From Giardia intestinalis (Eukaryota): a stretch of 64,000 bases of DNA. Shown here one piece after another: positions 1 through 64,000 of the stretch. The notes beneath the pieces are model-generated. The model was not told where the DNA came from. It made no database searches and saw only the letters and a program-made list of their open reading frames with translations. Where the stretch lies: the NCBI GenBank assembly GCA_000002435.2, contig CM018793.1; one strand, written 5' to 3'. A program made the position numbers and the translations under genes. Numbering within the stretch: position 1 is the stretch's first letter; each line of letters opens with the position of its first letter.

Positions 1-3000
1 ACCTGTTCTGTCCGGCGACCGGGCCGTATCCTCCCTCGCACTCGCACACCTTCTGGTTGGGGGCAGAGTTCGGCGGGCAATCTGCGGCACAGCTCTTCCC
101 GTCGACCTGTATGTTGTGAGAACTGTCGGTGCATGCCGTGCAGGTCTGGTCGGCAGGGTTGCAGGTCTGGCAGCCCGCCGCACAGCCTGCGCTAGGATTC
201 TGTTCGCACCTGTTCTGTCCGGCGACCGGGCCGTATCCTCCCTCGCACTCGCACACCTTCTGGTTGGGGGCAGAGTTCGGCGGGCAATCTGCGGCACAGC
301 TCTTCCCGTCGACCTGTATGTTGTGAGAACTGTCGGTGCATGCCGTGCAGGTCTGGTCGGCAGGGTTGCAGGTCTGGCAGCCCGCCGCACAGCCTGCGCT
401 AGGATTCTGTTCGCACCTGTTCTGTCCGGCGACCGGGCCGTATCCTCCCTCGCACTCGCACACCTTCTGGTTGGGGGCAGAGTTCGGCGGGCAATCTGCG
501 GCACAGCTCTTCCCGTCGACCTGTATGTTGTGAGAACTGTCGGTGCATGCCGTGCAGGTCTGGTCGGCAGGGTTGCAGGTCTGGCAGCCCGCCGCACAGC
601 CTGCGCTAGGATTCTGTTCGCACCTGTTCTGTCCGGCGACCGGGCCGTATCCTCCCTCGCACTCGCACACCTTCTGGTTGGGGGCAGAGTTCGGCGGGCA
701 ATCTGCGGCACAGCTCTTCCCGTCGACCTGTATGTTGTGAGAACTGTCGGTGCATGCCGTGCAGGTCTGGTCGGCAGGGTTGCAGGTCTGGCAGCCCGCC
801 GCACAGCCTGCGCTAGGATTCTGTTCGCACCTGTTCTGTCCGGCGACCGGGCCGTATCCTCCCTCGCACTCGCACACCTTCTGGTTGGGGGCAGAGTTCG
901 GCGGGCAATCTGCGGCACAGCTCTTCCCGTCGACCTGTATGTTGTGAGAACTGTCGGTGCATGCCGTGCAGGTCTGGTCGGCAGGGTTGCAGGTCTGGCA
1001 GCCCGCCGCACAGCCTGCGCTAGGATTCTGTTCGCACCTGTTCTGTCCGGCGACCGGGCCGTATCCTCCCTCGCACTCGCACACCTTCTGGTTGGGGGCA
1101 GAGTTCGGCGGGCAATCTGCGGCACAGCTCTTCCCGTCGACCTGTATGTTGTGAGAACTGTCGGTGCATGCCGTGCAGGTCTGGTCGGCAGGGTTGCAGG
1201 TCTGGCAGCCCGCCGCACAGCCTGCGCTAGGATTCTGTTCGCACCTGTTCTGTCCGGCGACCGGGCCGTATCCTCCCTCGCACTCGCACACCTTCTGGTT
1301 GGGGGCAGAGTTCGGCGGGCAATCTGCGGCACAGCTCTTCCCGTCGACCTGTATGTTGTGAGAACTGTCGGTGCATGCCGTGCAGGTCTGGTCGGCAGGG
1401 TTGCAGGTCTGGCAGCCCGCCGCACAGCCTGCGCTAGGATTCTGTTCGCACCTGTTCTGTCCGGCGACCGGGCCGTATCCTCCCTCGCACTCGCACACCT
1501 TCTGGTTGGGGGCAGAGTTCGGCGGGCAATCTGCGGCACAGCTCTTCCCGTCGACCTGTATGTTGTGAGAACTGTCGGTGCATGCCGTGCAGGTCTGGTC
1601 GGCAGGGTTGCAGGTCTGGCAGCCCGCCGCACAGCCTGCGCTAGGATTCTGTTCGCACCTGTTCTGTCCGGCGACCGGGCCGTATCCTCCCTCGCACTCG
1701 CACACCTTCTGGTTGGGGGCAGAGTTCGGCGGGCAATCTGCGGCACAGCTCTTCCCGTCGACCTGTATGTTGTGAGAACTGTCGGTGCATGCCGTGCAGG
1801 TCTGGTCGGCAGGGTTGCAGGTCTGGCAGCCCGCCGCACAGCCTGCGCTAGGATTCTGTTCGCACCTGTTCTGTCCGGCGACCGGGCCGTATCCTCCCTC
1901 GCACTCGCACACCTTCTGGTTGGGGGCAGAGTTCGGCGGGCAATCTGCGGCACAGCTCTTCCCGTCGACCTGTATGTTGTGAGAACTGTCGGTGCATGCC
2001 GTGCAGGTCTGGTCGGCAGGGTTGCAGGTCTGGCAGCCCGCCGCACAGCCTGCGCTAGGATTCTGTTCGCACCTGTTCTGTCCGGCGACCGGGCCGTATC
2101 CTCCCTCGCACTCGCACACCTTCTGGTTGGGGGCAGAGTTCGGCGGGCAATCTGCGGCACAGCTCTTCCCGTCGACCTGTATGTTGTGAGAACTGTCGGT
2201 GCATGCCGTGCAGGTCTGGTCGGCAGGGTTGCAGGTCTGGCAGCCCGCCGCACAGCCTGCGCTAGGATTCTGTTCGCACCTGTTCTGTCCGGCGACCGGG
2301 CCGTATCCTCCCTCGCACTCGCACACCTTCTGGTTGGGGGCAGAGTTCGGCGGGCAATCTGCGGCACAGCTCTTCCCGTCGACCTGTATGTTGTGAGAAC
2401 TGTCGGTGCATGCCGTGCAGGTCTGGTCGGCAGGGTTGCAGGTCTGGCAGCCCGCCGCACAGCCTGCGCTAGGATTCTGTTCGCACCTGTTCTGTCCGGC
2501 GACCGGGCCGTATCCTCCCTCGCACTCGCACACCTTCTGGTTGGGGGCAGAGTTCGGCGGGCAATCTGCGGCACAGCTCTTCCCGTCGACCTGTATGTTG
2601 TGAGAACTGTCGGTGCATGCCGTGCAGGTCTGGTCGGCAGGGTTGCAGGTCTGGCAGCCCGCCGCACAGCCTGCGCTAGGATTCTGTTCGCACCTGTTCT
2701 GTCCGGCGACCGGGCCGTATCCTCCCTCGCACTCGCACACCTTCTGGTTGGGGGCAGAGTTCGGCGGGCAATCTGCGGCACAGCTCTTCCCGTCGACCTG
2801 TATGTTGTGAGAACTGTCGGTGCATGCCGTGCAGGTCTGGTCGGCAGGGTTGCAGGTCTGGCAGCCCGCCGCACAGCCTGCGCTAGGATTCTGTTCGCAC
2901 CTGTTCTGTCCGGCGACCGGGCCGTATCCTCCCTCGCACTCGCACACCTTCTGGTTGGGGGCAGAGTTCGGCGGGCAATCTGCGGCACAGCTCTTCCCGT

Positions 3001-3292
3001 CGACCTGTATGTTGTGAGAACTGTCGGTGCATGCCGTGCAGGTCTGGTCGGCAGGGTTGCAGGTCTGGCAGCCCGCCGCACAGCCTGCGCTAGGATTCTG
3101 TTCGCACCTGTTCTGTCCGGCGACCGGGCCGTATCCTCCCTCGCACTCGCACACCTTCTGGTTGGGGGCAGAGTTCGGCGGGCAATCTGCGGCACAGCTC
3201 TTCCCGTCGACCTGTATGTTGTGAGAACTGTCGGTGCATGCCGTGCAGGTCTGGTCGGCAGGGTTGCAGGTCTGGCAGCCCGCCGCACAGCT
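1..3292. repeat. Perfect tandem repeat array, 207-bp unit (69 codons), about 15.9 copies in the window, truncated by the window start; coding (see minus-strand CDS)
   Basis: The unit acctgttctgtccggcgacc... recurs at 1, 208, 415 and so on. The track's 65-aa ORFs recur every 207 bp with identical translations, so the copies are 100% identical. Identity is lost at about 3291 (cagcCTgcg becomes cagcTTgcc). Confidence 0.95.
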
Positions 3293-3334
3293 TGCCTGTG
3301 TTACCGCACAAACTAGGAGAAATCCTACCAACAT
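1..3334 (-). CDS. VSP-like cysteine-rich surface protein with 69-aa tandem repeats; N-terminal part only (ATG at 3334-3332), C-terminus lies beyond the window start
   Basis: Manual minus-strand translation from the ATG (plus-strand cat at 3332-3334) gives MLVGFLLVCAVTQA, a signal peptide, then SCAAGCQTCNPADQTCTACTDSSHNIQVDGKSCAADCPPNSAPNQKVCECEGGYGPVAGQNR, repeated with no stops across all copies. Each unit has 10 Cys and CXXC motifs typical of Giardia VSP/HCMP proteins. An in-frame stop lies upstream at 3344-3346. The ORF track omitted this gene because the reading frame runs off the window edge. Confidence 0.8.
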   Translation of the reverse strand, partial: MLVGFLLVCAVTQASCAAGCQTCNPADQTCTACTDSSHNIQVDGKSCAADCPPNSAPNQKVCECEGGYGPVAGQNRCEQNPSAGCAAGCQTCNPADQTCTACTDSSHNIQVDGKSCAADCPPNSAPNQKVCECEGGYGPVAGQNRCEQNPSAGCAAGCQTCNPADQTCTACTDSSHNIQVDGKSCAADCPPNSAPNQKVCECEGGYGPVAGQNRCEQNPSAGCAAGCQTCNPADQTCTACTDSSHNIQVDGKSCAADCPPNSAPNQKVCECEGGYGPVAGQNRCEQNPSAGCAAGCQTCNPADQTCTACTDSSHNIQVDGKSCAADCPPNSAPNQKVCECEGGYGPVAGQNRCEQNPSAGCAAGCQTCNPADQTCTACTDSSHNIQVDGKSCAADCPPNSAPNQKVCECEGGYGPVAGQNRCEQNPSAGCAAGCQTCNPADQTCTACTDSSHNIQVDGKSCAADCPPNSAPNQKVCECEGGYGPVAGQNRCEQNPSAGCAAGCQTCNPADQTCTACTDSSHNIQVDGKSCAADCPPNSAPNQKVCECEGGYGPVAGQNRCEQNPSAGCAAGCQTCNPADQTCTACTDSSHNIQVDGKSCAADCPPNSAPNQKVCECEGGYGPVAGQNRCEQNPSAGCAAGCQTCNPADQTCTACTDSSHNIQVDGKSCAADCPPNSAPNQKVCECEGGYGPVAGQNRCEQNPSAGCAAGCQTCNPADQTCTACTDSSHNIQVDGKSCAADCPPNSAPNQKVCECEGGYGPVAGQNRCEQNPSAGCAAGCQTCNPADQTCTACTDSSHNIQVDGKSCAADCPPNSAPNQKVCECEGGYGPVAGQNRCEQNPSAGCAAGCQTCNPADQTCTACTDSSHNIQVDGKSCAADCPPNSAPNQKVCECEGGYGPVAGQNRCEQNPSAGCAAGCQTCNPADQTCTACTDSSHNIQVDGKSCAADCPPNSAPNQKVCECEGGYGPVAGQNRCEQNPSAGCAAGCQTCNPADQTCTACTDSSHNIQVDGKSCAADCPPNSAPNQKVCECEGGYGPVAGQNRCEQNPSAGCAAGCQTCNPADQTCTACTDSSHNIQVDGKSCAADCPPNSAPNQKVCECEGGYGPVAGQNR

Positions 3335-3916
3335 TAGCCGGATTCATATGCCACTGCCCTTCCGTCAGGCCGGTGTGTTGCCGCGAGCAGTGAGAGACAG
3401 CCGCTCTTGCTCTCTTGATCGGTTGGACTGGAGAAGGACAAGATAGGAGCACATCCATCGGAGGCCAACTGATAGCGCAGTTCTCCCTGGCTTCAGTAGG
3501 AACAGAACCAGTGAGGACCAGACTCAGATCGCACCTCTCTTGTGGAATGATTGGTCGGGGTGCACTCCTGTACATTGCTGTGGAGTATTCGTTGGCTCCC
3601 TCTGCGGGGGCTGGTGTCTTGGTAGTAAACGCATCATCGGTAGATTCCGGTGATGCCTAGTTATTGATTTTGGGGGCAGACGTCTGTTGTCTTATCTGCC
3701 CCAGTGTTTCTGTGCGTTTGGTGGGATGAGTACTAGCACGTGCTGTGGCCGCAGGTAGGACGAGGGGTGCGTAAGCAACACTGTGATGCCTGGCTCAGAA
3801 ACTGATGAAACTACTAATGCGTACACTCAGCACATATAATTATTCGCCACATTGGCAATTACCAGGGGGAGTGCGCCAAATGGGCAAATTTGGTTGGAAC
3901 AAAAAACCGCTGCTTA

Positions 3917-5038
3917 ATGTCCAGAAAATCACCCAGCACAGCTCAGAAGAGCACGCTGAAGCATCGTCATCCCCTCAAATTGAAGTCACTTCCTCGATGG
4001 CTTTCCATACTGCTTGTTGTAATTTATGTCGTTACAGGGATCTTTCAGCCAATTGTCCTAGACTCAATTAGTCGGATGGGTGGAGCCGAGAAGCAGGCTT
4101 TTCTTTTTCCTATCCCTAACTCCATGGGAATGGCCTTACTTATGGCTATTCCTACACGCAAGTCTCACTACTCACGTCGAGCCTCTCTCTATAAGTTTCC
4201 CAAAGAGATAATTGTAATGACTCTGATAGATGTCAGTGCAACGACTCTCACGCTCTTCGGCCAGCTGATGATTGGCTCGGGTCTATATATTATTGTCTAC
4301 TCCTCCCTCACTATTTGGTCAGCTATTGGGTCTTTGTTACTCTTGAAGAGACACTTCACGTGGCCTATGTGGATGGGTGTTGTGGTTGTTACTATTGGAC
4401 TGATGATATCTGGAGTGGGCGCTTTCACCACGTTCGGCCTGTCAACGCTAATTGGAATGGCTGTCACTTTGGTGGGGACCATTCTGCACTCTGGTGTTTA
4501 CTGGGTATCCGAATACTTTTGTCTTCATAAGGAGTACCCAATTCACTCCACTTTCTTGGCCGGCTACATGGGAATCTTTGGGGTTGCAATTTTCCTTTCT
4601 TATGTCACAGGATACACAATTCCTCGGTGGGAGGCACTATTTGTCCAGCCAATGGAAGCTGGTGGTGGATCATACTGGAAAATATTTAGCACCTACCTCC
4701 TATTAATCCTGATTGACTGGGCTCACCTATACGCCCAATTCACAGCTGTCGTGGCTGTAGGCTCCGTGATAGTTGGGATCAACAAGGCAATTAGCTCCAT
4801 CGGTGTCTTCGTTCTTAGTCACTTTCTATTTTGTGAAGTAGATAGTTCTGAGTGCATAGATCTATTTAAAATCCTATCCTTATGCTTCGTTATATCTGGA
4901 GTCATCATATATACTACTGCTTATCATTATTATAAGAAGAAACAGAACCGACTGCAGGGAAGTCAGAAGAGTCCGCAGGAAGATACATCAATTGATCAGT
5001 TGCCAAGTAGTGAAACGCCCCCGCTTAGTTTAGAGTAA
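3917..5038 (+). CDS. Multi-pass membrane protein, SLC35/DMT-like putative transporter (373 aa from the first ATG; the track start at 3890 is a TTG)
   Basis: About 9-10 hydrophobic helices (LSILLVVIYVVTGIF, MGMALLMAIP, VVVVTIGLMISGVGAF, LLLILIDWAHLY, LCFVISGVIIYTT). ATG at 3917 is preceded by tta. Stop at 5036-38. Confidence 0.6.
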   Translation: MSRKSPSTAQKSTLKHRHPLKLKSLPRWLSILLVVIYVVTGIFQPIVLDSISRMGGAEKQAFLFPIPNSMGMALLMAIPTRKSHYSRRASLYKFPKEIIVMTLIDVSATTLTLFGQLMIGSGLYIIVYSSLTIWSAIGSLLLLKRHFTWPMWMGVVVVTIGLMISGVGAFTTFGLSTLIGMAVTLVGTILHSGVYWVSEYFCLHKEYPIHSTFLAGYMGIFGVAIFLSYVTGYTIPRWEALFVQPMEAGGGSYWKIFSTYLLLILIDWAHLYAQFTAVVAVGSVIVGINKAISSIGVFVLSHFLFCEVDSSECIDLFKILSLCFVISGVIIYTTAYHYYKKKQNRLQGSQKSPQEDTSIDQLPSSETPPLSLE

Positions 5039-8000
5039 TTCTAACTGGAAGGATAGCGGTTTTTTCAAACGATCCACAGGTCAGTTTAAAGCTTATGTAG
5101 CCTTCCATAGTTAAGGACAAGGCACCAGAGAACGCAAGCTTTGGAACAGAAAGGGTCATTTTTGCCATCTTTCCCGCCTGGACAGTTCCACTAGCCGGGG
5201 AGATAACGAGATCTAAAAGTTGGGGAGAAGTCGAAATGTGCTTAAACTCGGCCTGGGGCTGTTCTATTGCACACCCACAATATATTTTTGTACTGCCTTG
5301 GAGCGGTACAGTGACCACTGGTCCAATAAAGTACATGGAAACAGGGTGTCGCGAAGCAAAGCACCTACATATAACCAGCTTCTTTGCATCTCCAGAAACA
5401 ATCTCTGTTACGGCCAAGCTTCCATTGGCTTCTGTTACCCCAAACACCCCTATAAGTATTTTGGTCATAATGCTACTTCCTTTAGGCACTACACCTTCAG
5501 ATGCAATAGCGGTTTGCGATATGTTTTCAGAACACTCGTGATATTTCACGTTGTATTTAAAGTCATACTTGTTTTCATTACTGAGAGTCAGTGCAATTAA
5601 ATGCGTATAGGTCTCTGAAGTGTCAACAATTAGTATCGGCGGGGACTCAGTGTAAATGACGTCTGACTGAGAGGCAGTGTAGATATCTGGAAGCGGAAAA
5701 TCTGTTTGTACTAAAGAGCTGGAGCTATCTAAAGTTACAGCCAGGGTAACCTTAACACCATAGCCCTTTAGCTTGAGGATAACATTGTTAAGTCGTTGAC
5801 TTGTGAGCAGAGAACTTGATGACAATTCTATGGTTTCTTCAGTGTACCCCACTCGCCTTGGAGAATACTCGAAGTGGAGTGTGAGGGGCTTCTGTGCTGT
5901 CATAGAGGCTTCTTCAAGGCAGCTTGTTAATATAATATCCGAATCAAAGGCCTCTTCCAGCTGGCGTCTGAATTGAAAATGGTCTCCATAATATTGTTCG
6001 CGATCATAGAATGGAAGAGACTCATTCAGCGATATGACTGCACTTCGGTTTGACACACAACCCAAAGGAACATATCCAAAATTGAGCGTTATGAGGGATT
6101 GATTGTGAGCTAAAATAGTAGGAAGCTTAAGGGCCTCTTGACGCAGCAAGTTAGCTACGTATTTTGATTCAGCTAGCGCAGGCATCTGTTTTGTTATAGG
6201 ATCTTCTGGAATACCTTGTGTTACAACCTGCAATGATCCACCGTTAGCCGTTAATAGTGCAGACGAAGTAGTGCCCTCGGTTGAGTTGAGATCCTCCTTG
6301 AAGGTGAGAGGCGGAATAAGTATTGCATCATCAGGAGCTACATCAAGTTCGTCGCAAAGCCTATTTGGCACGGGTGCTATCACAATAATAGGACGGGCGA
6401 TTAGCAAATTCAACGGGCAAACCAAAAAGGGAGACGCAGCATCTTCTGTCATAATTGGTATGTTAATGGTCAAATGCTGGTCGACAAAGATCTGTTTTTT
6501 CGATTGTACCATTTCATTGGAATCCAGCTTCTTCTGCTTACCTTCTTCCGTATTCACTAGGTCTGTGGTAGTGGGATCATTTTCAACAGAGACATCAGAA
6601 TCGCTCAGAATGGAGCTATTGTCAGGGAGAAGAACAGAGGGGTCCAAATGGCGTCTCTGGATATAAAGGAATTGATTTTTCTTTGTCAGATAATTGATAA
6701 TGTCAGTGGTAGAAGACGTGCCAAGAACTGCCGATGTGTTTGGACTAGGCTCGGCTGTATAAGTTTCAAGGGCATTATGAGAAGGACTAACTGCAGTGGC
6801 AGATATAGGTCTGGATGTCTGGCTCAGATCAAGCAAATCCTTGAGCGCTTCATCTGCATGCTGATCATCTAGAAAAGAAAGTAGTCGGACCAAGAGGGAG
6901 GCAGATGTATTAATTGTTACTGACATTCTATAAATAGATTGTGCAGCGACTACTCCAGCAGTAGGCTTAATACTTAGAAACCCATTAAAGTTAGTCTCCA
7001 TGAACTGAAGAAATGCCGGAGATATAGACCATTTTTTGGGCATGTTAACCGTTGAGCGCAGATAAATTTGCTCTACTCGAAGAATATCTGTAACACTCAT
7101 TCTAAATATATCCATGCTGCTTTGGCAAAGGAGTGAGGGCTGCATAGAAGTAGCACAGATAGTGAAGTTCTTGATGTATCCAAACTCCGACTCAATCGAG
7201 CATTTCACTTGAAACTTCTTTGCATTATTGGGCAAGATCCCCAAGTGCATGCGGACTTCTTGGCCAGGATAGAGAAGAATCGTGCCATTATCTGGCCCTG
7301 CTAATAAAGAGACATCTGGAACAGGTTTAGTCAAAAGCGCAACATGCTGCGGCAATGCACTGCTATTCCGTACGATGACAGGGACATTCGTCACATGCCA
7401 CAATGCTATTTCACCCAAATTAACTGATGACCGGTCCTGAAGGTCTAAGGTGTCATTAATCGTTAGATATCCTTCTGTTAATGTACGATTGGCTCGCGTG
7501 GCTAATGTCCCCACAGTACGCATTGTACGAACAGTTTTTGTAACCTGTGAAAGAACACTAGACTTGGCACGTATAGAGGCTGACTCCTCACTCGCAGATG
7601 GGTGGGTATAAGGAAGCTTGACAAGAAGCTCCGAGCTGGTGAAGCAGGTGCTTAACCGAACAAGAATCGGTTCGGGCTGACCAGATACTCTGATTAGTAT
7701 ATTAAATGAACAACTAATATACCCACCTACAGAACTCAAGTTCCGTAACTCTGCTTTTGCGTTAGCTACTCTTCCTTGCAGCAAGGGCAAATCTTGGTCT
7801 CTAATGGTTTGTAGGTTTGATGATAGCTGATCACACTCGAGGGTTAACCTTTGAAATTCTTCTTGACTGGATGTAGAGCTTGTGGTCTTGCTCTTGCTAG
7901 GCGTCTTTTTTTCTACTGCCTTTGCCAGCTCTTTAGCCCTTCCAGAACCTAATGTAGACGAGGGTTTAGAATCATCTGCGTCTCGAAGTGCATCTTCCAC

Positions 8001-11000
8001 CGCTTGCTTCTTTTGCAGCAGAGTTGCCAATTTGGTCTCCAGCTCCTGCTGATAGTTCAATAGCGAATCTAGCTCCTGTAATTGCTGCTTCAGTTGCTCA
8101 TTGAGAGCTCTAACATCATCCCCCAAGACTACAGATGGAAGGGTAGGGGCATATTGGTCGACTCCGGAGATGAAAATATCTGCCCACGATTCTAAGGGGC
8201 ACTTGGTGGCAGGCGGTCTACGGTTTTCCTTGATTGTGTATTCTAGATCAGTGTAGTCGACCAGTTCTTGGTACTGCTCTACCTGATTAAGAATCCTCAT
8301 CAATTCAGCCTTACTTTCGCATAGTAAGCTGACCTTTATATGAAGATCCCCCGTTGTCTTGCAGATAATTGTTTCGGAGACGTTGGAGGAGCAAATGGTT
8401 TTCATGAGAGTTGGTACAAAGACAGTTATTGGTCTACTATTGTTGTCAACAGACCGCAGCCTTATCTCAGAGCTGTATGTTGAATTGTAAAAACAAGTCA
8501 GGTAATCTATACTGCTGCTTAAAGCATACACTCCTGATTGGAGGGTGTATGCATTTACAAGCAAAGTGTTGGTAAATTCGCCACTACTTTGCAAGACAGC
8601 ATAATCATCGTCGGACTTGTCCAAGCAAGGAAAGATAGGTTTAACGGTTAGGTTAAGTTTTAGTATCATGTCTAAGAGAAAGCGAAGCGGAGAATGCACG
8701 ACAGGAAGGGCCACAATAGACATCGGGGGAAGAACTATAGACAGTTCTATATTACTGTGCACCGTATACTCAAGCAAATCGTTAGCTACGTTATATGCTT
8801 GGGCCCACGCAGTCATGTCTGTCTCTGTCTTCTCCTTCACGCGCCTGTCTAGCTCTGACTTAAAGAACACGGGATCCAGTAGTGTGTTGCTGGCAGTATC
8901 CTCTTTAGAGCTCTGCTGGTCGTTCGTGGTGAGAACATCCTTTGTACCTCGAGTACTGGGCGGCCTTCCTCCTCCTTTATTTGTTGATGAATTCGCTGTG
9001 CCTCCGTTCCCTTTTTGGAGAGCTACTGGCTGCTCTAGGCTTTTTTCGTAAGCCCTGCGCTCATCCTCTAGTTGTGCAGTAATTGCTTGCAAATTCTCAG
9101 AAAGAATATCCTTCAGCTTTTCTTTCTTAAGGCGAGCAAAGTATGGCTCGAAATGAAATGCCTTTCCTTCATAAAATGCCAAGAACGGAGTTCCAATTTG
9201 AAGTAGAGGAGCAGTCCTGGCTGACTCGTTGTGTCCCGTCACTGAAATATTGGATAGGGCTTCTACCATCAATTCTGTGCTGAGCTCTTCCGGTTGAGGC
9301 CCTAACTCAGTGATTGCCACGTCAATAGCATCATCACGTGTAATGTTCGGTACCACTGTAGTATCGTTATCTGTAGAGTGTGTCTGCTTTTGCTGAATAA
9401 GGCCTGCTTTTGGTGATCGTTGTCTAGCAACAAGAGACTTCGCAGCCGGTGGATTTACCTCCGCCGGTGTATTACTGGCAAGGATCTCCTCAACCCTTTT
9501 ATTCAGTGCAGAAACATATGCTTCCACTTCTCGATGCCGAGTTTCAACTTCGTCTGTTGAGTATAGCTTAGAGGGGATTCGTGGAGATGTCGATCTGGTT
9601 GCTTGTTGCATGTATGAGTACACCGTGTCTATAGAAACACTGGTAGATCTAAAGGTTTGGGGAATTGTGCGGTCAAGTAGCATTCCTTTTCTTCTCGACA
9701 TAGATCCTCGCAAAGTAGATGGGGACGACGACTGGGCGTCGAAAGTGAGGTGCATCTGTTCGCTGAGCTGCTTCTCCATAGAAAAGGGTCTAGATGTAGA
9801 ATGCGCCTTCACGTTATCATTTGCAATTTGCTGTATTTCAGTTAAGCTACCGGTTAATATGGTTTGTGGTACTGGGATACCAAGCAGACTGCTGTGAAGA
9901 GCACATGCATCCAATCTTATCCTTACTAGTGCAGGCAACGCACCACTATTGGACAGATAAAATGCCTCCTGTGAGACTCCGTGTGGAGGCGTTGCCAACG
10001 TGATAAGCTCTCTCCCACCATCTTTATTTAATGCTAGAGACGACAAGTTCATAGTTTGTGACAAGGTAGCGCCTAGATCTGAAATAATTGCTCCATTGAT
10101 ATTTGTATGGATGAGCGTGGCCTTTGTTGCCAGGGTTTCTGGAGAAGAATTACGTAAAGAAATGGAAATCTCATATACTTTTCTCACTAATTCAAGATTT
10201 TTTAAGATAAGAATTGCTATTTGGCGCGGATAACAGGTAATCGGAACGTGAAGCTCTCCAGTTTGGTATTTTATGGTGAGGGAAGTGTCTATAACAGTTA
10301 AGCACGCTTTTTCATTTAGTGGAGGCGTAAATATGATCGTTACTGATGTCTTTGCTCCAGAGGCCATAAATCCACTGGGTGTATATGTAAACTTTAGCAA
10401 ATGAAGAACTTGTGGTTCTGGCTCAAGAACTTTAAATGCAGCAAGCCCTGCTGATACGTTAGTCACTTGGATTACAAACGACTTAGACTGCCCAGGGGCG
10501 TAGTCAAAAAAGATAACCGCCGAGGGATGGCAGAGAAATGCTGAAGAGCTACTAAGGTGTGATGACATCACTGTCTGCGTTTGAATAGCACAAGGCATGT
10601 CCAATGTTTTCAGCTTCCTAAGATGGGACGACGCTAACTTCTTGGCACCTAGTCGTTCGGACGCCTGACTAGATACGATAGGTTTAGCGACCGGCAACTT
10701 CTGAGTATTTGTTTTGTCTCTTTTCGTGGTTGAGAAGCTTTCCGGTGGTGGGGGCGGGGCATGGTCGTAGGCCAGGGCTACCTCGTTATCATCGTCACTG
10801 CTCGGCCATGCATCAAAGTCTATCTCCCTGACCTCCTTCTTTGCATCTGCTCCTTTCCCACGAGCTGGCACTTGGGTAGGTGAAGGTCGTCGCTGCTCTT
10901 TGGAGGAAGTACGTGTAGCCTCTTGTAAATCAGCAGCAACTTGGGTCGTTGTATTTGCCGGTGTTGTGTTTTTTGGAAGCATATCGTAAAAGGGGTCCTT

Positions 11001-12266
11001 ACAAAGGTAAGACATAGGATCTGCACGACTGGGGGAAGACTTGTTCTTTGATGCTGCCAGAATGGCTGATGTGCTGATAAGCCTTTGCTCTTCCGCTTTG
11101 TATGCTTCATGGTGTGAGATATCAGGCTCTAGACCACCAGACCTTGTGCGCAGCCCAAGTCCCACTGAAGGAGGAACAATATTTTTTGCGACAACAGACA
11201 CAGGGTCCCTAAGATGCTTAGAACGAGTAGACTGATAGAGGACCTCACACGGATCATCAAGTCCCGTTACCCGCGTGATTGTTTCTGCACTTCTGTTCAC
11301 AGAAGAAATACTCTTTGCTTTTATAGTTTTCTGGCGTTTAGTGGCCTCACAATCCTTATAGTACTGTAGCTCGCGGCGAGCCATTTCTGTAGCAAACTCT
11401 TCAGCGGCCTTTTTAGAAAGAAGTAACTGCTTTTTCCGTGCTTTAATATAGGTTGCTAATAATCTCTTTTGGTCTTCTTCTCGGAACTTTTTATAAACAT
11501 TGTCAGTGGTCACAATTCCATGCTCGATATTTGCAGCAATTTGCTCGTGGAATGCAGTGATTTCCTTGAGTCTCTGAGCCGTTCGTTTGTCTTCCTCATC
11601 AAGACGTCGCTGGACTCGTATGGAGTGTTCAGAATTGATTTTCTTTATTGTTTCCATTAGGTGAGCAAATGCGTTTTCTCTCTTTTGTTCTGCTTCAAGT
11701 ATGGCTTTGTCATACAGCTGTTGAATCTCCCTCGCCTTGCTAAGACGAGCACCATATTTGTCTAAGAATTCTCTATGTGCCTGTTTGGCTGCAGCTGTGC
11801 TATCCCTTGTCATAGGCCCATAGCTCTGTCCCTGGGAGGAGATGATATTGGATTTAGCAATGCTTCTGAGTGAAAGGCCTCCTGGCACCACTGCATCATG
11901 CTCAGGCATACTAGTTAAATCCTTCCTGTCTTTATGAGAGTGCGATCCCGTTGTAACAAGATCTCCCATTGCCCTCTTTGACTCCTTTAGCCGAGCCTCG
12001 TGAGCCGCCAGCTCCCGTTCTTCTCGGTCTACTTCTGTCATCAGCCTCTCCAAAAGATTATGCATATGTTCTATCTTATAGATTAGTGAGGAAAATTCTG
12101 AGTATAGATCGGAAAAGCGTTCATCAAAACTGTCACTGGGTCCAGATTGCAGGCCCAGTTCTACATTATGAAATTCTGTCGACACACGCTCATACTCCTT
12201 CCATAATGCCTCGTAGCGTGAGTACTCTTGGGACAGCCGTGAATTTATAACAGCCAATCGTGCCAT
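5025..12266 (-). CDS. Large (2413 aa) coiled-coil protein with several ASH/MSP-fold (PapD-like) domains; candidate cilia/flagella-associated protein (Hydin/CFAP-like)
   Basis: ATG (cat) at 12264-66 and stop at 5025-27, with a 14-bp 3' overlap with the convergent transporter gene. Three segments have an ASH/MSP-like beta-sandwich pattern: FDYAPGQSKSFVIQVTNVSAGLAAFKV...SVTIIFTPP; PGQEVRMHLGILPNNAKKFQVKC; and the C-terminal PASGTVQAGKMAKMTLSVPKLAFSG. Long heptad-like stretches also occur (LNEQLKQQLQELDSLLNYQQELETKLATLLQKKQ). Confidence 0.55.
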   Translation of the reverse strand: MARLAVINSRLSQEYSRYEALWKEYERVSTEFHNVELGLQSGPSDSFDERFSDLYSEFSSLIYKIEHMHNLLERLMTEVDREERELAAHEARLKESKRAMGDLVTTGSHSHKDRKDLTSMPEHDAVVPGGLSLRSIAKSNIISSQGQSYGPMTRDSTAAAKQAHREFLDKYGARLSKAREIQQLYDKAILEAEQKRENAFAHLMETIKKINSEHSIRVQRRLDEEDKRTAQRLKEITAFHEQIAANIEHGIVTTDNVYKKFREEDQKRLLATYIKARKKQLLLSKKAAEEFATEMARRELQYYKDCEATKRQKTIKAKSISSVNRSAETITRVTGLDDPCEVLYQSTRSKHLRDPVSVVAKNIVPPSVGLGLRTRSGGLEPDISHHEAYKAEEQRLISTSAILAASKNKSSPSRADPMSYLCKDPFYDMLPKNTTPANTTTQVAADLQEATRTSSKEQRRPSPTQVPARGKGADAKKEVREIDFDAWPSSDDDNEVALAYDHAPPPPPESFSTTKRDKTNTQKLPVAKPIVSSQASERLGAKKLASSHLRKLKTLDMPCAIQTQTVMSSHLSSSSAFLCHPSAVIFFDYAPGQSKSFVIQVTNVSAGLAAFKVLEPEPQVLHLLKFTYTPSGFMASGAKTSVTIIFTPPLNEKACLTVIDTSLTIKYQTGELHVPITCYPRQIAILILKNLELVRKVYEISISLRNSSPETLATKATLIHTNINGAIISDLGATLSQTMNLSSLALNKDGGRELITLATPPHGVSQEAFYLSNSGALPALVRIRLDACALHSSLLGIPVPQTILTGSLTEIQQIANDNVKAHSTSRPFSMEKQLSEQMHLTFDAQSSSPSTLRGSMSRRKGMLLDRTIPQTFRSTSVSIDTVYSYMQQATRSTSPRIPSKLYSTDEVETRHREVEAYVSALNKRVEEILASNTPAEVNPPAAKSLVARQRSPKAGLIQQKQTHSTDNDTTVVPNITRDDAIDVAITELGPQPEELSTELMVEALSNISVTGHNESARTAPLLQIGTPFLAFYEGKAFHFEPYFARLKKEKLKDILSENLQAITAQLEDERRAYEKSLEQPVALQKGNGGTANSSTNKGGGRPPSTRGTKDVLTTNDQQSSKEDTASNTLLDPVFFKSELDRRVKEKTETDMTAWAQAYNVANDLLEYTVHSNIELSIVLPPMSIVALPVVHSPLRFLLDMILKLNLTVKPIFPCLDKSDDDYAVLQSSGEFTNTLLVNAYTLQSGVYALSSSIDYLTCFYNSTYSSEIRLRSVDNNSRPITVFVPTLMKTICSSNVSETIICKTTGDLHIKVSLLCESKAELMRILNQVEQYQELVDYTDLEYTIKENRRPPATKCPLESWADIFISGVDQYAPTLPSVVLGDDVRALNEQLKQQLQELDSLLNYQQELETKLATLLQKKQAVEDALRDADDSKPSSTLGSGRAKELAKAVEKKTPSKSKTTSSTSSQEEFQRLTLECDQLSSNLQTIRDQDLPLLQGRVANAKAELRNLSSVGGYISCSFNILIRVSGQPEPILVRLSTCFTSSELLVKLPYTHPSASEESASIRAKSSVLSQVTKTVRTMRTVGTLATRANRTLTEGYLTINDTLDLQDRSSVNLGEIALWHVTNVPVIVRNSSALPQHVALLTKPVPDVSLLAGPDNGTILLYPGQEVRMHLGILPNNAKKFQVKCSIESEFGYIKNFTICATSMQPSLLCQSSMDIFRMSVTDILRVEQIYLRSTVNMPKKWSISPAFLQFMETNFNGFLSIKPTAGVVAAQSIYRMSVTINTSASLLVRLLSFLDDQHADEALKDLLDLSQTSRPISATAVSPSHNALETYTAEPSPNTSAVLGTSSTTDIINYLTKKNQFLYIQRRHLDPSVLLPDNSSILSDSDVSVENDPTTTDLVNTEEGKQKKLDSNEMVQSKKQIFVDQHLTINIPIMTEDAASPFLVCPLNLLIARPIIVIAPVPNRLCDELDVAPDDAILIPPLTFKEDLNSTEGTTSSALLTANGGSLQVVTQGIPEDPITKQMPALAESKYVANLLRQEALKLPTILAHNQSLITLNFGYVPLGCVSNRSAVISLNESLPFYDREQYYGDHFQFRRQLEEAFDSDIILTSCLEEASMTAQKPLTLHFEYSPRRVGYTEETIELSSSSLLTSQRLNNVILKLKGYGVKVTLAVTLDSSSSLVQTDFPLPDIYTASQSDVIYTESPPILIVDTSETYTHLIALTLSNENKYDFKYNVKYHECSENISQTAIASEGVVPKGSSIMTKILIGVFGVTEANGSLAVTEIVSGDAKKLVICRCFASRHPVSMYFIGPVVTVPLQGSTKIYCGCAIEQPQAEFKHISTSPQLLDLVISPASGTVQAGKMAKMTLSVPKLAFSGALSLTMEGYISFKLTCGSFEKTAILPVRITLN

Positions 12267-12701
12267 TGCACAACTTTTTAATTACTTCTCTTTGTATCTC
12301 AAATTTTAGGAGGACCAGCTACTCTAGCTATGATAAGTATTTCGATGAAGTTAGGACATGTGTTTTCTATGCCATCTTTTCTAAGGGATACTCTCACAAA
12401 CCCGTAAGCTAATTGCAACCTACCTTTGTTTGTCCATACAAAGATAATAGATTGGCAATTCATTAAACTTTCCTTGCTAAAAAGAGCAAGAACAAAGTTG
12501 GATTGACAGATTATATGACTGTTACGTGTGGATTAGTGAGAAACTAGGCGCTAGAATCTGAAACGCATCCAGTGAAAAGATCAGCAGAAAGCGTTAGCAA
12601 GCTATCAGGATGGTCAAATTGTCTTGCTGCAATGCATCTCTCTGTGGAGTTTCAGATGAGTACAATTGCGCCAAATTTGAGAATTTGAAATAAATTTTTG
12701 A

Positions 12702-14198
12702 ATGAAAGCTCTGATCACTGATAAGGCGTACAATTGGGCAGCGCACGCTAAGTATGATGAGAAGGCAGTGTTTCAGGACCTGACTAACGATCTCAAGCGC
12801 TATCAGGCCGCGAAGCATCCAGAGGACCTTCCGCTAACGAATACTGAAAAGCAGGTTTTCCAGTCCGATGATGCGCCCAAAGCTTCTCAGAGCACTCTCC
12901 CAGCAACACCCGGGGGGACATTGTATCCTGGCGGAGTCAAAGGGGCGCAAACTATGGGTTCTGTTAGCGGGGTGACGTCCCATTCAGCTCTCCATGACGA
13001 CAAGATGACTGAAACAGTTGGTGGACTTCCATCGCTAAACAGGTCACACAGTGATACACGACCTGTGAACCATTCTGCATGCCCTACGCTCTGGGGATAT
13101 AGCCGTCAACAGGCCATCTCCAAGACAACAGCCCCGTCGATGGCCAATGCCAAGGCGAATTCTCGGAGGTTGAAGAGTCAAATAATAAATGACGCACCAG
13201 TTGGCGCTCCTCCTACATGTGTAGATTGCAACACCTTTCTAGCTGGTACTCTCGATCAGAAGTCAGGCTCCCGCGGTGGAAAGGCTACTAGAGGCTCTAG
13301 CGAGCCATCTAGCTTTGCTCTAAAGCGTGGCTACATCTATGTACCTCCCCAAATGCAGGGATCAACGGCTCCCAAGCCGATCTATGCTAAAGCAATGCTT
13401 TCGCAGACAAGCTATATTCCAGCTGCAGACTCATCGGCCGAGACCCTGTGGAGGAAGCAGTGGAATGTGTCGTGCCACCAACATGATTACACACTCAACC
13501 GGAAGGCAACAGATGGAGTCGGGCCACTTGTCCCCACATATTGGTCTGAAGCTGACTCCGGAGCAAGATTTACTGTCACATATGGCAACAAAATCGGAGA
13601 AATGCCAGAAGGAGCAGAATTTGGTCCTGTAGATAGCAAGCTTAGGTACGTTCCACGTGACGTCCCCAACGCGCCTAAATCTTCCTTCTTGACTGCTCCC
13701 GTTGGCCAGATGTTCTCTAAGACGGATAGCCTTCGCTGGGGTTTAACAGGGGGCAAGCCCTACCTTCGAAACATCACAGAAGAAAACGTACAGGACACGA
13801 TGACACTTGAGAGAGAGCTCAAATATGACGACAGAACTACGCACAGGAAGAGCTACATCCCCATGTCTGACATGGCCAAAGATGCAGCGGCGAATGACCA
13901 CGCAGAGTGTGTACGTTTATGGCGTGAGCAATACACCAAGCCATGCCCGGTACCGAAGGGTGCGCCACTTCCGATGGAAACCACCCAGCAAGTAGCCAAT
14001 AGAATAACAAGCATGAATAACGAACTTACAAGCCAGCGAGAAGAGGCCTCTCTGCGTAAAAGGCTGCAAGAGGAAACTGGAATCCTTTATAAGCCACCGT
14101 ACGCTGGTGAGTGGGCACAAGGACTTCCAGAGAGGCGAATGCATCAGCTAGATACCCTGATTCAGGCTGTGAAGCTGGACCCAGATCAAAATGAATAG
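12702..14198 (+). CDS. Hypothetical protein, 498 aa, Ser/Thr/Pro-rich, no recognisable domain
   Basis: ATG at 12702 after an AT-rich leader (tgaatgaaagct). Long uninterrupted frame. Divergent from the 2413-aa gene across a 435-bp AT-rich intergenic region. Confidence 0.55.
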   Translation: MKALITDKAYNWAAHAKYDEKAVFQDLTNDLKRYQAAKHPEDLPLTNTEKQVFQSDDAPKASQSTLPATPGGTLYPGGVKGAQTMGSVSGVTSHSALHDDKMTETVGGLPSLNRSHSDTRPVNHSACPTLWGYSRQQAISKTTAPSMANAKANSRRLKSQIINDAPVGAPPTCVDCNTFLAGTLDQKSGSRGGKATRGSSEPSSFALKRGYIYVPPQMQGSTAPKPIYAKAMLSQTSYIPAADSSAETLWRKQWNVSCHQHDYTLNRKATDGVGPLVPTYWSEADSGARFTVTYGNKIGEMPEGAEFGPVDSKLRYVPRDVPNAPKSSFLTAPVGQMFSKTDSLRWGLTGGKPYLRNITEENVQDTMTLERELKYDDRTTHRKSYIPMSDMAKDAAANDHAECVRLWREQYTKPCPVPKGAPLPMETTQQVANRITSMNNELTSQREEASLRKRLQEETGILYKPPYAGEWAQGLPERRMHQLDTLIQAVKLDPDQNE

Positions 14199-14203
14199 AG
14201 TTA

Positions 14204-15259
14204 TCATGCCAACTTCTGGTTGAGACGACAGTAGCTGTTGTAAATAGCAAGCACAAACCGCTCGAGGATACTAGAATCCGACACTCTCCGTGCTACATAC
14301 AGTCCTGCTCGTTGGTAAGCATCTCCAACAGCATGGCGGAGAGATTCGGGCACCTGTGCTTCAAAGCAAAGGCTTCTCCAAAGTTCACGAATAACATCCA
14401 AGGCAGGATAACCGATGCGAACAACAGATTTGTGTAAATACTCTATTAGAGATTCGACAGGTAAAGACACATCCGTCATCTTCTCAATGAGCGAGGCAAT
14501 AAGCTCATCCGGGATCTTCCCAGCCAAAAGGTGAACATGCTTTGGAGAAAGCTCTTCCTCCATATTCTGACAAAACTGAACTGTTGCCTGCAGCAAGGTT
14601 ATGGCAGCGCGCATATCGCCTTGGGAAAGGGTGGCCACTTCTCCAAGAGCCTCGGAAGCAGATGAGGACAGCTTTTCGTTTGCATTTCTAAGTTGGTGCA
14701 TCTCAGCATAGCAGATAGATTCAAGCCTATCGATAATTAAAGGTCGGGGCAGCGAGGAGAATGCAAAGCGTGCACAGCGTGAAACAATAGGGGCTATAAT
14801 CTGACTAGGATAGTTGCAGATGATACAGAATCTCGTGGTTTCCGAGAAGTCTTCTATGATGCGCCTCAACGCCGCCTGGGACTCTCGTGTAAGGGCGTCT
14901 GCTTCGTCAAGGATAATTACCTGGAAATCAGGACAGGGGTAAACGGCCTTTACGTCATCCGGCGCTACAGCAATCACGGTTCGTGCGATGCTCTTGATTC
15001 TCTCTCGCACGATCTTAATGCCTCTGTCGGTACTAGCGTTAAACTCACTGACCCGTGCTCGCCAGAAACGCGGGCCAAAGAATTCATGCATCATCGCGTG
15101 GATAAGCGTCGTCTTTCCCGTCCCAGCGGGTCCATACAGTAGCATATGAGGCATGTTTCCCGACTCAATACACCTCTTGGCTGCACGGACTGCGTGATCT
15201 TGGTGCATTATGCGGTCAAGCAACAGCGGTCGGTGCTTTTCAGTCCACGGCGCAGACAT
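14204..15259 (-). CDS. Replication factor C small subunit (clamp-loader AAA+ ATPase, RFC2-5 class)
   Basis: EKHRP, Walker A LLYGPAGTGKTT, Walker B ILDEADALT, sensor/arginine finger SQAALRRIIE, and the RFC-box SRC motif in CNYPSQIIAPIVSRCARFAF. ATG (cat) at 15257-59. Confidence 0.9.
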   Translation of the reverse strand: MSAPWTEKHRPLLLDRIMHQDHAVRAAKRCIESGNMPHMLLYGPAGTGKTTLIHAMMHEFFGPRFWRARVSEFNASTDRGIKIVRERIKSIARTVIAVAPDDVKAVYPCPDFQVIILDEADALTRESQAALRRIIEDFSETTRFCIICNYPSQIIAPIVSRCARFAFSSLPRPLIIDRLESICYAEMHQLRNANEKLSSSASEALGEVATLSQGDMRAAITLLQATVQFCQNMEEELSPKHVHLLAGKIPDELIASLIEKMTDVSLPVESLIEYLHKSVVRIGYPALDVIRELWRSLCFEAQVPESLRHAVGDAYQRAGLYVARRVSDSSILERFVLAIYNSYCRLNQKLA

Positions 15260-15520
15260 GGAAAGTTTTTAATTGAAGGATGTCTCTGCGTATGAAACCG
15301 GAGACCCTCCGGTGACCAAGAGCAGCTTCTATCAACGATGCTTGGCCAGCCTATGCACATGCATACGCCGGTAGAGACCAAACTGGGCTTCTGCTTGCTT
15401 TTCCCAGAACGAGACGCCGAGCCTCCACCCAGCCTGTCCCTATCATCGTTTTTTGACGAAAAGAGAATTTTTTGTTCACTTATAAGAAGGAGCTTTTATA
15501 AGTACTGAAGCATGGGCTAG

Positions 15521-17404
15521 TTAGTCCTTGGTTGCTGCTACTTTATGTCCGAAAATGTTCGGCTTTTTTCTCCGACCCTTCACAGATCCTCGGAGAGCTA
15601 TAGCGTCATACATCGTCAGAAAATCTTGAACATCTATATCCTTACTTGCTCGTGCATAGTCTAAAGCCGATTGTTTCTTGTTGTCCCGTATGGAATATTC
15701 ATAAGGGGCAAGCCACTTGACAAGCTGTAGGTGGCCATTGATGGTAGCAAAGATCAGAGCCGTCTTTCCTTCACTGTCTTGCATTCCATATTCCTCTTCA
15801 ATAAGCTCTTGGAGAACTCCTTCGCTATTCATAGCCGCTGCAATCATAAGGGCGGTAAGTCCATTTCCCGTTTGCTTCTTCATCTCTCTTAGCTTAAGGA
15901 GTCTTGCCACACGATGGTGATCCCCAGTAGCTGCTTTCATAAGCGCTGTCCAGCCCGCGTTGGTGGCTAACCCTGCTTCGTATTCAACAAGGAGCTCAAC
16001 AATAGACGTATGGCCCTGTGTTGCGGCGATGATCAAGGCGGTATCTCCAACATCGGTTGTCTTACCAGCCTCTGCTTCCAAGAGAAAGCGTACTATCTGC
16101 AGGTGATTATTCTCAGCCGCCATCATCAGGGCCGTCTTACAATCTTGATTTTGCAGGCCTACTTGGGAGTCCATGTACTGCAACACACTAGCTAAGTTAC
16201 CACTTGCTGCAGCGAGCATGAGAGGTGTATTACCATACTTATCTCTTGAGATGGATATCTGGACATCTTGAATAACTGGTAGAGATCTGACAGGGTTTAG
16301 AAGCTCTTCTTTAGTTCGCATTGCAGATGCTATACTCTTAGTTGGTGCTGCTCCGATACCGACTGAATCGTTTTGACCCTGAGTAGACAACAGATCGCTT
16401 GAAGGCATAATTTCGACGCTTTCTACAGCATGGATGGCTGCATGCCGGTCTCGGGCAAGTATTGATTTTCCTGTGACATCGACATTGGTACCAAAGACAT
16501 CCTGCACACTTGGCGCCACTGGAGCTGGCGTTTTAAGGAGGTCTACCTTTCCACTATTATATTGTTCTCCAGTTTCTTGAATCTTCGGGTAACGGAGTAG
16601 TTCGTTTGCCGCTGGTCTCTTGGAAAAATCTACGGTGAGCATCATATCGATGAAAAGACACAGCTCTTGGGAGTAGTTGTCTAGGTGCAAAGGGCGAGGG
16701 AGCTCATCTATCTGTTTTAGAACAACGTCTGTTCCCTTTCCAACAAACATCCTCTGCTTGGTGCACAGCTCATACAGTGCACATCCCAGCGCCCATATGT
16801 CTATTTTCTCGTTGTACTCCTGGCCCTTGAGAAGTTCTGGAGCCATATAGCATGTTGTTCCCACATTTGTAGTCGCCATTATTCCATCTCCTATTGTTCT
16901 GCATATACCAAAGTCAGCGAACTTGACAGTGACCTCGCCCGCCCGAAGAATATTCTCTGGTTTAATGTCTCTGTGTACGACTCGCCCCATATTCGGGCAG
17001 TTCTCCTTGAACGGGCTATGACAGTATTCAAGAGCATTGAGGAGCTGATAGGCAAAGATCCATATAGTGGACTCTGGAATATCCTTTCTCGCCCGTCTAT
17101 AGTGCTTTATGAGATCCGAAAGGTCTCCTTTGTCGCAAAATTCCATCAACATGTAATACACTTCGTTGACGGGATCTTTGTAAACGTTTGTAAAATGAAC
17201 AATGTTAGGGTGTTTCAGAGAAATTAGGAGCTTGAGCTCGTTATCTTGAATCTCTTTGTACTTGTCGGAGAGACAGCCATAGTCGATTTCCTTACAAGCA
17301 AAGATCTCATTTGTCTTGAGGCTCCTGACCTTATAAACCTTACCAAAGCCTCCCTGGCCTATAAGACCTAGGCTTTCGTAGTCCTCCATGCAGGCAGATT
17401 CCAT
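15521..17404 (-). CDS. Ser/Thr protein kinase of the NEK family with C-terminal ankyrin repeats
   Basis: Gly-loop GQGGFGKVYKV, catalytic Lys in FACKEI, HRDIKPENIL, DFG, and YMAPELL. The C-terminal half has at least 5 ankyrin repeats (GNTPLMLAAASGNLASV, KTALMMAAENNHLQIVRFLL, DTALIIAATQGHTSIVELL, WTALMKAATGDHHRVARLL, KTALIFATINGHLQLVKWL). This architecture matches the expanded Giardia NEK-ankyrin kinase family. Confidence 0.9.
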   Translation of the reverse strand: MESACMEDYESLGLIGQGGFGKVYKVRSLKTNEIFACKEIDYGCLSDKYKEIQDNELKLLISLKHPNIVHFTNVYKDPVNEVYYMLMEFCDKGDLSDLIKHYRRARKDIPESTIWIFAYQLLNALEYCHSPFKENCPNMGRVVHRDIKPENILRAGEVTVKFADFGICRTIGDGIMATTNVGTTCYMAPELLKGQEYNEKIDIWALGCALYELCTKQRMFVGKGTDVVLKQIDELPRPLHLDNYSQELCLFIDMMLTVDFSKRPAANELLRYPKIQETGEQYNSGKVDLLKTPAPVAPSVQDVFGTNVDVTGKSILARDRHAAIHAVESVEIMPSSDLLSTQGQNDSVGIGAAPTKSIASAMRTKEELLNPVRSLPVIQDVQISISRDKYGNTPLMLAAASGNLASVLQYMDSQVGLQNQDCKTALMMAAENNHLQIVRFLLEAEAGKTTDVGDTALIIAATQGHTSIVELLVEYEAGLATNAGWTALMKAATGDHHRVARLLKLREMKKQTGNGLTALMIAAAMNSEGVLQELIEEEYGMQDSEGKTALIFATINGHLQLVKWLAPYEYSIRDNKKQSALDYARASKDIDVQDFLTMYDAIALRGSVKGRRKKPNIFGHKVAATKD

Positions 17405-17448
17405 GGAAACACTAAGAGGTCCGATTATACTTTTTTGCTTTTACCCTT

Positions 17449-18894
17449 ATGTCCTCCATGGAAGCAGAACACAAAGGATATCAGCGACGCTTCGCTACAA
17501 CATTTTGGGGTATAACTGATCTCCAAGCAATGAAGGATATGGGATATTGTGTTTGTGGAGAGCGAGAGGGAGCCACCAGGTTGATGCTCGGAGGCATTGA
17601 GGATGCACCCAGTCCGGAGACCTTGGCAGGCGTTGCAGCATACCTATCACGAGAAGCCCTTGTCGCCCTCAAGGGGAGTCACTGTTCGAAGCAGGGAACA
17701 GTGTGTAAGGTGAGATTCACTGGCACATGTACGCAGGTGTTTTGTTGTTGTAGAGCAATTGCAGATGCACTGATATCTATTCAGAGGAAGCTTTTCTACA
17801 ATAACGCACGCCTAACTCTTAACCAACAGCGCGATGCAACGAAGCAGGGCACGGAGGAGCTTTCTTTGGCAGCTTTGCATGGAAGCAAGCTTCTGCTCTC
17901 CTCCGCCATTGGCTCAGAACGTCTCTTTCCCGCCATCCATCAACTGCAATGCGTGACAGACAATCTGCAATTTACATTGGACTCCCTCAGATCAGTCGCA
18001 ATATCCATCGAGGCCACATCTCACGATCAGGAACTCAGTATTTATGGAATCTCGAAAGCAGACACGTTAGTCTCTACAGATATTCAGTTATTAGCCTTTA
18101 ATTTGTATCGTAATACAACGGATAGCGCCATACAGGCATACACAAATGCACTCATTGAGGCAGCAAAGTTACTGGAGACGGTGTTCCAATATGCCAAGCT
18201 TGTGATCAGCCCCTACCGCCTTATTTGGAATGGTGTGGCTATAGTGGCCACGCAAGATTTGTGGAGCAACACGTGCAAAAAGCTCACAGACCTACTGAAC
18301 CACACTCTAAACGGAAGCTTTACTGGTAGCATTGTAAAGTACGACAGACAACACATATTCAACGCCCATGGGAGCCTGAACAATGTGCTGGGAAACATCT
18401 ACGCTGCCAGGACACTCCCACTCTATGAGGTAGAACTAGGTTTGGATGAGGAGCTTGAGGAGCATCAGGTAGGCGTGTCTTCTATAGAGTGCTTAGCAAT
18501 CTTAAACGCTGTTGCAGATCAAGATCAACGTGACACAGAGAGCATGGAAGAGCTTGTTGCAGATCTATGGGAGTACTGTGAGTCTATAACTATCAAAGGG
18601 GCCATAATTAGCATAGCATTTTCTGGAGAATCTCCAGCACTCACGGGATTCCTAAATGAGGAATCTGGGGCCTGGGTGTCCTTTTCCGGACTTGAGCTAG
18701 AGGTGAGTCCATGTCCGTGGAAAGGCGTTTTAATTGTTCAGTTAAAGCCAGAATATCTGCAGATACTACAAGAGGGGCTGAATCGCGCCTCATACAAGGG
18801 CCGGACTCTATATGCAATCAGGATAATGTGTCCTTCTGAACTGGTCGAGCATCCACAATCAACACAGACAGACGACGAGGGGTCAACAATCTGA
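17449..18894 (+). CDS. Hypothetical protein, 481 aa
   Basis: ATG at 17449, 44 bp from the divergent kinase start. Clean long frame; no domain recognised by eye. Confidence 0.5.
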   Translation: MSSMEAEHKGYQRRFATTFWGITDLQAMKDMGYCVCGEREGATRLMLGGIEDAPSPETLAGVAAYLSREALVALKGSHCSKQGTVCKVRFTGTCTQVFCCCRAIADALISIQRKLFYNNARLTLNQQRDATKQGTEELSLAALHGSKLLLSSAIGSERLFPAIHQLQCVTDNLQFTLDSLRSVAISIEATSHDQELSIYGISKADTLVSTDIQLLAFNLYRNTTDSAIQAYTNALIEAAKLLETVFQYAKLVISPYRLIWNGVAIVATQDLWSNTCKKLTDLLNHTLNGSFTGSIVKYDRQHIFNAHGSLNNVLGNIYAARTLPLYEVELGLDEELEEHQVGVSSIECLAILNAVADQDQRDTESMEELVADLWEYCESITIKGAIISIAFSGESPALTGFLNEESGAWVSFSGLELEVSPCPWKGVLIVQLKPEYLQILQEGLNRASYKGRTLYAIRIMCPSELVEHPQSTQTDDEGSTI

Positions 18895-18897
18895 ATC

Positions 18898-21800
18898 TCA
18901 AAGTTTAACACGTCTTCTAGTCTCTCTGTTTGCTTGGAGCTTTAAAATACGCTTTCTTACAGTCTGCGGTTTGCGGTGCAATATCGTTGCCAACTCAGTT
19001 ATCTGTGCGCTACCTAGCCCGCCTTTTTTCTTTGAGTACTGAATGATCACATTGTCCTCTTCCTTAGAGAAATGCCCGGTCTTGAAAGACAGCAGTTTCC
19101 ACTGCTCAATTAATTGGGCGACAGTAAAGCTACACCCCAGATCTATCATCAAAGCACCCATCACATCCTCTAGAGCGATTCCCCTCTTCATTTCTTTCTC
19201 AGTACGATCCACTATTAATCGATTGATATCAGGAGTAAACCCATTGTCACAAAGAAGATCACATTGGTTGTAGTCTTTATCTGACTGTACTTCTTCAGTT
19301 GAATTGTGCAGTGCGCCACTTCCAAAACTAAGATTGTCGTTCTCGCTCTCATGGACGCTTAATACGGGTACTTGAGGTACAGAGGGATTAACTCTGACAG
19401 AAGACGATCGATGACATTGCTGAGCTTCTGCATAGTCCAGGCTGGCAGCAGAGATGTCTCCTATTATCTCCTCAAGAGCAGCATCTGTAATAAGATCCTT
19501 GTTAATGACAAGGGCATTCAGATCTTTTCTGTATGTAGCTCCAGCATGCCGGGCTCTAAGATCGTACGTAGAGCCAGTAGCGTGTTGATTAATCAAAATG
19601 TTGTCCAACTTCTCTGCTTCATACTTAAAGAATAGGCTCCTGTGGGCTGGAATCTTGGATCGTTTGAACAGGTTAGTAATGCTCTCTTCGGTAAGATAAG
19701 CTGGCTCACAAACAATATTCAAGATCTGGCCGGCCAGCTCTTTGAGTTTCTGATGAGATGGTATGCTGGAAGGCTTGTCCAGAAATGTCACTAGCACCAG
19801 GATAGACTCCAAATTGCCAAATACTGCAGATGTGTGACCGCTATCTTTCATGCCAGCCCGCGTAAATAACTCGAGCATTCTGAAAATGAGCGAATAGACT
19901 TCTTCCTGGCCCTCGCCAAACAAAGACTTTTCAAGCATGCTGTCGGTGAAGATCAACAGCCCATTGATAAATGCAGAGCTGGAAATTTGTCGCGCCATAA
20001 ACATTCCAAGAGTGCATACTTCTGTTTCAGTGCTATCTACGTCTCCTATAGCATTTAGATCAAACTGTGCCACTGGTTCACCGCCATCTGTATCGTCGGT
20101 GGACCCATCAAGGGTGAGAACCCTTCCAGTGACGCTCTTAGTAGCAAATCCAGCTGCTACTGAGAACGTCTGCTCAGCGGTTAGAGAGAGTGCTTCTAGC
20201 ATACTATGAAAACGATCTTCTGTAGCCAGGAGTTGAGCATAAGAACAGAGACAGCGCAGCTCGGCACCTTTTTGGGGCACCCATGTCTCTAGCATGTGGG
20301 ACAGCGTGTGCAAACAGCTAATACTCATACGCAATGGCCGGCTGACACTCTGCAGCACAGGCATGATCTTATATAGTTGATCATTTTCACTCCGCAACCG
20401 TTTGGCTAGGGCATCGGTAGCCAACTTTTGGGCTTGGAAAGGAAGGGTGCTCATCACTGTCGCATTATTCTTTTCTGCAGACAGAAGAGCTAGTCGCTTG
20501 CCAAGGGAGGATACCGGTGCAGTTCCAAGATGGTATACAAGTTCAGTAATCCAATAGAAGCACGACAGCCCCGTGTCCCGCACATACCAGTTGGTATGGT
20601 CATTGAACCCCGACAGTGCAGTGGAATGCCGCTGCAATCCGCCAAATACTGAGTTTAGTACACGAATGGACGAGTCCACATACTTAAATACTTTGTCATC
20701 TCGCAAGAGGTGCATCTTCTCAGTGTCTGAAAGGTTCAGGGTGCTAAATATTATGTAGGCAGCAGATTGGGCAGCGAGGACAAACACGCAACAGAACATT
20801 GCATTGTTGAACTGATGATCTGTCTCTACACTATGCTGCTTGGTGTACAGTAGTTGTCTAGAGAAGCCTTGCTGCATCCCTAAACCTACTTGGCAGATGG
20901 AAGAAATATGGTCCATACAGTATGTAACGAATGTAAGCAAGTGGCCATCTCTGCATATGGCCATGAGAATCTCTCCATGGAAGGGTGTGAATACAGAGGG
21001 TTGTGATAGATAAGGCCATGTCACTGGTATCTTATGCACCGGAATAGTTTTTGCAGACGTAAGTGCAGTTGAGCGTCCTCTTCTAGCTGAACCTTTTTCA
21101 GCATCGTCTGATGACGTGATGCTATCTATATCGCTGATGATGCTATTATCATCAGACAAGCCTGGAATCACATCTCCCGAACTTGCTACAGCCTTTAGTC
21201 GTGTAAACGTGTTCCCCAAGGGTCTTCTGGGAGTATTTTTCCTGCATAATAGATAGTAATCCCCAAGTGCCATGTCTGTTGCGCCTATGTGTGACAATTG
21301 ACCGGGTACTATGATGGATGGAGATGATGGAAGGGCAGATACGGACGCATAACGGCTCATTCTTATGTGCGTATCAGTAGAAGGTGCCATTATCGGAGGT
21401 TGCAAGGATACTGATCCATCTACTGAGGGTCTATTATTAAAAGGGGTTCTCTCTTGATTTAAAGAGGGCCCCGGAAGGGTGCCAACTATGTTTAGCTTGA
21501 CCCTGGGAACTTTCACTGCAGCAGGGGGTTCTATACGTCTGAATGCCAACGGTTGGGTCGTGTCTTTACTGATACTATATAGAGATTGAGTGTGAAGCAA
21601 AACGGTAAGAAGTCTGAGAAGAGGAGCAGCAAGCCCGGCCATAACGTCTGTGGAAACCAAATTAGTAAGAATGACTAGCAGCTGTGGCAGATTTCCAGCG
21701 ATGCAGAGAGTAAGCAAGGTTTTAAACATGTCATCCTCATGGCCTCTGAAGTTATTGAACAATGATCTGGACGAGTCCCCCTTATGTGATGCTCCTTTCT

Positions 21801-22623
21801 GCAAGGAAGCACCTACCAATGGCTGCACACGGATTGCCAAAAGATTCTCCAAGAAGAAGAGCAAGGAAATGACGTCGTCAAGCAAGGCTGCTCTTTCCTT
21901 TAATAAGCTGTACCGGTCTTCAGTGTACTTCTTATGCTGCAAGCTAGCTAAGTCTGTTAATCCAAGGTGCTCAGATTGGGGGGACGGGCTCTCAAATAAG
22001 GATGGAGAAGCAGAGTCCGAGGCAATAGCGTCTCCTAGGTCTGTGCGCCCAAGCTGCTGAGTTCCTTGGTCTATAATGATAGATATGTCAGATAGTTCAG
22101 TGGACCGGATCGCAGCATCTGCGACAGATTGTTCTAATTGGGCATCCTCCTGTGGTTCACTGTTGTCCATGGCAATCTGAGGATTTAGGTCACTTTGCAA
22201 AACAGGCCGACTACGCAATTCCTCGAATTGCTGGTCTAAAAGAATGAGGCTATCATTGTTCTCTTTGAGCTGTTGGACCATGTCCAAAAGGAACAGTAAA
22301 ATCCCGTCTATTATGTTTTCCGCTACACACGAGGCTCTCAGCACTACGAGACTATTGTGGACTTGTGGTGGCATCGGGCCTATGATTACAGCTGAATCGA
22401 ATCCCATTCGCAAGATATTAATAATCAACGCCTTAACTGTTCGGTCGCCCATTCTATCTGTCAAGTATCTGGCCATATATGCACAGAAGTCTAAGCTTAT
22501 CAGAGCAGTGGCTGGATGCTCATAGTTTGTGAGAAGCTTGCTCACTTTATGAAGGTAGCGTGCACATCGATCGGCGTCTGTGGCTGTCTTTGCTTTATGA
22601 AAGTAATTAGATATCTTTTCCAT
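18898..22623 (-). CDS. Hypothetical protein, 1241 aa, with a C-terminal Myb/SANT-like segment
   Basis: ATG (cat) at 22621-23. The C-terminus FSKEEDNVIIQYSKKKGGLGSAQITELATILHRKPQTVRKRILKLQ fits the Myb/SANT pattern (acidic EED, spaced aromatics, basic recognition-helix tail) with Trp positions substituted. Stop is 3 bp from the convergent upstream gene. Confidence 0.5.
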   Translation of the reverse strand: MEKISNYFHKAKTATDADRCARYLHKVSKLLTNYEHPATALISLDFCAYMARYLTDRMGDRTVKALIINILRMGFDSAVIIGPMPPQVHNSLVVLRASCVAENIIDGILLFLLDMVQQLKENNDSLILLDQQFEELRSRPVLQSDLNPQIAMDNSEPQEDAQLEQSVADAAIRSTELSDISIIIDQGTQQLGRTDLGDAIASDSASPSLFESPSPQSEHLGLTDLASLQHKKYTEDRYSLLKERAALLDDVISLLFFLENLLAIRVQPLVGASLQKGASHKGDSSRSLFNNFRGHEDDMFKTLLTLCIAGNLPQLLVILTNLVSTDVMAGLAAPLLRLLTVLLHTQSLYSISKDTTQPLAFRRIEPPAAVKVPRVKLNIVGTLPGPSLNQERTPFNNRPSVDGSVSLQPPIMAPSTDTHIRMSRYASVSALPSSPSIIVPGQLSHIGATDMALGDYYLLCRKNTPRRPLGNTFTRLKAVASSGDVIPGLSDDNSIISDIDSITSSDDAEKGSARRGRSTALTSAKTIPVHKIPVTWPYLSQPSVFTPFHGEILMAICRDGHLLTFVTYCMDHISSICQVGLGMQQGFSRQLLYTKQHSVETDHQFNNAMFCCVFVLAAQSAAYIIFSTLNLSDTEKMHLLRDDKVFKYVDSSIRVLNSVFGGLQRHSTALSGFNDHTNWYVRDTGLSCFYWITELVYHLGTAPVSSLGKRLALLSAEKNNATVMSTLPFQAQKLATDALAKRLRSENDQLYKIMPVLQSVSRPLRMSISCLHTLSHMLETWVPQKGAELRCLCSYAQLLATEDRFHSMLEALSLTAEQTFSVAAGFATKSVTGRVLTLDGSTDDTDGGEPVAQFDLNAIGDVDSTETEVCTLGMFMARQISSSAFINGLLIFTDSMLEKSLFGEGQEEVYSLIFRMLELFTRAGMKDSGHTSAVFGNLESILVLVTFLDKPSSIPSHQKLKELAGQILNIVCEPAYLTEESITNLFKRSKIPAHRSLFFKYEAEKLDNILINQHATGSTYDLRARHAGATYRKDLNALVINKDLITDAALEEIIGDISAASLDYAEAQQCHRSSSVRVNPSVPQVPVLSVHESENDNLSFGSGALHNSTEEVQSDKDYNQCDLLCDNGFTPDINRLIVDRTEKEMKRGIALEDVMGALMIDLGCSFTVAQLIEQWKLLSFKTGHFSKEEDNVIIQYSKKKGGLGSAQITELATILHRKPQTVRKRILKLQANRETRRRVKL

Positions 22624-22727
22624 AAGTAGCTTATCAAAGCTTTAAAGGTGCAATCGTACGTGTGAGGCAGCTTGGCTCACTGTCCAATTTTTGACTTATC
22701 GATACTTGCCAACGATTTTTTCAAAAA

Positions 22728-25163
22728 ATGGGTGCTGGTTGCAGCATGGGGCACAAATCCATTTACGAGCAGAACTTCTCCAGGTTTATGGACAGCTTCC
22801 GCACAAAGTATAAGGCCGAGGGCGGCCCCCTGACCAGAGAATTAACGCGAGGGGATGAGTTCTCCCGCCAAAACATCTTGCTATTCCAGCAAGCTCACAA
22901 TGAATCCGATCACGAGAGCTATGGGGGCATCCCTGGGGTTACCACTAAAGCTTCCTCTCCCATATTCCAGACCCCAAAGACGCAAGCAGATTATAGAGAA
23001 ATGATGTCACACTATGCCCGCCACCGGAGTAACAAAGCCCTTTTGGATCTAATAGTTATCACGCCTGTTTCACAGGAGTTTCTTATTTCCCTACTGGGTG
23101 CCCTTGAAACAACAGATGTGGCCGTCAGTCTTAACATTACACAGCAGAAGTTTGATATCATGGTAGTGAATGCTTTCTTGGCCATGTTATCAACTAATAA
23201 GTTTCTGGAGTGTCTTACCTTGAATAATTGCGGACTGACTGTCTCTTCATCTAAGGTTGTTGCGTCTGCGTTCAGGGCTATGGCAGTCAACCGTCTAGCT
23301 GCTTTATCTACTCGTAGCACTAAGTCTGCCCGCCGCCCTCTGGACGTCAGCCTACCCGAAATGCCCTTGATGACAACGTTGATGCCCTATACCGTCCATC
23401 CGTCGCTGAAATACCTTGACTTGTCATATAACCAGTTAAACGACGACGGAGTGATCCTGTTCATAGAGGCATTGCAGCACTGTAAGGAGATAGAGTACTT
23501 ATCCCTTGCGGCCACCGGGTGCCGAGACGGTGGGGTGACTGCACTGTGCGAGTACCTGCCCTATTTAAAACACCTAGCATATATAGACCTTTCTAAAAAT
23601 CCTGGAATAACATCGAGTTCTGTTAATACGTTTGTGCACGCATTTAAAACGAACCAAACCGTGCGACAATTGAATCTCCACATGTGTAATGTGGGAGAGA
23701 ACGGCCAATACCTAGTTAGTTATTATCTTAGTCGCAACCAGATCATGCGAGAAGCTCTTGATGACTTGATAGACAATGCACTAGCCCGTATAGACAACGT
23801 GCTGGATGGAGACAATACAAGAAGTAATATCACAAGTGCTGGGCATCCTCCTAGCAGTTTGCCAGATGAGCTTGTTATATACCAAGAAAAACCACAGATC
23901 TTTCAGGGCGCTAACCAGATTGCTCAGGAAAACATCCTTAGAAGGTTGCAAAACACCAAGGCGTCTATGCAGGATGTAATTCTTACAGAGATTTGCCGTA
24001 TCCTAGCTAACCCTCCTCCAAAGACATCTACTAGCTCACTAAAATCATGCAGCGAGCTTGGGCTGGGTGATCCTGAGCGGCCTCTTGATGCTGTGCTACA
24101 CGGATTCTCTATTTCTCAGTCAGAGACGATTGGAAGGCGTACCGAGATGGAGGATGTAACTATGATTATCAAGGACTTTGCATCGTACAGGAGGGGAAGG
24201 TCTTCATACAGAGGTGCGAAGTGCCATGAGTCAGGACACAAAGAAATATTACTGGGTATCTTCGATGGTCACGGAGGTACTGAGTGTTCCTCTATGGTGG
24301 GAGACCTCTTCCCAGTGGCCTTTGCAGATGCCCTCAATTCCGTCCTCTATGCTGCTCAGCTCAACCACGCCTATGATCTCCCAGACAGCGTCTGGGAGCC
24401 GCTCTTCGTCGGGGTCTTTCTCCGTCTAGATGATACTCTTCGCTTAAAGAACATACAGTCAGGATCAACCGCAGCTATATGCTTTATCCTTGACAATCTT
24501 GTTGTGTCAGCCAATTGTGGGGATTCGCGCACGGTCCTCACCCGTGACGAGGCCATGATTAAGTCGTTTGGTTGTGACTCTATGCTATATAAAGTAGAGG
24601 GGCCAACAAGAAGCTCGCGAATCAACGAAATATCCAGCGGATCTCTTCTTCAATTAGAGCAGTCCCAGACAGCGCAGCTTTCTGGCCATGCTATTATCAA
24701 CTCTGCTCGGTACTTTATGAATCCCGAAGAGACAAGTGAGGAAGCTCTTGTGTCTGCCAAGCGACGAGGAAAACGAGTTGAAGGCCTTTCACTACGCCTT
24801 AGTAAAGACCATAAACCCGATGACCCCACAGAGACACGTCGAATAGAAGCATCGGGGGGATACGTCCACGGAGGTCGTGTGATGGGGACATTGTCTGTTT
24901 GCCGATCCTTTGGAGATTTTGTGTACAAACCCTCCATTTCCGTTGTCCCCTTTGTCAGTGTTTATCACTTTCGTACCTATGATGCATGGATAGTGATAGC
25001 ATGCGATGGTTGCTGGGACTCAATCAGTGATATTGACGCAGCAATGCTTCTGTCTACCTGTCTATCATCACAAGCAGGGGCGCTTAAGCTACGTGACGAA
25101 GCATATCGGCTAAACAGTCAGGATAATATTTCTGTCATTACAGTTAGGCTGTATCTTGAATAG
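22728..25163 (+). CDS. Leucine-rich-repeat + PP2C-type Ser/Thr phosphatase (PHLPP/Cyr1-like architecture) with an N-terminal myristoylation/palmitoylation motif
   Basis: Starts MGAGCSMG (Gly2, Ser6, Cys5) after caaaaaATG. Residues about 150-330 are RNI-like LRRs (LECLTLNNCGLTVSS, LKYLDLSYNQLNDDGVILFIEAL, IEYLSLAATGCRDGGVTAL, LAYIDLSKNPGITSS, VRQLNLHMCNVGENG). The C-terminus carries the PP2C motifs GIFDGHGG, ANCGDSRTVL, SKDHKPDDPTETRRIEASGGYV, GTLSVCRSFGD, ACDGCWD and DNISVITVRL. Confidence 0.88.
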   Translation: MGAGCSMGHKSIYEQNFSRFMDSFRTKYKAEGGPLTRELTRGDEFSRQNILLFQQAHNESDHESYGGIPGVTTKASSPIFQTPKTQADYREMMSHYARHRSNKALLDLIVITPVSQEFLISLLGALETTDVAVSLNITQQKFDIMVVNAFLAMLSTNKFLECLTLNNCGLTVSSSKVVASAFRAMAVNRLAALSTRSTKSARRPLDVSLPEMPLMTTLMPYTVHPSLKYLDLSYNQLNDDGVILFIEALQHCKEIEYLSLAATGCRDGGVTALCEYLPYLKHLAYIDLSKNPGITSSSVNTFVHAFKTNQTVRQLNLHMCNVGENGQYLVSYYLSRNQIMREALDDLIDNALARIDNVLDGDNTRSNITSAGHPPSSLPDELVIYQEKPQIFQGANQIAQENILRRLQNTKASMQDVILTEICRILANPPPKTSTSSLKSCSELGLGDPERPLDAVLHGFSISQSETIGRRTEMEDVTMIIKDFASYRRGRSSYRGAKCHESGHKEILLGIFDGHGGTECSSMVGDLFPVAFADALNSVLYAAQLNHAYDLPDSVWEPLFVGVFLRLDDTLRLKNIQSGSTAAICFILDNLVVSANCGDSRTVLTRDEAMIKSFGCDSMLYKVEGPTRSSRINEISSGSLLQLEQSQTAQLSGHAIINSARYFMNPEETSEEALVSAKRRGKRVEGLSLRLSKDHKPDDPTETRRIEASGGYVHGGRVMGTLSVCRSFGDFVYKPSISVVPFVSVYHFRTYDAWIVIACDGCWDSISDIDAAMLLSTCLSSQAGALKLRDEAYRLNSQDNISVITVRLYLE

Positions 25164-25172
25164 GTAGTTGGT

Positions 25173-26171
25173 CTAAATACTAATTTCCTCTTTGGCATTG
25201 CCCTCACTTTGCATTGCCATTCTTGATTTAGCTTCGCGTATCTCTTTGTATGCACTTGCTAATATATCTTGCTCACTAACTTTCAAGCCGTCGGCGTCCA
25301 TTTCTAAGACCCCGAGGGCAAGATTTTTTCTTTCACAAACAGATTGCTTTGTAATATTTTTAAATTCTATTCCTGTTTGATCTGCAGCATCTATAAGCAA
25401 GAACAGCAGGAGAATGACATATTCTGGCACAGTATACTTATCTGGCACAACGCGGTCTTCAACGTATTTCATATGGTCATGAAGTTTCAGTAGCGCCCTT
25501 CTTTGCTCCCCGCTGAGTTGGAGCTGATCTCCAAGGAGAGGAATAAACTCGCATGTACTTTGCAGGGCGTTGGGCTGCACCTTTTCTTTGATATCCTTCA
25601 ACTGCCGGTCCAATGGAGAGACCTTGCCTCCGATTCGTCCACAGCCTTGGATCTCCTTTTGGAGACGCTGTCGGGCAGTGGTAGAAGACATTCCTAAGTA
25701 CATCGATCGACCAGTCTTCTCATTGCGTTTACGCTCCTCTTGTTCAGCCAGTTCCACAGCCAAAAGGAGACAACTAGCCGCGATGACAACAATACTCCTG
25801 CTTTTCAGAAGCGTCTCTTTGTTCATCTTGTACTCGTTGAATATAGTGAGCGCCATGTTGGCATACTCTGCGTTGATTTTGCAGCGAGCACTCAAGCGTC
25901 TTATTTCGGTACTTGCAGCCTGAATGGTAGTGTACGCAGATGTCCTTTTGTCACCTGTGATGAAGATTTGCCGTTGAAAATCTGTGTGCTGTCGACCTGC
26001 AACGTTTCTGGCCTCTGCAGATTCCGAATCTCGAAAATTGCGGAACCCGAGACCTTCGTCCACGATTGCATTGGCCCATGCTCCACAGCGTGAGCACACA
26101 TATCTACCGATATCTTCGATTCTCACAAGCATGTTTGGGTCTGCATTGCACACAGGGCAGGGATTATTCAT
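25173..26171 (-). CDS. Transcription initiation factor TFIIB (or closely related BRF-type factor)
   Basis: N-terminal zinc ribbon CPVCN...RYVCSRCG, followed by the B-reader/linker-like GFRNFRDSE and two cyclin-like repeats. The 332-aa length is typical of TFIIB. ATG (cat) at 26169-71. Confidence 0.7.
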   Translation of the reverse strand: MNNPCPVCNADPNMLVRIEDIGRYVCSRCGAWANAIVDEGLGFRNFRDSESAEARNVAGRQHTDFQRQIFITGDKRTSAYTTIQAASTEIRRLSARCKINAEYANMALTIFNEYKMNKETLLKSRSIVVIAASCLLLAVELAEQEERKRNEKTGRSMYLGMSSTTARQRLQKEIQGCGRIGGKVSPLDRQLKDIKEKVQPNALQSTCEFIPLLGDQLQLSGEQRRALLKLHDHMKYVEDRVVPDKYTVPEYVILLLFLLIDAADQTGIEFKNITKQSVCERKNLALGVLEMDADGLKVSEQDILASAYKEIREAKSRMAMQSEGNAKEEISI

Positions 26172-26189
26172 TAGAATAAATTTCTTTTG

Positions 26190-26438
26190 ATGAGAGACGT
26201 GACGATCATAACGGCGGAATTGACCCCTACGTTCTTTAAGAAAGTGCTAATGCTCAACCCAGACCTGGAGCGGCTGACAATTGGGCCCATCTCTAGCCTT
26301 TCCGAGAACCCGGACTTGGCATACCTTCCTCCTCGTCTACAAGAACTCAAACTTATTAATGTTCCCCCGCAGTTTACTGATGAAATCGTCAATCATATGA
26401 AACGAATGCACCCCCATATTAAGCTTATGCTTCTTTGA
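26190..26438 (+). CDS. Small ORF (82 aa) filling exactly the gap between two minus-strand genes; possible small protein
   Basis: ATG at 26190 (the track's TTG at 26187 is discounted). Stop at 26436-38 directly abuts the stop of the neighbouring minus-strand gene at 26439. Leu-rich sequence (LERLTIGPISSLSENPDLAYLPPRLQELKLINVPP). No other support. Confidence 0.3.
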   Translation: MRDVTIITAELTPTFFKKVLMLNPDLERLTIGPISSLSENPDLAYLPPRLQELKLINVPPQFTDEIVNHMKRMHPHIKLMLL

Positions 26439-27164
26439 CTAAAGTTTTTCTGCTGAAGGAGAGGCCATTAATAGAGCATAAACATAAGCAAAGCTGGTCT
26501 TGAAGATAGCCGATCGCACTCCTGCTCTGATATAGTCTGGCGTGTACTTATTGTCGAGCTTGGCCCTTACAAACTCTCCAGCTGCTGCAGATGCGAACGC
26601 CCACGTCGCAACATCCATAGTAGAGGGGTTAGACCCAGAATTGATCATAGCTGCCCGTTTTCTGCCTACATCGTAAACCAGGTCAGATGCTGTGCTCACC
26701 AATACATCGCTCATAAAGCGTTTCCAGTACTCAGGGGTGGTCATCGATGGTTTGTCCAGCCTTTCTAATTCTAACTTGGGCCGGGATCTGACAGCTTTGT
26801 CGACTATAGACGGGGTCCTTGACGGTTGCATACTTGGCTTTCCTGTGTGCAAAGGGTCGCCTAAGCTTCCGGTGAATGCCAAGTCTACGCATTGATCCAA
26901 GAGGTCTGACAGAACAAGTTTAGTCGCGGCTCTGAGAGGATACTGCATGATACCAGGGACAGTTGTACAGTCTGGCTCACTGAAGATGTTGCTGCAGATG
27001 CCTCGATTTATCGCTACTGACTTCACGCTTTTATATAAGTACGTCTTTTTAGGTTGCAATTCGCCTGGAGCAATCCCAGCAATGGTCAAGCGGGTACCTG
27101 AGATAGAGTCACGCAGTAGCGAGCTCGTTATACCAGCAGTAACGGCGGCGATAGAAGAACGCAT
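26439..27164 (-). CDS. Hypothetical protein, 241 aa
   Basis: ATG (cat) at 27162-64. Clean frame; no recognisable motif. Confidence 0.5.
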   Translation of the reverse strand: MRSSIAAVTAGITSSLLRDSISGTRLTIAGIAPGELQPKKTYLYKSVKSVAINRGICSNIFSEPDCTTVPGIMQYPLRAATKLVLSDLLDQCVDLAFTGSLGDPLHTGKPSMQPSRTPSIVDKAVRSRPKLELERLDKPSMTTPEYWKRFMSDVLVSTASDLVYDVGRKRAAMINSGSNPSTMDVATWAFASAAAGEFVRAKLDNKYTPDYIRAGVRSAIFKTSFAYVYALLMASPSAEKL

Positions 27165-27220
27165 AACCTTTTTTCGCTTGTGGACAGTTTTTTAAAAAAA
27201 GAAGCCCTCTCTCTCCACAA

Positions 27221-29038
27221 ATGGAGTCTAACAAGAATCTTCATAGCCAGACCATCGATGCATTGCTGGCTGTTTTGGTGTTATGGACACTCCTTTCTAA
27301 TGTCTATAAAAATTTAGTCCTGCCGTTTTTGGACAACTCCTCTATCACTAGCGCTTCCACAATGACTGAAAAGTTGGGAGTGTATCCCCTCTTTTTCATG
27401 TCCAACTGGCTTGATGACTTGTTTATTACTCTCTTCGGAGCAAGATTTTATTTAAAGCTCAAGCACCGTTGCAAATCCACTACTGCCCCTGTCATACTTC
27501 TTCTTGTACTCTTCCTAGACAGCTACCTTGTTTTCATCCCTTATTCGGTAATATTTCTTTCGTATGACATGCCTCAAGGAAGGGACATCGGGCTATTCGT
27601 TATAGCATGGCTCTACTTTGGCAACTTTATTCCTTTTGTTGGCTCTTACACTTATAACTTTGCATGGCTTCCAGCGTTGCTTTTTCAATGTCAGATTATA
27701 ATGACCCTTATCTACTATGTTTCTGCCGCTCGCGAAATCTCCTTGGTAAGCGTCCTTTTTGTCGCCATGGGTGTCTCTCTGTTTATTTATGTGACTCTAA
27801 GCGCAATTTGCTATTTCTCTCTCACCCTAACAATTGAGTTCTTCATGCCGGTGGTATTTCATAATCCTCTTGCTGTATTTCACAACTTTTCTCTTGGCTT
27901 TCTGATATCCTACATGACGGATGATAAACGGCATAGCTACCTTAAGATAAATTGTCACGGAAAGCCGAGTACCCATGGGCCAGGGAGGATGGATTGCTTT
28001 AACACTTCTATTCCGTTACCAAAGGAGTCTAAGAATATAGATGAGAACGACGCAGTACAGAAGCCCTCTGATGCTGTGCCAGTTTGTTCACCGTGTAACC
28101 CTGCGGCACAACCAGAACATCCAGTTGACCCTGCGGATTCACAAACCTTGGCTCTTCGTTTGTCCCCTGAACGCCAGCCCGGTGCAGCCGACCCTCCATC
28201 TCCCGGTAGAGATGAGCGTGTTGAGCAATCTACTAAGCAAAGAGTCAAGTTTTGTTGCCCACGCAAGCCACGTCATGTGGAATCTATGCTTTCTCAAATT
28301 AGTCCACGACCTGGGAATAACGAAAGTTGCGGAAGTGCTCGATTTGTCCAGTCTACAATGGATGCTGCATTTTGGCACCCAAGAGCCGCTAGATACCGTC
28401 AGCGGTGCAAGTTCCTCTGCGAGAAAGTCATCAAAGAAGAAAGTCAGTGGTTATCCACCAAGCTCTACTCTCTCATCTATAATCACCGCCGCTTCGGAGA
28501 CATGCTGGCGATTATCCTCATCATGACCATTTACGGCACGTTCACGGCAATAGGAACAGAGACGGGGCTTATTTACAACCAAGTACCAAATGAGACTTTA
28601 GGAACTTACCAGGATAGCCCCAATGTGGCAAGCTACGTTGTCCTTCTATTGGCACGTATAATGGTCCCTGTTATGTTCTCTACTGCCCTTTACTATATTA
28701 TGATTTCCTCTACGTACGCCCTAGAGTGGCTCATGCACCGTGTGTTTCTGACGTGGATTGGAAAGAGTGCTCTTCCGATTCTATACATACAACCAGTTAT
28801 CATAAGCTTAATAAGCAGCAACATAGGCGCAATAAAAATAGGACCCTATTCTATCTCAATTTTTCTTCTCTACCTTTTGGGCGGTGTATTTGTTTGTATA
28901 CTAATAGGCACGTGCACGAACACACTCATGGAGGAGCTTGTCAGAGCCGTGATGAGCAAGAGCTGGTCGTCCTTTGATCGATATAAAGCTTCTCTCATTG
29001 CAAAGAGATACAGAAGACAGCTGAACGGGGAGAGGTAG
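27221..29038 (+). CDS. Multi-pass membrane protein, 605 aa, with a large hydrophilic loop
   Basis: ATG at 27221. Several hydrophobic helices flank a Pro/Ser-rich hydrophilic insert (residues about 250-420). No family assignable by eye. Confidence 0.55.
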   Translation: MESNKNLHSQTIDALLAVLVLWTLLSNVYKNLVLPFLDNSSITSASTMTEKLGVYPLFFMSNWLDDLFITLFGARFYLKLKHRCKSTTAPVILLLVLFLDSYLVFIPYSVIFLSYDMPQGRDIGLFVIAWLYFGNFIPFVGSYTYNFAWLPALLFQCQIIMTLIYYVSAAREISLVSVLFVAMGVSLFIYVTLSAICYFSLTLTIEFFMPVVFHNPLAVFHNFSLGFLISYMTDDKRHSYLKINCHGKPSTHGPGRMDCFNTSIPLPKESKNIDENDAVQKPSDAVPVCSPCNPAAQPEHPVDPADSQTLALRLSPERQPGAADPPSPGRDERVEQSTKQRVKFCCPRKPRHVESMLSQISPRPGNNESCGSARFVQSTMDAAFWHPRAARYRQRCKFLCEKVIKEESQWLSTKLYSLIYNHRRFGDMLAIILIMTIYGTFTAIGTETGLIYNQVPNETLGTYQDSPNVASYVVLLLARIMVPVMFSTALYYIMISSTYALEWLMHRVFLTWIGKSALPILYIQPVIISLISSNIGAIKIGPYSISIFLLYLLGGVFVCILIGTCTNTLMEELVRAVMSKSWSSFDRYKASLIAKRYRRQLNGER

Positions 29039-29076
29039 TTGATGGCCTGCTGAGTACTGAGCCATACAAACGTCTC

Positions 29077-32000
29077 CTAAAAGTACCCCGTCCCACAATA
29101 TGGGGACTTAGCATCGATGTCACTCTTTTTCAAGGATGTCTTGTTCTGGAGAATCAGATCCCAGCACCCAGGGAAATCAACTGGTATTGTCACGTGTTGA
29201 ATTGTATTTTCGTAGTAGTGATCTACACCGAAGTTCTGATCAATCTCAGCCAATTCCTCCTCACTCTGTGGTGGCGATGATGAGTAGCTCAGTGCCTCGT
29301 ACATCATGAGATAGCTATCTCTGGTCTTTACAGAGTCTGGAAGCATTGAGCTAGATGAGCTCTCGCATGGGACGAGGATTGCATAGATATCACAGTTGTT
29401 CGGATAGCTCAGACTCTCTGGGCTTATGTCCACGATTGTATTTAGCATATAATCATATCCAATCCCGTACAGTCGCATATTTGTGACCCTGACGGTGGCA
29501 AGCGGCATAGTGTGCTTGCGCTTCTGTCTTCTGTTATCTATCTTAGAGCATTGAATGCAATTTTGCCCATCATATCGCAAAAACCAATCTCTATAATACG
29601 TGGGGTCCAGAAGGGTAAAAACAATGGAATAATACCCCATTTCCAGGTTATATTTCAGACACATCTGGAGTTTGAAAAGCTTGAGGATGTCATGCATGAT
29701 CGGCTGATAGATATCGCCGCGAACAGACCATATGTTTTCAGAAAGCACTTTGATTGGATGAGACTGCTCTACCAACGAGTTGGATGTGAAGCCATATGTA
29801 AGCCTTCTGACCCTTTGATAGGTCTTACTGAGCAACAGGACAGCGTAAAGTGTTGGTGGTAAGGCCTTCTCGGCCCGGTCAACTTCTACAGATGAATAAG
29901 CGTTGCTGTGTATAGAGTGTGAAGCTATGTTGGATATTACGTCAGTTGATAGCATGAGACTGAATGCATCACGAACAGTACTTTGGCATCTCGATAGCTC
30001 TGGCCGCAAAAAGCATATCGGTTGAAGGGTATCTGCCAGCCGTTCTTGTAGTTCTTGAGTCCGTATTATTTCTGCAACGTTGGTATGTTTCATGGCAAAC
30101 TTTTCTAAGTCCATTGTAATGAGTTTAATTTTTTCCACTAAATCTATCAGAGTTCTTTCTGACATAGTCTCCGGAAAATGCAGTAGAGCATCCATCCTCG
30201 AAGATGCGTGAATTGTCACCATATGGCGCCGACTACTCAGAATCTTTTGTAGCTCTGCTCGAGAATAGGATCTGAATCCATCTGGGTCAGTGGCATTGAG
30301 CAACACGTTTGCGTTCAGTTCGTCCCCTGCTAACGTCATAAGCCGCGCACTTGTAGCCTGTGGGGCTCCATCCACCTGGCGCTGGTCTGCGTAAGTGTAA
30401 TCTGTCTTGAAAGAACACATAGATACATCGTCAATGGACGATTCAGCAGAAGAGAACACCGACCTGGAGTTGCTGATCTCCACATCACTGTTGTGTATGC
30501 TGGTTAGTGATGGATCAAAATCAGTGCGTTCCGCTTCCGCTTGATCGTGGGTGATTGTAGGGACCTCTTCATAGAATGAGGCTACGTTTAGTGACTTACT
30601 ATTCAGGTAGCTTATTGCAACACTGACAGAAGCATTAATCGGTGATCCAATCAATATAGCCGAGGACTTGCGATATATCAAGGAATAGAGGTTAGATAGG
30701 ACGTAACTGGTGTTTATCTCAGAACACGTATGACACAGAACAGAGTATATCATTGGCAAGTTTGCGATATGCGAAGCAGCTCCTTGTTTTTTAGTAAAGA
30801 AGAGCCGACGACCCTGGTTAGCGAGTGGCAGCGTTTTCAGTTGCGATATAAGGTGTACATACAAAAGGAGCATTTCATTGTCATCTACCTTGAACATTCC
30901 ATTACTGATCAGCATGCTGTATCTAATGGCGAGGAGCGTCAATGCTTTGACAAAGGAAGACTCGTAGACAGAGCAGCCAACTGAATGGGACAGTGTGTAG
31001 TTTCGCATAGTACTGATTGCATGTTGCATGGCATCCAAGAATGTTGTAGGTCGCTGCACATACAATTGGACGGGTCTACAAATGTCAATAAAGACGGCAA
31101 GCTGCACGCTAATGTTTTCCGGAGTTGCAGCTCCGCTTTCTGTCCCAAACTTCTGACAACAAGACAAAGGAACAAGGACATACACGAGATACGCTGGCTT
31201 GACGCCTGAACTGTACAGGTCTATTAAGTGTGCTAATGAATAATGAGGGTTATACCGTATATCAACTATTACGACATTAGTGGCTAAATACGAGGTGGCA
31301 GGTGCTGGCTGACAAACATAGTCTGGAAAGCCATACTTTGGTATAATTTCTTTTGAAAAAATTGCTTGCAGATATGGAAGGATTGCCAGGCCTTCGTCAT
31401 AGTACAGTAAAACGGTGCGCGAGCCGCGGCCCAATGATACCTGTTGTGTTGCCTCAAAATTGTATTCTTCCTGAAGATTCTTGAATAGCTGTGCCACATG
31501 GTCCAAATTGGCTGGATTTATGACTGAAAGGTCAAGGGGTCCATCGGCATCGCCGACAGCTCTCGTCTGAGTCTCTTTCCCTTCGGCTTGTAAATTACCT
31601 GCATCTATCGCTACCGCTGTTGCACTGGCCACTCGCGAAAGAAGGCCGTCGCTCAGGAGCTCGGCCTCATTGTTAGCTGAGCACCAGTCTGCCTTTGCTT
31701 TAGCGCGCAGGGATGCATCGTCCTGAAGAAACTTATGAATTGCTGATGGTGGAGTTATCCTACAGAAGAACTCCATTGTGCTAAGGATGAGATCTTGTCG
31801 AAGAGCTACAATAAGGAGAAGCGCGACCCAAATGTTCTCAAAGCTGGGATACTGCAGGCTAGGTGGCAGAGGAACCAACCGTGTGCTGTACGCTGCCAAC
31901 TCGTCATGCACATAGGGCGGGACAATCGGAACATGCGTCGTTTTCAGAGTCCTCATGCCCTCTTCTATCTCTTGCGCTACCGTGGCATCTAGGTTGATGT

Positions 32001-35000
32001 CATCGCCAGCGGTACGGTCAATGGCATCTGCGATTGCACTCTTGCTTGTCTCTGCTATGCCGAGCTCCGCTTGCTTAACCTTGTCGCTGGATTGTGCAGT
32101 CCTCTCTTTGTATAGATACGTACCCACTATCATTTTGTAAGCGTCTCCCGCAAAGTTTAGCAACGTAAAGACAGCCTTGTTATGAGTGAAGTACTCGTAC
32201 CAGTCAGAAAACCGTCGAGGATTGTATATGGAGAGCAAAGAGAAGAGCTTCCAACTGTACACCACGGTGGGGCTGCATCGAAAAGAAGTGGGACAGCTTG
32301 CTGCAATCTGGCGGGCATAGTTGTAGAGAGGCAAATGGCTATTAAACTTGTCAGAGAAATGGGAGACCAAGAACCTTATGTCATTGACTAGTATCATCTT
32401 GAGCTGAGTCAAATCGTCTGGATGGCCTAGCTTGAAGCACAGATTGTATATGGATATGAAAAGATTGATGTAGAGCCCCCGTTCTCGCTCTGGTAGCAGT
32501 AAGACAGTATTCTCTAAGATGTAGTGTGCAGTATTGACAATGGCAGTGAAGGCCCGAGATGGATTGGACCCTACGTGGTCGTCAAGATAGGAAAGGTGGC
32601 ACTCAAAGAAGTGGTCGGTGAAAACAGTCGCAATACTTGGGTGAATCAGGGACATCTGCCTCAACAGCAAGAGTATGCTTGTAATGGCTGTTCCAAAGTA
32701 TTTGGCATATTCGCTTATTGTCGAGCTTTCCGCGATTTTCTTTGCAAGCTCCTCTCTATGCTCTATACAGCGTTCTACTCCAATGCAGTACAGATTCATT
32801 TCGGCAAAGTCAAAGCCCTCACTGTCCTTAGATGCATGCTGTAGATGAACAAAAACAGCATTGGACTCTTCACGTTTGACCAAGCGACTCATGATCTCCT
32901 TCTTGGAAAGTATATACTTCTCGAGATTGTTTGCGATGTTCTCGATATTCCTGTGAAGTCTGTCAGAGCATTCAAGGCAGCTCTCACGGCGAACTATCTC
33001 AAGACCATCAAATCCGTTAACATAAAGGGAGTACACGCTTGAGAACTTTTCTGATATTTCGCGAAGCTTGTACTGCAGCTCATGTTCCGTCACAGATGGA
33101 TTTTGCATCCTAAGAAGATTGAGCGAGTTAGACTTAAACTGGAACTTGGGAGCGTTCAGAGTAGACATGTCACAGTTACGAAGATTGATAAAACCTGTTT
33201 CCAAGAGAAACTTAAGTGAAGCTCCTGTGGTAAGGACATAGTATATTCTATAGTCATGCAACGGGCGGACAATATCTACTGAGTATGTTGTTGTCACAGA
33301 CACTCTTGCATTTCTCTTTGTTAATCTGGACTCGATAAGCAGTGCTAGCTTTGTCAGTATCATCATGTTGAGCATTGGCATTGCTGCAGATCCAAAGTTC
33401 AGAAATACAATAGGCTTGTCTTGAAGCAGTGCATGCTTAAGAAGAGCCTCAAATATGGGTGGCGGAAGGTGACAATCTAAATATATCAAAAGCTTTCTAC
33501 GGACCTCGTGATAGTTATAGCAAGTTGATGGAGCGCCAAAACGCACGTTTGAAGGTAGCCTTTTGTATGACACCGCCGAATATTTTAGACTGGCTATCTG
33601 CTTTAGAAGATCTTCAAGCTCAGCTATAAGGTAGTGCATCTCATTGTACTGGGCAACGCCCTTTTCAGGCCTCTTGCCAGTGTCGCCATGACTGCCTTGT
33701 GTACCGAGCACTAGATCCTCGATGGTAGCGTTTATTGCTCCCGTCGCATTGTACTTCTCTAGCGCTTGCTCCACATTAACCCCCATGGCCGATAGCCGCT
33801 GCTTACAGTCTTCGAGACGAGCCTCTAATAAGTACACTTCGCAGGCGGGTATTATAATGCGTGCCAAATCGCTTGTCACAAAGAGGAACTTGAACCCAAA
33901 CTTGATGTACTGTAGTAGTATAATAATTTCTTGAATCAACTTTGGATCTGGATTACATAGTGAGCAAGTAAGTTGCGTCCTCCACCTGGGCCACATGAGG
34001 TCCTCGCAAAGCATGAGCAACCGTGAAGGGAGACCGTAGTTGGAAAGCATGTCTGACCGTTGGATCAACTCGTCGCTGGTTGAAAGATTAAACAAAGATT
34101 GCAGCATTACCGTGCTATTGTCAGAGTAGGAGGTGTTTAGGGAATTATTCATAATCTTTCTATTCTTGAGACACTCAAACAAGCCCAGTTCAAACTGCAC
34201 ACAATTGCCCCAAATGGATGTTATGAACGGGTAGAATAGCAGTCTGGCTGCAATAAGCGGTCCATCACAGCATGCATTTTGAAGCATGATCACGGCACGA
34301 ATAAAGTCCAGCTTAACCTTAAGCTTTATGGAAACAAGCTGGTCCCGGAGATAAATGATGTCGTTGCGGATAGAGGGCGAAAACAAGCCATTGCGAATGC
34401 CGTTATCAAAAAGGGTGATGCTGGACAGGATCTTTTGAATAAATGTGATTGTCTTCAAATGCTTTGCAATAAGCTCGTTTGTGTAATAGCTTGCAACTTC
34501 GGAGAAGCGCGCAAGACTGTATGGGATTGAATGTGAGACGTTCTGCATGCAGCACTTATAGATGCAGAGTGTAGTTTGGCAAAAGATCTCGCAGTACATA
34601 CTACTATATGCATCGTGAAGCGGGGTTTCTGAGTGCTCGTGCTGTGTGATAAAAGGCTTAGGGTCAAGATTATATGGAATATTTGATAGAATAAAGTAAG
34701 GGATTGCCCTAACGAGCTGCAGACTGGGCGTTGCTGTTTCAGACGCCTTGTATGAGCCTTGTAGTATATTCTCAGCAGTCCCTACTTGCAGCGAATGTAT
34801 CCTATCGTTCTCATCAATCGTGTGCCGTATGACCGGAAGCTCTTGCAATGGAAGAGGATGATCAACGCTAGTATCTGCGAATACCACCAGCGAAAAGGAT
34901 CTAGAGAGGATGTTGATAATCTCCTTCCCAGATAGCATGGTTGTGAGGCAGAAGTACTTGGCCAAGAGAGCACCCAGCACTCGAACTTCTCCGTTTGTGA

Positions 35001-38000
35001 AAAGGGACAATAGACTGCTACCAGACTCTACTATGGAAAGGATACCAATGGCAGGAGATTTGTTAAGGAGAGCATTAAATAAGGACATAGGGATCGTCAC
35101 CATAATATCTGTGGGTGTGGAGAGAAAGAGGTCAGTATATTCCTCTGCGTTGATTTCGAGACTACCCCTATTGATGTAGTGCAGTAGGTAGTCTGGAATT
35201 GTGGACGAACATCGATCACATAGATACGTTGACGAAGTGGGTGTAAAGTCCTGGAAGGCAATGAGCGGGTTAATACCTAATGCTATAAGAACTGCAGCTC
35301 GAATAATATAGTGGGATGCAGCCGCCTCGCTCTTGGCAGTGAGGGTCGAAACAAGGGCGTCAGTTAATTCTATCATAAGGTTCTCGGAAGCTACCGTTGT
35401 AGTCACCGGCCTTGATTGCAAGGACGAAGTAGTAATGTTATTTGGCTCAGGCTCAGAGTCCGACTCTGATCCTCCCACAGTTTGGTGCATAAGCGATTGA
35501 ATCATGGTCTGTGTATCTATTAGAATTCTTTGCCGCCGCTTGATGGCTATCTCTGTAGGTTCTTCAGTGATGGAGAGAAATGCACGGAGATCGAAGTTCT
35601 TGGCCGCATGAGCTAACAGTGGCCCATCACACTCAGAAAGACTTCGACCGGAGATAGTTTGATGCAGAGAAGTTACGCTACGGGAACAGGAAAAGCTGTT
35701 GGCTTGTGAATCGGCGTCAATACCAAAGCCCTCCATGTCTGAAGAAAAGGTCTGTTGTGCGACTTTTAGAAACGTCTTCCGATTGGAAATCCTATAGTTC
35801 CCCATAGTTTGGAGCGCATGCAAGAACGAGGAGTAGAGCGTCCCCGACATCTCTAGCTGAGACATCAGGAATACTGGCACACGCAGTGCTAATGCCTGCA
35901 TACTCTTGGCGTCTGCTGGAGAGTGTAGCTTAGAGAACAATCCCGGATTTCTTAGGTACTTAATATAGTAAAATACCTTTAAGGAATTCTGCTCCATAAG
36001 CATGGATATATCTATGGTAAGGGTGAATACTCTATTGCAAACAGTGGGGTCCATGGCATCCAGTAAACACTCGTGCACCACAGACGAGTGTACCTCAAAA
36101 ACTTGACGATTGATAGAATTGTTGTGTGGATTGTAAAAAAGCAGCTTAGCATAATGCTGTCGTGCTCTTGCACATGCGTCCACAAAATGCTTATATTTTC
36201 CCCCATCATTGAGTAGCTCAATGTCACCTGAATAGTGAAATCTCTTTATGCTGGAGCCAGACTTAAACTTCTGAGAGTCTATAAGGGTGCCATCTATATC
36301 ACCAGGGGCCTTGGAAATATTAGACGATGACGTTCCTGTGTTACAAAATGATCGCTTAAACACTGCCTTAAGAACTCGAAGTTCCCAGTTGGGAAGTGCC
36401 TGGACCCCTGTATGGGAGCTCATGGAAATGAGCGTATTGGTCCGAAGGTACTTGCTCATGTTTTCTGGATTTAGTGGTCCATATGGCCCATGTGGCGCCA
36501 GACGGCCTATTGCCACGGCAGATGCCAGTTCATCCAGTATGCAAGACACGTGGCTATGCTTAACAGCAGGGATATTGCGGAGTGCACCCATAAGCGATCC
36601 TAAGGTCACAGCGCTCAATTGAATGTTATCTAGATCTACAGAATCAATGTACTTTTGCAATCTTTTCATCTCAGAGATAACCCTGAGAATAGAGACAGGA
36701 AGATGGTATTCTACAAGCAATAGTCCCTCTATGAATTGCAGAAGGTAGGAGTCCGAGTACTCATATAGAAACTCTTGTTCTGGTTCCGTAACTCCAACAT
36801 AAAGATTGCAGTCGTATTTGTTTTTAGTATGTACAGAGGAAACACGCGGCTGAGGTGCAGATGCCACATGAGCTTGAGCAATCTTCGGTGCAAAAGAATC
36901 CAGATTGCTTAGCGACGGATGCTGAAAGTTGCGCTTCAACAACAGCAGTAAAAATTCCTTTGTGTTGTTCATTGGTGGAAGAACAAAGGTGAGTTCGCTA
37001 GCCAAGAAAAAGTCATACAGGTAAGAGCTCTCCACCACAATGGAAATGTTTGGCACAAATATCCCTGAAGAGAAGCGAGCCCCTGTAACACCAGTTAAAC
37101 CACACACAGGGGATCGTTCAGAGTTCTCCATAATAATATACTTTTCTCCCAGAAGCATGGACAGTCTGTCGTTCTGAACTGCAACCTGGGGTTCTGAAGC
37201 ACTAGCGACCAGAGACTCCAGCATAGAAAGCCTCTGTTCGTCAGCTGCGCCTCGTGCAACCAGGGCATCGTCGGAAACACGGTGAGCGATTGTACTTGTG
37301 AGCAAGTTCGTTACGGTTAAGTGGTAAAGAGGCAGCTTGCCGCTTGGAACATCTAAAATTATGCTTTGGTTGATATCCTTTGTCTCATCCAGCAGAGTGT
37401 TATCCTCAGTAACGTCAAGAATAGATAGAGGGCAACCGATAACAGAACTCGCTCTTGCTCTCTTTGCTTTGGAAGATGAGGAATAATGCGCTGCTTCAGA
37501 ACCGTCCTGGTGGGATGCGTTTGCTTCTATCGCAGTCTTTTGAGTACGGGCCGTTTGAATGTTGTGCAGGTAGCACGTACTTATCAGCTTTTGTAGCACT
37601 TCATCAAAGGAATCGATATCGAAAAGAGCAACACATTCGCGCCACACATACTTGCCTAGGAAAATCTCCGCGGCTCTTATATAGGTGCTTTTCCCTGAAA
37701 ACGCCTCTCCAATAAGACAGACGGAGAGCTTTGCCATGATAAAGCTGGACAAGTAGACGATAAATAAGATGCGCTCACAATCAAATGTTAATGTAAGTTC
37801 ATGCTTCGGGGTTGTGCTCTGGTCAAAGAGCCTTTCGAAAGACGCATCAGCAAATATTCCAGAAGAGCACATGTAGGGAAAATGCTGCACACAGAGCCTT
37901 CTTCCTTTATCTGATGCCACAAAATATAGAAAGGATCCATCAGAGTCTGAAACACCTAGATACGAATAAGCTGAAAGATCGTCGTCTTCATCTGCATAAT

Positions 38001-41000
38001 GCTCGGGGAATAGATCGGGAAGTAACGCCATTGCATCGTCAAGATCTGATTTGTTGAGAAGCTGCGCCGAATCTGCAAACATTGACATCACATGTGCCAC
38101 AAATTTCTCGGGCCGATAGACACATTCCACCAAACCCTTTTTGTAGATCTTACTTAACTTGTTCAGAGGCCTTTTAAAATACATTACATGAAGGACATGC
38201 AGTGCATTAAAAACAGCTGCATATATGGGGAGAAACAGGTTGATAATGACAGACAAGTTATCCAAAGCCTCATAGATAAAATTCTGGAGATAGGTAACGG
38301 AAAAACTAACGCTGAAAAACGCTGTACGCGGTGCACTCTGGAGCTGCATGTAACTATCATATTTGGCCAAAGGAGTAGACGATGTAATTGTGTGCAAGGA
38401 GAGATATGAGTCTAGCTGATAAAGCTGTGTGTTCATAACCTCTGGAATTGGCTCGAAGGTAGCGTAAGCCTCGGGGTGGCACGGGCTCAGTACGAGAACC
38501 CTAAAACTAGTCAGGAACAGAACTAACAGTTGACGATAAAGGGTCCACACAATATGAGAGGGAACGATGCTAAACTCCCTGCGCATTAGGTTGTCTGTTA
38601 GACAAGTTATGAAGGCTCCAAACAATTTGCTGCCCAAACGCAATCGCTTTTCGGCAAGACACTCTCCTTTAAGCTCTGCAGTTGTTCGTCGCGAACACAG
38701 CGACTGAAGGTACTGTATGGATAGAGCAGATGTCTTCATGTCTATCAGGGATGTAACTGTGAACAGCTTGCGCGACTTCTCAGTCAGCTGTTCGTCTTCG
38801 GCTAAATGCAGGTGTCTTCCAACATAGTTATTGAGCATGGTGGAAAACTTAAGATACTCAGGCACTACGATTAGTCGCCGCTGGACAGATCCTACATTCG
38901 AACCAATAATGGATGCAGTTTCATAAGCGGTCACTAGCAGAAGACAGCGAGGTTTGTTAAAGAAATCAAATTTGGCTCTAATGTTGTAGTACAGCTCAAG
39001 CTCTGGATAATAACTCTGGAGAGCCGTGATCGAGGAAAGCATGCTTCGGGCCAACGTACCACTTGGTGGATTGAAAATGAATATCAATAATGCCTGGGAG
39101 CCTAGATACATTATAGTTCGAATGTTCTCGTGCAAATCTGCCAACGAATGGATAAAAAAAGGTCTGAGTTTTCCGACTTTGGCAACGAGCTGAGAAAACA
39201 CAACAAGAAGCTGAAAATGCGACTGGCGTAGGGTTATGCTGGATAAAGCCCTAGACTTAACTAGTTGGGCTGTAACACTTTTATTTGACAACTGAGGGAT
39301 CGTAAGCCCTGTGCCTTTTGTACCCTGAAGGACGCTTGTTGACGGAGGAAGTAGGACAACAGGCCCCAGGGAGAGCATGTCCAAACAGAGGGCCAAGGCG
39401 TCGATACCCACTGGCTCTAGAAGAGCAAACTCCTGGGAGAGGGTTTCACAGAATTCGGCATACGTAGGCGTATACATCTGCTTTAGCGTCTTCCACACTT
39501 TCGCGATGTTATTTGCAGTGAAATTACTGTCAGTGCCATGGTGTGTTTTACGTGAAATGAGCATGCCAATATCTATATCGTTGGGTTCCTGAACGCCATG
39601 CAGAACATTGAGCAGACTAACAACTGAATTGAGAACAGCCTTGTGTTGCGGCTGAAGTACAAACGCTCCCTCGATAACGCGTGAAACAATGTCTCTAGCG
39701 GGACGAAGGGTGGTCTGAGACAAAAGAAAGGCAGACAGGGACGTTGCAACAGAGATAGGGTTGCTCATATCTTTGCATCTTTTAAGCACGAGATCGACGT
39801 CTTCCGGTCGAAGTTGTGGAGTAGATAGCCCCGCCGTATTCAGGAATAGGGATATTTCATATAGCTTGGGCCCATACTGAGAAGATCTTTGCAGGAAAAG
39901 ATGGCCAAGCTGATTGGCTTCAGTCTGATGCTTACAGTTACAGTGAGGATATAATGCATCAAAGTTTAGTGCAGTAATTGGAATATCATCGGAGACTGAT
40001 AGGCGATACTCTGTAGACAAGTTTTTCTCTGCAAAGAAGTTGGTTATCTGTTCTTCAGTGGCCTTGCTCTTATGTGAGTGCAGATCGACGTTGTTGGTAG
40101 ACGCGCGGGCCTCTAAGCAAAGGTCGTAAAGAAGCGCATTCGTTTGCTGAAGCAGGCTCACTGGAACTAGCGTGCCATAGTCCTTTATTTCAATCAGGCT
40201 GTGCATTGGGAAAAGCTTTCGAAGTCGCTCTCCCCGAATGGTTAGAGAAAGCTTAGATCCTTCATATACTGCTTCTGGAAGGCAGATGGCATAACCACCA
40301 GGAAATATGGCATCCTTCCCTGTGGAATGAAGAATAGAAAAGTCCAGCGGGCCTGTATCTGCCTGTTCTACGGTCGGTACAGCACCTTTTGCCAAATTAT
40401 AGCTGGAAAGCACATTAATCAAACCATTCAGCTGAGATTCTTCTAAGAATTCAACGCCACAGAGAACGACATAGCGTCCTCCCAAGATCCTTGTGCAAAG
40501 GCGATGAAGAAGAGCGTCAGGATCTGTAGCTGGAGAACAGAAAACAAACTCGTAGCGCATACCAAAATACCTGCAAAGCGTGTGCACAATAATAAGGTAG
40601 TCGATATTGTTGTACGAACGCATGGTATCTCCAACGAGGAAAGCCGGTATTCGGCTCTGCATGCTTATTCCCAGTTGCGAAACAGCCTGAAGTTGCCTGT
40701 AGTTAAGAGGAATACAATCCAATAAGGAAGCTTTTCCTGTATACTGCGCTATGATGGGGATGGCAACATTTGCGCAAGTGACAAGAAGCGTTTCATCATT
40801 CTTTTGAGACAAGAAGTTTTGATTATGAGTCGTATACACTCTGTCTTTGCGCCAGTCTGTCAACTCGCCGCAGGAAGCTGAAGAAGACGCTTCAGTAAGA
40901 GCCGATTCTGTGGGAAGTCCATATGGAAGCGTTGAAATTATGTGATGCATATGCACATTTGGGTGGACCCCGCACGACATAGCTGTGATACATGCTTGGC

Positions 41001-44000
41001 TCTTTGCATCTGCATATAGCTCTGTAAATGCAGCTCGAACCTGACCCTCATCAGATATAAATGATGCTACCTTCTCAGCTGTGGCTGCTCTAGAAAGATT
41101 TGGAATAGCCCGCATTATGTATAATGTCAGAGAATCTTCCATAATAGTCTGCAGTGTTCGTTCATGTTCAGCAATGCGTGCCAGTAGTGCCTGAATGTAC
41201 ATCCTTCTATCGTGCTTGTAATTCCGAAGTGAATAGCAAGAAGTAAGCGATTTATCAGTGAGTACGGTTGCTGTTCCTATTGCTACTGTTGCTACGGCCC
41301 TCTTGAACTCAGGCATACATTTGTAGTATAGCTGGAGAAAATTAACGGGAGAACCATCAAGATGCATAAACACAAGCGTGGATAGTGCGTAATGAACGCA
41401 CTGATAAAGGCATGAGCCTACTAACTCCTCATATCGCTCCTCCATAAGGAGGCGAAGCCCCTTCAAGTACTCCTTAATCAGGGCGGCACGGTGCACAGAG
41501 GGTGCAAACACGGAGGCCCCGAAAGCTGGTAACGTGTCTGGCATGTCTATGGGCTTTAGAAAACGCAGCTGCTCATACCCAGCGCACAACCCCGTTATCT
41601 GTAGACGAGTCGATGAGCCGGTGCCGGTCCGAAGCGTCATAATGTCGTAAATAGAGTTGCTAAATGCACTGCTAGATGTGTGGAACACAATGGGGCGAAG
41701 CTTTCCAGAGGGAACTAATGCTGAGGTGGAAGTGTAGATGTTGTTGTAGAGAACCGCACTCCGAATAAGTGGGCACCGCCGAATCAAATCACTAACGTGG
41801 TGCTGGCCCTGGGCATGGTAAGTAGCAGGAATACAAGGGATGCACGCATACTCTAAGGAAAGATTGCTGGTGAAAGAAGATACAAGCGGAAAACGTAGAA
41901 TTGTATCAGAAAACACTCCTAGAATGCTATCAGCCCGAGCTATATGTAAAGATAACGACCGGATAATATAAGGACAGCGCCGCACTATGCCCCGGAGAAG
42001 TCCAAAACTTCCCACTGTGGGTAGCAGAGATGGCTGCACAGGTGATCCTCTCAATGAGGTTATCTCACCGGATAGACAGCATGCATTCTCCTCAGAAGAC
42101 TCCTTGCAAAGGCTGTGCAGTTGACGCATGATATTGAGAAGAGAAACGACTTCAAGCAACGGGTCTTGAGAAGATAAGAAGGCTTTCCGTAACCGTGGAT
42201 GGGCACTTCCTAATGAAATACTGCAGAGATCCGGAAGTAGGAGCAGAAGCTCAGGAAGAATTGTCATTGCACGCTGAACACATATCGCTAGCGTGTGAAG
42301 GAGAATAAGCTCGGCTTCAAGTCTTCGAGCAACCGTCTGTGTGGACGGTGAATAGTCGTTGAAAAGGATGTAGGCAACTGCAAACATGGCTTCTCGTATA
42401 TACTCCACATGTCTTTTACAGCATACAAGGGTTGGTACACCCAACAAGGATTCCTTGCTTGTAAGATGATCGTGCTGGTTTGGTTGCTTTGTAGTAAGGT
42501 CAAGGCTTCCAGTTATAGACTGAGCACGACTCCGTGTCCGTACATCAGATGCAAGAACGATAGATCCTGCAAACAGATCCTTGTTTCGATCAAGTGACTG
42601 CATGGCAAACAGGCTGTCGTCACGACCTGCCTCTTCATCAACGGAGATATCGTCACTGATGCACTCAAAACTAGATAGTTGTGCCAGAGAGGAATCATCA
42701 GCTGCATCGGCTAGTATTCCCAAACGACTAGAGTAAGCCTCTAACACTTTCTCCTTTGCAAGTATGAGAGTGCGGACTTTCTGTAAAAGCGATGTAAGAG
42801 ATGATGCCTTACCTCCCATGACAGGACCAAGTTTGCTTGCAATTGTATGGTCTGAAAACTCTCCTTTTCCAGTGATCCCCCAGAACGCATAGAGTACAGA
42901 TAAAAGGTGCCCTGACCTGTGTGAAGCAGTCAGTGTGATTGGCTGGAAATTCAGGCCATTAATCCAATCATCAATCTTATTAAGTGTCACCATCGCCTGT
43001 CTATTAACTAAGCCCCGTGCATAAATGGCTGCGGCTGCTTCGAACATAGCATCAGTATTATCGTATAGGAAGAGGTGCTCTACGAGAATCGTACGATCAG
43101 GCTCGAAGTATGTATCGATAGGAGCTGCATGAATGGTTGGTGCACTCCTCAGGAAAGCGTTGAGACCGGTAACCTCACCAAACCCTGCTAGATCCTCTTC
43201 AATGGCGTCAGGGGAAGTCAAAAAGCATAGCAGAAAGAGCCGAGGAGTGATGGCCCGCAGATAGCAGTCTACCTGATCGGCAGTAGAGGTCCAGTTAGAA
43301 TATACGAAAGATGAACGAATAGTGGAGATGGACGTAGCACATATCTCGAGCAGAGTAACAAGGGCCCCGGCGTCTAGATCAATCAGTGCCTTTGAAGGAG
43401 CTGCCTTATAGAGCTGGTTCAGTTTCACAAATGAAGTTACCAGTAAACACAGCGGAAGTAATACTGCTTCGAGTTCGGCTGGCGAGTCAACTAGGTGCAT
43501 GTCTATATTGAGTGCCCTGCTCCAACTAGAAACCCGCAGATAGACGTTCTTAATTTCTTCTATCAAGATATAGAGCTCCATGAACATGCGGAAAACATCA
43601 TAGTGGGCCAAGCTTGGATGATCCACAGGGATGTCTGATTCCTTATTGTCGCATAGATGGCCATGCATGTAAGTTGACGCGACTATGAGACCTTGGCTAT
43701 TTCTTGAAGCAAACAAATCAGACCTCTCAGAGAATTCGAAGTTACAGTCCGTTACCAGAAGATAATCCAAAGGCGATGTTGGAGCCTGTATGGCGCTCTC
43801 TCTAGTAGATTGCTCCGACACACTGTCTGGGCACGGCCGAGAATAGAGATAGGGCCACCTGTAGCCTTGATATGGAAGCTGCCATCCAACATGATATTCA
43901 GTGAATTGACAAGGAAACTCTAACGCTCCATGCTCTGGTTCTAAAGATGAAGGGTGTTCTGTATGTTTATCTGCAGTAACTGGCTGATCCTCCTGAGATG

Positions 44001-47000
44001 CTAACTGAGTATTCAGAATTGGGAATCCATTGACTACTTCTGAGTTAATACTAATATGGATGCAGGTGTAGGCCTGAAGTGTTTTTATAACCTCTGTAAC
44101 AAGTAGAAGGTCGTTCCCCTCGAAATTTGAATACATTGTCTCTAAGTAAGGTATTTCAATGTTTTTACTAAAGATTGGAAACATCTTTCTGAATTGTAAG
44201 GGATTTGTTACCGCTAACTGAAAGTCTGAGAGTTGCATCTTAAGAACCTCGGACGAAATTGCGTAGAGAGCTCCGGTCACCTTGCTAAGCCAGTCTGAAA
44301 ACACCAACAGTACTCGTGAAAAAACGCGAATATGGCGCTTATAGTTAAATCGTGCATTCTTATAGGCATGGTTCACCCAACCTAGTTTAGCAGCCGCCTG
44401 TAATGCTACATGCAGTTCATTACTTGATAGAATTGATGGCTCAGTTGGACGAGGCGCTTGGGCCTGGCTCAAGGCCAGGTGAGGCCTTGGTGTCGTCTCG
44501 TTTTGATCAAAGGAACCTGAGAGTCCAAAAACAGTAGGGATTGTGTGGGTAATTGAATTTCTGATATCATATAAAGTGGAAAGACAATAGGAGTTGCTCA
44601 GTTTCGAGATTGGGCCAAGGAAGTCGCAAAGGTAGCATGCAACTGGAGTCCACTGCTTCACAAATAACCCGTGGTCCTCCATCACAACTAGGATTTTGGA
44701 TAGCTTGTCCAAGTTTAATGTTGTAATATTTAACACGGATTCTGTCAGCTGCAGCACCCGTAACATGTAAGAAGAAGCTTGCGTAATAATCTTTGAAATG
44801 GACTCGGTAATGTTTTGGCGTACTGTAATAAAGGCCGAAATAAGAGAAAGCTTAAAGTCGATAAGACTAACAGTAATACTGCCAGTGGAAACATATGAGG
44901 AAATGGCATAAGCATCTAGTATCTCTTGATCGATAGAACGAACCAGCTCAGCCGATATATGCACCATAAGTACAAGATAATCGACCCCCGACGAATTAGC
45001 CAAAGTAACAATATTCTCATTAGGGGACTCTCCTTTTAGAATAACGCTCACGTAATCCCTAGCAATGGTTTCGATAGCAGACAGCGAACGTACAAATCCT
45101 GGCGAGACCTTCATACTGTCTTCGCCCATGCTAGTATAAGGATTAGGTACTTGAGAAGTGTCAAAGCTTTGTGTCTCGTCATCAGGAGTTTCGCTGGGCA
45201 TTTGTGTTTTAAGTAAGTGTTCAGGAGGCGCTGAGTAGACAGATTTTACATCATCTGCGTCGAGGCTAACGTTTGGTAGTCCACTGTCTACAACGAGCTC
45301 AAAAGCTCGATAGAAGCTGCTAATGTTATTACATGTAGAGAGAAGCTCTACAAGTTTTATAGAAAGAGCCTCAAATAGGGTGTCTATTTGCTTCTTCACA
45401 ACAACATCAGTATCAGATGGTGCAATGAACGCAGTTAGGACAAGCGGAGAATCCATAGTGTCCTTCGCATATATAGGATCATTATCTACATCGGAAAAGT
45501 GCATAGCTGTTGTACTAGAGCTTTGTGGCGGCTTTTCTGTTCTGGACGACGGACAAAGGGGAGGAAGTTGCAAATGCATCCTAGGACGAACTATAGGCTC
45601 TAGAGGTATTAAGATATTAGATTGGCGCTGTTTCAAGCCAAGCCAGGACGAGAAAAATTGGTCCACCTCTTGATCAGGGTTTGACAGAAGTAAGTCTTGT
45701 GTTAGTGTGAATGCAAAGTCGTCTGAATCCGTCTGCGCAAGTTGTTTGACGTTGGAGAGAAGGGCTTTGCATATATATCTGGCTGTGGGGACCTCAAAGC
45801 TATACTTATCTAAGAAAAGCAAGGACCGCGTCCGTCTATCTAGAAGATTGCCCAGGGGACGAGAGTAAACAATGGCAGTTTTTTCGGTGGACGTGGGATC
45901 AAACGATAACTGAGGCGCTAGAACAAGAGAATTGATAGAAGAGATAGAAGACTCCGTGGTGTATAAGCAAAATGACAGCTCGCGAAGGCTTTGTTGTAAC
46001 CAAGCAAAACCTGTCACGGAAGTAGATTGGTGAGTGAAGCCAATACTTGAATTCTTAATAGTGAGTGTAGATGAAATGAACGGTGCGTACATTGATGAGT
46101 CTGTACGAAACTGAAGGCGGGGAAAGCCAGTCACTGATAGCAAACTATCCAGAAGATTACGACTCCACATCTCGTGCATCTGCAAAAAAATATTCCCGAT
46201 GTGTGTCTTTATTTGTTCAACCAATGTACGGAGAAAGCGGGGCCATATGCGATCGAAAGCTCTCATTAGGATGGCGTCGCTAGAAAGATCCTGATTCCCA
46301 TCTGCTAGAATAGAAAGCGCGGTATGAATTACGGAGAGTGGCAAGCCAGATGCAAGTAAGCGATCACGTCTGTCACTCTTCGTCTCGGAGGCCTCTTTGA
46401 GTGATTTGACACGAAGCTGTTTGATCTTTGTTGAAAAGTCAATAGAAAAGGTACTATCTGAAACGCATGTTGGAACAATGCTATCTACCACATAATTCAA
46501 CAGGCTCGACTGCAGAAGAGCAACTATTGTTGAACTTAATATCAAGGGAATGATCTTCTCTACGAAGTATAATCGAACAAGATAATACCGTTCCGCCATG
46601 TTAGATATGGGTAAGAACGATGAGAAAGGTTCCATTAATAGAGACCCGCGCTCCTCTGGTGTAGCTTCAGTTTCATACAGTATTGAAAGGTGTCTCCGTA
46701 GGAAAAGTTCAAGAGATTCGGATACATCTAACGCAGGCTTTTGATTGGCAGTCCTGAGGTTAGAGGTTAATGAGTCTGTGTCTTTCGTCTGTGAAGATAA
46801 AGCAGAAGTATTATGTAAGATTGTAGTAACTCTTTTATCCAGAAGAATTTGCAGATCAGTTTTGATTGCTGTACAAAGCTCCTCGTCTATAAAAAACTCT
46901 GTTGCAAGAGATGACACGATAAAATGAGGAATCTCTACAAGGGCGTCTTCTTCTACCTCGTGCGTACCATCAGGGAGAGGAGTAAGGAGACGAAGGACAT

Positions 47001-48339
47001 AATCAATGATTCTAAATATCTTATTCTGAAGCGCAATTAATAAAGGATCAAACTTAGAGCAAGAAAGAAGGCGGTCATGAGCATCCTGAAAGTGTGGCAC
47101 AGAGCAAGGAGGTAGACAGAAAAGCTCAACCCCATAAAGGGTTTTATGGGAAGGATCTACAAATAAGCGTGCGCCCTCTGCATGCTTTAGAGACAGTCTA
47201 GAATAGAAGCGCAAATGATCAAACCTATGGCGTGTATCAAGTCTGTTTGTTTCTAGAGCGTTCTCAACGATGCTTTTAGCAATAACGAACTTATACAATG
47301 AAGAAAGACCATGCAACTCGGCATCTTCTAGATCGTATTTCACTACCATTTCAGAATTTTCCTCGGACGTCTCAGAGGGCGCAAAAGTGAGTAAGCTTTT
47401 TGATATATAAACGCTTGGAACCATTATGTCCAATAGGTAACTGTTAGTGAGCGAGAACTGATCCTCCTGAAGATGTGCTAGTCCTGTTATTGAAGACTTT
47501 AATTCGTCAATGAATAGATGCTCGACACTATCAAGATCTAGCCCCTGGACAAACCCCTTACGCGATGAATACATTACTGTAAACCTTTCCCATTCCCTTT
47601 TAACTAGTACCTTAATCAAAGTAATAAGATGCTCATTTGGGCATACTCCATGCTTTAATACGGGATTCTGCTTAAAGAGGTGGTCGTTAGAGGTTGCAGG
47701 AAGGAGGTATCTGTTACGCCATGGAGTCGTAACTAACTTGTTAGAAGAGTCTGTGTCAAGACTGGAAGCATAAATATCGAGCTCAGGACTAGCCATAACT
47801 GCTTTAATCTCCTTATAGAATATGTTTCCAAGGATACTATTCAGGCTAGCATAACTATTCACGCGAACTAGGGCGAGTGGGGCAACCACTACTTCTCTCT
47901 TCATAAGCAGAACAGCTCGTCTGTATAGAAAATCAACATGGTATATCTGACACCACCTGTAATAGCCAGGCCGCACTAGTATATACCCAGGGCACCCTAA
48001 CTGCATTGGCACACAGTGAAACTGCAAACCATTAAAATTAATCCCTGTGGATATTTTGCTGCAGAAATCTTTTGCACATTGTGTGGTTAGGACTTCTATC
48101 AAATGGACTATTTCATTATGGCAAGAAGAAATTGGAAGTATTGTTGTTACTGCTTTAACTCGGTCTCCATTCTTGGCCTGAATTATGCTGCCTCCCATTG
48201 CTGTGTCGCGCTCGGTCTTCTGCAGCGAGCCTCCAAGAATCTGGGGAACCCGTAATGGTGTAGTGGATCTCTTCAACGACATTCCTTCGTGAAGACAATA
48301 AATATTTATCCTGTTTCTGGTTATCAAAGATAATTTCAT
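29077..48339 (-). CDS. Giant hypothetical protein, 6420 aa, single uninterrupted ORF; one Walker-A-like P-loop (GEAFSGKST) near residue 3540
   Basis: 19.3 kb with no stop in frame. ATG (cat) at 48337-39. Coding-like composition throughout. P-loop at plus-strand coordinates 37684-37710, minus strand. No dynein, midasin or other giant-family signature recognisable by eye. Confidence 0.7.
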   Translation of the reverse strand: MKLSLITRNRINIYCLHEGMSLKRSTTPLRVPQILGGSLQKTERDTAMGGSIIQAKNGDRVKAVTTILPISSCHNEIVHLIEVLTTQCAKDFCSKISTGINFNGLQFHCVPMQLGCPGYILVRPGYYRWCQIYHVDFLYRRAVLLMKREVVVAPLALVRVNSYASLNSILGNIFYKEIKAVMASPELDIYASSLDTDSSNKLVTTPWRNRYLLPATSNDHLFKQNPVLKHGVCPNEHLITLIKVLVKREWERFTVMYSSRKGFVQGLDLDSVEHLFIDELKSSITGLAHLQEDQFSLTNSYLLDIMVPSVYISKSLLTFAPSETSEENSEMVVKYDLEDAELHGLSSLYKFVIAKSIVENALETNRLDTRHRFDHLRFYSRLSLKHAEGARLFVDPSHKTLYGVELFCLPPCSVPHFQDAHDRLLSCSKFDPLLIALQNKIFRIIDYVLRLLTPLPDGTHEVEEDALVEIPHFIVSSLATEFFIDEELCTAIKTDLQILLDKRVTTILHNTSALSSQTKDTDSLTSNLRTANQKPALDVSESLELFLRRHLSILYETEATPEERGSLLMEPFSSFLPISNMAERYYLVRLYFVEKIIPLILSSTIVALLQSSLLNYVVDSIVPTCVSDSTFSIDFSTKIKQLRVKSLKEASETKSDRRDRLLASGLPLSVIHTALSILADGNQDLSSDAILMRAFDRIWPRFLRTLVEQIKTHIGNIFLQMHEMWSRNLLDSLLSVTGFPRLQFRTDSSMYAPFISSTLTIKNSSIGFTHQSTSVTGFAWLQQSLRELSFCLYTTESSISSINSLVLAPQLSFDPTSTEKTAIVYSRPLGNLLDRRTRSLLFLDKYSFEVPTARYICKALLSNVKQLAQTDSDDFAFTLTQDLLLSNPDQEVDQFFSSWLGLKQRQSNILIPLEPIVRPRMHLQLPPLCPSSRTEKPPQSSSTTAMHFSDVDNDPIYAKDTMDSPLVLTAFIAPSDTDVVVKKQIDTLFEALSIKLVELLSTCNNISSFYRAFELVVDSGLPNVSLDADDVKSVYSAPPEHLLKTQMPSETPDDETQSFDTSQVPNPYTSMGEDSMKVSPGFVRSLSAIETIARDYVSVILKGESPNENIVTLANSSGVDYLVLMVHISAELVRSIDQEILDAYAISSYVSTGSITVSLIDFKLSLISAFITVRQNITESISKIITQASSYMLRVLQLTESVLNITTLNLDKLSKILVVMEDHGLFVKQWTPVACYLCDFLGPISKLSNSYCLSTLYDIRNSITHTIPTVFGLSGSFDQNETTPRPHLALSQAQAPRPTEPSILSSNELHVALQAAAKLGWVNHAYKNARFNYKRHIRVFSRVLLVFSDWLSKVTGALYAISSEVLKMQLSDFQLAVTNPLQFRKMFPIFSKNIEIPYLETMYSNFEGNDLLLVTEVIKTLQAYTCIHISINSEVVNGFPILNTQLASQEDQPVTADKHTEHPSSLEPEHGALEFPCQFTEYHVGWQLPYQGYRWPYLYSRPCPDSVSEQSTRESAIQAPTSPLDYLLVTDCNFEFSERSDLFASRNSQGLIVASTYMHGHLCDNKESDIPVDHPSLAHYDVFRMFMELYILIEEIKNVYLRVSSWSRALNIDMHLVDSPAELEAVLLPLCLLVTSFVKLNQLYKAAPSKALIDLDAGALVTLLEICATSISTIRSSFVYSNWTSTADQVDCYLRAITPRLFLLCFLTSPDAIEEDLAGFGEVTGLNAFLRSAPTIHAAPIDTYFEPDRTILVEHLFLYDNTDAMFEAAAAIYARGLVNRQAMVTLNKIDDWINGLNFQPITLTASHRSGHLLSVLYAFWGITGKGEFSDHTIASKLGPVMGGKASSLTSLLQKVRTLILAKEKVLEAYSSRLGILADAADDSSLAQLSSFECISDDISVDEEAGRDDSLFAMQSLDRNKDLFAGSIVLASDVRTRSRAQSITGSLDLTTKQPNQHDHLTSKESLLGVPTLVCCKRHVEYIREAMFAVAYILFNDYSPSTQTVARRLEAELILLHTLAICVQRAMTILPELLLLLPDLCSISLGSAHPRLRKAFLSSQDPLLEVVSLLNIMRQLHSLCKESSEENACCLSGEITSLRGSPVQPSLLPTVGSFGLLRGIVRRCPYIIRSLSLHIARADSILGVFSDTILRFPLVSSFTSNLSLEYACIPCIPATYHAQGQHHVSDLIRRCPLIRSAVLYNNIYTSTSALVPSGKLRPIVFHTSSSAFSNSIYDIMTLRTGTGSSTRLQITGLCAGYEQLRFLKPIDMPDTLPAFGASVFAPSVHRAALIKEYLKGLRLLMEERYEELVGSCLYQCVHYALSTLVFMHLDGSPVNFLQLYYKCMPEFKRAVATVAIGTATVLTDKSLTSCYSLRNYKHDRRMYIQALLARIAEHERTLQTIMEDSLTLYIMRAIPNLSRAATAEKVASFISDEGQVRAAFTELYADAKSQACITAMSCGVHPNVHMHHIISTLPYGLPTESALTEASSSASCGELTDWRKDRVYTTHNQNFLSQKNDETLLVTCANVAIPIIAQYTGKASLLDCIPLNYRQLQAVSQLGISMQSRIPAFLVGDTMRSYNNIDYLIIVHTLCRYFGMRYEFVFCSPATDPDALLHRLCTRILGGRYVVLCGVEFLEESQLNGLINVLSSYNLAKGAVPTVEQADTGPLDFSILHSTGKDAIFPGGYAICLPEAVYEGSKLSLTIRGERLRKLFPMHSLIEIKDYGTLVPVSLLQQTNALLYDLCLEARASTNNVDLHSHKSKATEEQITNFFAEKNLSTEYRLSVSDDIPITALNFDALYPHCNCKHQTEANQLGHLFLQRSSQYGPKLYEISLFLNTAGLSTPQLRPEDVDLVLKRCKDMSNPISVATSLSAFLLSQTTLRPARDIVSRVIEGAFVLQPQHKAVLNSVVSLLNVLHGVQEPNDIDIGMLISRKTHHGTDSNFTANNIAKVWKTLKQMYTPTYAEFCETLSQEFALLEPVGIDALALCLDMLSLGPVVLLPPSTSVLQGTKGTGLTIPQLSNKSVTAQLVKSRALSSITLRQSHFQLLVVFSQLVAKVGKLRPFFIHSLADLHENIRTIMYLGSQALLIFIFNPPSGTLARSMLSSITALQSYYPELELYYNIRAKFDFFNKPRCLLLVTAYETASIIGSNVGSVQRRLIVVPEYLKFSTMLNNYVGRHLHLAEDEQLTEKSRKLFTVTSLIDMKTSALSIQYLQSLCSRRTTAELKGECLAEKRLRLGSKLFGAFITCLTDNLMRREFSIVPSHIVWTLYRQLLVLFLTSFRVLVLSPCHPEAYATFEPIPEVMNTQLYQLDSYLSLHTITSSTPLAKYDSYMQLQSAPRTAFFSVSFSVTYLQNFIYEALDNLSVIINLFLPIYAAVFNALHVLHVMYFKRPLNKLSKIYKKGLVECVYRPEKFVAHVMSMFADSAQLLNKSDLDDAMALLPDLFPEHYADEDDDLSAYSYLGVSDSDGSFLYFVASDKGRRLCVQHFPYMCSSGIFADASFERLFDQSTTPKHELTLTFDCERILFIVYLSSFIMAKLSVCLIGEAFSGKSTYIRAAEIFLGKYVWRECVALFDIDSFDEVLQKLISTCYLHNIQTARTQKTAIEANASHQDGSEAAHYSSSSKAKRARASSVIGCPLSILDVTEDNTLLDETKDINQSIILDVPSGKLPLYHLTVTNLLTSTIAHRVSDDALVARGAADEQRLSMLESLVASASEPQVAVQNDRLSMLLGEKYIIMENSERSPVCGLTGVTGARFSSGIFVPNISIVVESSYLYDFFLASELTFVLPPMNNTKEFLLLLLKRNFQHPSLSNLDSFAPKIAQAHVASAPQPRVSSVHTKNKYDCNLYVGVTEPEQEFLYEYSDSYLLQFIEGLLLVEYHLPVSILRVISEMKRLQKYIDSVDLDNIQLSAVTLGSLMGALRNIPAVKHSHVSCILDELASAVAIGRLAPHGPYGPLNPENMSKYLRTNTLISMSSHTGVQALPNWELRVLKAVFKRSFCNTGTSSSNISKAPGDIDGTLIDSQKFKSGSSIKRFHYSGDIELLNDGGKYKHFVDACARARQHYAKLLFYNPHNNSINRQVFEVHSSVVHECLLDAMDPTVCNRVFTLTIDISMLMEQNSLKVFYYIKYLRNPGLFSKLHSPADAKSMQALALRVPVFLMSQLEMSGTLYSSFLHALQTMGNYRISNRKTFLKVAQQTFSSDMEGFGIDADSQANSFSCSRSVTSLHQTISGRSLSECDGPLLAHAAKNFDLRAFLSITEEPTEIAIKRRQRILIDTQTMIQSLMHQTVGGSESDSEPEPNNITTSSLQSRPVTTTVASENLMIELTDALVSTLTAKSEAAASHYIIRAAVLIALGINPLIAFQDFTPTSSTYLCDRCSSTIPDYLLHYINRGSLEINAEEYTDLFLSTPTDIMVTIPMSLFNALLNKSPAIGILSIVESGSSLLSLFTNGEVRVLGALLAKYFCLTTMLSGKEIINILSRSFSLVVFADTSVDHPLPLQELPVIRHTIDENDRIHSLQVGTAENILQGSYKASETATPSLQLVRAIPYFILSNIPYNLDPKPFITQHEHSETPLHDAYSSMYCEIFCQTTLCIYKCCMQNVSHSIPYSLARFSEVASYYTNELIAKHLKTITFIQKILSSITLFDNGIRNGLFSPSIRNDIIYLRDQLVSIKLKVKLDFIRAVIMLQNACCDGPLIAARLLFYPFITSIWGNCVQFELGLFECLKNRKIMNNSLNTSYSDNSTVMLQSLFNLSTSDELIQRSDMLSNYGLPSRLLMLCEDLMWPRWRTQLTCSLCNPDPKLIQEIIILLQYIKFGFKFLFVTSDLARIIIPACEVYLLEARLEDCKQRLSAMGVNVEQALEKYNATGAINATIEDLVLGTQGSHGDTGKRPEKGVAQYNEMHYLIAELEDLLKQIASLKYSAVSYKRLPSNVRFGAPSTCYNYHEVRRKLLIYLDCHLPPPIFEALLKHALLQDKPIVFLNFGSAAMPMLNMMILTKLALLIESRLTKRNARVSVTTTYSVDIVRPLHDYRIYYVLTTGASLKFLLETGFINLRNCDMSTLNAPKFQFKSNSLNLLRMQNPSVTEHELQYKLREISEKFSSVYSLYVNGFDGLEIVRRESCLECSDRLHRNIENIANNLEKYILSKKEIMSRLVKREESNAVFVHLQHASKDSEGFDFAEMNLYCIGVERCIEHREELAKKIAESSTISEYAKYFGTAITSILLLLRQMSLIHPSIATVFTDHFFECHLSYLDDHVGSNPSRAFTAIVNTAHYILENTVLLLPERERGLYINLFISIYNLCFKLGHPDDLTQLKMILVNDIRFLVSHFSDKFNSHLPLYNYARQIAASCPTSFRCSPTVVYSWKLFSLLSIYNPRRFSDWYEYFTHNKAVFTLLNFAGDAYKMIVGTYLYKERTAQSSDKVKQAELGIAETSKSAIADAIDRTAGDDINLDATVAQEIEEGMRTLKTTHVPIVPPYVHDELAAYSTRLVPLPPSLQYPSFENIWVALLLIVALRQDLILSTMEFFCRITPPSAIHKFLQDDASLRAKAKADWCSANNEAELLSDGLLSRVASATAVAIDAGNLQAEGKETQTRAVGDADGPLDLSVINPANLDHVAQLFKNLQEEYNFEATQQVSLGRGSRTVLLYYDEGLAILPYLQAIFSKEIIPKYGFPDYVCQPAPATSYLATNVVIVDIRYNPHYSLAHLIDLYSSGVKPAYLVYVLVPLSCCQKFGTESGAATPENISVQLAVFIDICRPVQLYVQRPTTFLDAMQHAISTMRNYTLSHSVGCSVYESSFVKALTLLAIRYSMLISNGMFKVDDNEMLLLYVHLISQLKTLPLANQGRRLFFTKKQGAASHIANLPMIYSVLCHTCSEINTSYVLSNLYSLIYRKSSAILIGSPINASVSVAISYLNSKSLNVASFYEEVPTITHDQAEAERTDFDPSLTSIHNSDVEISNSRSVFSSAESSIDDVSMCSFKTDYTYADQRQVDGAPQATSARLMTLAGDELNANVLLNATDPDGFRSYSRAELQKILSSRRHMVTIHASSRMDALLHFPETMSERTLIDLVEKIKLITMDLEKFAMKHTNVAEIIRTQELQERLADTLQPICFLRPELSRCQSTVRDAFSLMLSTDVISNIASHSIHSNAYSSVEVDRAEKALPPTLYAVLLLSKTYQRVRRLTYGFTSNSLVEQSHPIKVLSENIWSVRGDIYQPIMHDILKLFKLQMCLKYNLEMGYYSIVFTLLDPTYYRDWFLRYDGQNCIQCSKIDNRRQKRKHTMPLATVRVTNMRLYGIGYDYMLNTIVDISPESLSYPNNCDIYAILVPCESSSSSMLPDSVKTRDSYLMMYEALSYSSSPPQSEEELAEIDQNFGVDHYYENTIQHVTIPVDFPGCWDLILQNKTSLKKSDIDAKSPYCGTGYF

Positions 48340-48340
48340 C

Positions 48341-48830
48341 AGTTGTACGGTGATTCACTCCACCCACCGGTTGCTTCCAGCGCTGTGCTGCCGGGCCGCC
48401 TGCAGGCACGATTCAAAAATCTCACGAGTAAATTCTCGTTCAAGCTCTGGCCAGTTCAGAGACGACTGTTGGTCATTGATAACATAATGAGAGAGTCCTC
48501 TCTAGTGATATATCCAGAGCCTGGCACATTCCTCTGCCATTTCATGAGCGTGTGCTCAATCCGGGTGTGCGCGTCGGTCTGCCCAGGATTCAGGCCTTCT
48601 CGCAGACCCTCTGCTCTACCGGTGGTGCCTCTCCTTGGCCTGCCGTCTGGTGGGTGAAGCTCGGGTTGCTGTCTTTTTTAGATGCTCCCATCTGTCAAGG
48701 GCTGCCACCGGGCTCTCCGCTGGCTGGGCCCTCGGTGCCCGTCCGGCTGTGGCTCGAGTCAGGGCTCCCACAGTCGCGGTCACCTGGGTCTCAGTGGGCC
48801 GGCTGGTGGGACCGGGTGGGGGGTGTTGTA
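48341..48830 (+). repeat. Arm A of an inverted repeat (VSP-3'-flank-like element, about 85% identical to arm B), abutting the start codon of the giant gene
   Basis: The reverse complement of 48345-48690 aligns with 50600-50870 and with 59031-59360. Shared blocks include ccaggattcaggccttctcgcagaccctctgctctaccggtgg and cttttttagatgc. Homology continues, with more decay, to about 48830 versus about 50420. Confidence 0.75.
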
Positions 48831-50419
48831 TGTGCCCTTGGTGTCAGTGGGTCAGTGGGGTGGTGGGTGATCTCCGCTCTGTTTGCCAAGGTGGTTGTGT
48901 CTGATCCCCAGCCTTCGTTGCACTCCAAGACACAGGCACCGACGATCGTGTCGTGTCCCCTGACTGAGCGCCTCCCTTGGCCCCTTGTCTCAGGCAGTAC
49001 TGCCTCTCTGACTGGCTGGTGCGTGAGTGTCGAGGCAGGCCATCGCAGCCCCTCCTGTTGCTCTGTGCGGGTCTGCTGGGCCCCTGGCATGCCCTGTCCA
49101 GTGCCTCGACGGTAGTTCACCTCGGCCAGCAGGGGTGTGGATGGCCTGTGGATGGGATGGGTTCTCTCGTGCCTCTAGTGTGATGGCCCAGAAGACTGGC
49201 ACAGTGGGGCACTGGTGACTGCACTGTCCCTGTGGTCAGCTGTGCTGCTCCTGGTGGGTCCTCGTTGTGGAGCGCTGTGTGTCGTCCGTAGGCAGAGGTG
49301 AGCCTCCTTGGTCTCAGGATGCTCTACCATGCAGAGAGGAGCACGCTGATGGTTACCCATACCTCACCTGCTGTGCCCGTTCGGGAGTTCCCGATGTGGT
49401 CTACTAGGATCTTGACCCCTCCTCGTGGCTCTGATGACCCCTCGGGGAGAGCCGGGGCATCCTATGCCGAGGGGCGTGCACCCTCCTGCATGAGCTGGGA
49501 CCCACTGCACTGCCTCCAAGGAGGTCTGCTATGAGAGGCAGTGAATGATTGACAGCCCCAGAGTGCGGTGGAGGGTGATCGTGGTCATCTCTGTGACCGG
49601 GCATCACTCTGATGGTCGGCTCTGTGCCTGTGTGGTGCTCATGGGCCACCTGTCTGCCTCATCGCCTGCTGGACAGCCGGCCTCTTGTGGCGTCCGAAGG
49701 CCTCCTCGCTCCTCTGGCTGCTGCCCCCTCAGGTCATCGTGAATGCAGTCGAGGCCAGCGAGTCTGGTGCCTGCCTGGGTGTCATGGGGGGCTGGCAGCT
49801 GTCAGGGCTCTGCCACTGCTCACCTGCCTGGAGTGTGCCTCCCTTGGGTCTGCTGTGCTGCGTGAGTCCTCTGGCTTCCTACCAGGCCCTGACTGTGAGG
49901 GTGACTCCACCTGGCCCTCTGATGCCCCTGTGGATGAGCATAGCAATGTGTCTGGCTAGGGATCTCTGGTGCCCGTGTCTGTCACTGCCTCTCGGGTGGC
50001 TGTCTGGGGCTCTCGCATGAGGTCTACAGTCAGCGTGTCCCGAGCAGACTCCAGTCCTCTCTGGGTCCACACAGTCTGTCCGTGTGTGGACGGTCCTCCT
50101 GCACTCATGTCCATCTGTGCACACTGTCACTCAGTCTCGAGAGCAGACCAGTGCAGTCGCCAGGGCTGCTGTCAGAGGGAGTCGTCTGTCACTACATCGC
50201 TCGAGCAGCCCATGCAGATCAGGCTGGTTGCTGTGCACCCTCATGGCAGGGCTGTTTGACTTCCCTTGGCTATCCTCTCTGTCCCGGTGTGCACGGCTCC
50301 TGAGGGTTGTCTGGGTGGAGGCACTCACAGATCACGAGCACACAGAGGGATGAGTCACAGATGGGCAGCCCCCAGTCACCACAGCTACGATCACCTCACT
50401 CACCAAGAGGTCAGGGGCA

Positions 50420-50870
50420 TATACAAGTACCCCCACCTCAGCCCCCACCAGCCCCACCAGCCTCACCGCCCCACCCACCAGCCGGCCCACTGAGACCCAG
50501 GTGACCGCGACTGTGGGAGCCCTGACTCGAGCCACAGCTGCCCGGACACCGAGGGCCCAGCCAGCGGAGAGCCCGGTGGCAGCCCCTGACAGACGGAGGC
50601 ATCTAAAAAAGACAGCGACCCGGGCCTCACCCACCACGAAGGAAGACCAAGGAGAGGCGCCACCGGTAGAGCAGAGGGTCTGCGAGAAGGCCTGAATCCT
50701 GGGCAGGCAGACGTGCACACACAGACTGAGCACACTTCCACAGAGCGACCGGGGAAGGTGCCAGGTTTTAGATATACTAATAAAGAGGACTCCCTAGTAT
50801 GTCGTCTACAACCAGCCATCGTCCTTGGACTGACCAGAACTTGAACGAGAATTTACTCGTGAGATCCTTG
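50420..50870 (-). repeat. Arm B of the inverted repeat, lying immediately downstream of the 3' UTR of the truncated VSP at 50941
   Basis: The 50607-50865 core is nearly identical to 59031-59290. It is inverted relative to arm A. It starts about 70 nt beyond the VSP poly(A) signal. Confidence 0.8.
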
Positions 50871-50925
50871 AATGCACCGCAGGCGGACCTATCAGCACAT
50901 CTACACAAGCTACGCACAGTAACGC

Positions 50926-50932
50926 GTTTACT
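50926..50932 (-). promoter_or_regulatory. Giardia polyadenylation signal AGTAAAC, 10 nt after the VSP stop (TAGACTTAGGTAGTAAAC)
   Basis: Matches the established Giardia AGTPuAAPy consensus. The context TAG-ACTTAGGT-AGTAAAC is the conserved VSP 3' end. Confidence 0.7.
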
Positions 50933-50940
50933 ACCTAAGT

Positions 50941-52668
50941 CTACGCCTTCCCTCTGCACACGAACCACCAGCAGAGGAACCCTATGAGGCCCCCCACGAC
51001 GACGACCACAGCGACGGAGATCCCCGCGATGGCCCCCGTGGAGAGCCCGCTCCTGTTGGCGCCAGAGGACACACACTTGCCATTGTCTAGACTGTATCCA
51101 TCAACACACTCCCCACATATATTGTCCATCACACAGCTCTTGCAGTCACTCACAGAGCACAGCACACACCCACTACCATCCTTGTTGGGCTTCTTACCAC
51201 TGTCACAGGAGGTGCACACAGCAGCAGCCATGCCAGCCCCAGTCAGAGCTGCTGGGGCTGTACACTGCGAACAGCCATCCACCCCCACATATGCCTTAGT
51301 ATCTACTAGTGTGCCTAGGGGGTTGCCACATGCCAATACAGACTGTTGAGCATTGGTTGCTTCTGGGACTACGAAGTACTTATTATTCTCACTAACAGCT
51401 GTACAGACCCCGTTGTTAGCTGTCTTGCACATATGACTACCGGGGGCCTTCGACACATCATAGCACCCTCCCATATAGAGGAAGTAGTTAGCAGCAGTAC
51501 ATGATGTACAGACACCATTGGCACATCCATTATTATTAGCCTTGTCACTAGCACAGAGACCATCAATTGGTACCTTACCACTATCTCCACAATAAGAACA
51601 ATAATGCTTTGTGGTGCCCTTATCATCTATTACGATGGCATCGCAGGCTCCAGATGTCCCCCCGCAGGCAGTATCATCTTCACAAGTCTTGGTGCATGTG
51701 AGGTCGCCAGGTTCTCCGCTGGGCCTGTAGTTGGGCTTACATTCAGTGCACTTGAAAGTATTGCCATCATTCGAGCAGACACTGCATCCATCGATGCCAC
51801 CTTTGGTTGTATCACTACATAGGACACACTCCTTTGTTCCCTGGGCATCCTTAAGGAAGTACCCCGGCATGCATTCAGTGCAGTCCTGTATGTTTCCCGT
51901 TGAGCCACACTTTGCGCAGTTTCCTGCACAGGGCTTGCAAGTGCTACTCAAGTAGAATCCAGGGAAGCATGCTTTACACACCGGCTTCTGAGAGGCTTCC
52001 TTGCTACACGTCTCGCAGTCTGCTATGCCCTGGTCGTTGCCAGACCCACTGCTATCACCGCACAGTATACACTTGGTATCTCCGTCACTTCGAAAGTGCG
52101 TCCCGTCCTGTCCGACAGTTGCGCACCCAGCAGCATCAACGCACGTTGTCGTCCCGTCGGCAGCAGTTCTTATCAGCTTCCCGTTACAATTGGTGCACTG
52201 AGGCTTCCCCGTAGCATCACTATATTCACATGCAGTGCAATCAGTTATGTCGGGATCACATGCCTTACAAGTCCAGGTCTTCTTGTCTGCGTACTGGGTT
52301 GCCTCGCATTGACCAGCATCTACACATTGATTATTCTTCAGGTACTTCCCATCCTCACACGTTGTGCACTGGCCTGCACCGGTGCAGTCTATGCATCCAG
52401 TAACGCACTTCTTACATGCTCCGTTATCTTTATAGTACCCAGCCTTGCATGTATCACATGTGGCAGCCGTTGGGGTGTTTGGTGCCATACATGTAGCGCA
52501 GCCCTCGACTCCCTTTGTCGTGCCATCTCCCACCGTGTCCCAGCAGAGGATGCACTCGCTACCAGGTTTCTGAGGTGTAACTGGGTTCTTGAACAGGCCG
52601 TTATCTGCCTTACAAGCAGTGCATACTCCGTTACTGGCCTGTGTGCATATCTCACTCCACTATCACCC
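50941..52668 (-). pseudogene. 5'-truncated VSP (variant-specific surface protein) lacking an ATG and signal peptide; VSP fragment or pseudogene
   Basis: C-terminus GGLIGFLCWWFVCRGKA-stop, GGCY motif (YFLYMGGCYDVSKAP) and many CXXC. The track start at 52533 is a GTG. The Cys-rich frame continues upstream to an in-frame stop at 52669-71 with no ATG or hydrophobic leader. The first in-frame ATG (CATCMAPNT) is not followed by a signal peptide. Confidence 0.6.
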
Positions 52669-52682
52669 TATCACTGTACAGC

Positions 52683-52689
52683 ATTCACT
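52683..52689 (-). promoter_or_regulatory. Giardia polyadenylation signal AGTGAAT downstream of the intact VSP (TAGACTTAGGTAGTGAAT)
   Basis: AGTPuAAPy consensus, 10 nt after the stop at 52698. Confidence 0.7.
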
Positions 52690-52697
52690 ACCTAAGT

Positions 52698-54462
52698 CTA
52701 CGCCTTCCCTCTGCACACGAACCACCAGCAGAGGAAGCCGACAAGCCCTCCGACGACGACAATCACAGCAACAGAGATCCCCGCGATGGTGCCTGTGCTG
52801 AGGCCGCTCTTGTTCATGCTGTCTCCTCCAGTGTCTCCGCCGGTGCCATCGTCAGTCTCTTGTCGCGTTATGTAGCAGATGACAGATCCTTGACCATTAG
52901 TTGGAGGAGCACAGCTTACGCAATTAGGCACACCAACTATTCCATTATCGCTATCAGCTGCACATTTGAAACACTTACCAGTACCAGTTCTATAATATCC
53001 AGAATAGCATTCAGTACAAACATCCGAATTGCTAGCCCCACACTTTGCACAGCCCTCAGAACATTCCGGACATTTTCCTCCGGCTGGGCTTTGTCCATTG
53101 GCTGCACATGTCTGACACTGTCCATTCTGAGCGCTACTGCATAATGTGTTACCTGGGTATGCTGTCGACTGATAGCACCCGCCAGACTGCAGGAAGTATG
53201 AACCTGTACAGGCCGTACATGTCCCGTCGTTTCCTGGCGTGCATCCCATGACTTCTCTTGTTGCTGTCGATACGCAAATACCATCTACTGGGGCGTATCC
53301 AGCCTTACACTTGCTGCAGTACTTCGAGCCCCCAACGACGGCCGTGCACTGCCCGTCTGCGCAGTTCTCTGCATACCTTCCCGTGCACTCTGGGATGCAT
53401 GTGCCGGTGGCTCCATCGTCGCCCTTGCTTAGCACATACCCAGGGTAGCAAGCCGTACACGACGTTTTTGCATTAGTACTACAGCTTGCGCATGACTCGT
53501 GGCAGGGGGTGCACACCTTGCTATTAGCATACATTCCAGCAGGGCAGGCATCTAAGCACGCATTCTTTTCTGGAGTGAGATACTTGTTTTGTTCACACGT
53601 CAAGCATGTGACCAAAGGGGTGGCTCTGGATCCTTGAGTGAGCAGACTGCACGTCGCACAATTAGCGATTCCACCATCTGGCGCACTATTACATGCAGCA
53701 CACTTGTTTCCCTGTTGTTCATCGACCTTTGGAAACGTAGCCGCTGTACATCCAGATGCTTCGACGCACGTGCCTGTGCTGCCACCGTCCACTTTCAGAT
53801 ATGTCTTAGTACCAGTTCCTTTACACTTACTACACTTGTTATTGCCTGTTACGGCACACGTAGCGCAATTCTCGTCTTGGCATGCTTCACAAGTGGGGCC
53901 AAAGAACCCGTCCTCACAGGTTGTGCACGTGGCAGGCACAGGATTAGTATCACTTGCTGCTGCTTTGGGTGCATCACACACTTTGCAGTGCAGCACGCCC
54001 TTGTACTTGTGGCTGTTTCCAACCAACACTTCTTCAACATCTCCACATGGTATGACCGATTGGTGTGCATTATCTCTATCTGCACCTGGTGGCACGAAGT
54101 ACCCAGCCTTAGCCTGCGTGCACACTCCAGCATTTGCTGTTTCACACATCGTGTTACCAGGCTCAGTAGCTTTTTTGTAGCATCCGCCTTTGTACATGAA
54201 GGATTCATGAGCACACTGTGTGCATACTCCGTTGTTCTTAGTACTGCACTCGTTGTTGTCTGCCGTGCACTTGCCGTCTGTCGGAGCAGATTGAGACCCA
54301 CTGTCATTGCACTGTGAACAGTACTTCTTGCCGTTGATGACGGCGCTACAGGTCTTGCAAGTGTTGGGGTCACTGCCAGTTACCTCTTCACATTCGTCTC
54401 CGGCTTGCGCTGCCCGTGCCATCTCGAGCATGAGGCCAATCAACAAAACTGCGTAGAACATT
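52698..54462 (-). CDS. Variant-specific surface protein (VSP), about 587 aa from the true ATG
   Basis: The track start at 54497 is a TTG. The real ATG (cat at 54460-62) gives the signal peptide MFYAVLLIGLMLEMARAAQA. The protein is Cys-rich with CXXC motifs, two GGCY motifs (FMYKGGCYKKATEP, YFLQSGGCYQSTAYP), a TM helix and the invariant CRGKA tail. Confidence 0.9.
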
Positions 54463-57400
54463 GTGGCTCGACGCTCTGTTACACAGGAATATAGCAACTT
54501 CGCTCGTCAGTCCGCCCCTTCGTGGCATCCGCCTGCGCTGCATGACGTATCGGCAGGGAAGGCCTCCACATGGGCCTGCACTGAGAGGTGGAGTTGTGCT
54601 GGTTCCGGTCTCATGGCCTGCCATCCCCGGGTCCCATGTAGCTAGCCGACCATGAAGATGGATCGATCAGTGCAGGCCCCTCCTCTGTGTTGCAAGGCGC
54701 ATCGCATGATAACTGCTACATGGCTGACCAATGCTTCGCTCTTCGCTGTGATGTGAGGGTCTCCTGGCGACCAGTTCTCCTGCTGTGCCAGTCACAAGGT
54801 CTGCCAAGGGACTCCTAGGTTCTCCTGGATGCCTGACCAGCGACCCGATGGAGCCGGCCGTGCGATGTCCAGCAGCCCGAGCCACGGGTCGTCACAAGCA
54901 GATGCCCCAGACACTGCTCGTCGAGGTCCTACGTTGAGGCCCGGCAGGAGCGATGCCCCGTGGAGGAGGGCTGCGTGTTCTATCGCGACTCACTACGACT
55001 GCCCCCTCTGCTTAGGGACACGCAACATGCCCGCCGCGAACGGATGGATGTCCGTCTGTCATACGACTTAACCTGGTTGCACCGCAGACCGTCGATAAGC
55101 CTGCCCCCTGTCGACTCCTATGCCACTGAAGGGCTCTGCCGGCCGATCGTCTTTAAAGACTGTCCCTCGCCGGTCGCAGGCCCATCTAGGAACCGGTGCC
55201 CGTCCGTCCTCATCTGGGATGGTCCCACTGGGGTGGACACGCCTTCGGGTACGCAGTGATGTGCCAGCACCCTTAGAACTGGTAGTCCCGCTCGCCTAAC
55301 CGGCTCCAGCCAACATACCACAGCGTCTCTCACACGAGGGCTACCCCGCGCACCGGAGAAGAGGTGATACCGGACAGCCAGCGCTATCTGGGCTGCCACA
55401 CTCCCTGCTAGCCAAGGGATAGTGGAGCCGTAGACGAACTGGGCCGTTGTCGTCCCTCTGGTTGGGGGTGCCCAGGTCCTGGAGCCATTGCCAAGAGTGA
55501 TCAGCTGGGTAATGTACACAGCGTGGCCACCGCTGCCAGGGGACACTCTTATGCTTGAAAGTCTACCAGCGAGACTTGGCCCGGTTGGCTGGTCAGAGAA
55601 CGGACTGTGTGCTGGTCAACTGGACTGAAGATTGATGATAGTGCTATATGGACAGCAAGCTAGGAAAGTCAGTGCCTTCTAGATTTCGTGTCACATTGAA
55701 CAACCCGCCGTACGAGATGCCTTAGACGATCAGCTGACTTTACAAAGTACTTTGGAGTACCAACAACTGTGTGGAGATGAGACAGTGAGAGAGCCTTAAA
55801 GCAGCTCGCGAGCAGAGAGGCTGGTGTGCACAGCAATGTGATCCATTAAGTCTCTGTTGGGTGCACAAGAAATGCTCGAATGTAGTAAACTGGTTGGCGC
55901 CTCTTATAGCAGGCAAGGGCTTCTATCCGCGCTGTGCAGTCGTGGGATGCACCTTGTAGACTTGAGGTGGACATCTACAAACACCGTGACTTGGAATGTA
56001 ATTGACAAAGTGCTTGAGGTCTAACTTGAGTGGGCAAGAGCTGATTGTGTCACCTCGGTTGGCAAGTATGTCCAACTGCGTAATGCGTGTAGTCGTCCCC
56101 TGGTGAGGGTGGATGGCCATCTACAGAGCACTATAAAGCTAATCGTGTGGATTGTGGGAGCATCATCCGGTGGCTCGTCTACTGCGGAAAGACGCAACTG
56201 AGGAACTGCTGAGTAGCAAACACGCTGACTGATATTGGTGTGCACCGTATACCTCTACAATAGGGTCTTGCGCCACGTACGGAGAGGAAACGAGCTCCCT
56301 CGACTTCGGAACAGTTGAGTATCCAGAAGCCTCTGCCTCGCTACAAATGCACAAAATCAAATCAGCCTCAAGTCGTCTGCAGACTCCACGATCTTTCCAC
56401 GTTTGGAGGCCAGAGGGACTCACGTGTGTCCTTATTGCAAATGGGTCTATACCTAGTCATCCTATTACAGAGTGGGCTCCCTGGCTTTCTCCATCTTCTT
56501 TGTCCAAATTTGCTTCCCGAGGATCTTTGTACACGAGTAGCCTTCTGTGTACCCAAATAACATCCTTCTTTGTTGAGGCGCTTCACCAAGGACTAGATAC
56601 CACTAGGTCATGCGGACAAAGGCAAACCTTTTCGCAGGTCCGTCTAAAACCAGCCACGGGCATCCAGACAAGTGTATAGATGCTTATCAAGTGGACTGTG
56701 ATACAGGCCAGTTATCGCATGAGGTTCACAGCAGTTGGTGTACAGAGTTCTGTTTTTAGCCATAAGTGTGGAGCCCATGTCTCACCTTGAAAGACGGCAG
56801 AGCGCTTTGTAGGACCTTCCGGGTATATAGTTATTGCTATAACTGATGGAGAAGCAGGTACGAAGACACGATGCTTACACAGAAGCACCTCTGGTGCTAT
56901 CTTCCACTGATAACAGATAGCTCAGACAGGCGGTGTACGCTCTATCATCAGACCTTATACGGCGTGTGTGCATTATTAGAGAAGCTTCTGTAATCTCTGC
57001 TCAGTCTGCTGGGCAGGCACAGCCCAAGTGCAACGAAGACGGTGGTGGAGGCAGCCACCGGCGCAGGGCAGTGGGGCGTGTGGCTCGGTGCAGTGTTCTG
57101 TAGTTAGACACCTCGGCCCTCTGAGACGAGAACAACACGCTGTCTGCACATGCGACTGCCTTTTCATGCTGCTTACTCCTATGAGCAGTTGCGATGCATC
57201 GTATGCCAGAGAGCGGGGCAGAGGGTCCCCAGACTATTGGACCAGCAGGCTAGACTGACAAGAACAGTTGACCATGCGTGCAGAAGCTCTGTCCTGGGGG
57301 CGGCGGGTGCAACGGCTGCCTCAAGTCTTTTAGCCGGGGTGGAGCTGTCCCCTGCTACCTGAGTGGTCTCTCATGCGAGCCATCGCCACCCTGGGCAAGC

Positions 57401-59030
57401 CCCTCGCTCGTTCACCAACCGAGATCCAGATCCAGAGTTCGAAGGTGAGTGTCAAGCGACTCCGGCGGGAGAAGAACTCTTGTTCTGCCCTCTTCCCAAG
57501 GACGAGGCAGGACAACCACGATCAGGGGACGATCATGATGCGCTCCACAAGGCAGTCCCGAGTCCCCTGGAGACCCAGACACTGGTCTTCCTTGAGACCT
57601 AGCAGACTGCGTTCCACTGGATGTACATGGGCGGCATTTGCATGGCGCAGGGAGGCGCAGACTGATGGAACACAGCGGTCTTGCTCGACATAGCGAACAT
57701 TCCAACAGTAGACGGCCTCTGCCAGGCGAGTGTGCCCTGCCCCGAGGAGCTGCGTCGAGGCCTTCCTCCGGCTGCGACGCGCTGCACTCCTGGACTTGGT
57801 CCCTCGGGGTTGAGCATGCTTCTGTGCTGCGGGGGACAGAACCTGCTCATCGGAAGCTGAGGAGATGCCCCGCTCACTGCCCATGCCGACGACAGCGACG
57901 CGACGAGGCAGTCACAGAGGCGACAGGCCCGGCGAAGCAACATGGCTCGACGGTCAGCACTGACAAGTATAGGAGCACAGAGTAGCAGGGGGCCCCCTTC
58001 CTGGCCGGTCTCAAGGAGCCCCCAAGGCAACCGAGGGCCGAAGCCAGTGATGGCACTAATCACTCGCCCCGCTTGTCGAGATGGACCCACACGTGACCTA
58101 TGTGAATCCCTCGACAAGAGATGAGGCCCTTGGGGTGCTTGGCTGACAGAGGCGGATTGATCCTGCCTGCACCGGAGAGTGGTGGCGGCCTGGGCCACTT
58201 GCCGGGGGTCTGCCACAGCAGCTGGTAATGCCTTGACATCCTCGAGTAGACGGGTGCCGATTGTAGAGAGACGGCCTCGGTGAACCGGTCCTGACCGCTC
58301 CTGGTGCCTCAGACGACGCCTCGACAGACCGAAGCACCACCCCAAGTGTGCTGTGCGGTGCAGATGGACCAGCCCACACGTCACTGAGCCAGATGCACTG
58401 CACAGGGTGGGCGTCGACGCGGTCTCGTGCTGGGTGACGGACCACCTGCAAGAGCGCCCTGCGATCCATGAGCAGAGGGCCATACTTCTCCCCGACACAA
58501 CACATGGGAGTACTCCATCGACATCCACGAATGCGTACCACAACCTCAAGATAGAGGGACACGGGGAAAGCGCCCTCCGATCATACTCGGGACTGATGGT
58601 GCCCTCCACGAGGAGACGAAGAGGCACCCGAGGAACGGGGTAGACATCCGAGGTATGGCGTGCGATCTTCGTTATGAAGCACCAGCACCACAAAGCGACC
58701 CTGGAGTACATGGCCAGAGTTAACTGCTCTCGAGACTGGATCGCCGCGACTGACGCAAGGCCAGAGACAACGGGTGCTCACTAGTGCCAGACGGTGGCTG
58801 GCCCCGACAGGCCAGAGCGGAGAGACGCCCCGGAGCGCATAGTGGAGCACCCAACGGCTCCCCGGGCGAGGAGGCACAAGGCTCTTCTCCAGAGTGGACG
58901 GCATCTAAGCTTCGGATCCTGGATTTGGATCTTAGCTAATGCATGAGTGGGAGGCCTGCCCAGAGTGGCAGTGACTCACGTGGGAGACCACTCAGATAGC
59001 AGATGAGAGTAAATTAGGGGACCTTATTGA

Positions 59031-59360
59031 AAAAGAAACAGCGACCCGAGCTTCATCCACCACGAAGGAAGACCAAGGAGAGGCGCCACCGGTAGAGCAG
59101 AGGGTCTGCGAGAAGGCCTGAATCCTGGGCAGGCAGACGTGCACACACAGACTGAGCACACTTCCACAGAGCGACCGGGGAAGGTGCCAGGTTTTAGATA
59201 TACTAATAAAGAGGACTCCCTAGTATGTCGTCTACAACCAGCCATCGTCCTTGGACTGACCAGAACTTGAACGAGAATTTACTCGTGAGATTTTTGGATC
59301 GTGCCTGCAGGCGGCCCGGCAGCACAGCGCTGGAAGCAACCGGTGGGTGGAGTGAATCAC
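59031..59360 (-). repeat. Third copy (C) of the VSP-3'-flank-like repeat, in the same orientation as arm B, with no adjacent VSP coding sequence
   Basis: 59031-59290 is nearly base-for-base identical to 50607-50865. 59291-59360 matches the segment of arm A that abuts the giant-gene ATG (ccggtgggtggagtgaatcac). Confidence 0.8.
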
Positions 59361-60454
59361 TAATAATACTTTAGACATATCACCGTGCACCAGTCAGCCT
59401 AAAGCTTAATAAAGTCTTGACCTCCTGCATGCTTGCTACCTCTTTTTCTATACCCATAGGTGTGTATTTACGAATAGCGCCGCTCTGAACGTATGCAGTA
59501 GCCAGGTATCTCACCAAACTAACGATTGCGGGAATAGAGGGCTGGAACTGGATCTTCATCTGATAAAGTTGCAACATGGAAACACACAATCTTCGAACGC
59601 TGAACAGAATGGAGCAAGACAATCCACGTCAGTATATAGTATAGGGGCATTCTTAACGTTATAGTGGTTATGAGTATAACATCTTTAATAGAGAGAGCAG
59701 GACTATGAGAGATTACGGTTCAGACAACCGTGAAAGGTATACAGGAATCCATGTGCGGGCGCTCTAAGTGTCTTAAGAGGATTCAGTGGAAGCAGCAATT
59801 GGTACTATTGTTAAAAACAACGGCCAGTTGCATTCCCCGATTCTGGACCTCTACATAAGACTGGTAAAACCTATCCCCCTGTGCTCCACGTGATAACTTT
59901 AGAAAGTGGCACTGGGATTGAAGGACATGATTGAAGAGCCTTTTTAACCAGAAGCACCCCAGGATCCTCTCTAGTGTCCGACCCTTTGAAGTTTCACGAG
60001 CATTACGGGCACTCTGCGCCAAGGCCCACAAGACGATGTTGCTCCATGACAACCGGCGTGGGTTATTAAGAGATACTGGGAGAGCACAGCACAGATCACT
60101 GGGGTGACCATCGATTGACAGTGTGACAAAATCAGTAGTTACAGGTGTCACAGGATCACAAGCGTCAGCATCCAGTGGGGCTCATAGGTACCTTTTTCCT
60201 CATGTTCAGGCAGAATCGTTACGAAGAGCATTGGAGTCTCGCAGAGGCCGTATTGCTGTGATGAAATGCTAATTACGCGATATATGACAGTCGGCATACT
60301 TCCTGCCTAACCATGGACCGAGACATTATTTTCTGAGATAGAGGGTTATGGTACTTTAGACTAATTAGTTTAGACTCGTTAGTGAAGTTTTCAATAAAAA
60401 AGAATATCTTTATTGGGAGCGTTCGCTACCATCAGTGAAAGCTAAAAACATAGG

Positions 60455-62629
60455 ATGGCTTATATTAGAATGCTGTTATTGACTTTCTACTTCATAGTGA
60501 ATAGTTTCGCAGCGCCTTGCCAACAGAAGGGGTATCACATGGTAACATGCAAACCGAATAGCTGTGAAAGAGTTGGTGTCATAGAGATTTGTGTTCAGTG
60601 TAGGGCAGGAGGGGTTCCTATCAATGGACAATGCTCTCTATTCGACACTTCTTATGTTGCTGAAGCGAGATGTACCAAAAGTGATGGTACCGCTTTGACA
60701 AGTTCCGATACTACCTGCGGAAAGTGCGGCGGTGAGTACTTTCTCTTCATGGGAGGGTGTTATGGCATAAAGTATAGACCTGGCAATGAGATATGCACTA
60801 GGGCTGATGATGGAAAGTGTACCACTTGTAATACAGGAAATAGTGGTAAATACGTATTTAAGAATGGAGACCCTAATGCTGCGCCGGGAACAGAATGCAT
60901 TCTGTGCCATGATACGATGGGAGCAAATGGATATACAGGAGTAGCAAACTGTGCAGAGTGTAGCCATGCAGGAACTAGTTCTGGTGCTGCTACCTGTGGA
61001 AAATGCCAGACAGAATACTTTAAGAGTGGAGATACATGTACACCATGTGGAGCTGATTGTTGGATTTGTGAATCTACAGCTAAGTGCACAGTGTGCAAAT
61101 ATGGAAAATATATAAAAGAAAATGGTAATGATAGAACTTGTGTAGACACTAGTGGATGTGGTACTGGTAACTATGCAGATATAAGAACAAACGAGTGCAA
61201 GCCGTGCACGGACACAAGTGTCAATGAATGTGCTACGTGTACATACAGTGACACCCTCAGGAAGCCCGTATGCACTGGGTGTAATAGTGGAGGAGCCAAG
61301 CCTCTCCTTAAGGTGGACCTCGATGGGTCAGCGACGTGCGTTGCGGAGGGAGAGTGTGCAAGTGGCAATACGCACTTCCTTGAACAATCTCCAAAGGCTT
61401 GTGTCCCGTGTGGTGATGCTAAGAATGGTGGGATTCTAGGTTGTAGCACTTGCTCCTCTAAAACTACATGTACAAAGTGCCTCGATGGATATTACAATAG
61501 TGGAAATGGTGGTACGGTTACATGCACAGCTTGCGGTGCCAACTGTGCTACATGCTCTGCTGCTGGCAATGATCAGTGCACTAAATGCAAGCCTGGATTC
61601 TTCATGAAACAACCCGGCTCTGCTGGTAAGTGCTTCGCCTGCGACAGTAAAGCCGACAATGGCATCGAGGGGTGCTCCCAATGTAACAGCGGCCTAACCC
61701 CTACATGCACCGATTGCAAGTCCAACTATCGCAAGGAGGGAACCAATCCGGTGAAGTGCACAAAGGCCTGCGAGGACCCCACGGCCTGCGGGGGGACGTC
61801 TGGGGCCTGCGGGGCGGTCGTCGTTGACAGCGCCGGGGCGTTCTCCCAGTACTGCTCGCTGTGCGGAGACCCCGCCACATTCCCCATCGATGGCGTTTGC
61901 ACAGGGGATAAGGGCGGGAATACCTGTGCCAATGGCGTCTGCACCCGGTGTGCTGCCGGGTTCTTCCTCTTCATGGGCGGCTGCTATGATGTGTCGAAGG
62001 CTCCTGGCAGTCACATGTGCAAGAGCGCCGAGGGAGGGAGGTGCACCGTCCCTGGTGAGAGTGGTCGATACTTCATAGTCCCTGGAGCATCCAGCACTGA
62101 TCAGTCTGTCCTGACATGTAGTAACCCAGTAGGCACACTGACAGGTACTGGTAGTACCGCTAAGGCATATGTGGGGGTATATGGCTGTTCGGCATGCACA
62201 ACCCCAGTAGCTCCGTCTGATGGTGGTATGACTGCTGCTGTGTGTACAGCGTGTAACAACAACAATAAGCCCAACCTGGCTGGCAGTGAGTGCCTCACAT
62301 GTACCGTTAGTGGATGCTCGCACTGCAACAGGGATGACATGTGCTCCGCCTGCACAGAGGGGGGCAAGAGGCCGAACATAGACGGCTCCCAGTGCATCCC
62401 CTGCAATATCGACGGGTGCGTCAGGTGCAGCGAGGAGAACAAGTGCGGCCAGTGCGGGGGTGACTACAAGCTGGAGGGTGAGGCGTGCATATTCACCAAG
62501 CCCAGCGGGGGCAACAGGAGCGGACTCAACAAAGAGGCCATAGCCGGCATCGCTGTTGCTGTCATCATCGTCGTCGGGGGCCTCGTCGGTTTCCTCTGCT
62601 GGTGGTTCATATATAGAGGGAGAAAGTAA
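60455..62629 (+). CDS. VSP-like high-cysteine membrane protein with a non-canonical cytoplasmic tail (YRGRK instead of CRGKA)
   Basis: ATG at 60455 after an AT-rich leader. Signal peptide MAYIRMLLLTFYFIVNSFAAP. GGCY motifs (FLFMGGCYGIKY, FFLFMGGCYDVSKAP). The C-terminal about 230 aa are paralogous to the truncated VSP at 50941. TM helix GGLVGFLCWWFIYRGRK-stop. AGTAAAC (62625-62631) overlaps the TAA stop. Confidence 0.85.
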   Translation: MAYIRMLLLTFYFIVNSFAAPCQQKGYHMVTCKPNSCERVGVIEICVQCRAGGVPINGQCSLFDTSYVAEARCTKSDGTALTSSDTTCGKCGGEYFLFMGGCYGIKYRPGNEICTRADDGKCTTCNTGNSGKYVFKNGDPNAAPGTECILCHDTMGANGYTGVANCAECSHAGTSSGAATCGKCQTEYFKSGDTCTPCGADCWICESTAKCTVCKYGKYIKENGNDRTCVDTSGCGTGNYADIRTNECKPCTDTSVNECATCTYSDTLRKPVCTGCNSGGAKPLLKVDLDGSATCVAEGECASGNTHFLEQSPKACVPCGDAKNGGILGCSTCSSKTTCTKCLDGYYNSGNGGTVTCTACGANCATCSAAGNDQCTKCKPGFFMKQPGSAGKCFACDSKADNGIEGCSQCNSGLTPTCTDCKSNYRKEGTNPVKCTKACEDPTACGGTSGACGAVVVDSAGAFSQYCSLCGDPATFPIDGVCTGDKGGNTCANGVCTRCAAGFFLFMGGCYDVSKAPGSHMCKSAEGGRCTVPGESGRYFIVPGASSTDQSVLTCSNPVGTLTGTGSTAKAYVGVYGCSACTTPVAPSDGGMTAAVCTACNNNNKPNLAGSECLTCTVSGCSHCNRDDMCSACTEGGKRPNIDGSQCIPCNIDGCVRCSEENKCGQCGGDYKLEGEACIFTKPSGGNRSGLNKEAIAGIAVAVIIVVGGLVGFLCWWFIYRGRK

Positions 62630-63015
62630 ACACACACTTGAACAGTAAGCGGCCACACCAATGAATCCTATTGGTAATGCTTGGGTGTAATCAGTGTGTG
62701 AGCGCTCATGCTAGTTATCCGCCCGCCCTCAGTATTGCTATGCACTTGTGGGATCGCTATGCTGATGAGAGTGGAGCATGCTTTGAGTCATAGAGGAGAC
62801 GCTCACCACGGTTTATAAGTAGCCCCAGGGGCGAGGGACCGACACCTGTTGGGGAGAAGCATGATTGAAGGCAGCCTAGCTGACATTAAGGATGGCGGAG
62901 CAACCCTGTCCACACCGTGCAAACGAGGGCCTGGATCCCGTTTTGGAACATAGAGTGACACTGTGGCGATTGGCAAGATCTGCAAATATAGGCAAAGTAA
63001 CTAGTCGAATCAGTT

Positions 63016-64000
63016 CTAATTTACTAGGCAAAGTTTGGGGACCTCTATTTCGTCATAGGTATCAGGGTCTGAGCACCCAACAATAAAGAAGATTTGACCT
63101 GGAGGATCGTTGACCAGCTCAGCCAGACGTTTGTCTAAGGCAACGGCCCCATTTCCAAATGAAGAGTACACCATGCGGGTATTGAAGATGATTGAATCAA
63201 CATCACCCTTGTAACGGTCACGGAAATAGTCAATAACGCCTTGAACTGTTACGGTTTTTGGCAACTCAATATGGTCCCACGGAGTGATCTTCTCTTTGGT
63301 GGTAGAGCACTCCACAAAGGTACACGGGCCTGGCTCTGAAAGCTGAAGACTAGGAAGAGCAAAGTTGAAAAACGCACTCTTGTAGTCAGCAAGTGGGTGC
63401 CTTGCACTAAGATCTGGATTGTTCCACAAAAGTACTTTATAGAACTCTATTCCCACAAGACCAACAACACTGGCTGTAGTGGTGACCATTGCAGGGATGA
63501 TGCTTCCCGAAAGCCGGCGGGCTTCCGCATAATCAATAGTCGGGATGTCATAATTCTCTGCTCTAAGGTTGGCCAAGGACGCAATGTACTGCACGTGTCC
63601 ATTTGTCAGGTCGTCCTTTTCAAAAACAAGGGCCCTAGGAGTCACGCCCCACGGTGACAGATGCTTTAAGAACTCTTGGTCAAACAGAGTATCGTCGGCA
63701 AGGAGCTGAGAGATAGTCTCTGGGTTATACGTGCAATTTAAGAAGTTAGAAATCTGCTTTGCAGCTACCTCCCTTGTTAGTATAACTGCTTTTGCAGGAG
63801 AAGCCGATGACGCTGCGAAGTATGCTGTCGCGATGGACATGATAGTCTCAGAGGAGATATCCACGTCATTCCCCAGAATAACCGTATAAAGACGGGCGGC
63901 CGTTGAAATGAAGTCATGATGAATTGGATTGTTTGCGTCATAAGTAAGCTTGTGCGGCGGACGCTTCTCCCCGCTCCAGAAGTTGTTGCCATCCTTATCT
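63016..64000 (-). CDS. Ubiquitin-activating enzyme E1 (UBA1-like), C-terminal about 330 aa; the gene continues beyond the window end
   Basis: Manual translation to the window edge is open and reads DKDGNNFWSGEKRPPHKLTYDANNPIHHDFI, matching E1 FWSGPKRCPHPLxFDxNNPLHLDY. Downstream it reads FEKDDLTNGHVQYIASLANLRAENYDIPTIDYAEARRLSGSIIPAMVTTTASVVGLVGIEFYKV, the E1 SCCH/ubiquitin-fold region. The track's M at 63864 is a GTG. Confidence 0.85.
   Translation of the reverse strand, partial: DKDGNNFWSGEKRPPHKLTYDANNPIHHDFISTAARLYTVILGNDVDISSETIMSIATAYFAASSASPAKAVILTREVAAKQISNFLNCTYNPETISQLLADDTLFDQEFLKHLSPWGVTPRALVFEKDDLTNGHVQYIASLANLRAENYDIPTIDYAEARRLSGSIIPAMVTTTASVVGLVGIEFYKVLLWNNPDLSARHPLADYKSAFFNFALPSLQLSEPGPCTFVECSTTKEKITPWDHIELPKTVTVQGVIDYFRDRYKGDVDSIIFNTRMVYSSFGNGAVALDKRLAELVNDPPGQIFFIVGCSDPDTYDEIEVPKLCLVN

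Follow-up and report, generated by a model that had tools for sequence, protein, structure and literature searches.

A non-coding, repeat-bearing 6-kb tract between head-to-head VSP and high cysteine membrane protein genes of Giardia intestinalis

Results

A long gap between two divergent surface-protein genes

The 64,000-nucleotide stretch of DNA that we analysed (the window) belongs to chromosome 5 of Giardia intestinalis WB. Two genes for cysteine-rich surface proteins lie head to head in it, separated by an intergenic tract of 5,993 bp (54462–60454, no strand assigned). The left flank is a VSP gene (KAE8305263.1 / XP_001708033.1; 52698–54461, minus strand, coding sequence starting at 54461), which encodes 587 aa with a CRGKA tail and falls in a ≥90%-identity cluster with KAE8305305.1/KAE8305306.1, a 593-aa VSP whose length is that of the 137708/137707 tail-to-tail pair (Xu 2020, Table 2, PMC7000408). 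The right flank encodes a High cysteine membrane protein Group 1 (HCMP; KAE8305264.1 / XP_001708031.1; 60455–62629, plus strand, 724 aa), whose coding sequence starts at 60455 with an AT-rich stretch immediately 5' of the ATG. As the accessions KAE8305263.1 and KAE8305264.1 are consecutive, the 2020 WB annotation places no gene between them. Intergenic regions of this genome average 477 bp (PMC7000408), which makes the tract about 12 times as long as the norm. This bears out the sequence-only reading, which had described divergent VSP-family genes facing each other across about 6 kb, a gap anomalous for a compact genome, with a figure that was one base off.

Two other parts of that description need correction. 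The tract had been given as about 60% GC; its overall value is 54.9%, and it is a mosaic rather than uniform, with about 58–65% GC at 54400–55600, about 46–51% at 55600–57000, about 55–63% at 57000–59200 and about 40–52% at 59200–60454. Spacers elsewhere in the window had been put at 3–560 bp, yet the window contains a further ORF-free stretch, 2,601 bp long (48340–50940, 61% GC).

The tract shows no sign of a gene

Three-base periodicity exceeded the 95th percentile of the null in 3/57 sliding 300-bp windows of the tract, the number expected by chance, whereas 62% of coding windows lay above the same threshold. The six frames of the tract gave no Pfam match, Rfam gave nothing at E ≤ 1, and the tract contains no tRNA and no tandem array. 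Neither VSP homology nor CXXC enrichment was found in it, and it has no similarity to VSP or HCMP coding sequence. The whole tract is thus without a coding look and gives no sign of a hidden gene, in line with the sequence-only reading; its suggestion of a decayed gene finds no support, there being no residual periodicity, VSP or CXXC signal, or homology.

One conceivable gene is a 392-codon stop-free frame (57602–58777, minus strand), which holds a 370-aa ORF at 57599–58711. In length this open stretch exceeds 99.7% of dinucleotide shuffles (p ~ 0.003), and the ORF was once called, surviving only as the UniParc singleton UPI000018C514, but it was dropped from the 2020 annotation and has no Pfam domain. 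Its periodicity is z = 0.0 (8–31 in real genes), it scores −0.07 bits per codon under a Markov coding model (+0.09 to +0.17 in genes), and its amino-acid composition fits random codons (L1 distance 0.19, compared with 0.49 to real Giardia proteins).

A multi-copy repeat with inverted ends

The 392-codon frame has 43 phmmer relatives at E ≤ 1e-3 (29 at E ≤ 1e-10), all short proteins, from WB, DH and further Giardia assemblies. Of the 43, 20 were looked up, each being either a "hypothetical protein" of Giardia WB/DH or an unnamed ORF from ENA/Logan; one family member, GL50803_0031391, is still annotated. The relatives cover 57376–58923 in several frames. The segment 57345–59009 (1,665 bp, minus strand) is one copy of a multi-copy Giardia repeat family, a GC-rich (~60%), non-coding interspersed element. 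It is bounded by terminal inverted repeats (TIRs): a 105-nt left arm (57345–57449, plus strand) is 73% complementary to the right arm (58905–59009, minus strand). A DNA copy of the element, 80% identical, occupies positions 9677–11047 of another sequence (L007), where both arms recur (9677–9784 and 10943–11047; 109 nt, 75%), and a TIR core is common to both copies examined (2/2). This L007 copy is flanked by a DEAD helicase gene on one side and a mannosyltransferase gene on the other, and is not VSP-adjacent. The family unit measures 1.4–1.7 kb, with at least 6–7 copies each in WB and DH, copy number and genomic spread being inferred from ORF fragments rather than from a genome scan.

Mismatches between the two copies are spread evenly over codon positions (52/51/59), and their indels (1, 2, 4, 5, 7, 16 and 280 nt) are mostly not multiples of 3, the 280-nt one being flanked on both sides by TGGCCC. 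Divergence between element copies is of a neutral type. A real protein-coding gene over part of the tract, whether the 370-aa ORF itself or one with frameshifts or introns, could point to the length of the frame, its former calling and the one annotated relative; against it stand the coding statistics above, relatives that correspond to different frames of this DNA, substitutions equal over codon positions and frame-shifting indels, and we regard its probability as close to nil. Within the repeat, the 370-aa ORF is an accident of reading frame. It had been judged spurious, which is right in that it is not a gene; it is not mere noise, as it exceeds the shuffles and marks a multi-copy family.

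What kind of element this is admits two answers. First, it may be a deleted, RT-less copy of GilD (Genie 2), a dead family of non-LTR retrotransposons already known in Giardia, which would make the tract a gene-poor, GilD-bearing VSP neighbourhood of the kind described as a "psi-RT" spacer (Xu 2020). We hold this reading tentatively, at somewhat less than even chances. The element family is multi-copy, and its internal indels, including the 280-nt one, would suit such a history. Genie 2 reportedly exists as about 10 degenerate copies, all with inverted repeats of up to 172 bp. An RT remnant occurs in 4/7 head-to-head VSP pairs, with spacers of 3.2–6.3 kb (PMC7000408), and the unusually long 3' UTRs of the Gil families could persist as non-coding copies (PMC5537684). 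However, neither a Pfam RVT or endonuclease match nor any other reverse-transcriptase or endonuclease remnant was found, whether in the tract (six frames) or among 10 family ORFs, and the RT motif [FYLMC]xDD is absent from every frame of the tract and of the L007 copy. The two independent copies are collinear end to end, neither with an RT region, the L007 copy has no VSP neighbour, and the likeness to GilD/Genie 2 is one of description, not of reference sequence. The earlier proposal of a decayed retroelement was among the closest to the mark in so far as dead repeats make up a third of the tract; with no RT or endonuclease remnant detectable, the repeat is a candidate retroelement.

Second, the element could represent an undescribed non-autonomous, TIR-bounded (class II-like) Giardia family without relation to the three retrotransposon families known there, which we consider rather unlikely. 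Inverted ends of ~105–109 nt with a common core in both copies examined, a discrete 1.4–1.7 kb unit inserted both beside a VSP and among housekeeping genes, two unrelated settings, and the lack of coding capacity argue for it, and our literature searches gave no account of TIR elements in Giardia. On the other hand, no target-site duplication is recognisable at the element, the unit is large for a MITE, segmental duplication or recombination could have spread the copies instead of transposition, and the element may simply be GilD. To our knowledge, moreover, no transposase is known in Giardia.

The high GC of the 57–59 kb block belongs to the repeat itself: the L007 copy has 56–66% GC and its flanks 43–52%. 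A second VSP-adjacent tract of 3 kb with no called gene (DH L003, 7001–10000; 61–65% GC) resembles the tract in composition but not in sequence, so a regional cause of GC-richness is possible.

A second dispersed repeat and the remainder of the tract

Next to the element, a second dispersed repeat is present as a 330-bp copy (copy C; 59031–59360, minus strand), one of three in the window; outside the window this repeat is represented at DH, GS-B and ENA loci. The other two lie around the ORF-free spacer at 48340–50940, and copy C is 94.6% identical to 50605–50899 and 84.6% identical to 48350–48679. Its outer ~125-nt core (59234–59360) is kept across assemblages A and B and occurs also in L001 (DH), L002 (GS-B), L005 and L006; no covariation was found in this conserved core. 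In assemblages A2 and B the repeat has Cys-rich genes as neighbours, and elsewhere it abuts the 3' ends of Cys-rich genes.

Two multi-copy repeats within one tract raise the question of a chimeric join through repeats. The break in two short-read assemblies from A2 isolates falls exactly within copy C, and the DH contig runs past the T-run into the A/B-type repeat, not the TIR element. Against an assembly artefact, the WB assembly was built from PacBio reads at 200x and compared with optical maps (PMC7000408), repeats of 0.33 and 1.7 kb would be bridged by reads several kb long, and two independent assemblies are collinear with the tract over its right-hand 1.4 kb. We deem an artefact very improbable.

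The remaining 1.1 kb on the right (59361–60454, plus strand) is the unique 5' flank of the HCMP gene, orthologous and collinear in A2 isolates. Between WB and the DH or ENA contigs, identity is 95.4% over 59361–59900 and 97.5% over 59901–60454, with one gap column; 59720–59827 bears a weak resemblance to sequence upstream of a DH VSP. The resulting A1–A2 divergence of 2.5–4.6% compares with about 3–4% at synonymous sites of the E1 gene next to it, and this flank drifts at about the neutral rate.

This rate bears on the idea that the tract is a regulatory, lncRNA or chromatin domain common to both antigen genes, for example a source of dsRNA or siRNA for RNAi-like VSP control. The tract does lie between two Cys-rich surface-protein genes, its inverted repeats would form dsRNA if transcribed, and VSP-related Gireps are transcribed on both strands and have been proposed as siRNA sources (PMC2817412). 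Lacking similarity to VSP or HCMP coding sequence, however, RNAs from the tract would not target these genes; near-neutral divergence of the HCMP-proximal 1.1 kb, an element copy between housekeeping genes, the absence of an Rfam match and a repeat core without covariation also count against such a domain, which we find improbable.

The left half comprises an anonymous GC-rich block abutting the VSP start (54462–55600, 61% GC, no strand assigned), without coding signal or similarity, and anonymous non-coding DNA (55601–57344, no strand assigned; 49% GC at 55601–57000 and about 60% at 57001–57344), in which no periodicity or homology was found. Together, these 2.9 kb (54462–57344, half of the tract) had no match among about 115 kb of other Giardia DNA, so a repeat patchwork is demonstrated for only about 33% of the tract.

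Discussion

Considering all of this, the tract is non-coding DNA, probably of the gene-poor type found around VSP-family genes, and we interpret it as a repeat patchwork and not a functional unit. One third of it is dead repeat, namely the 1,665-bp TIR-bounded element and the 330-bp dispersed repeat. Insertion, duplication and ectopic recombination of repeats would have left, from the HCMP side, about 1.1 kb of unique 5' flank in near-neutral drift, the 330-bp repeat copy, the 1,665-bp GC-rich dead element with its ~105-nt inverted ends and 2.9 kb of anonymous, signal-free DNA. Such DNA may accumulate here because insertions and rearrangements are tolerated beside VSP genes, which evolve fast and recombine; the element is presumably no longer mobile. 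The surroundings of VSPs are known to be gene-poor (PMC7000408), GilD occupies gene-poor regions adjoining VSPs and carries internal deletions (PMC2861651), and inverted vsp pairs have 2–4 kb of non-coding DNA between them (PMC2996952). Gene-poor DNA and dead GilD elements beside VSPs are thus already published, and the tract agrees with these repeat-littered surroundings; "VSP-associated filler", as the sequence-only reading had it, was likewise among the closest candidates.

Comparison with known systems

Girep tandem repeats (Chen et al. 2007, 2009) are likewise GC-rich non-coding Giardia repeats discussed with VSP genes, but they form 222–228-bp tandem arrays similar to VSP repeats, whereas the tract is neither tandem nor VSP-similar; the window does not contain the Girep-1 primers. 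With non-autonomous TIR (class II) or MITE-like repeats of other eukaryotes, the element shares terminal inverted repeats, no coding capacity and occurrence as a discrete unit in unrelated contexts whose copies diverge neutrally. It differs in having no visible target-site duplication, in exceeding typical MITEs in size and in TIRs that are only 73–75% matched, and we know of no autonomous partner or transposase in Giardia.

GilD/Genie 2 (Arkhipova & Morrison 2001; Burke et al. 2002) is similarly dead and degenerate with internal deletions, and shares a VSP-adjoining gene-poor location (PMC2861651). The element differs in its unit of only 1.4–1.7 kb, in one copy between housekeeping genes, and in the lack of reverse-transcriptase or endonuclease similarity in the tract copy, the L007 copy and the 10 family ORFs. 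The order of ten copies is alike, and Genie 2 is also said to have inverted repeats.

The spacers of inverted VSP pairs in G. intestinalis WB (Adam et al. 2010, PMC2996952; Xu et al. 2020, PMC7000408) differ in that the tract's genes are a VSP and an HCMP rather than an identical duplicated pair, in that their 5' flanks have no mutual similarity in a window self-comparison, and in that no RT remnant is detectable in the tract. They share with it head-to-head Cys-rich surface-protein genes with gene-free kilobases between them and dead repeat material in the spacer; the tract's size falls inside the published 2.2–12.4 kb head-to-head range, and the window's 2.6-kb spacer is of the tail-to-tail type.

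A gene-free gap between two divergent cysteine-rich genes

The coding sequences that face each other across the tract start at 54461 (VSP, minus strand) and 60455 (HCMP, plus strand), leaving a head-to-head gap of 5,993 bp (54462-60454). The 724-aa product of 60455-62629 is 100% identical to the G. intestinalis WB C6 "High cysteine membrane protein Group 1". The two flanking genes are numbered consecutively (KAE8305263.1, the 587-aa VSP, and KAE8305264.1, the HCMP), so the curated, RNA-seq-supported 2020 annotation placed no gene between them. The mean intergenic distance in the WB genome is 477 bp (PMC7000408). The window also holds the Giardia snoRNA GlsR19, alongside VSP genes ending in CRGKA.

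The sequence-only reading had described a gap of about 6 kb without a gene, about 60% GC, in a window whose other spacers measured 3-560 bp. The gap and the absence of a gene are real. The description of its surroundings and composition was too simple: overall GC is 54.9%, in a mosaic (about 58-65% at 54400-55600, 46-51% at 55600-57000, 55-63% at 57000-59200 and 40-52% at 59200-60454), and the tract is not the sole long spacer, as 48340-50940 is a second long ORF-free tract in the same window (2,601 bp, 61% GC).

Six-frame translation of both strands of the tract gave no Pfam family at E<=1. Rfam 15 gave no match over 54000-60600, either at the gathering threshold or at E<=1, and hence no rRNA fragment or known ncRNA in the tract, and ARAGORN found no tRNA there. 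The tract showed no 3-base periodicity in any sub-block (z = -0.8 to +0.1, versus 8-31 for genes of similar length in the window). Sliding 300-bp windows exceeded the null 95th percentile for periodicity in 3/57 cases, the number expected by chance, compared with 62% of coding windows, which disfavours a recently frameshifted pseudogene. No part of the tract is coding, and this settles that the 6-kb gap on reference WB chromosome 5 hides no gene.

Three specific origins were considered and rejected. For the remnant of a VSP pseudogene, a tblastn search with 122 VSP/HCMP proteins found none in the tract, the sole result being read-through into a dispersed repeat, and CXXC motifs were not enriched above shuffle level (the neighbouring VSP has 22). 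For an origin in bacteria, phages or plasmids, plasmid and phage sequences searched with blastn ("distant" mode) gave no match. For a decayed RT or endonuclease, six-frame Pfam, scans of the repeat family's ORFs and a search for RT motif C were all negative.

No signal of any sort came from the left-hand 2.9 kb of the tract (54462-57344), and nhmmer found no match to it at E<=1 in the rest of the window or in about 115 kb of other Giardia DNA. In isolate DH (assemblage A2), a 3-kb tract of 61-65% GC without a called gene lies directly upstream of a VSP (AHGT01000001, locus L003, 7001-10000). It is unrelated in sequence to the tract studied here, so such tracts recur without forming one family. 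In a minus-strand frame of the DH tract, CXXC occurs 5 times, where shuffles average 2.0.

The 370-aa frame is the footprint of a DNA repeat

The stop-free frame that holds the 370-aa ORF (57602-58777, minus strand, 392 codons) exceeds in length 99.7% of dinucleotide shuffles of its own GC-rich block and so merited a proper coding test. The ORF had earlier been judged spurious, and we agree: periodicity is absent (z = 0.0), the Markov coding score is -0.07 bits per codon (genes, +0.09 to +0.17), and the relatives of the ORF lie in mixed frames. Its composition is also close to random-codon expectation (L1 distance 0.19, versus 0.49 to real Giardia proteins).

A full HMMER scan (1.84 billion representatives) returned 43 relatives at E<=1e-3, including 29 at E<=1e-10, all short (57-315 aa). 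A 370-aa entry identical to the ORF is present in a collection of 5.8 billion proteins; a single 4,034-aa query joining all 34 open frames returned no hit there, so that this negative is unreliable. Among 20 relatives that were looked up, 7 are ORFs without a name from ENA or Logan contigs and 13 have Giardia or UniParc records. The 13 include "hypothetical proteins" of WB (GL50803_31118, GL50803_0031391) and DH (DHA2_152867, _152313, _150218, _151684, _154431, _150057, _154554), as well as early UniParc entries that we read as early WB ORF calls. Their sequences change reading frame along the minus strand of the window and together tile 57376-58923 and 58962-59264. The 370-aa ORF is therefore the footprint of a multi-copy DNA repeat, not a protein family, and its relatives are accidental ORFs that gene callers laid on repeat copies. 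A protein-coding gene at this position was rejected, as codon periodicity, frame conservation and lower change at codon positions 1 and 2 are all absent.

A GC-rich element with inverted ends

The repeat under the frame is a 1,665-bp element (57345-59009) with inverted ends of 105 nt, 73% matched (57345-57449 and 58905-59009), referred to here as the TIR element. A second copy lies at 9677-11047 of L007, a Giardia contig in a metagenome assembly (ENA ERZ28660572), with inverted ends of 109 nt, 75% matched (9677-9784 and 10943-11047). The two copies share an inverted-repeat core, and the L007 copy aligns over its whole length with window 59006-57336 (80% identity). It has 56-66% GC in flanks of 43-52% GC, and is neighboured by a DEAD-box helicase gene on one side and a mannosyltransferase gene on the other; the 20.8-kb L007 locus contains no VSP call. 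The element appears to be multi-copy, as we infer from 43 ORF clusters. A search for the inverted-repeat core pattern across metagenomes gave only chance matches of 22-26 nt.

Mismatches between the two copies fall evenly on the codon positions of the long frame (52/51/59), with 205 transitions, 64 transversions and indels of 1, 2, 4, 5, 7, 16 and 280 nt. This pattern is neutral decay, with no conservation of the frame. The motif TGGCCC lies on both sides of the 280-nt indel in the window copy, which is compatible with a microhomology-mediated deletion, although the motif is not significant by itself. No target-site duplication could be recognised in the flanks of either copy, whose ends are placed only to within about 10-40 nt.

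Two readings of the element were weighed. It may belong to GilD (Genie 2), the known dead non-LTR retrotransposon family of Giardia, an identity we regard as a serious possibility that falls short of probable. Context, decay and copy number agree with it: the window copy sits between a VSP and an HCMP gene, and the copies are degenerate, 80% identical, with indels of 1-280 nt. Genie 2 copies, reportedly described by Burke and colleagues in 2002, are said to carry inverted repeats of up to 172 bp, and the inverted repeats in each copy (105 nt in the window, 109 nt in L007) match this trait. Pulling the other way, no RT or endonuclease trace was detected in the window copy, the L007 copy or 10 family ORFs, an xADD-type motif is absent from both the tract and the L007 copy, and the L007 copy is not near a VSP. 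Alternatively, the element and its relatives could form an undescribed Giardia family of TIR-bounded, non-autonomous DNA-type units, which we consider possible but somewhat unlikely. No transposase Pfam domain was found in the element or the family ORFs. No transposase is known anywhere in the Giardia genome, which is reported to carry three non-LTR retrotransposon families only. Spread by duplication alone, or other origins, would take up the remaining probability.

Were an undescribed TIR family real, it would suggest that class II transposons were once active in Giardia, or that inverted-end DNA is copied in some unknown way. A family separate from GilD would also add to a known mobile-element repertoire that is very small in Giardia, and its copies would serve as markers of ectopic recombination, the process that shapes VSP loci.

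A second dispersed repeat and the 2.6-kb spacer

A second repeat occurs three times in the window. Copies A (48350-48810) and B (50474-50899) are the inverted arms, about 460 bp and 84% identical, of the 48340-50940 spacer, and copy C (59031-59360) lies within the tract, where its inner end departs from A and B precisely at the start of the TIR element. The interior of the spacer (48811-50473) has no homology to the tract by blastn or nhmmer.

An outer core of about 125 nt is shared by assemblages A and B at non-orthologous loci, with 77-82% identity. It lies at 48350-48474 and 59234-59360 of the window, at 1378-1505 of DH locus L001, where a Cys-rich ORF of 1,463 aa has its 3' end, and at 11687-11813 of L002 from GS-B (assemblage B), where the same holds for a truncated VSP. 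Over its first ~45 nt the core hardly varies, and CGAGTAAA is present in every copy. In Giardia, AGTAAA serves as the polyadenylation signal. RNAalifold gave no covariation support for a structured RNA in the core. Judging by its presence in both assemblages at the 3' ends of Cys-rich genes, the core could be a functional 3'-end module. The Cys-rich ORFs of L001 and L002 share one frame where they enter the core (…LLHPPVASS…).

The spacer adjoins the tail of a VSP-like ORF (50941-52533, minus strand) and agrees in size with the 2.5-2.8 kb of published tail-to-tail pairs (Xu et al, 2020; PMC7000408); the partner VSP is missing. This ORF has a CRGKA tail and a GTG start, lacks an ATG or signal peptide, and lies 165 bp downstream of, and head-to-tail with, the VSP at 52698-54461. 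Its exact sequence, read from the GTG, is not in the protein collection searched, and the ORF probably belongs to what the 2020 annotation calls "pseudo-VSPs in arrays". The other arm of the spacer stops some 10 bp short of the ATG annotated for a 6,420-aa ORF (29077-48339, minus strand), whose first ATG directly adjoins copy A. Residues ahead of its second Met (M20) are rich in the AT-type K, I, N and Y. Judged from these residues and from what we take to be Giardia promoter traits, the true start may be M20.

At the left end of the window (1-3295) is a tandem array of a 207-bp unit (15.9 copies, 64% GC). Its plus-strand ORF of 1,066 aa (116-3316) is only the antisense shadow of the minus strand, which encodes a Cys-rich CXXC unit (…CQTCNPADQTCTACTD…) with tblastn matches to VSPs P0084 and P0110. 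This identifies the array as the repeat region of a VSP/HCMP-type gene leaving the window's left end. Identity of either the tract or the array with Girep-1 was rejected, as the Girep-1 primers are absent.

The orthologous locus in A2 isolates

Relatives of the HCMP at 90% identity or more were found in two assemblies, that of DH (P0128) and one from ENA (P0129). Their contigs (L005 and L006) are syntenic with the window: the HCMP is followed by an E1 ubiquitin-activating enzyme gene and then by more housekeeping genes. The contigs stop within copy C, at about window 58981 and 59220. These short-read assemblies break there because the repeat is multi-copy, and the repeats thus explain why such assemblies break at the gap.

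The flank of the HCMP is 95.4% (59361-59900) and 97.5% (59901-60454) identical between WB and DH, with one gap column; identity is 91.7% in the HCMP CDS, 95.6% in the HCMP-E1 spacer and 99.0% in the E1 CDS. E1 differs by 10 nucleotides and 2 amino acids over 328 codons, which implies roughly 3-4% silent-site divergence and puts the evolution of the HCMP flank close to neutral in rate. The repeat at the orthologous site (L005 1-378 and L006 1-141, versus window 59043-59360) is only 76-83% identical, against 95-97.5% for its flanks. It is nearer copy A (48350-48728) than copy C, and its continuation in DH is of the A/B type, with no passage into the TIR element. From these alignments, the pattern suggests either ectopic conversion among copies or a junction specific to the WB lineage.

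Relation to published VSP neighbourhoods and known elements

The tract fits the published picture of VSP-adjacent DNA. Inverted vsp pairs with 2-4 kb of non-coding DNA between them, called "cryptic", were described by Adam et al, 2010 (PMC2996952). Xu et al, 2020 (PMC7000408) counted 19 pairs, with constant spacers of 2.5-2.8 kb in the 12 tail-to-tail pairs and an RT remnant in 4/7 head-to-head spacers (3.2-6.3 kb), and found VSP surroundings to be gene-poor and more heterozygous. Published head-to-head spacers range from 2,190 to 12,440 bp (PMC7000408, PMC2996952). GilD is dead, disrupted by microhomology-mediated deletions and located in gene-poor regions next to VSPs, according to Arkhipova's group (PMC2861651). 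The initial interpretation, decayed retroelement or VSP-associated filler, thus survives in part: one third of the tract is repeats in a gene-poor VSP neighbourhood, but an RT or endonuclease remnant was not recovered.

We propose that the tract is inert, tolerated DNA. A VSP neighbourhood may take insertions and ectopic exchanges because its genes are singly dispensable and often recombine. The GC-rich inverted-end element and the repeat from the 3' flank of Cys-rich genes would have landed in, or been copied into, the tract; substitutions, small indels and deletions would since have worn both down neutrally. A regulatory or dsRNA role, raised by the tract's position upstream of two Cys-rich genes, seems to us improbable, given that the tract lacks similarity to VSP sequences and that the TIR element also sits in the housekeeping region of L007. 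Tolerated DNA is the reading we retain, and the results have no bearing yet on the control of VSP expression. Their value lies in the concrete dissection of one gene-poor VSP neighbourhood, in which one third resolves into two repeat families with boundaries, inverted ends and copies across isolates.

Compared with known systems, the TIR element shares with class II TIR or MITE-like elements the terminal inverted repeats on a discrete multi-copy unit; unlike them, neither it nor its family ORFs provides the transposase expected in the element or an autonomous relative. GilD copies would be expected to keep a recognisable RT (and endonuclease) remnant, which the TIR element lacks. Like GilD, the window copy is degenerate, internally deleted and set in gene-poor VSP surroundings, whereas the L007 copy lies away from VSPs. 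The tract itself resembles the inverted VSP pairs of Adam et al (2010) and Xu et al (2020) in having kilobases of gene-free DNA (5,993 bp) between head-to-head Cys-rich genes. Those pairs have identical or near-identical ORFs and duplicated flanks, whereas the genes here differ (a 587-aa VSP and a 724-aa HCMP), matching each other by blast over only 109 nt (79.8%), in both cases in the 3' tail region. The tract is thus an ordinary example of a published genomic feature, to which two delimited repeat families, one with inverted ends, add modest new detail.

What the first reader, a model, noticed from the sequence alone, without database searches (positions are those of the whole stretch)
59031..59360. 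Orphan third copy of the VSP-3'-flank repeat, nearly identical to arm B, with no VSP attached
59031-59290 matches 50607-50865 almost base-for-base. This implies a recent duplication or gene-conversion tract between sites 8.4 kb apart. Its extension 59291-59360 instead matches the arm A segment that abuts the giant-gene start. Copy C therefore carries both subparts and may be closest to the ancestral element. No CRGKA-encoding sequence is nearby, which suggests a VSP was deleted here or the element moves independently of VSPs.
Basis: seen in the sequence. Interest (0 to 1): 0.6.

Follow-up and report, generated by a model that had tools for sequence, protein, structure and literature searches.

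The report
Orphan fragment of Giardia VSP-pair spacer
The 330-base repeat is real: it is a truncated, gene-less copy of the non-coding DNA that normally sits between tail-to-tail pairs of Giardia surface-antigen (VSP) genes, patched together by recent gene conversion with its two neighbouring copies, and it is most likely a recombination relic rather than a new kind of element.

Summary
Window 59031-59360 is a third copy of a repeat also present at 50474-50940 (B, next to a VSP stop codon) and, inverted, at 48350-48810 (A, next to the start of a 6420-codon ORF). C is a clean mosaic. Positions 59057-59291 are 235/235 identical to B, and 59292-59360 are 69/70 identical to A. The switch lies in a 26-nt stretch where all three agree, and the leftmost 26 nt are diverged from both. 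The window is Giardia intestinalis assemblage A (WB-like). A, a 1.66-kb GC-rich non-coding interior and B together span 2601 bp between two ORFs. That matches the 2.4-3.2 kb spacer published for tail-to-tail VSP pairs (Adam 2010; Xu 2020). Diverged paralogues of the arm and interior occur on four contigs of another assemblage A genome, two of them without a VSP tail attached. I found no coding capacity, Pfam domain, Rfam family, tRNA, covariation or adjacent VSP remnant. C is best read as an old, truncated solo arm of a known repeat family, still exchanging sequence with B and A. "C is ancestral" cannot be decided. Interest is low to moderate.

The parts
59031..59360 (+). Copy C: truncated solo arm (outer 330 of about 460 nt) of the VSP tail-to-tail spacer family, with no inner arm, no interior and no VSP
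59031..59056 (+). Older, diverged layer of C: 5 differences to B and 4 to A in 26 nt. It begins at an A-run that is the left breakpoint.
   Evidence: Fisher p=6.8e-6 against the following 235 identical nt
59057..59291 (+). Tract 100% identical to arm B (50631-50865): the recent conversion or duplication tract, with a 'type I' body shared with B and L009
59266..59291 (+). 26-nt stretch identical in A, B and C. The B-like to A-like switch lies somewhere inside it.
   Evidence: last C=B informative site is 59265; first C=A site is 59292
59292..59360 (+). A-type tail. Over 59291-59360 it is 69/70 identical to 48350-48419 (inverted) and about 45% identical to the VSP-type tail of B. It ends at the same nucleotide as arm A.
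59031..59125 (+). Most conserved 95 nt of the family (mostly invariant in 7 copies), including CCAAGGAGAGGCGCCACCGGTAGAGCAGAG
59272..59285 (-). Conserved small palindrome CGAGTAAATTCTCG carrying AGTAAA, the Giardia poly(A)-signal hexamer, on the VSP-sense strand
   Evidence: pairs 242-257 kept in most copies. Its role is inferred only.
50474..50940 (+). Arm B: the complete arm abutting the VSP1 stop codon. 50605-50865 is the homologue of the C body. 50866-50940 is the VSP-type tail, with the exact extended poly(A) signal at 50926-50940.
48350..48810 (-). Arm A: inverted partner of B (93% in the inner 163 nt, about 81% in the body). Its outer end lies 10 nt from the ATG of the giant ORF.
48811..50473 (.). 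Spacer interior: 1663 nt, 60-65% GC, non-coding. The part covered by the two contigs (up to 50101) is mostly 75-94% identical to paralogues L008 and L010.
50941..52533 (-). VSP1: ends in CRGKA but has no ATG or signal peptide. It is the downstream member of a two-gene linear array and probably a pseudo-VSP.
52698..54461 (-). VSP2: a complete VSP with the CAatgTT initiator, a CRGKA tail and the extended poly(A) signal
29077..48339 (-). Giant 6420-codon ORF whose start codon abuts arm A
60455..62629 (+). VSP-family gene with a YRGRK tail, head-to-head with VSP2 across the 6-kb gene-poor region that holds C

Best explanation
C is a non-coding, truncated solo copy of the arm of the Giardia 'VSP tail-to-tail spacer'.

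In its complete form this repeat is about 2.6 kb long. It has two inverted arms of about 460 nt, which run from a VSP stop codon inward, around an asymmetric GC-rich interior of about 1.7 kb. The window holds one complete unit (A + interior + B, 48350-50940) with a VSP on only one side. C is a third, partial arm sitting 8.4 kb away in the gene-poor head-to-head region between VSP2 and a VSP-like gene.

C is an old copy. Its first 26 nt are about 81-85% identical to both neighbours. It has recently exchanged sequence by ectopic gene conversion with both of them: a tract of at least 235 nt shared perfectly with B (a direct repeat), and a tail of about 70 nt shared 69/70 with A (an inverted repeat). 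The junction falls in a 26-nt block of three-way identity.

Shown: homology, boundaries, mosaic structure, absence of coding or RNA signatures, membership of a multi-copy family, and the match of A-interior-B to the published spacer size.

Inferred: that the mechanism is gene conversion; that C itself has no function beyond being a homology block; and that the 235-bp perfect direct repeat with B could mediate deletion or excision of the VSP1-VSP2 array.
For: - Homology and boundaries.
- Mosaic structure: 47 consecutive informative sites with C=B (59063-59265), then every site from 59292 to 59360 with C=A. Divergence is heterogeneous (Fisher p=6.8e-6 and 5.2e-5).
- Larger unit: window 48397-50101 aligns to L008 and L010 at 84-86%, up to the contig ends. 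In L007 and L010 the arm abuts a VSP stop plus poly(A) signal, exactly as B does.
- Those contigs come from assemblage A (IFT46 is 99.1% identical to WB), so the copies at 67-84% identity are paralogues.
- Size: 2601 bp between the giant-ORF ATG and the VSP1 stop. Published values are 2393-3222 bp (Adam 2010, PMC2996952) and 2526-2813 bp (Xu 2020, PMC7000408). Flank identity extends 467 nt beyond the stop, against 318-559 nt published.
- Spacers of different pairs are reported to be highly conserved (bioRxiv 10.1101/2022.03.07.483299).
- Non-coding: 1-2-nt indels and no 3-periodicity; no Pfam hit in six frames; no Rfam family or tRNA; RNAalifold covariation term +1.06.
- Real in independent data: three Logan short-read contigs from different runs all end at projected window position 48379, 30 nt (k-1) into arm A. 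That is what is expected if this tail occurs in more than one context.
Against: - I could not search a whole Giardia genome, so the copy number, the existence of an external donor for the B/C body or the A/C tail, and the frequency of solo arms are all unknown.
- The direction of conversion is unresolved. A-B high identity (93%) stops at 50636 (= C 59062), exactly where B-C perfect identity begins (59057). This hints that B, not C, was overwritten.
- A and C end at the same nucleotide next to unrelated DNA. A discrete element terminus would give the same pattern.
- The first 95 nt are far more conserved than the rest of the arm. A pure relic model does not explain this.
- No read-level evidence for C itself was obtainable. 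Look-ups of ORFs near C were not on record.
Confidence: 0.68

Rival explanations
1. One-step templated insertion. A double-strand break at about 59.0-59.4 kb was repaired by copying from B and then switching template to A inside the 26-nt shared block. This would create C de novo as a B/A chimera.
For: There is a single clean switch point inside a block of three-way identity. Identity is perfect or near-perfect on both sides, and both ends join unrelated DNA sharply.
Against: The leftmost 26 nt carry 5 differences to B and 4 to A, while the next 235 nt carry none. A fresh copy should be uniformly identical. One C-private change also sits in the tail, at 59297.
Confidence: 0.12
2. The spacer is, or was, a mobile foldback/TIR-type non-autonomous element. 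C is a solo terminal repeat left by transposition or abortive excision, moving independently of VSPs.
For: The architecture is two roughly 460-nt inverted arms around a non-coding interior. A and C share an identical terminus next to unrelated sequences. The family is dispersed on several contigs with different outer flanks.
Against: No transposase, RT or endonuclease signal appears in any frame of the unit or of C's surroundings. No target-site duplication is visible at C's edges (read by eye). In B, L007 and L010 the arm continues homologously to the VSP stop, so the arm has no fixed outer end. C lacks the inner 130 nt.
Confidence: 0.07
3. The arm, especially its 95-nt core, is a functional cis-element or RNA gene. 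Candidates are a downstream terminator or alternative poly(A) module for VSP transcripts, an insulator, or a small-RNA source. On this view C is a working extra copy.
For: The core is mostly invariant in 7 paralogues that are otherwise 67-84% identical. A conserved AGTAAA-bearing palindrome lies on the VSP-sense strand. The + strand RNA of C folds with z=-3.1. Alternative polyadenylation of VSP transcripts is reported.
Against: No Rfam family or tRNA is found. There is no covariation support. The minus-strand fold is unremarkable, z=-0.95. C has no VSP to terminate. No paper prints this sequence. Local homogenisation by gene conversion can also produce conserved blocks.
Confidence: 0.1
4. C is an assembly artefact: a mis-join or a collapsed or duplicated repeat.
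For: VSP regions are notoriously hard to assemble. No independent contig containing C itself could be retrieved.
Against: C differs from B at 5 positions and from A at about 50, and it has unique flanks on both sides. Three independent short-read assemblies break exactly 30 nt into the A tail, as expected if a second context for that tail exists.
Confidence: 0.03

Closest known systems
Spacer and 3'-flank repeats of Giardia tail-to-tail (inverted) VSP gene pairs (Adam et al. 2010, PMC2996952; Xu et al. 2020, PMC7000408; bioRxiv 10.1101/2022.03.07.483299)
   Same: A-interior-B spans 2601 bp between ORFs (published range 2393-3222 and 2526-2813 bp). The inverted flanks are similar up to 467 nt beyond the VSP stop (published 318-559 nt) and then diverge abruptly. 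No gene lies between them. The spacer is homologous to spacers at other loci. C is homologous to the outer 330 nt of that arm.
   Different: Here only one side carries a VSP, and it is a start-less array member. The other side abuts an unrelated giant ORF. The arms are only 84% identical rather than nearly identical. C has no partner arm within 3 kb, no interior, no inner arm and no VSP. In the papers I read, I did not find solo or truncated arms described.
Arm-to-arm and ectopic gene conversion in palindromes and segmental duplications (e.g. human Y-chromosome palindromes; from my own knowledge, not tested here)
   Same: Tracts of perfect identity are embedded in older divergence. Exchange occurs between both direct and inverted copies a few kb apart. 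Switch points lie in shared identity.
   Different: The copies here are very short (0.3-0.5 kb) and non-coding, and the partners are unequal in length. The mechanism is inferred from the sequence pattern only.
Solo LTRs, solo TIRs and MITE-like remnants of transposable elements
   Same: An isolated terminal-repeat fragment lies away from the full unit. It shares a terminus with another copy (A).
   Different: There is no target-site duplication, no transposase or RT anywhere in the unit, and the outer end is variable in other copies, where it runs on into VSP 3' UTRs.
Giardia non-LTR retrotransposon relics (GilM/GilT/GilD), reported in head-to-head VSP spacers
   Same: C is located in a gene-poor, GC-rich head-to-head VSP intergenic region, where such relics are reported.
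   Different: No RT or endonuclease domain appears in six-frame scans of 56900-59420 or 48340-50940, and there is no poly(A) tail.

Membership tests
Giardia VSP tail-to-tail spacer (arm) | Sequence homology to spacer arms at other VSP loci | tested here: met
   C aligns to arms on L007-L010 at 67-84% and to A and B in the window. nhmmer arm profile gives E=6e-97.
Giardia VSP tail-to-tail spacer (arm) | The arm starts directly after a VSP stop codon and the extended poly(A) signal ACTYAGRTAGTRAAY | tested here: not met
   Met for B (50926-50940), L007 and L010. Not met for C: there is no exact signal and no VSP 3'-end profile hit within 2.8 kb. C carries the VSP-less A-type tail.
Giardia VSP tail-to-tail spacer (arm) | An inverted partner arm 2.4-3.3 kb away across a gene-free interior | tested here: not met
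   Met for A/B (2601 bp between ORFs). C's only inverted partner is A, about 10.4 kb away (10,351 nt between the two copies), and C's left flank is unrelated to the interior.
Giardia VSP tail-to-tail spacer (arm) | Full arm length (318-559 nt of flank identity beyond the stop) | tested here: inconclusive
   C retains 330 nt and lacks the inner 130 nt shared by A, B and L007-L010. It falls inside the published range, but it is truncated relative to its own family members.
Transposable element (TIR/foldback/MITE or non-LTR relic) | Transposase, RT or endonuclease coding remnant in the unit or next to the copy | tested here: not met
   Six-frame Pfam scans of 48340-50940 and 56900-59420 at E<=1 gave no relevant family. 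ORF scans were also negative.
Transposable element (TIR/foldback/MITE or non-LTR relic) | Target-site duplication or poly(A) tail at the copy's ends; insertion polymorphism | tested here: inconclusive
   No direct repeat is visible at 59031 or 59360, and there is no 3' poly(A) (by eye). Polymorphism could not be tested without other genomes.
Structured non-coding RNA | Match to a curated family, or covariation supporting a conserved fold | tested here: not met
   Rfam at E<=1 gave 0 hits and ARAGORN gave 0. RNAalifold covariation term is +1.06, with 3 of 46 pairs showing double changes.
Protein-coding gene | An open frame conserved between copies, codon-periodic substitution, and homologues | tested here: not met
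   Indels of 1, 2 and 8 nt occur between copies. Substitutions by phase are 75/82/73. ORF homologues are found only as spurious calls in one assembly, with protein identity below DNA identity. Two further searches were empty.

The most novel reading that the evidence does not exclude
The 2.6-kb spacer with its 460-nt inverted arms and near-invariant 95-nt core may be a dedicated recombinogenic cassette that nucleates inverted duplication and exchange of VSP genes. It would not be a transposon in the usual sense. Orphan, chimeric arms such as C would then be footprints, or active donors, of this process. The perfect 235-bp B/C direct repeat would be a live substrate for excising or deleting the VSP1-VSP2 array. 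That would give Giardia a DNA-level route to remodel its antigen repertoire, alongside epigenetic switching.
Probability: 0.12. Interest if true: 0.65.

Novelty: new member of a known kind. Interest (0 to 1): 0.3.

Why it matters
Inverted VSP pairs and their uniform spacer of about 2.6 kb have been called a "cryptic observation" (Adam 2010). How the Giardia antigen repertoire is duplicated and reshuffled remains unsettled.

This locus adds three things:
- The spacer can occur with a VSP on one side only.
- Its arm can survive as a truncated orphan.
- Copies 8-11 kb apart, both direct and inverted, still exchange tracts of 70-235 nt.

That is modest, concrete evidence for ongoing ectopic gene conversion in VSP-flanking DNA. 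It also yields practical markers for a genome-wide census: the 95-nt core and two body types. For annotation, the region should be labelled as repeat or relic DNA, not as a gene.

Tried and rejected
- **Exact-protein look-ups** of VSP2, of the VSP-like gene (two alternative starts) and of the 370-codon ORF left of C were all 'not on record'. I therefore retrieved no independent contig covering C.
- **Homologue searches.** The 210-aa arm A ORF also returned nothing. Only the first search, with B's 118-aa ORF, gave hits.
- **Scan of JGI metagenome contigs** for the 30-nt core gave 0 hits.
- **Rfam, ARAGORN and RNAalifold** gave no RNA family and no covariation.
- **A tRNA- or SINE-like reading** of GGTAGAGCA...CCTGAATCC was rejected. 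The tools are negative and the box spacing is about 10 nt too short.
- **A GTATGT 5' splice-site reading** at 59222-59227 (agTATGtc; the ATG is at 59225) was rejected because it is not conserved in A, L007 or L008.
- **The 49-codon ORF at 59225-59374** was rejected because the frame is not conserved and the tail differs between copies.
- **Homology of C's right flank** to the giant-gene 5' end, or of its left flank to the spacer interior, was rejected on Smith-Waterman scores against shuffles.
- **A second complete module to the left of C** is not supported. The outer part of the putative left arm (56900-57344) scores only marginally against the arms, and the arm profile finds nothing there.
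- **Search of 1.84 billion representatives** with the giant protein's first 400 aa found only a 103-aa fragment and weak hits. It is uninformative about whether arm A truncated that gene.
- **Literature search** for the core sequence found no paper.

Full report
**Organism and map**

The window encodes Giardia variant-specific surface proteins (Pfam VSP; CRGKA tails). Its RFC subunit is identical to G. intestinalis WB XP_001708042.1/KAE8305254.1.

The relevant features are:

| Coordinates | Strand | Feature |
|---|---|---|
| 29077-48339 | - | Giant ORF |
| 48350-48810 | inverted | Arm A |
| 48811-50473 | . | GC-rich interior with no ORF |
| 50474-50940 | + | Arm B |
| 50941-52533 | - | VSP1: CRGKA tail, no ATG or signal peptide |
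| 52698-54461 | - | VSP2: CAatgTT initiator |
| 54.5-60.4 kb | . | 6-kb gene-poor region containing C (59031-59360) |
| 60455-62629 | + | VSP-family gene ending in YRGRK |

**Observation**

All three copies are real. C vs B is 94.6% over 297 nt (E=4e-129). C vs A is 84.6% over 331 nt.

Similarity ends sharply at 59031 and 59360, where flank alignments score no better than shuffles. A profile of seven arm copies finds only A, B and C in the window.

**Mosaic structure**

Site by site, the pattern is:
- C equals B and differs from A at 47 consecutive informative sites (59063-59265).
- C equals A and differs from B at every informative site from 59292 to 59360.
- The switch lies inside a 26-nt stretch (59266-59291) that is identical in all three.
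- B-C identity is 235/235 over 59057-59291, but there are 5 differences in the first 26 nt (Fisher p=6.8e-6).
- A-C identity is 69/70 in the tail against 80.8% in the body (p=5e-5).

So C is an older copy carrying two recent exchange tracts, or it was the donor of both. One hint about direction: the 93% A-B similarity of the inner arm stops at 50636 (= C 59062, I1). This is just where B-C perfect identity begins. That is most simply explained if B's body was overwritten by a C-type sequence.

Bodies fall into two types: type I (B, C, L009) and type II (A, L007, L008, L010).

**The true unit**

A search with an ORF of arm B found four spurious ORF calls on contigs of one ENA assembly. Those contigs are assemblage A: IFT46 is 99.1% identical to WB. 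Their arm copies, at 67-84% identity, are therefore paralogues.

Window 48397-50101 (arm A plus interior) aligns to L008 and L010 at 84-86%, right up to the contig ends. In L007 and L010 the arm abuts a VSP stop plus extended poly(A) signal, as B does. L008 and L009 have other tails.

The interior is non-coding: indels are mostly 1-2 nt and substitutions by phase are 75/82/73. Even so, it is mostly 75-94% identical between paralogues, which is better than the outer arm.

**Comparison with the literature**

- Adam et al. 2010 describe identical tail-to-tail VSP pairs separated by 2393-3222 bp. The 3' flanks are identical for 318-559 nt and then diverge abruptly. They call this 'an interesting, but cryptic observation'.
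- Xu et al. 2020 list 12 such pairs at 2526-2813 bp with no gene between them.
- A 2022 preprint reports that spacers of different pairs are highly conserved.
- A-interior-B spans 2601 bp between ORFs, with 467-nt arms. It is therefore one such spacer, but with a VSP on one side only.

**What C is not**

- No Rfam family or tRNA.
- No covariation.
- No Pfam domain in six frames around C or in the spacer.
- No VSP remnant abutting C.
- Not obviously an artefact. Three independent Logan contigs end at projected position 48379, exactly 30 nt into the A tail. This implies that the tail occurs in a second context in those read sets too.

**Verdict**

C is a truncated solo arm of a known repeat architecture, shaped by ectopic gene conversion. 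Its function, if any, is unproven. The near-invariant 95-nt core and the terminus shared by A and C remain unexplained. A whole-genome census could not be run with the tools available.

Noticed in passing
window 57352-57444 and 58910-59002: A real inverted repeat of 93 nt at 75% identity (Smith-Waterman score 71 against a shuffle mean of 16). It brackets a 1.46-kb GC-rich segment without ORFs and ends about 28 nt from C's left edge. The architecture resembles the A/interior/B unit, but there is no detectable homology to it. Both arms contain a poly(A)-signal-like ACTCAGRTAGCAG.
   Followed up: partly
window 56167-56240 (+): A weak relic of a VSP-type 3' end (nhmmer E=4.5e-4). It reads ...WLVYCGKT... 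followed by TGAGTAGCAAAC, and there is no upstream transmembrane or cysteine-rich coding sequence.
   Followed up: partly
window 48340-48360: The giant ORF's ATG (48339) lies 10 nt from the outer end of arm A, and the in-frame upstream stop (TGA) lies inside the arm. The arm may therefore have replaced or truncated this gene's 5' region or promoter. The first 330 aa found no counterpart in the 50%-cluster library.
   Followed up: partly
window 1-3405: An array of at least 15 perfectly identical 207-nt tandem repeats inside ORF 116-3316 (+), running off the window start. Short-read contigs break at its edge, around position 3555-3563.
   Followed up: no
window 50941-52533 and 52534-52697: VSP1 has no ATG or signal peptide and lies 164 nt downstream of VSP2. 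This fits the published description of non-expressed downstream members of VSP linear arrays. Their last 143 nt plus flank are 84% identical (D13).
   Followed up: partly
window 60455-62629: A VSP-family gene with a non-canonical YRGRK tail, no PyAatgTT initiator and no extended poly(A) signal. It is probably a CRMP/HCMP-type relative rather than a true VSP.
   Followed up: no
window 63016-63864 (-): An ORF carrying only the C-terminal domains of ubiquitin-activating enzyme E1 (UBA_E1_SCCH, E1_UFD). The upstream frame is broken by stop codons, so this may be a pseudogene, a frameshift or a split gene.
   Followed up: no
window 48811-50101 vs L008, L010: The non-coding interior of the spacer is better conserved between paralogues (mostly 75-94%) than the outer arms (59-80%). 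It is also strongly A-poor on the + strand (AT skew down to -0.44). The reason is unknown.
   Followed up: partly
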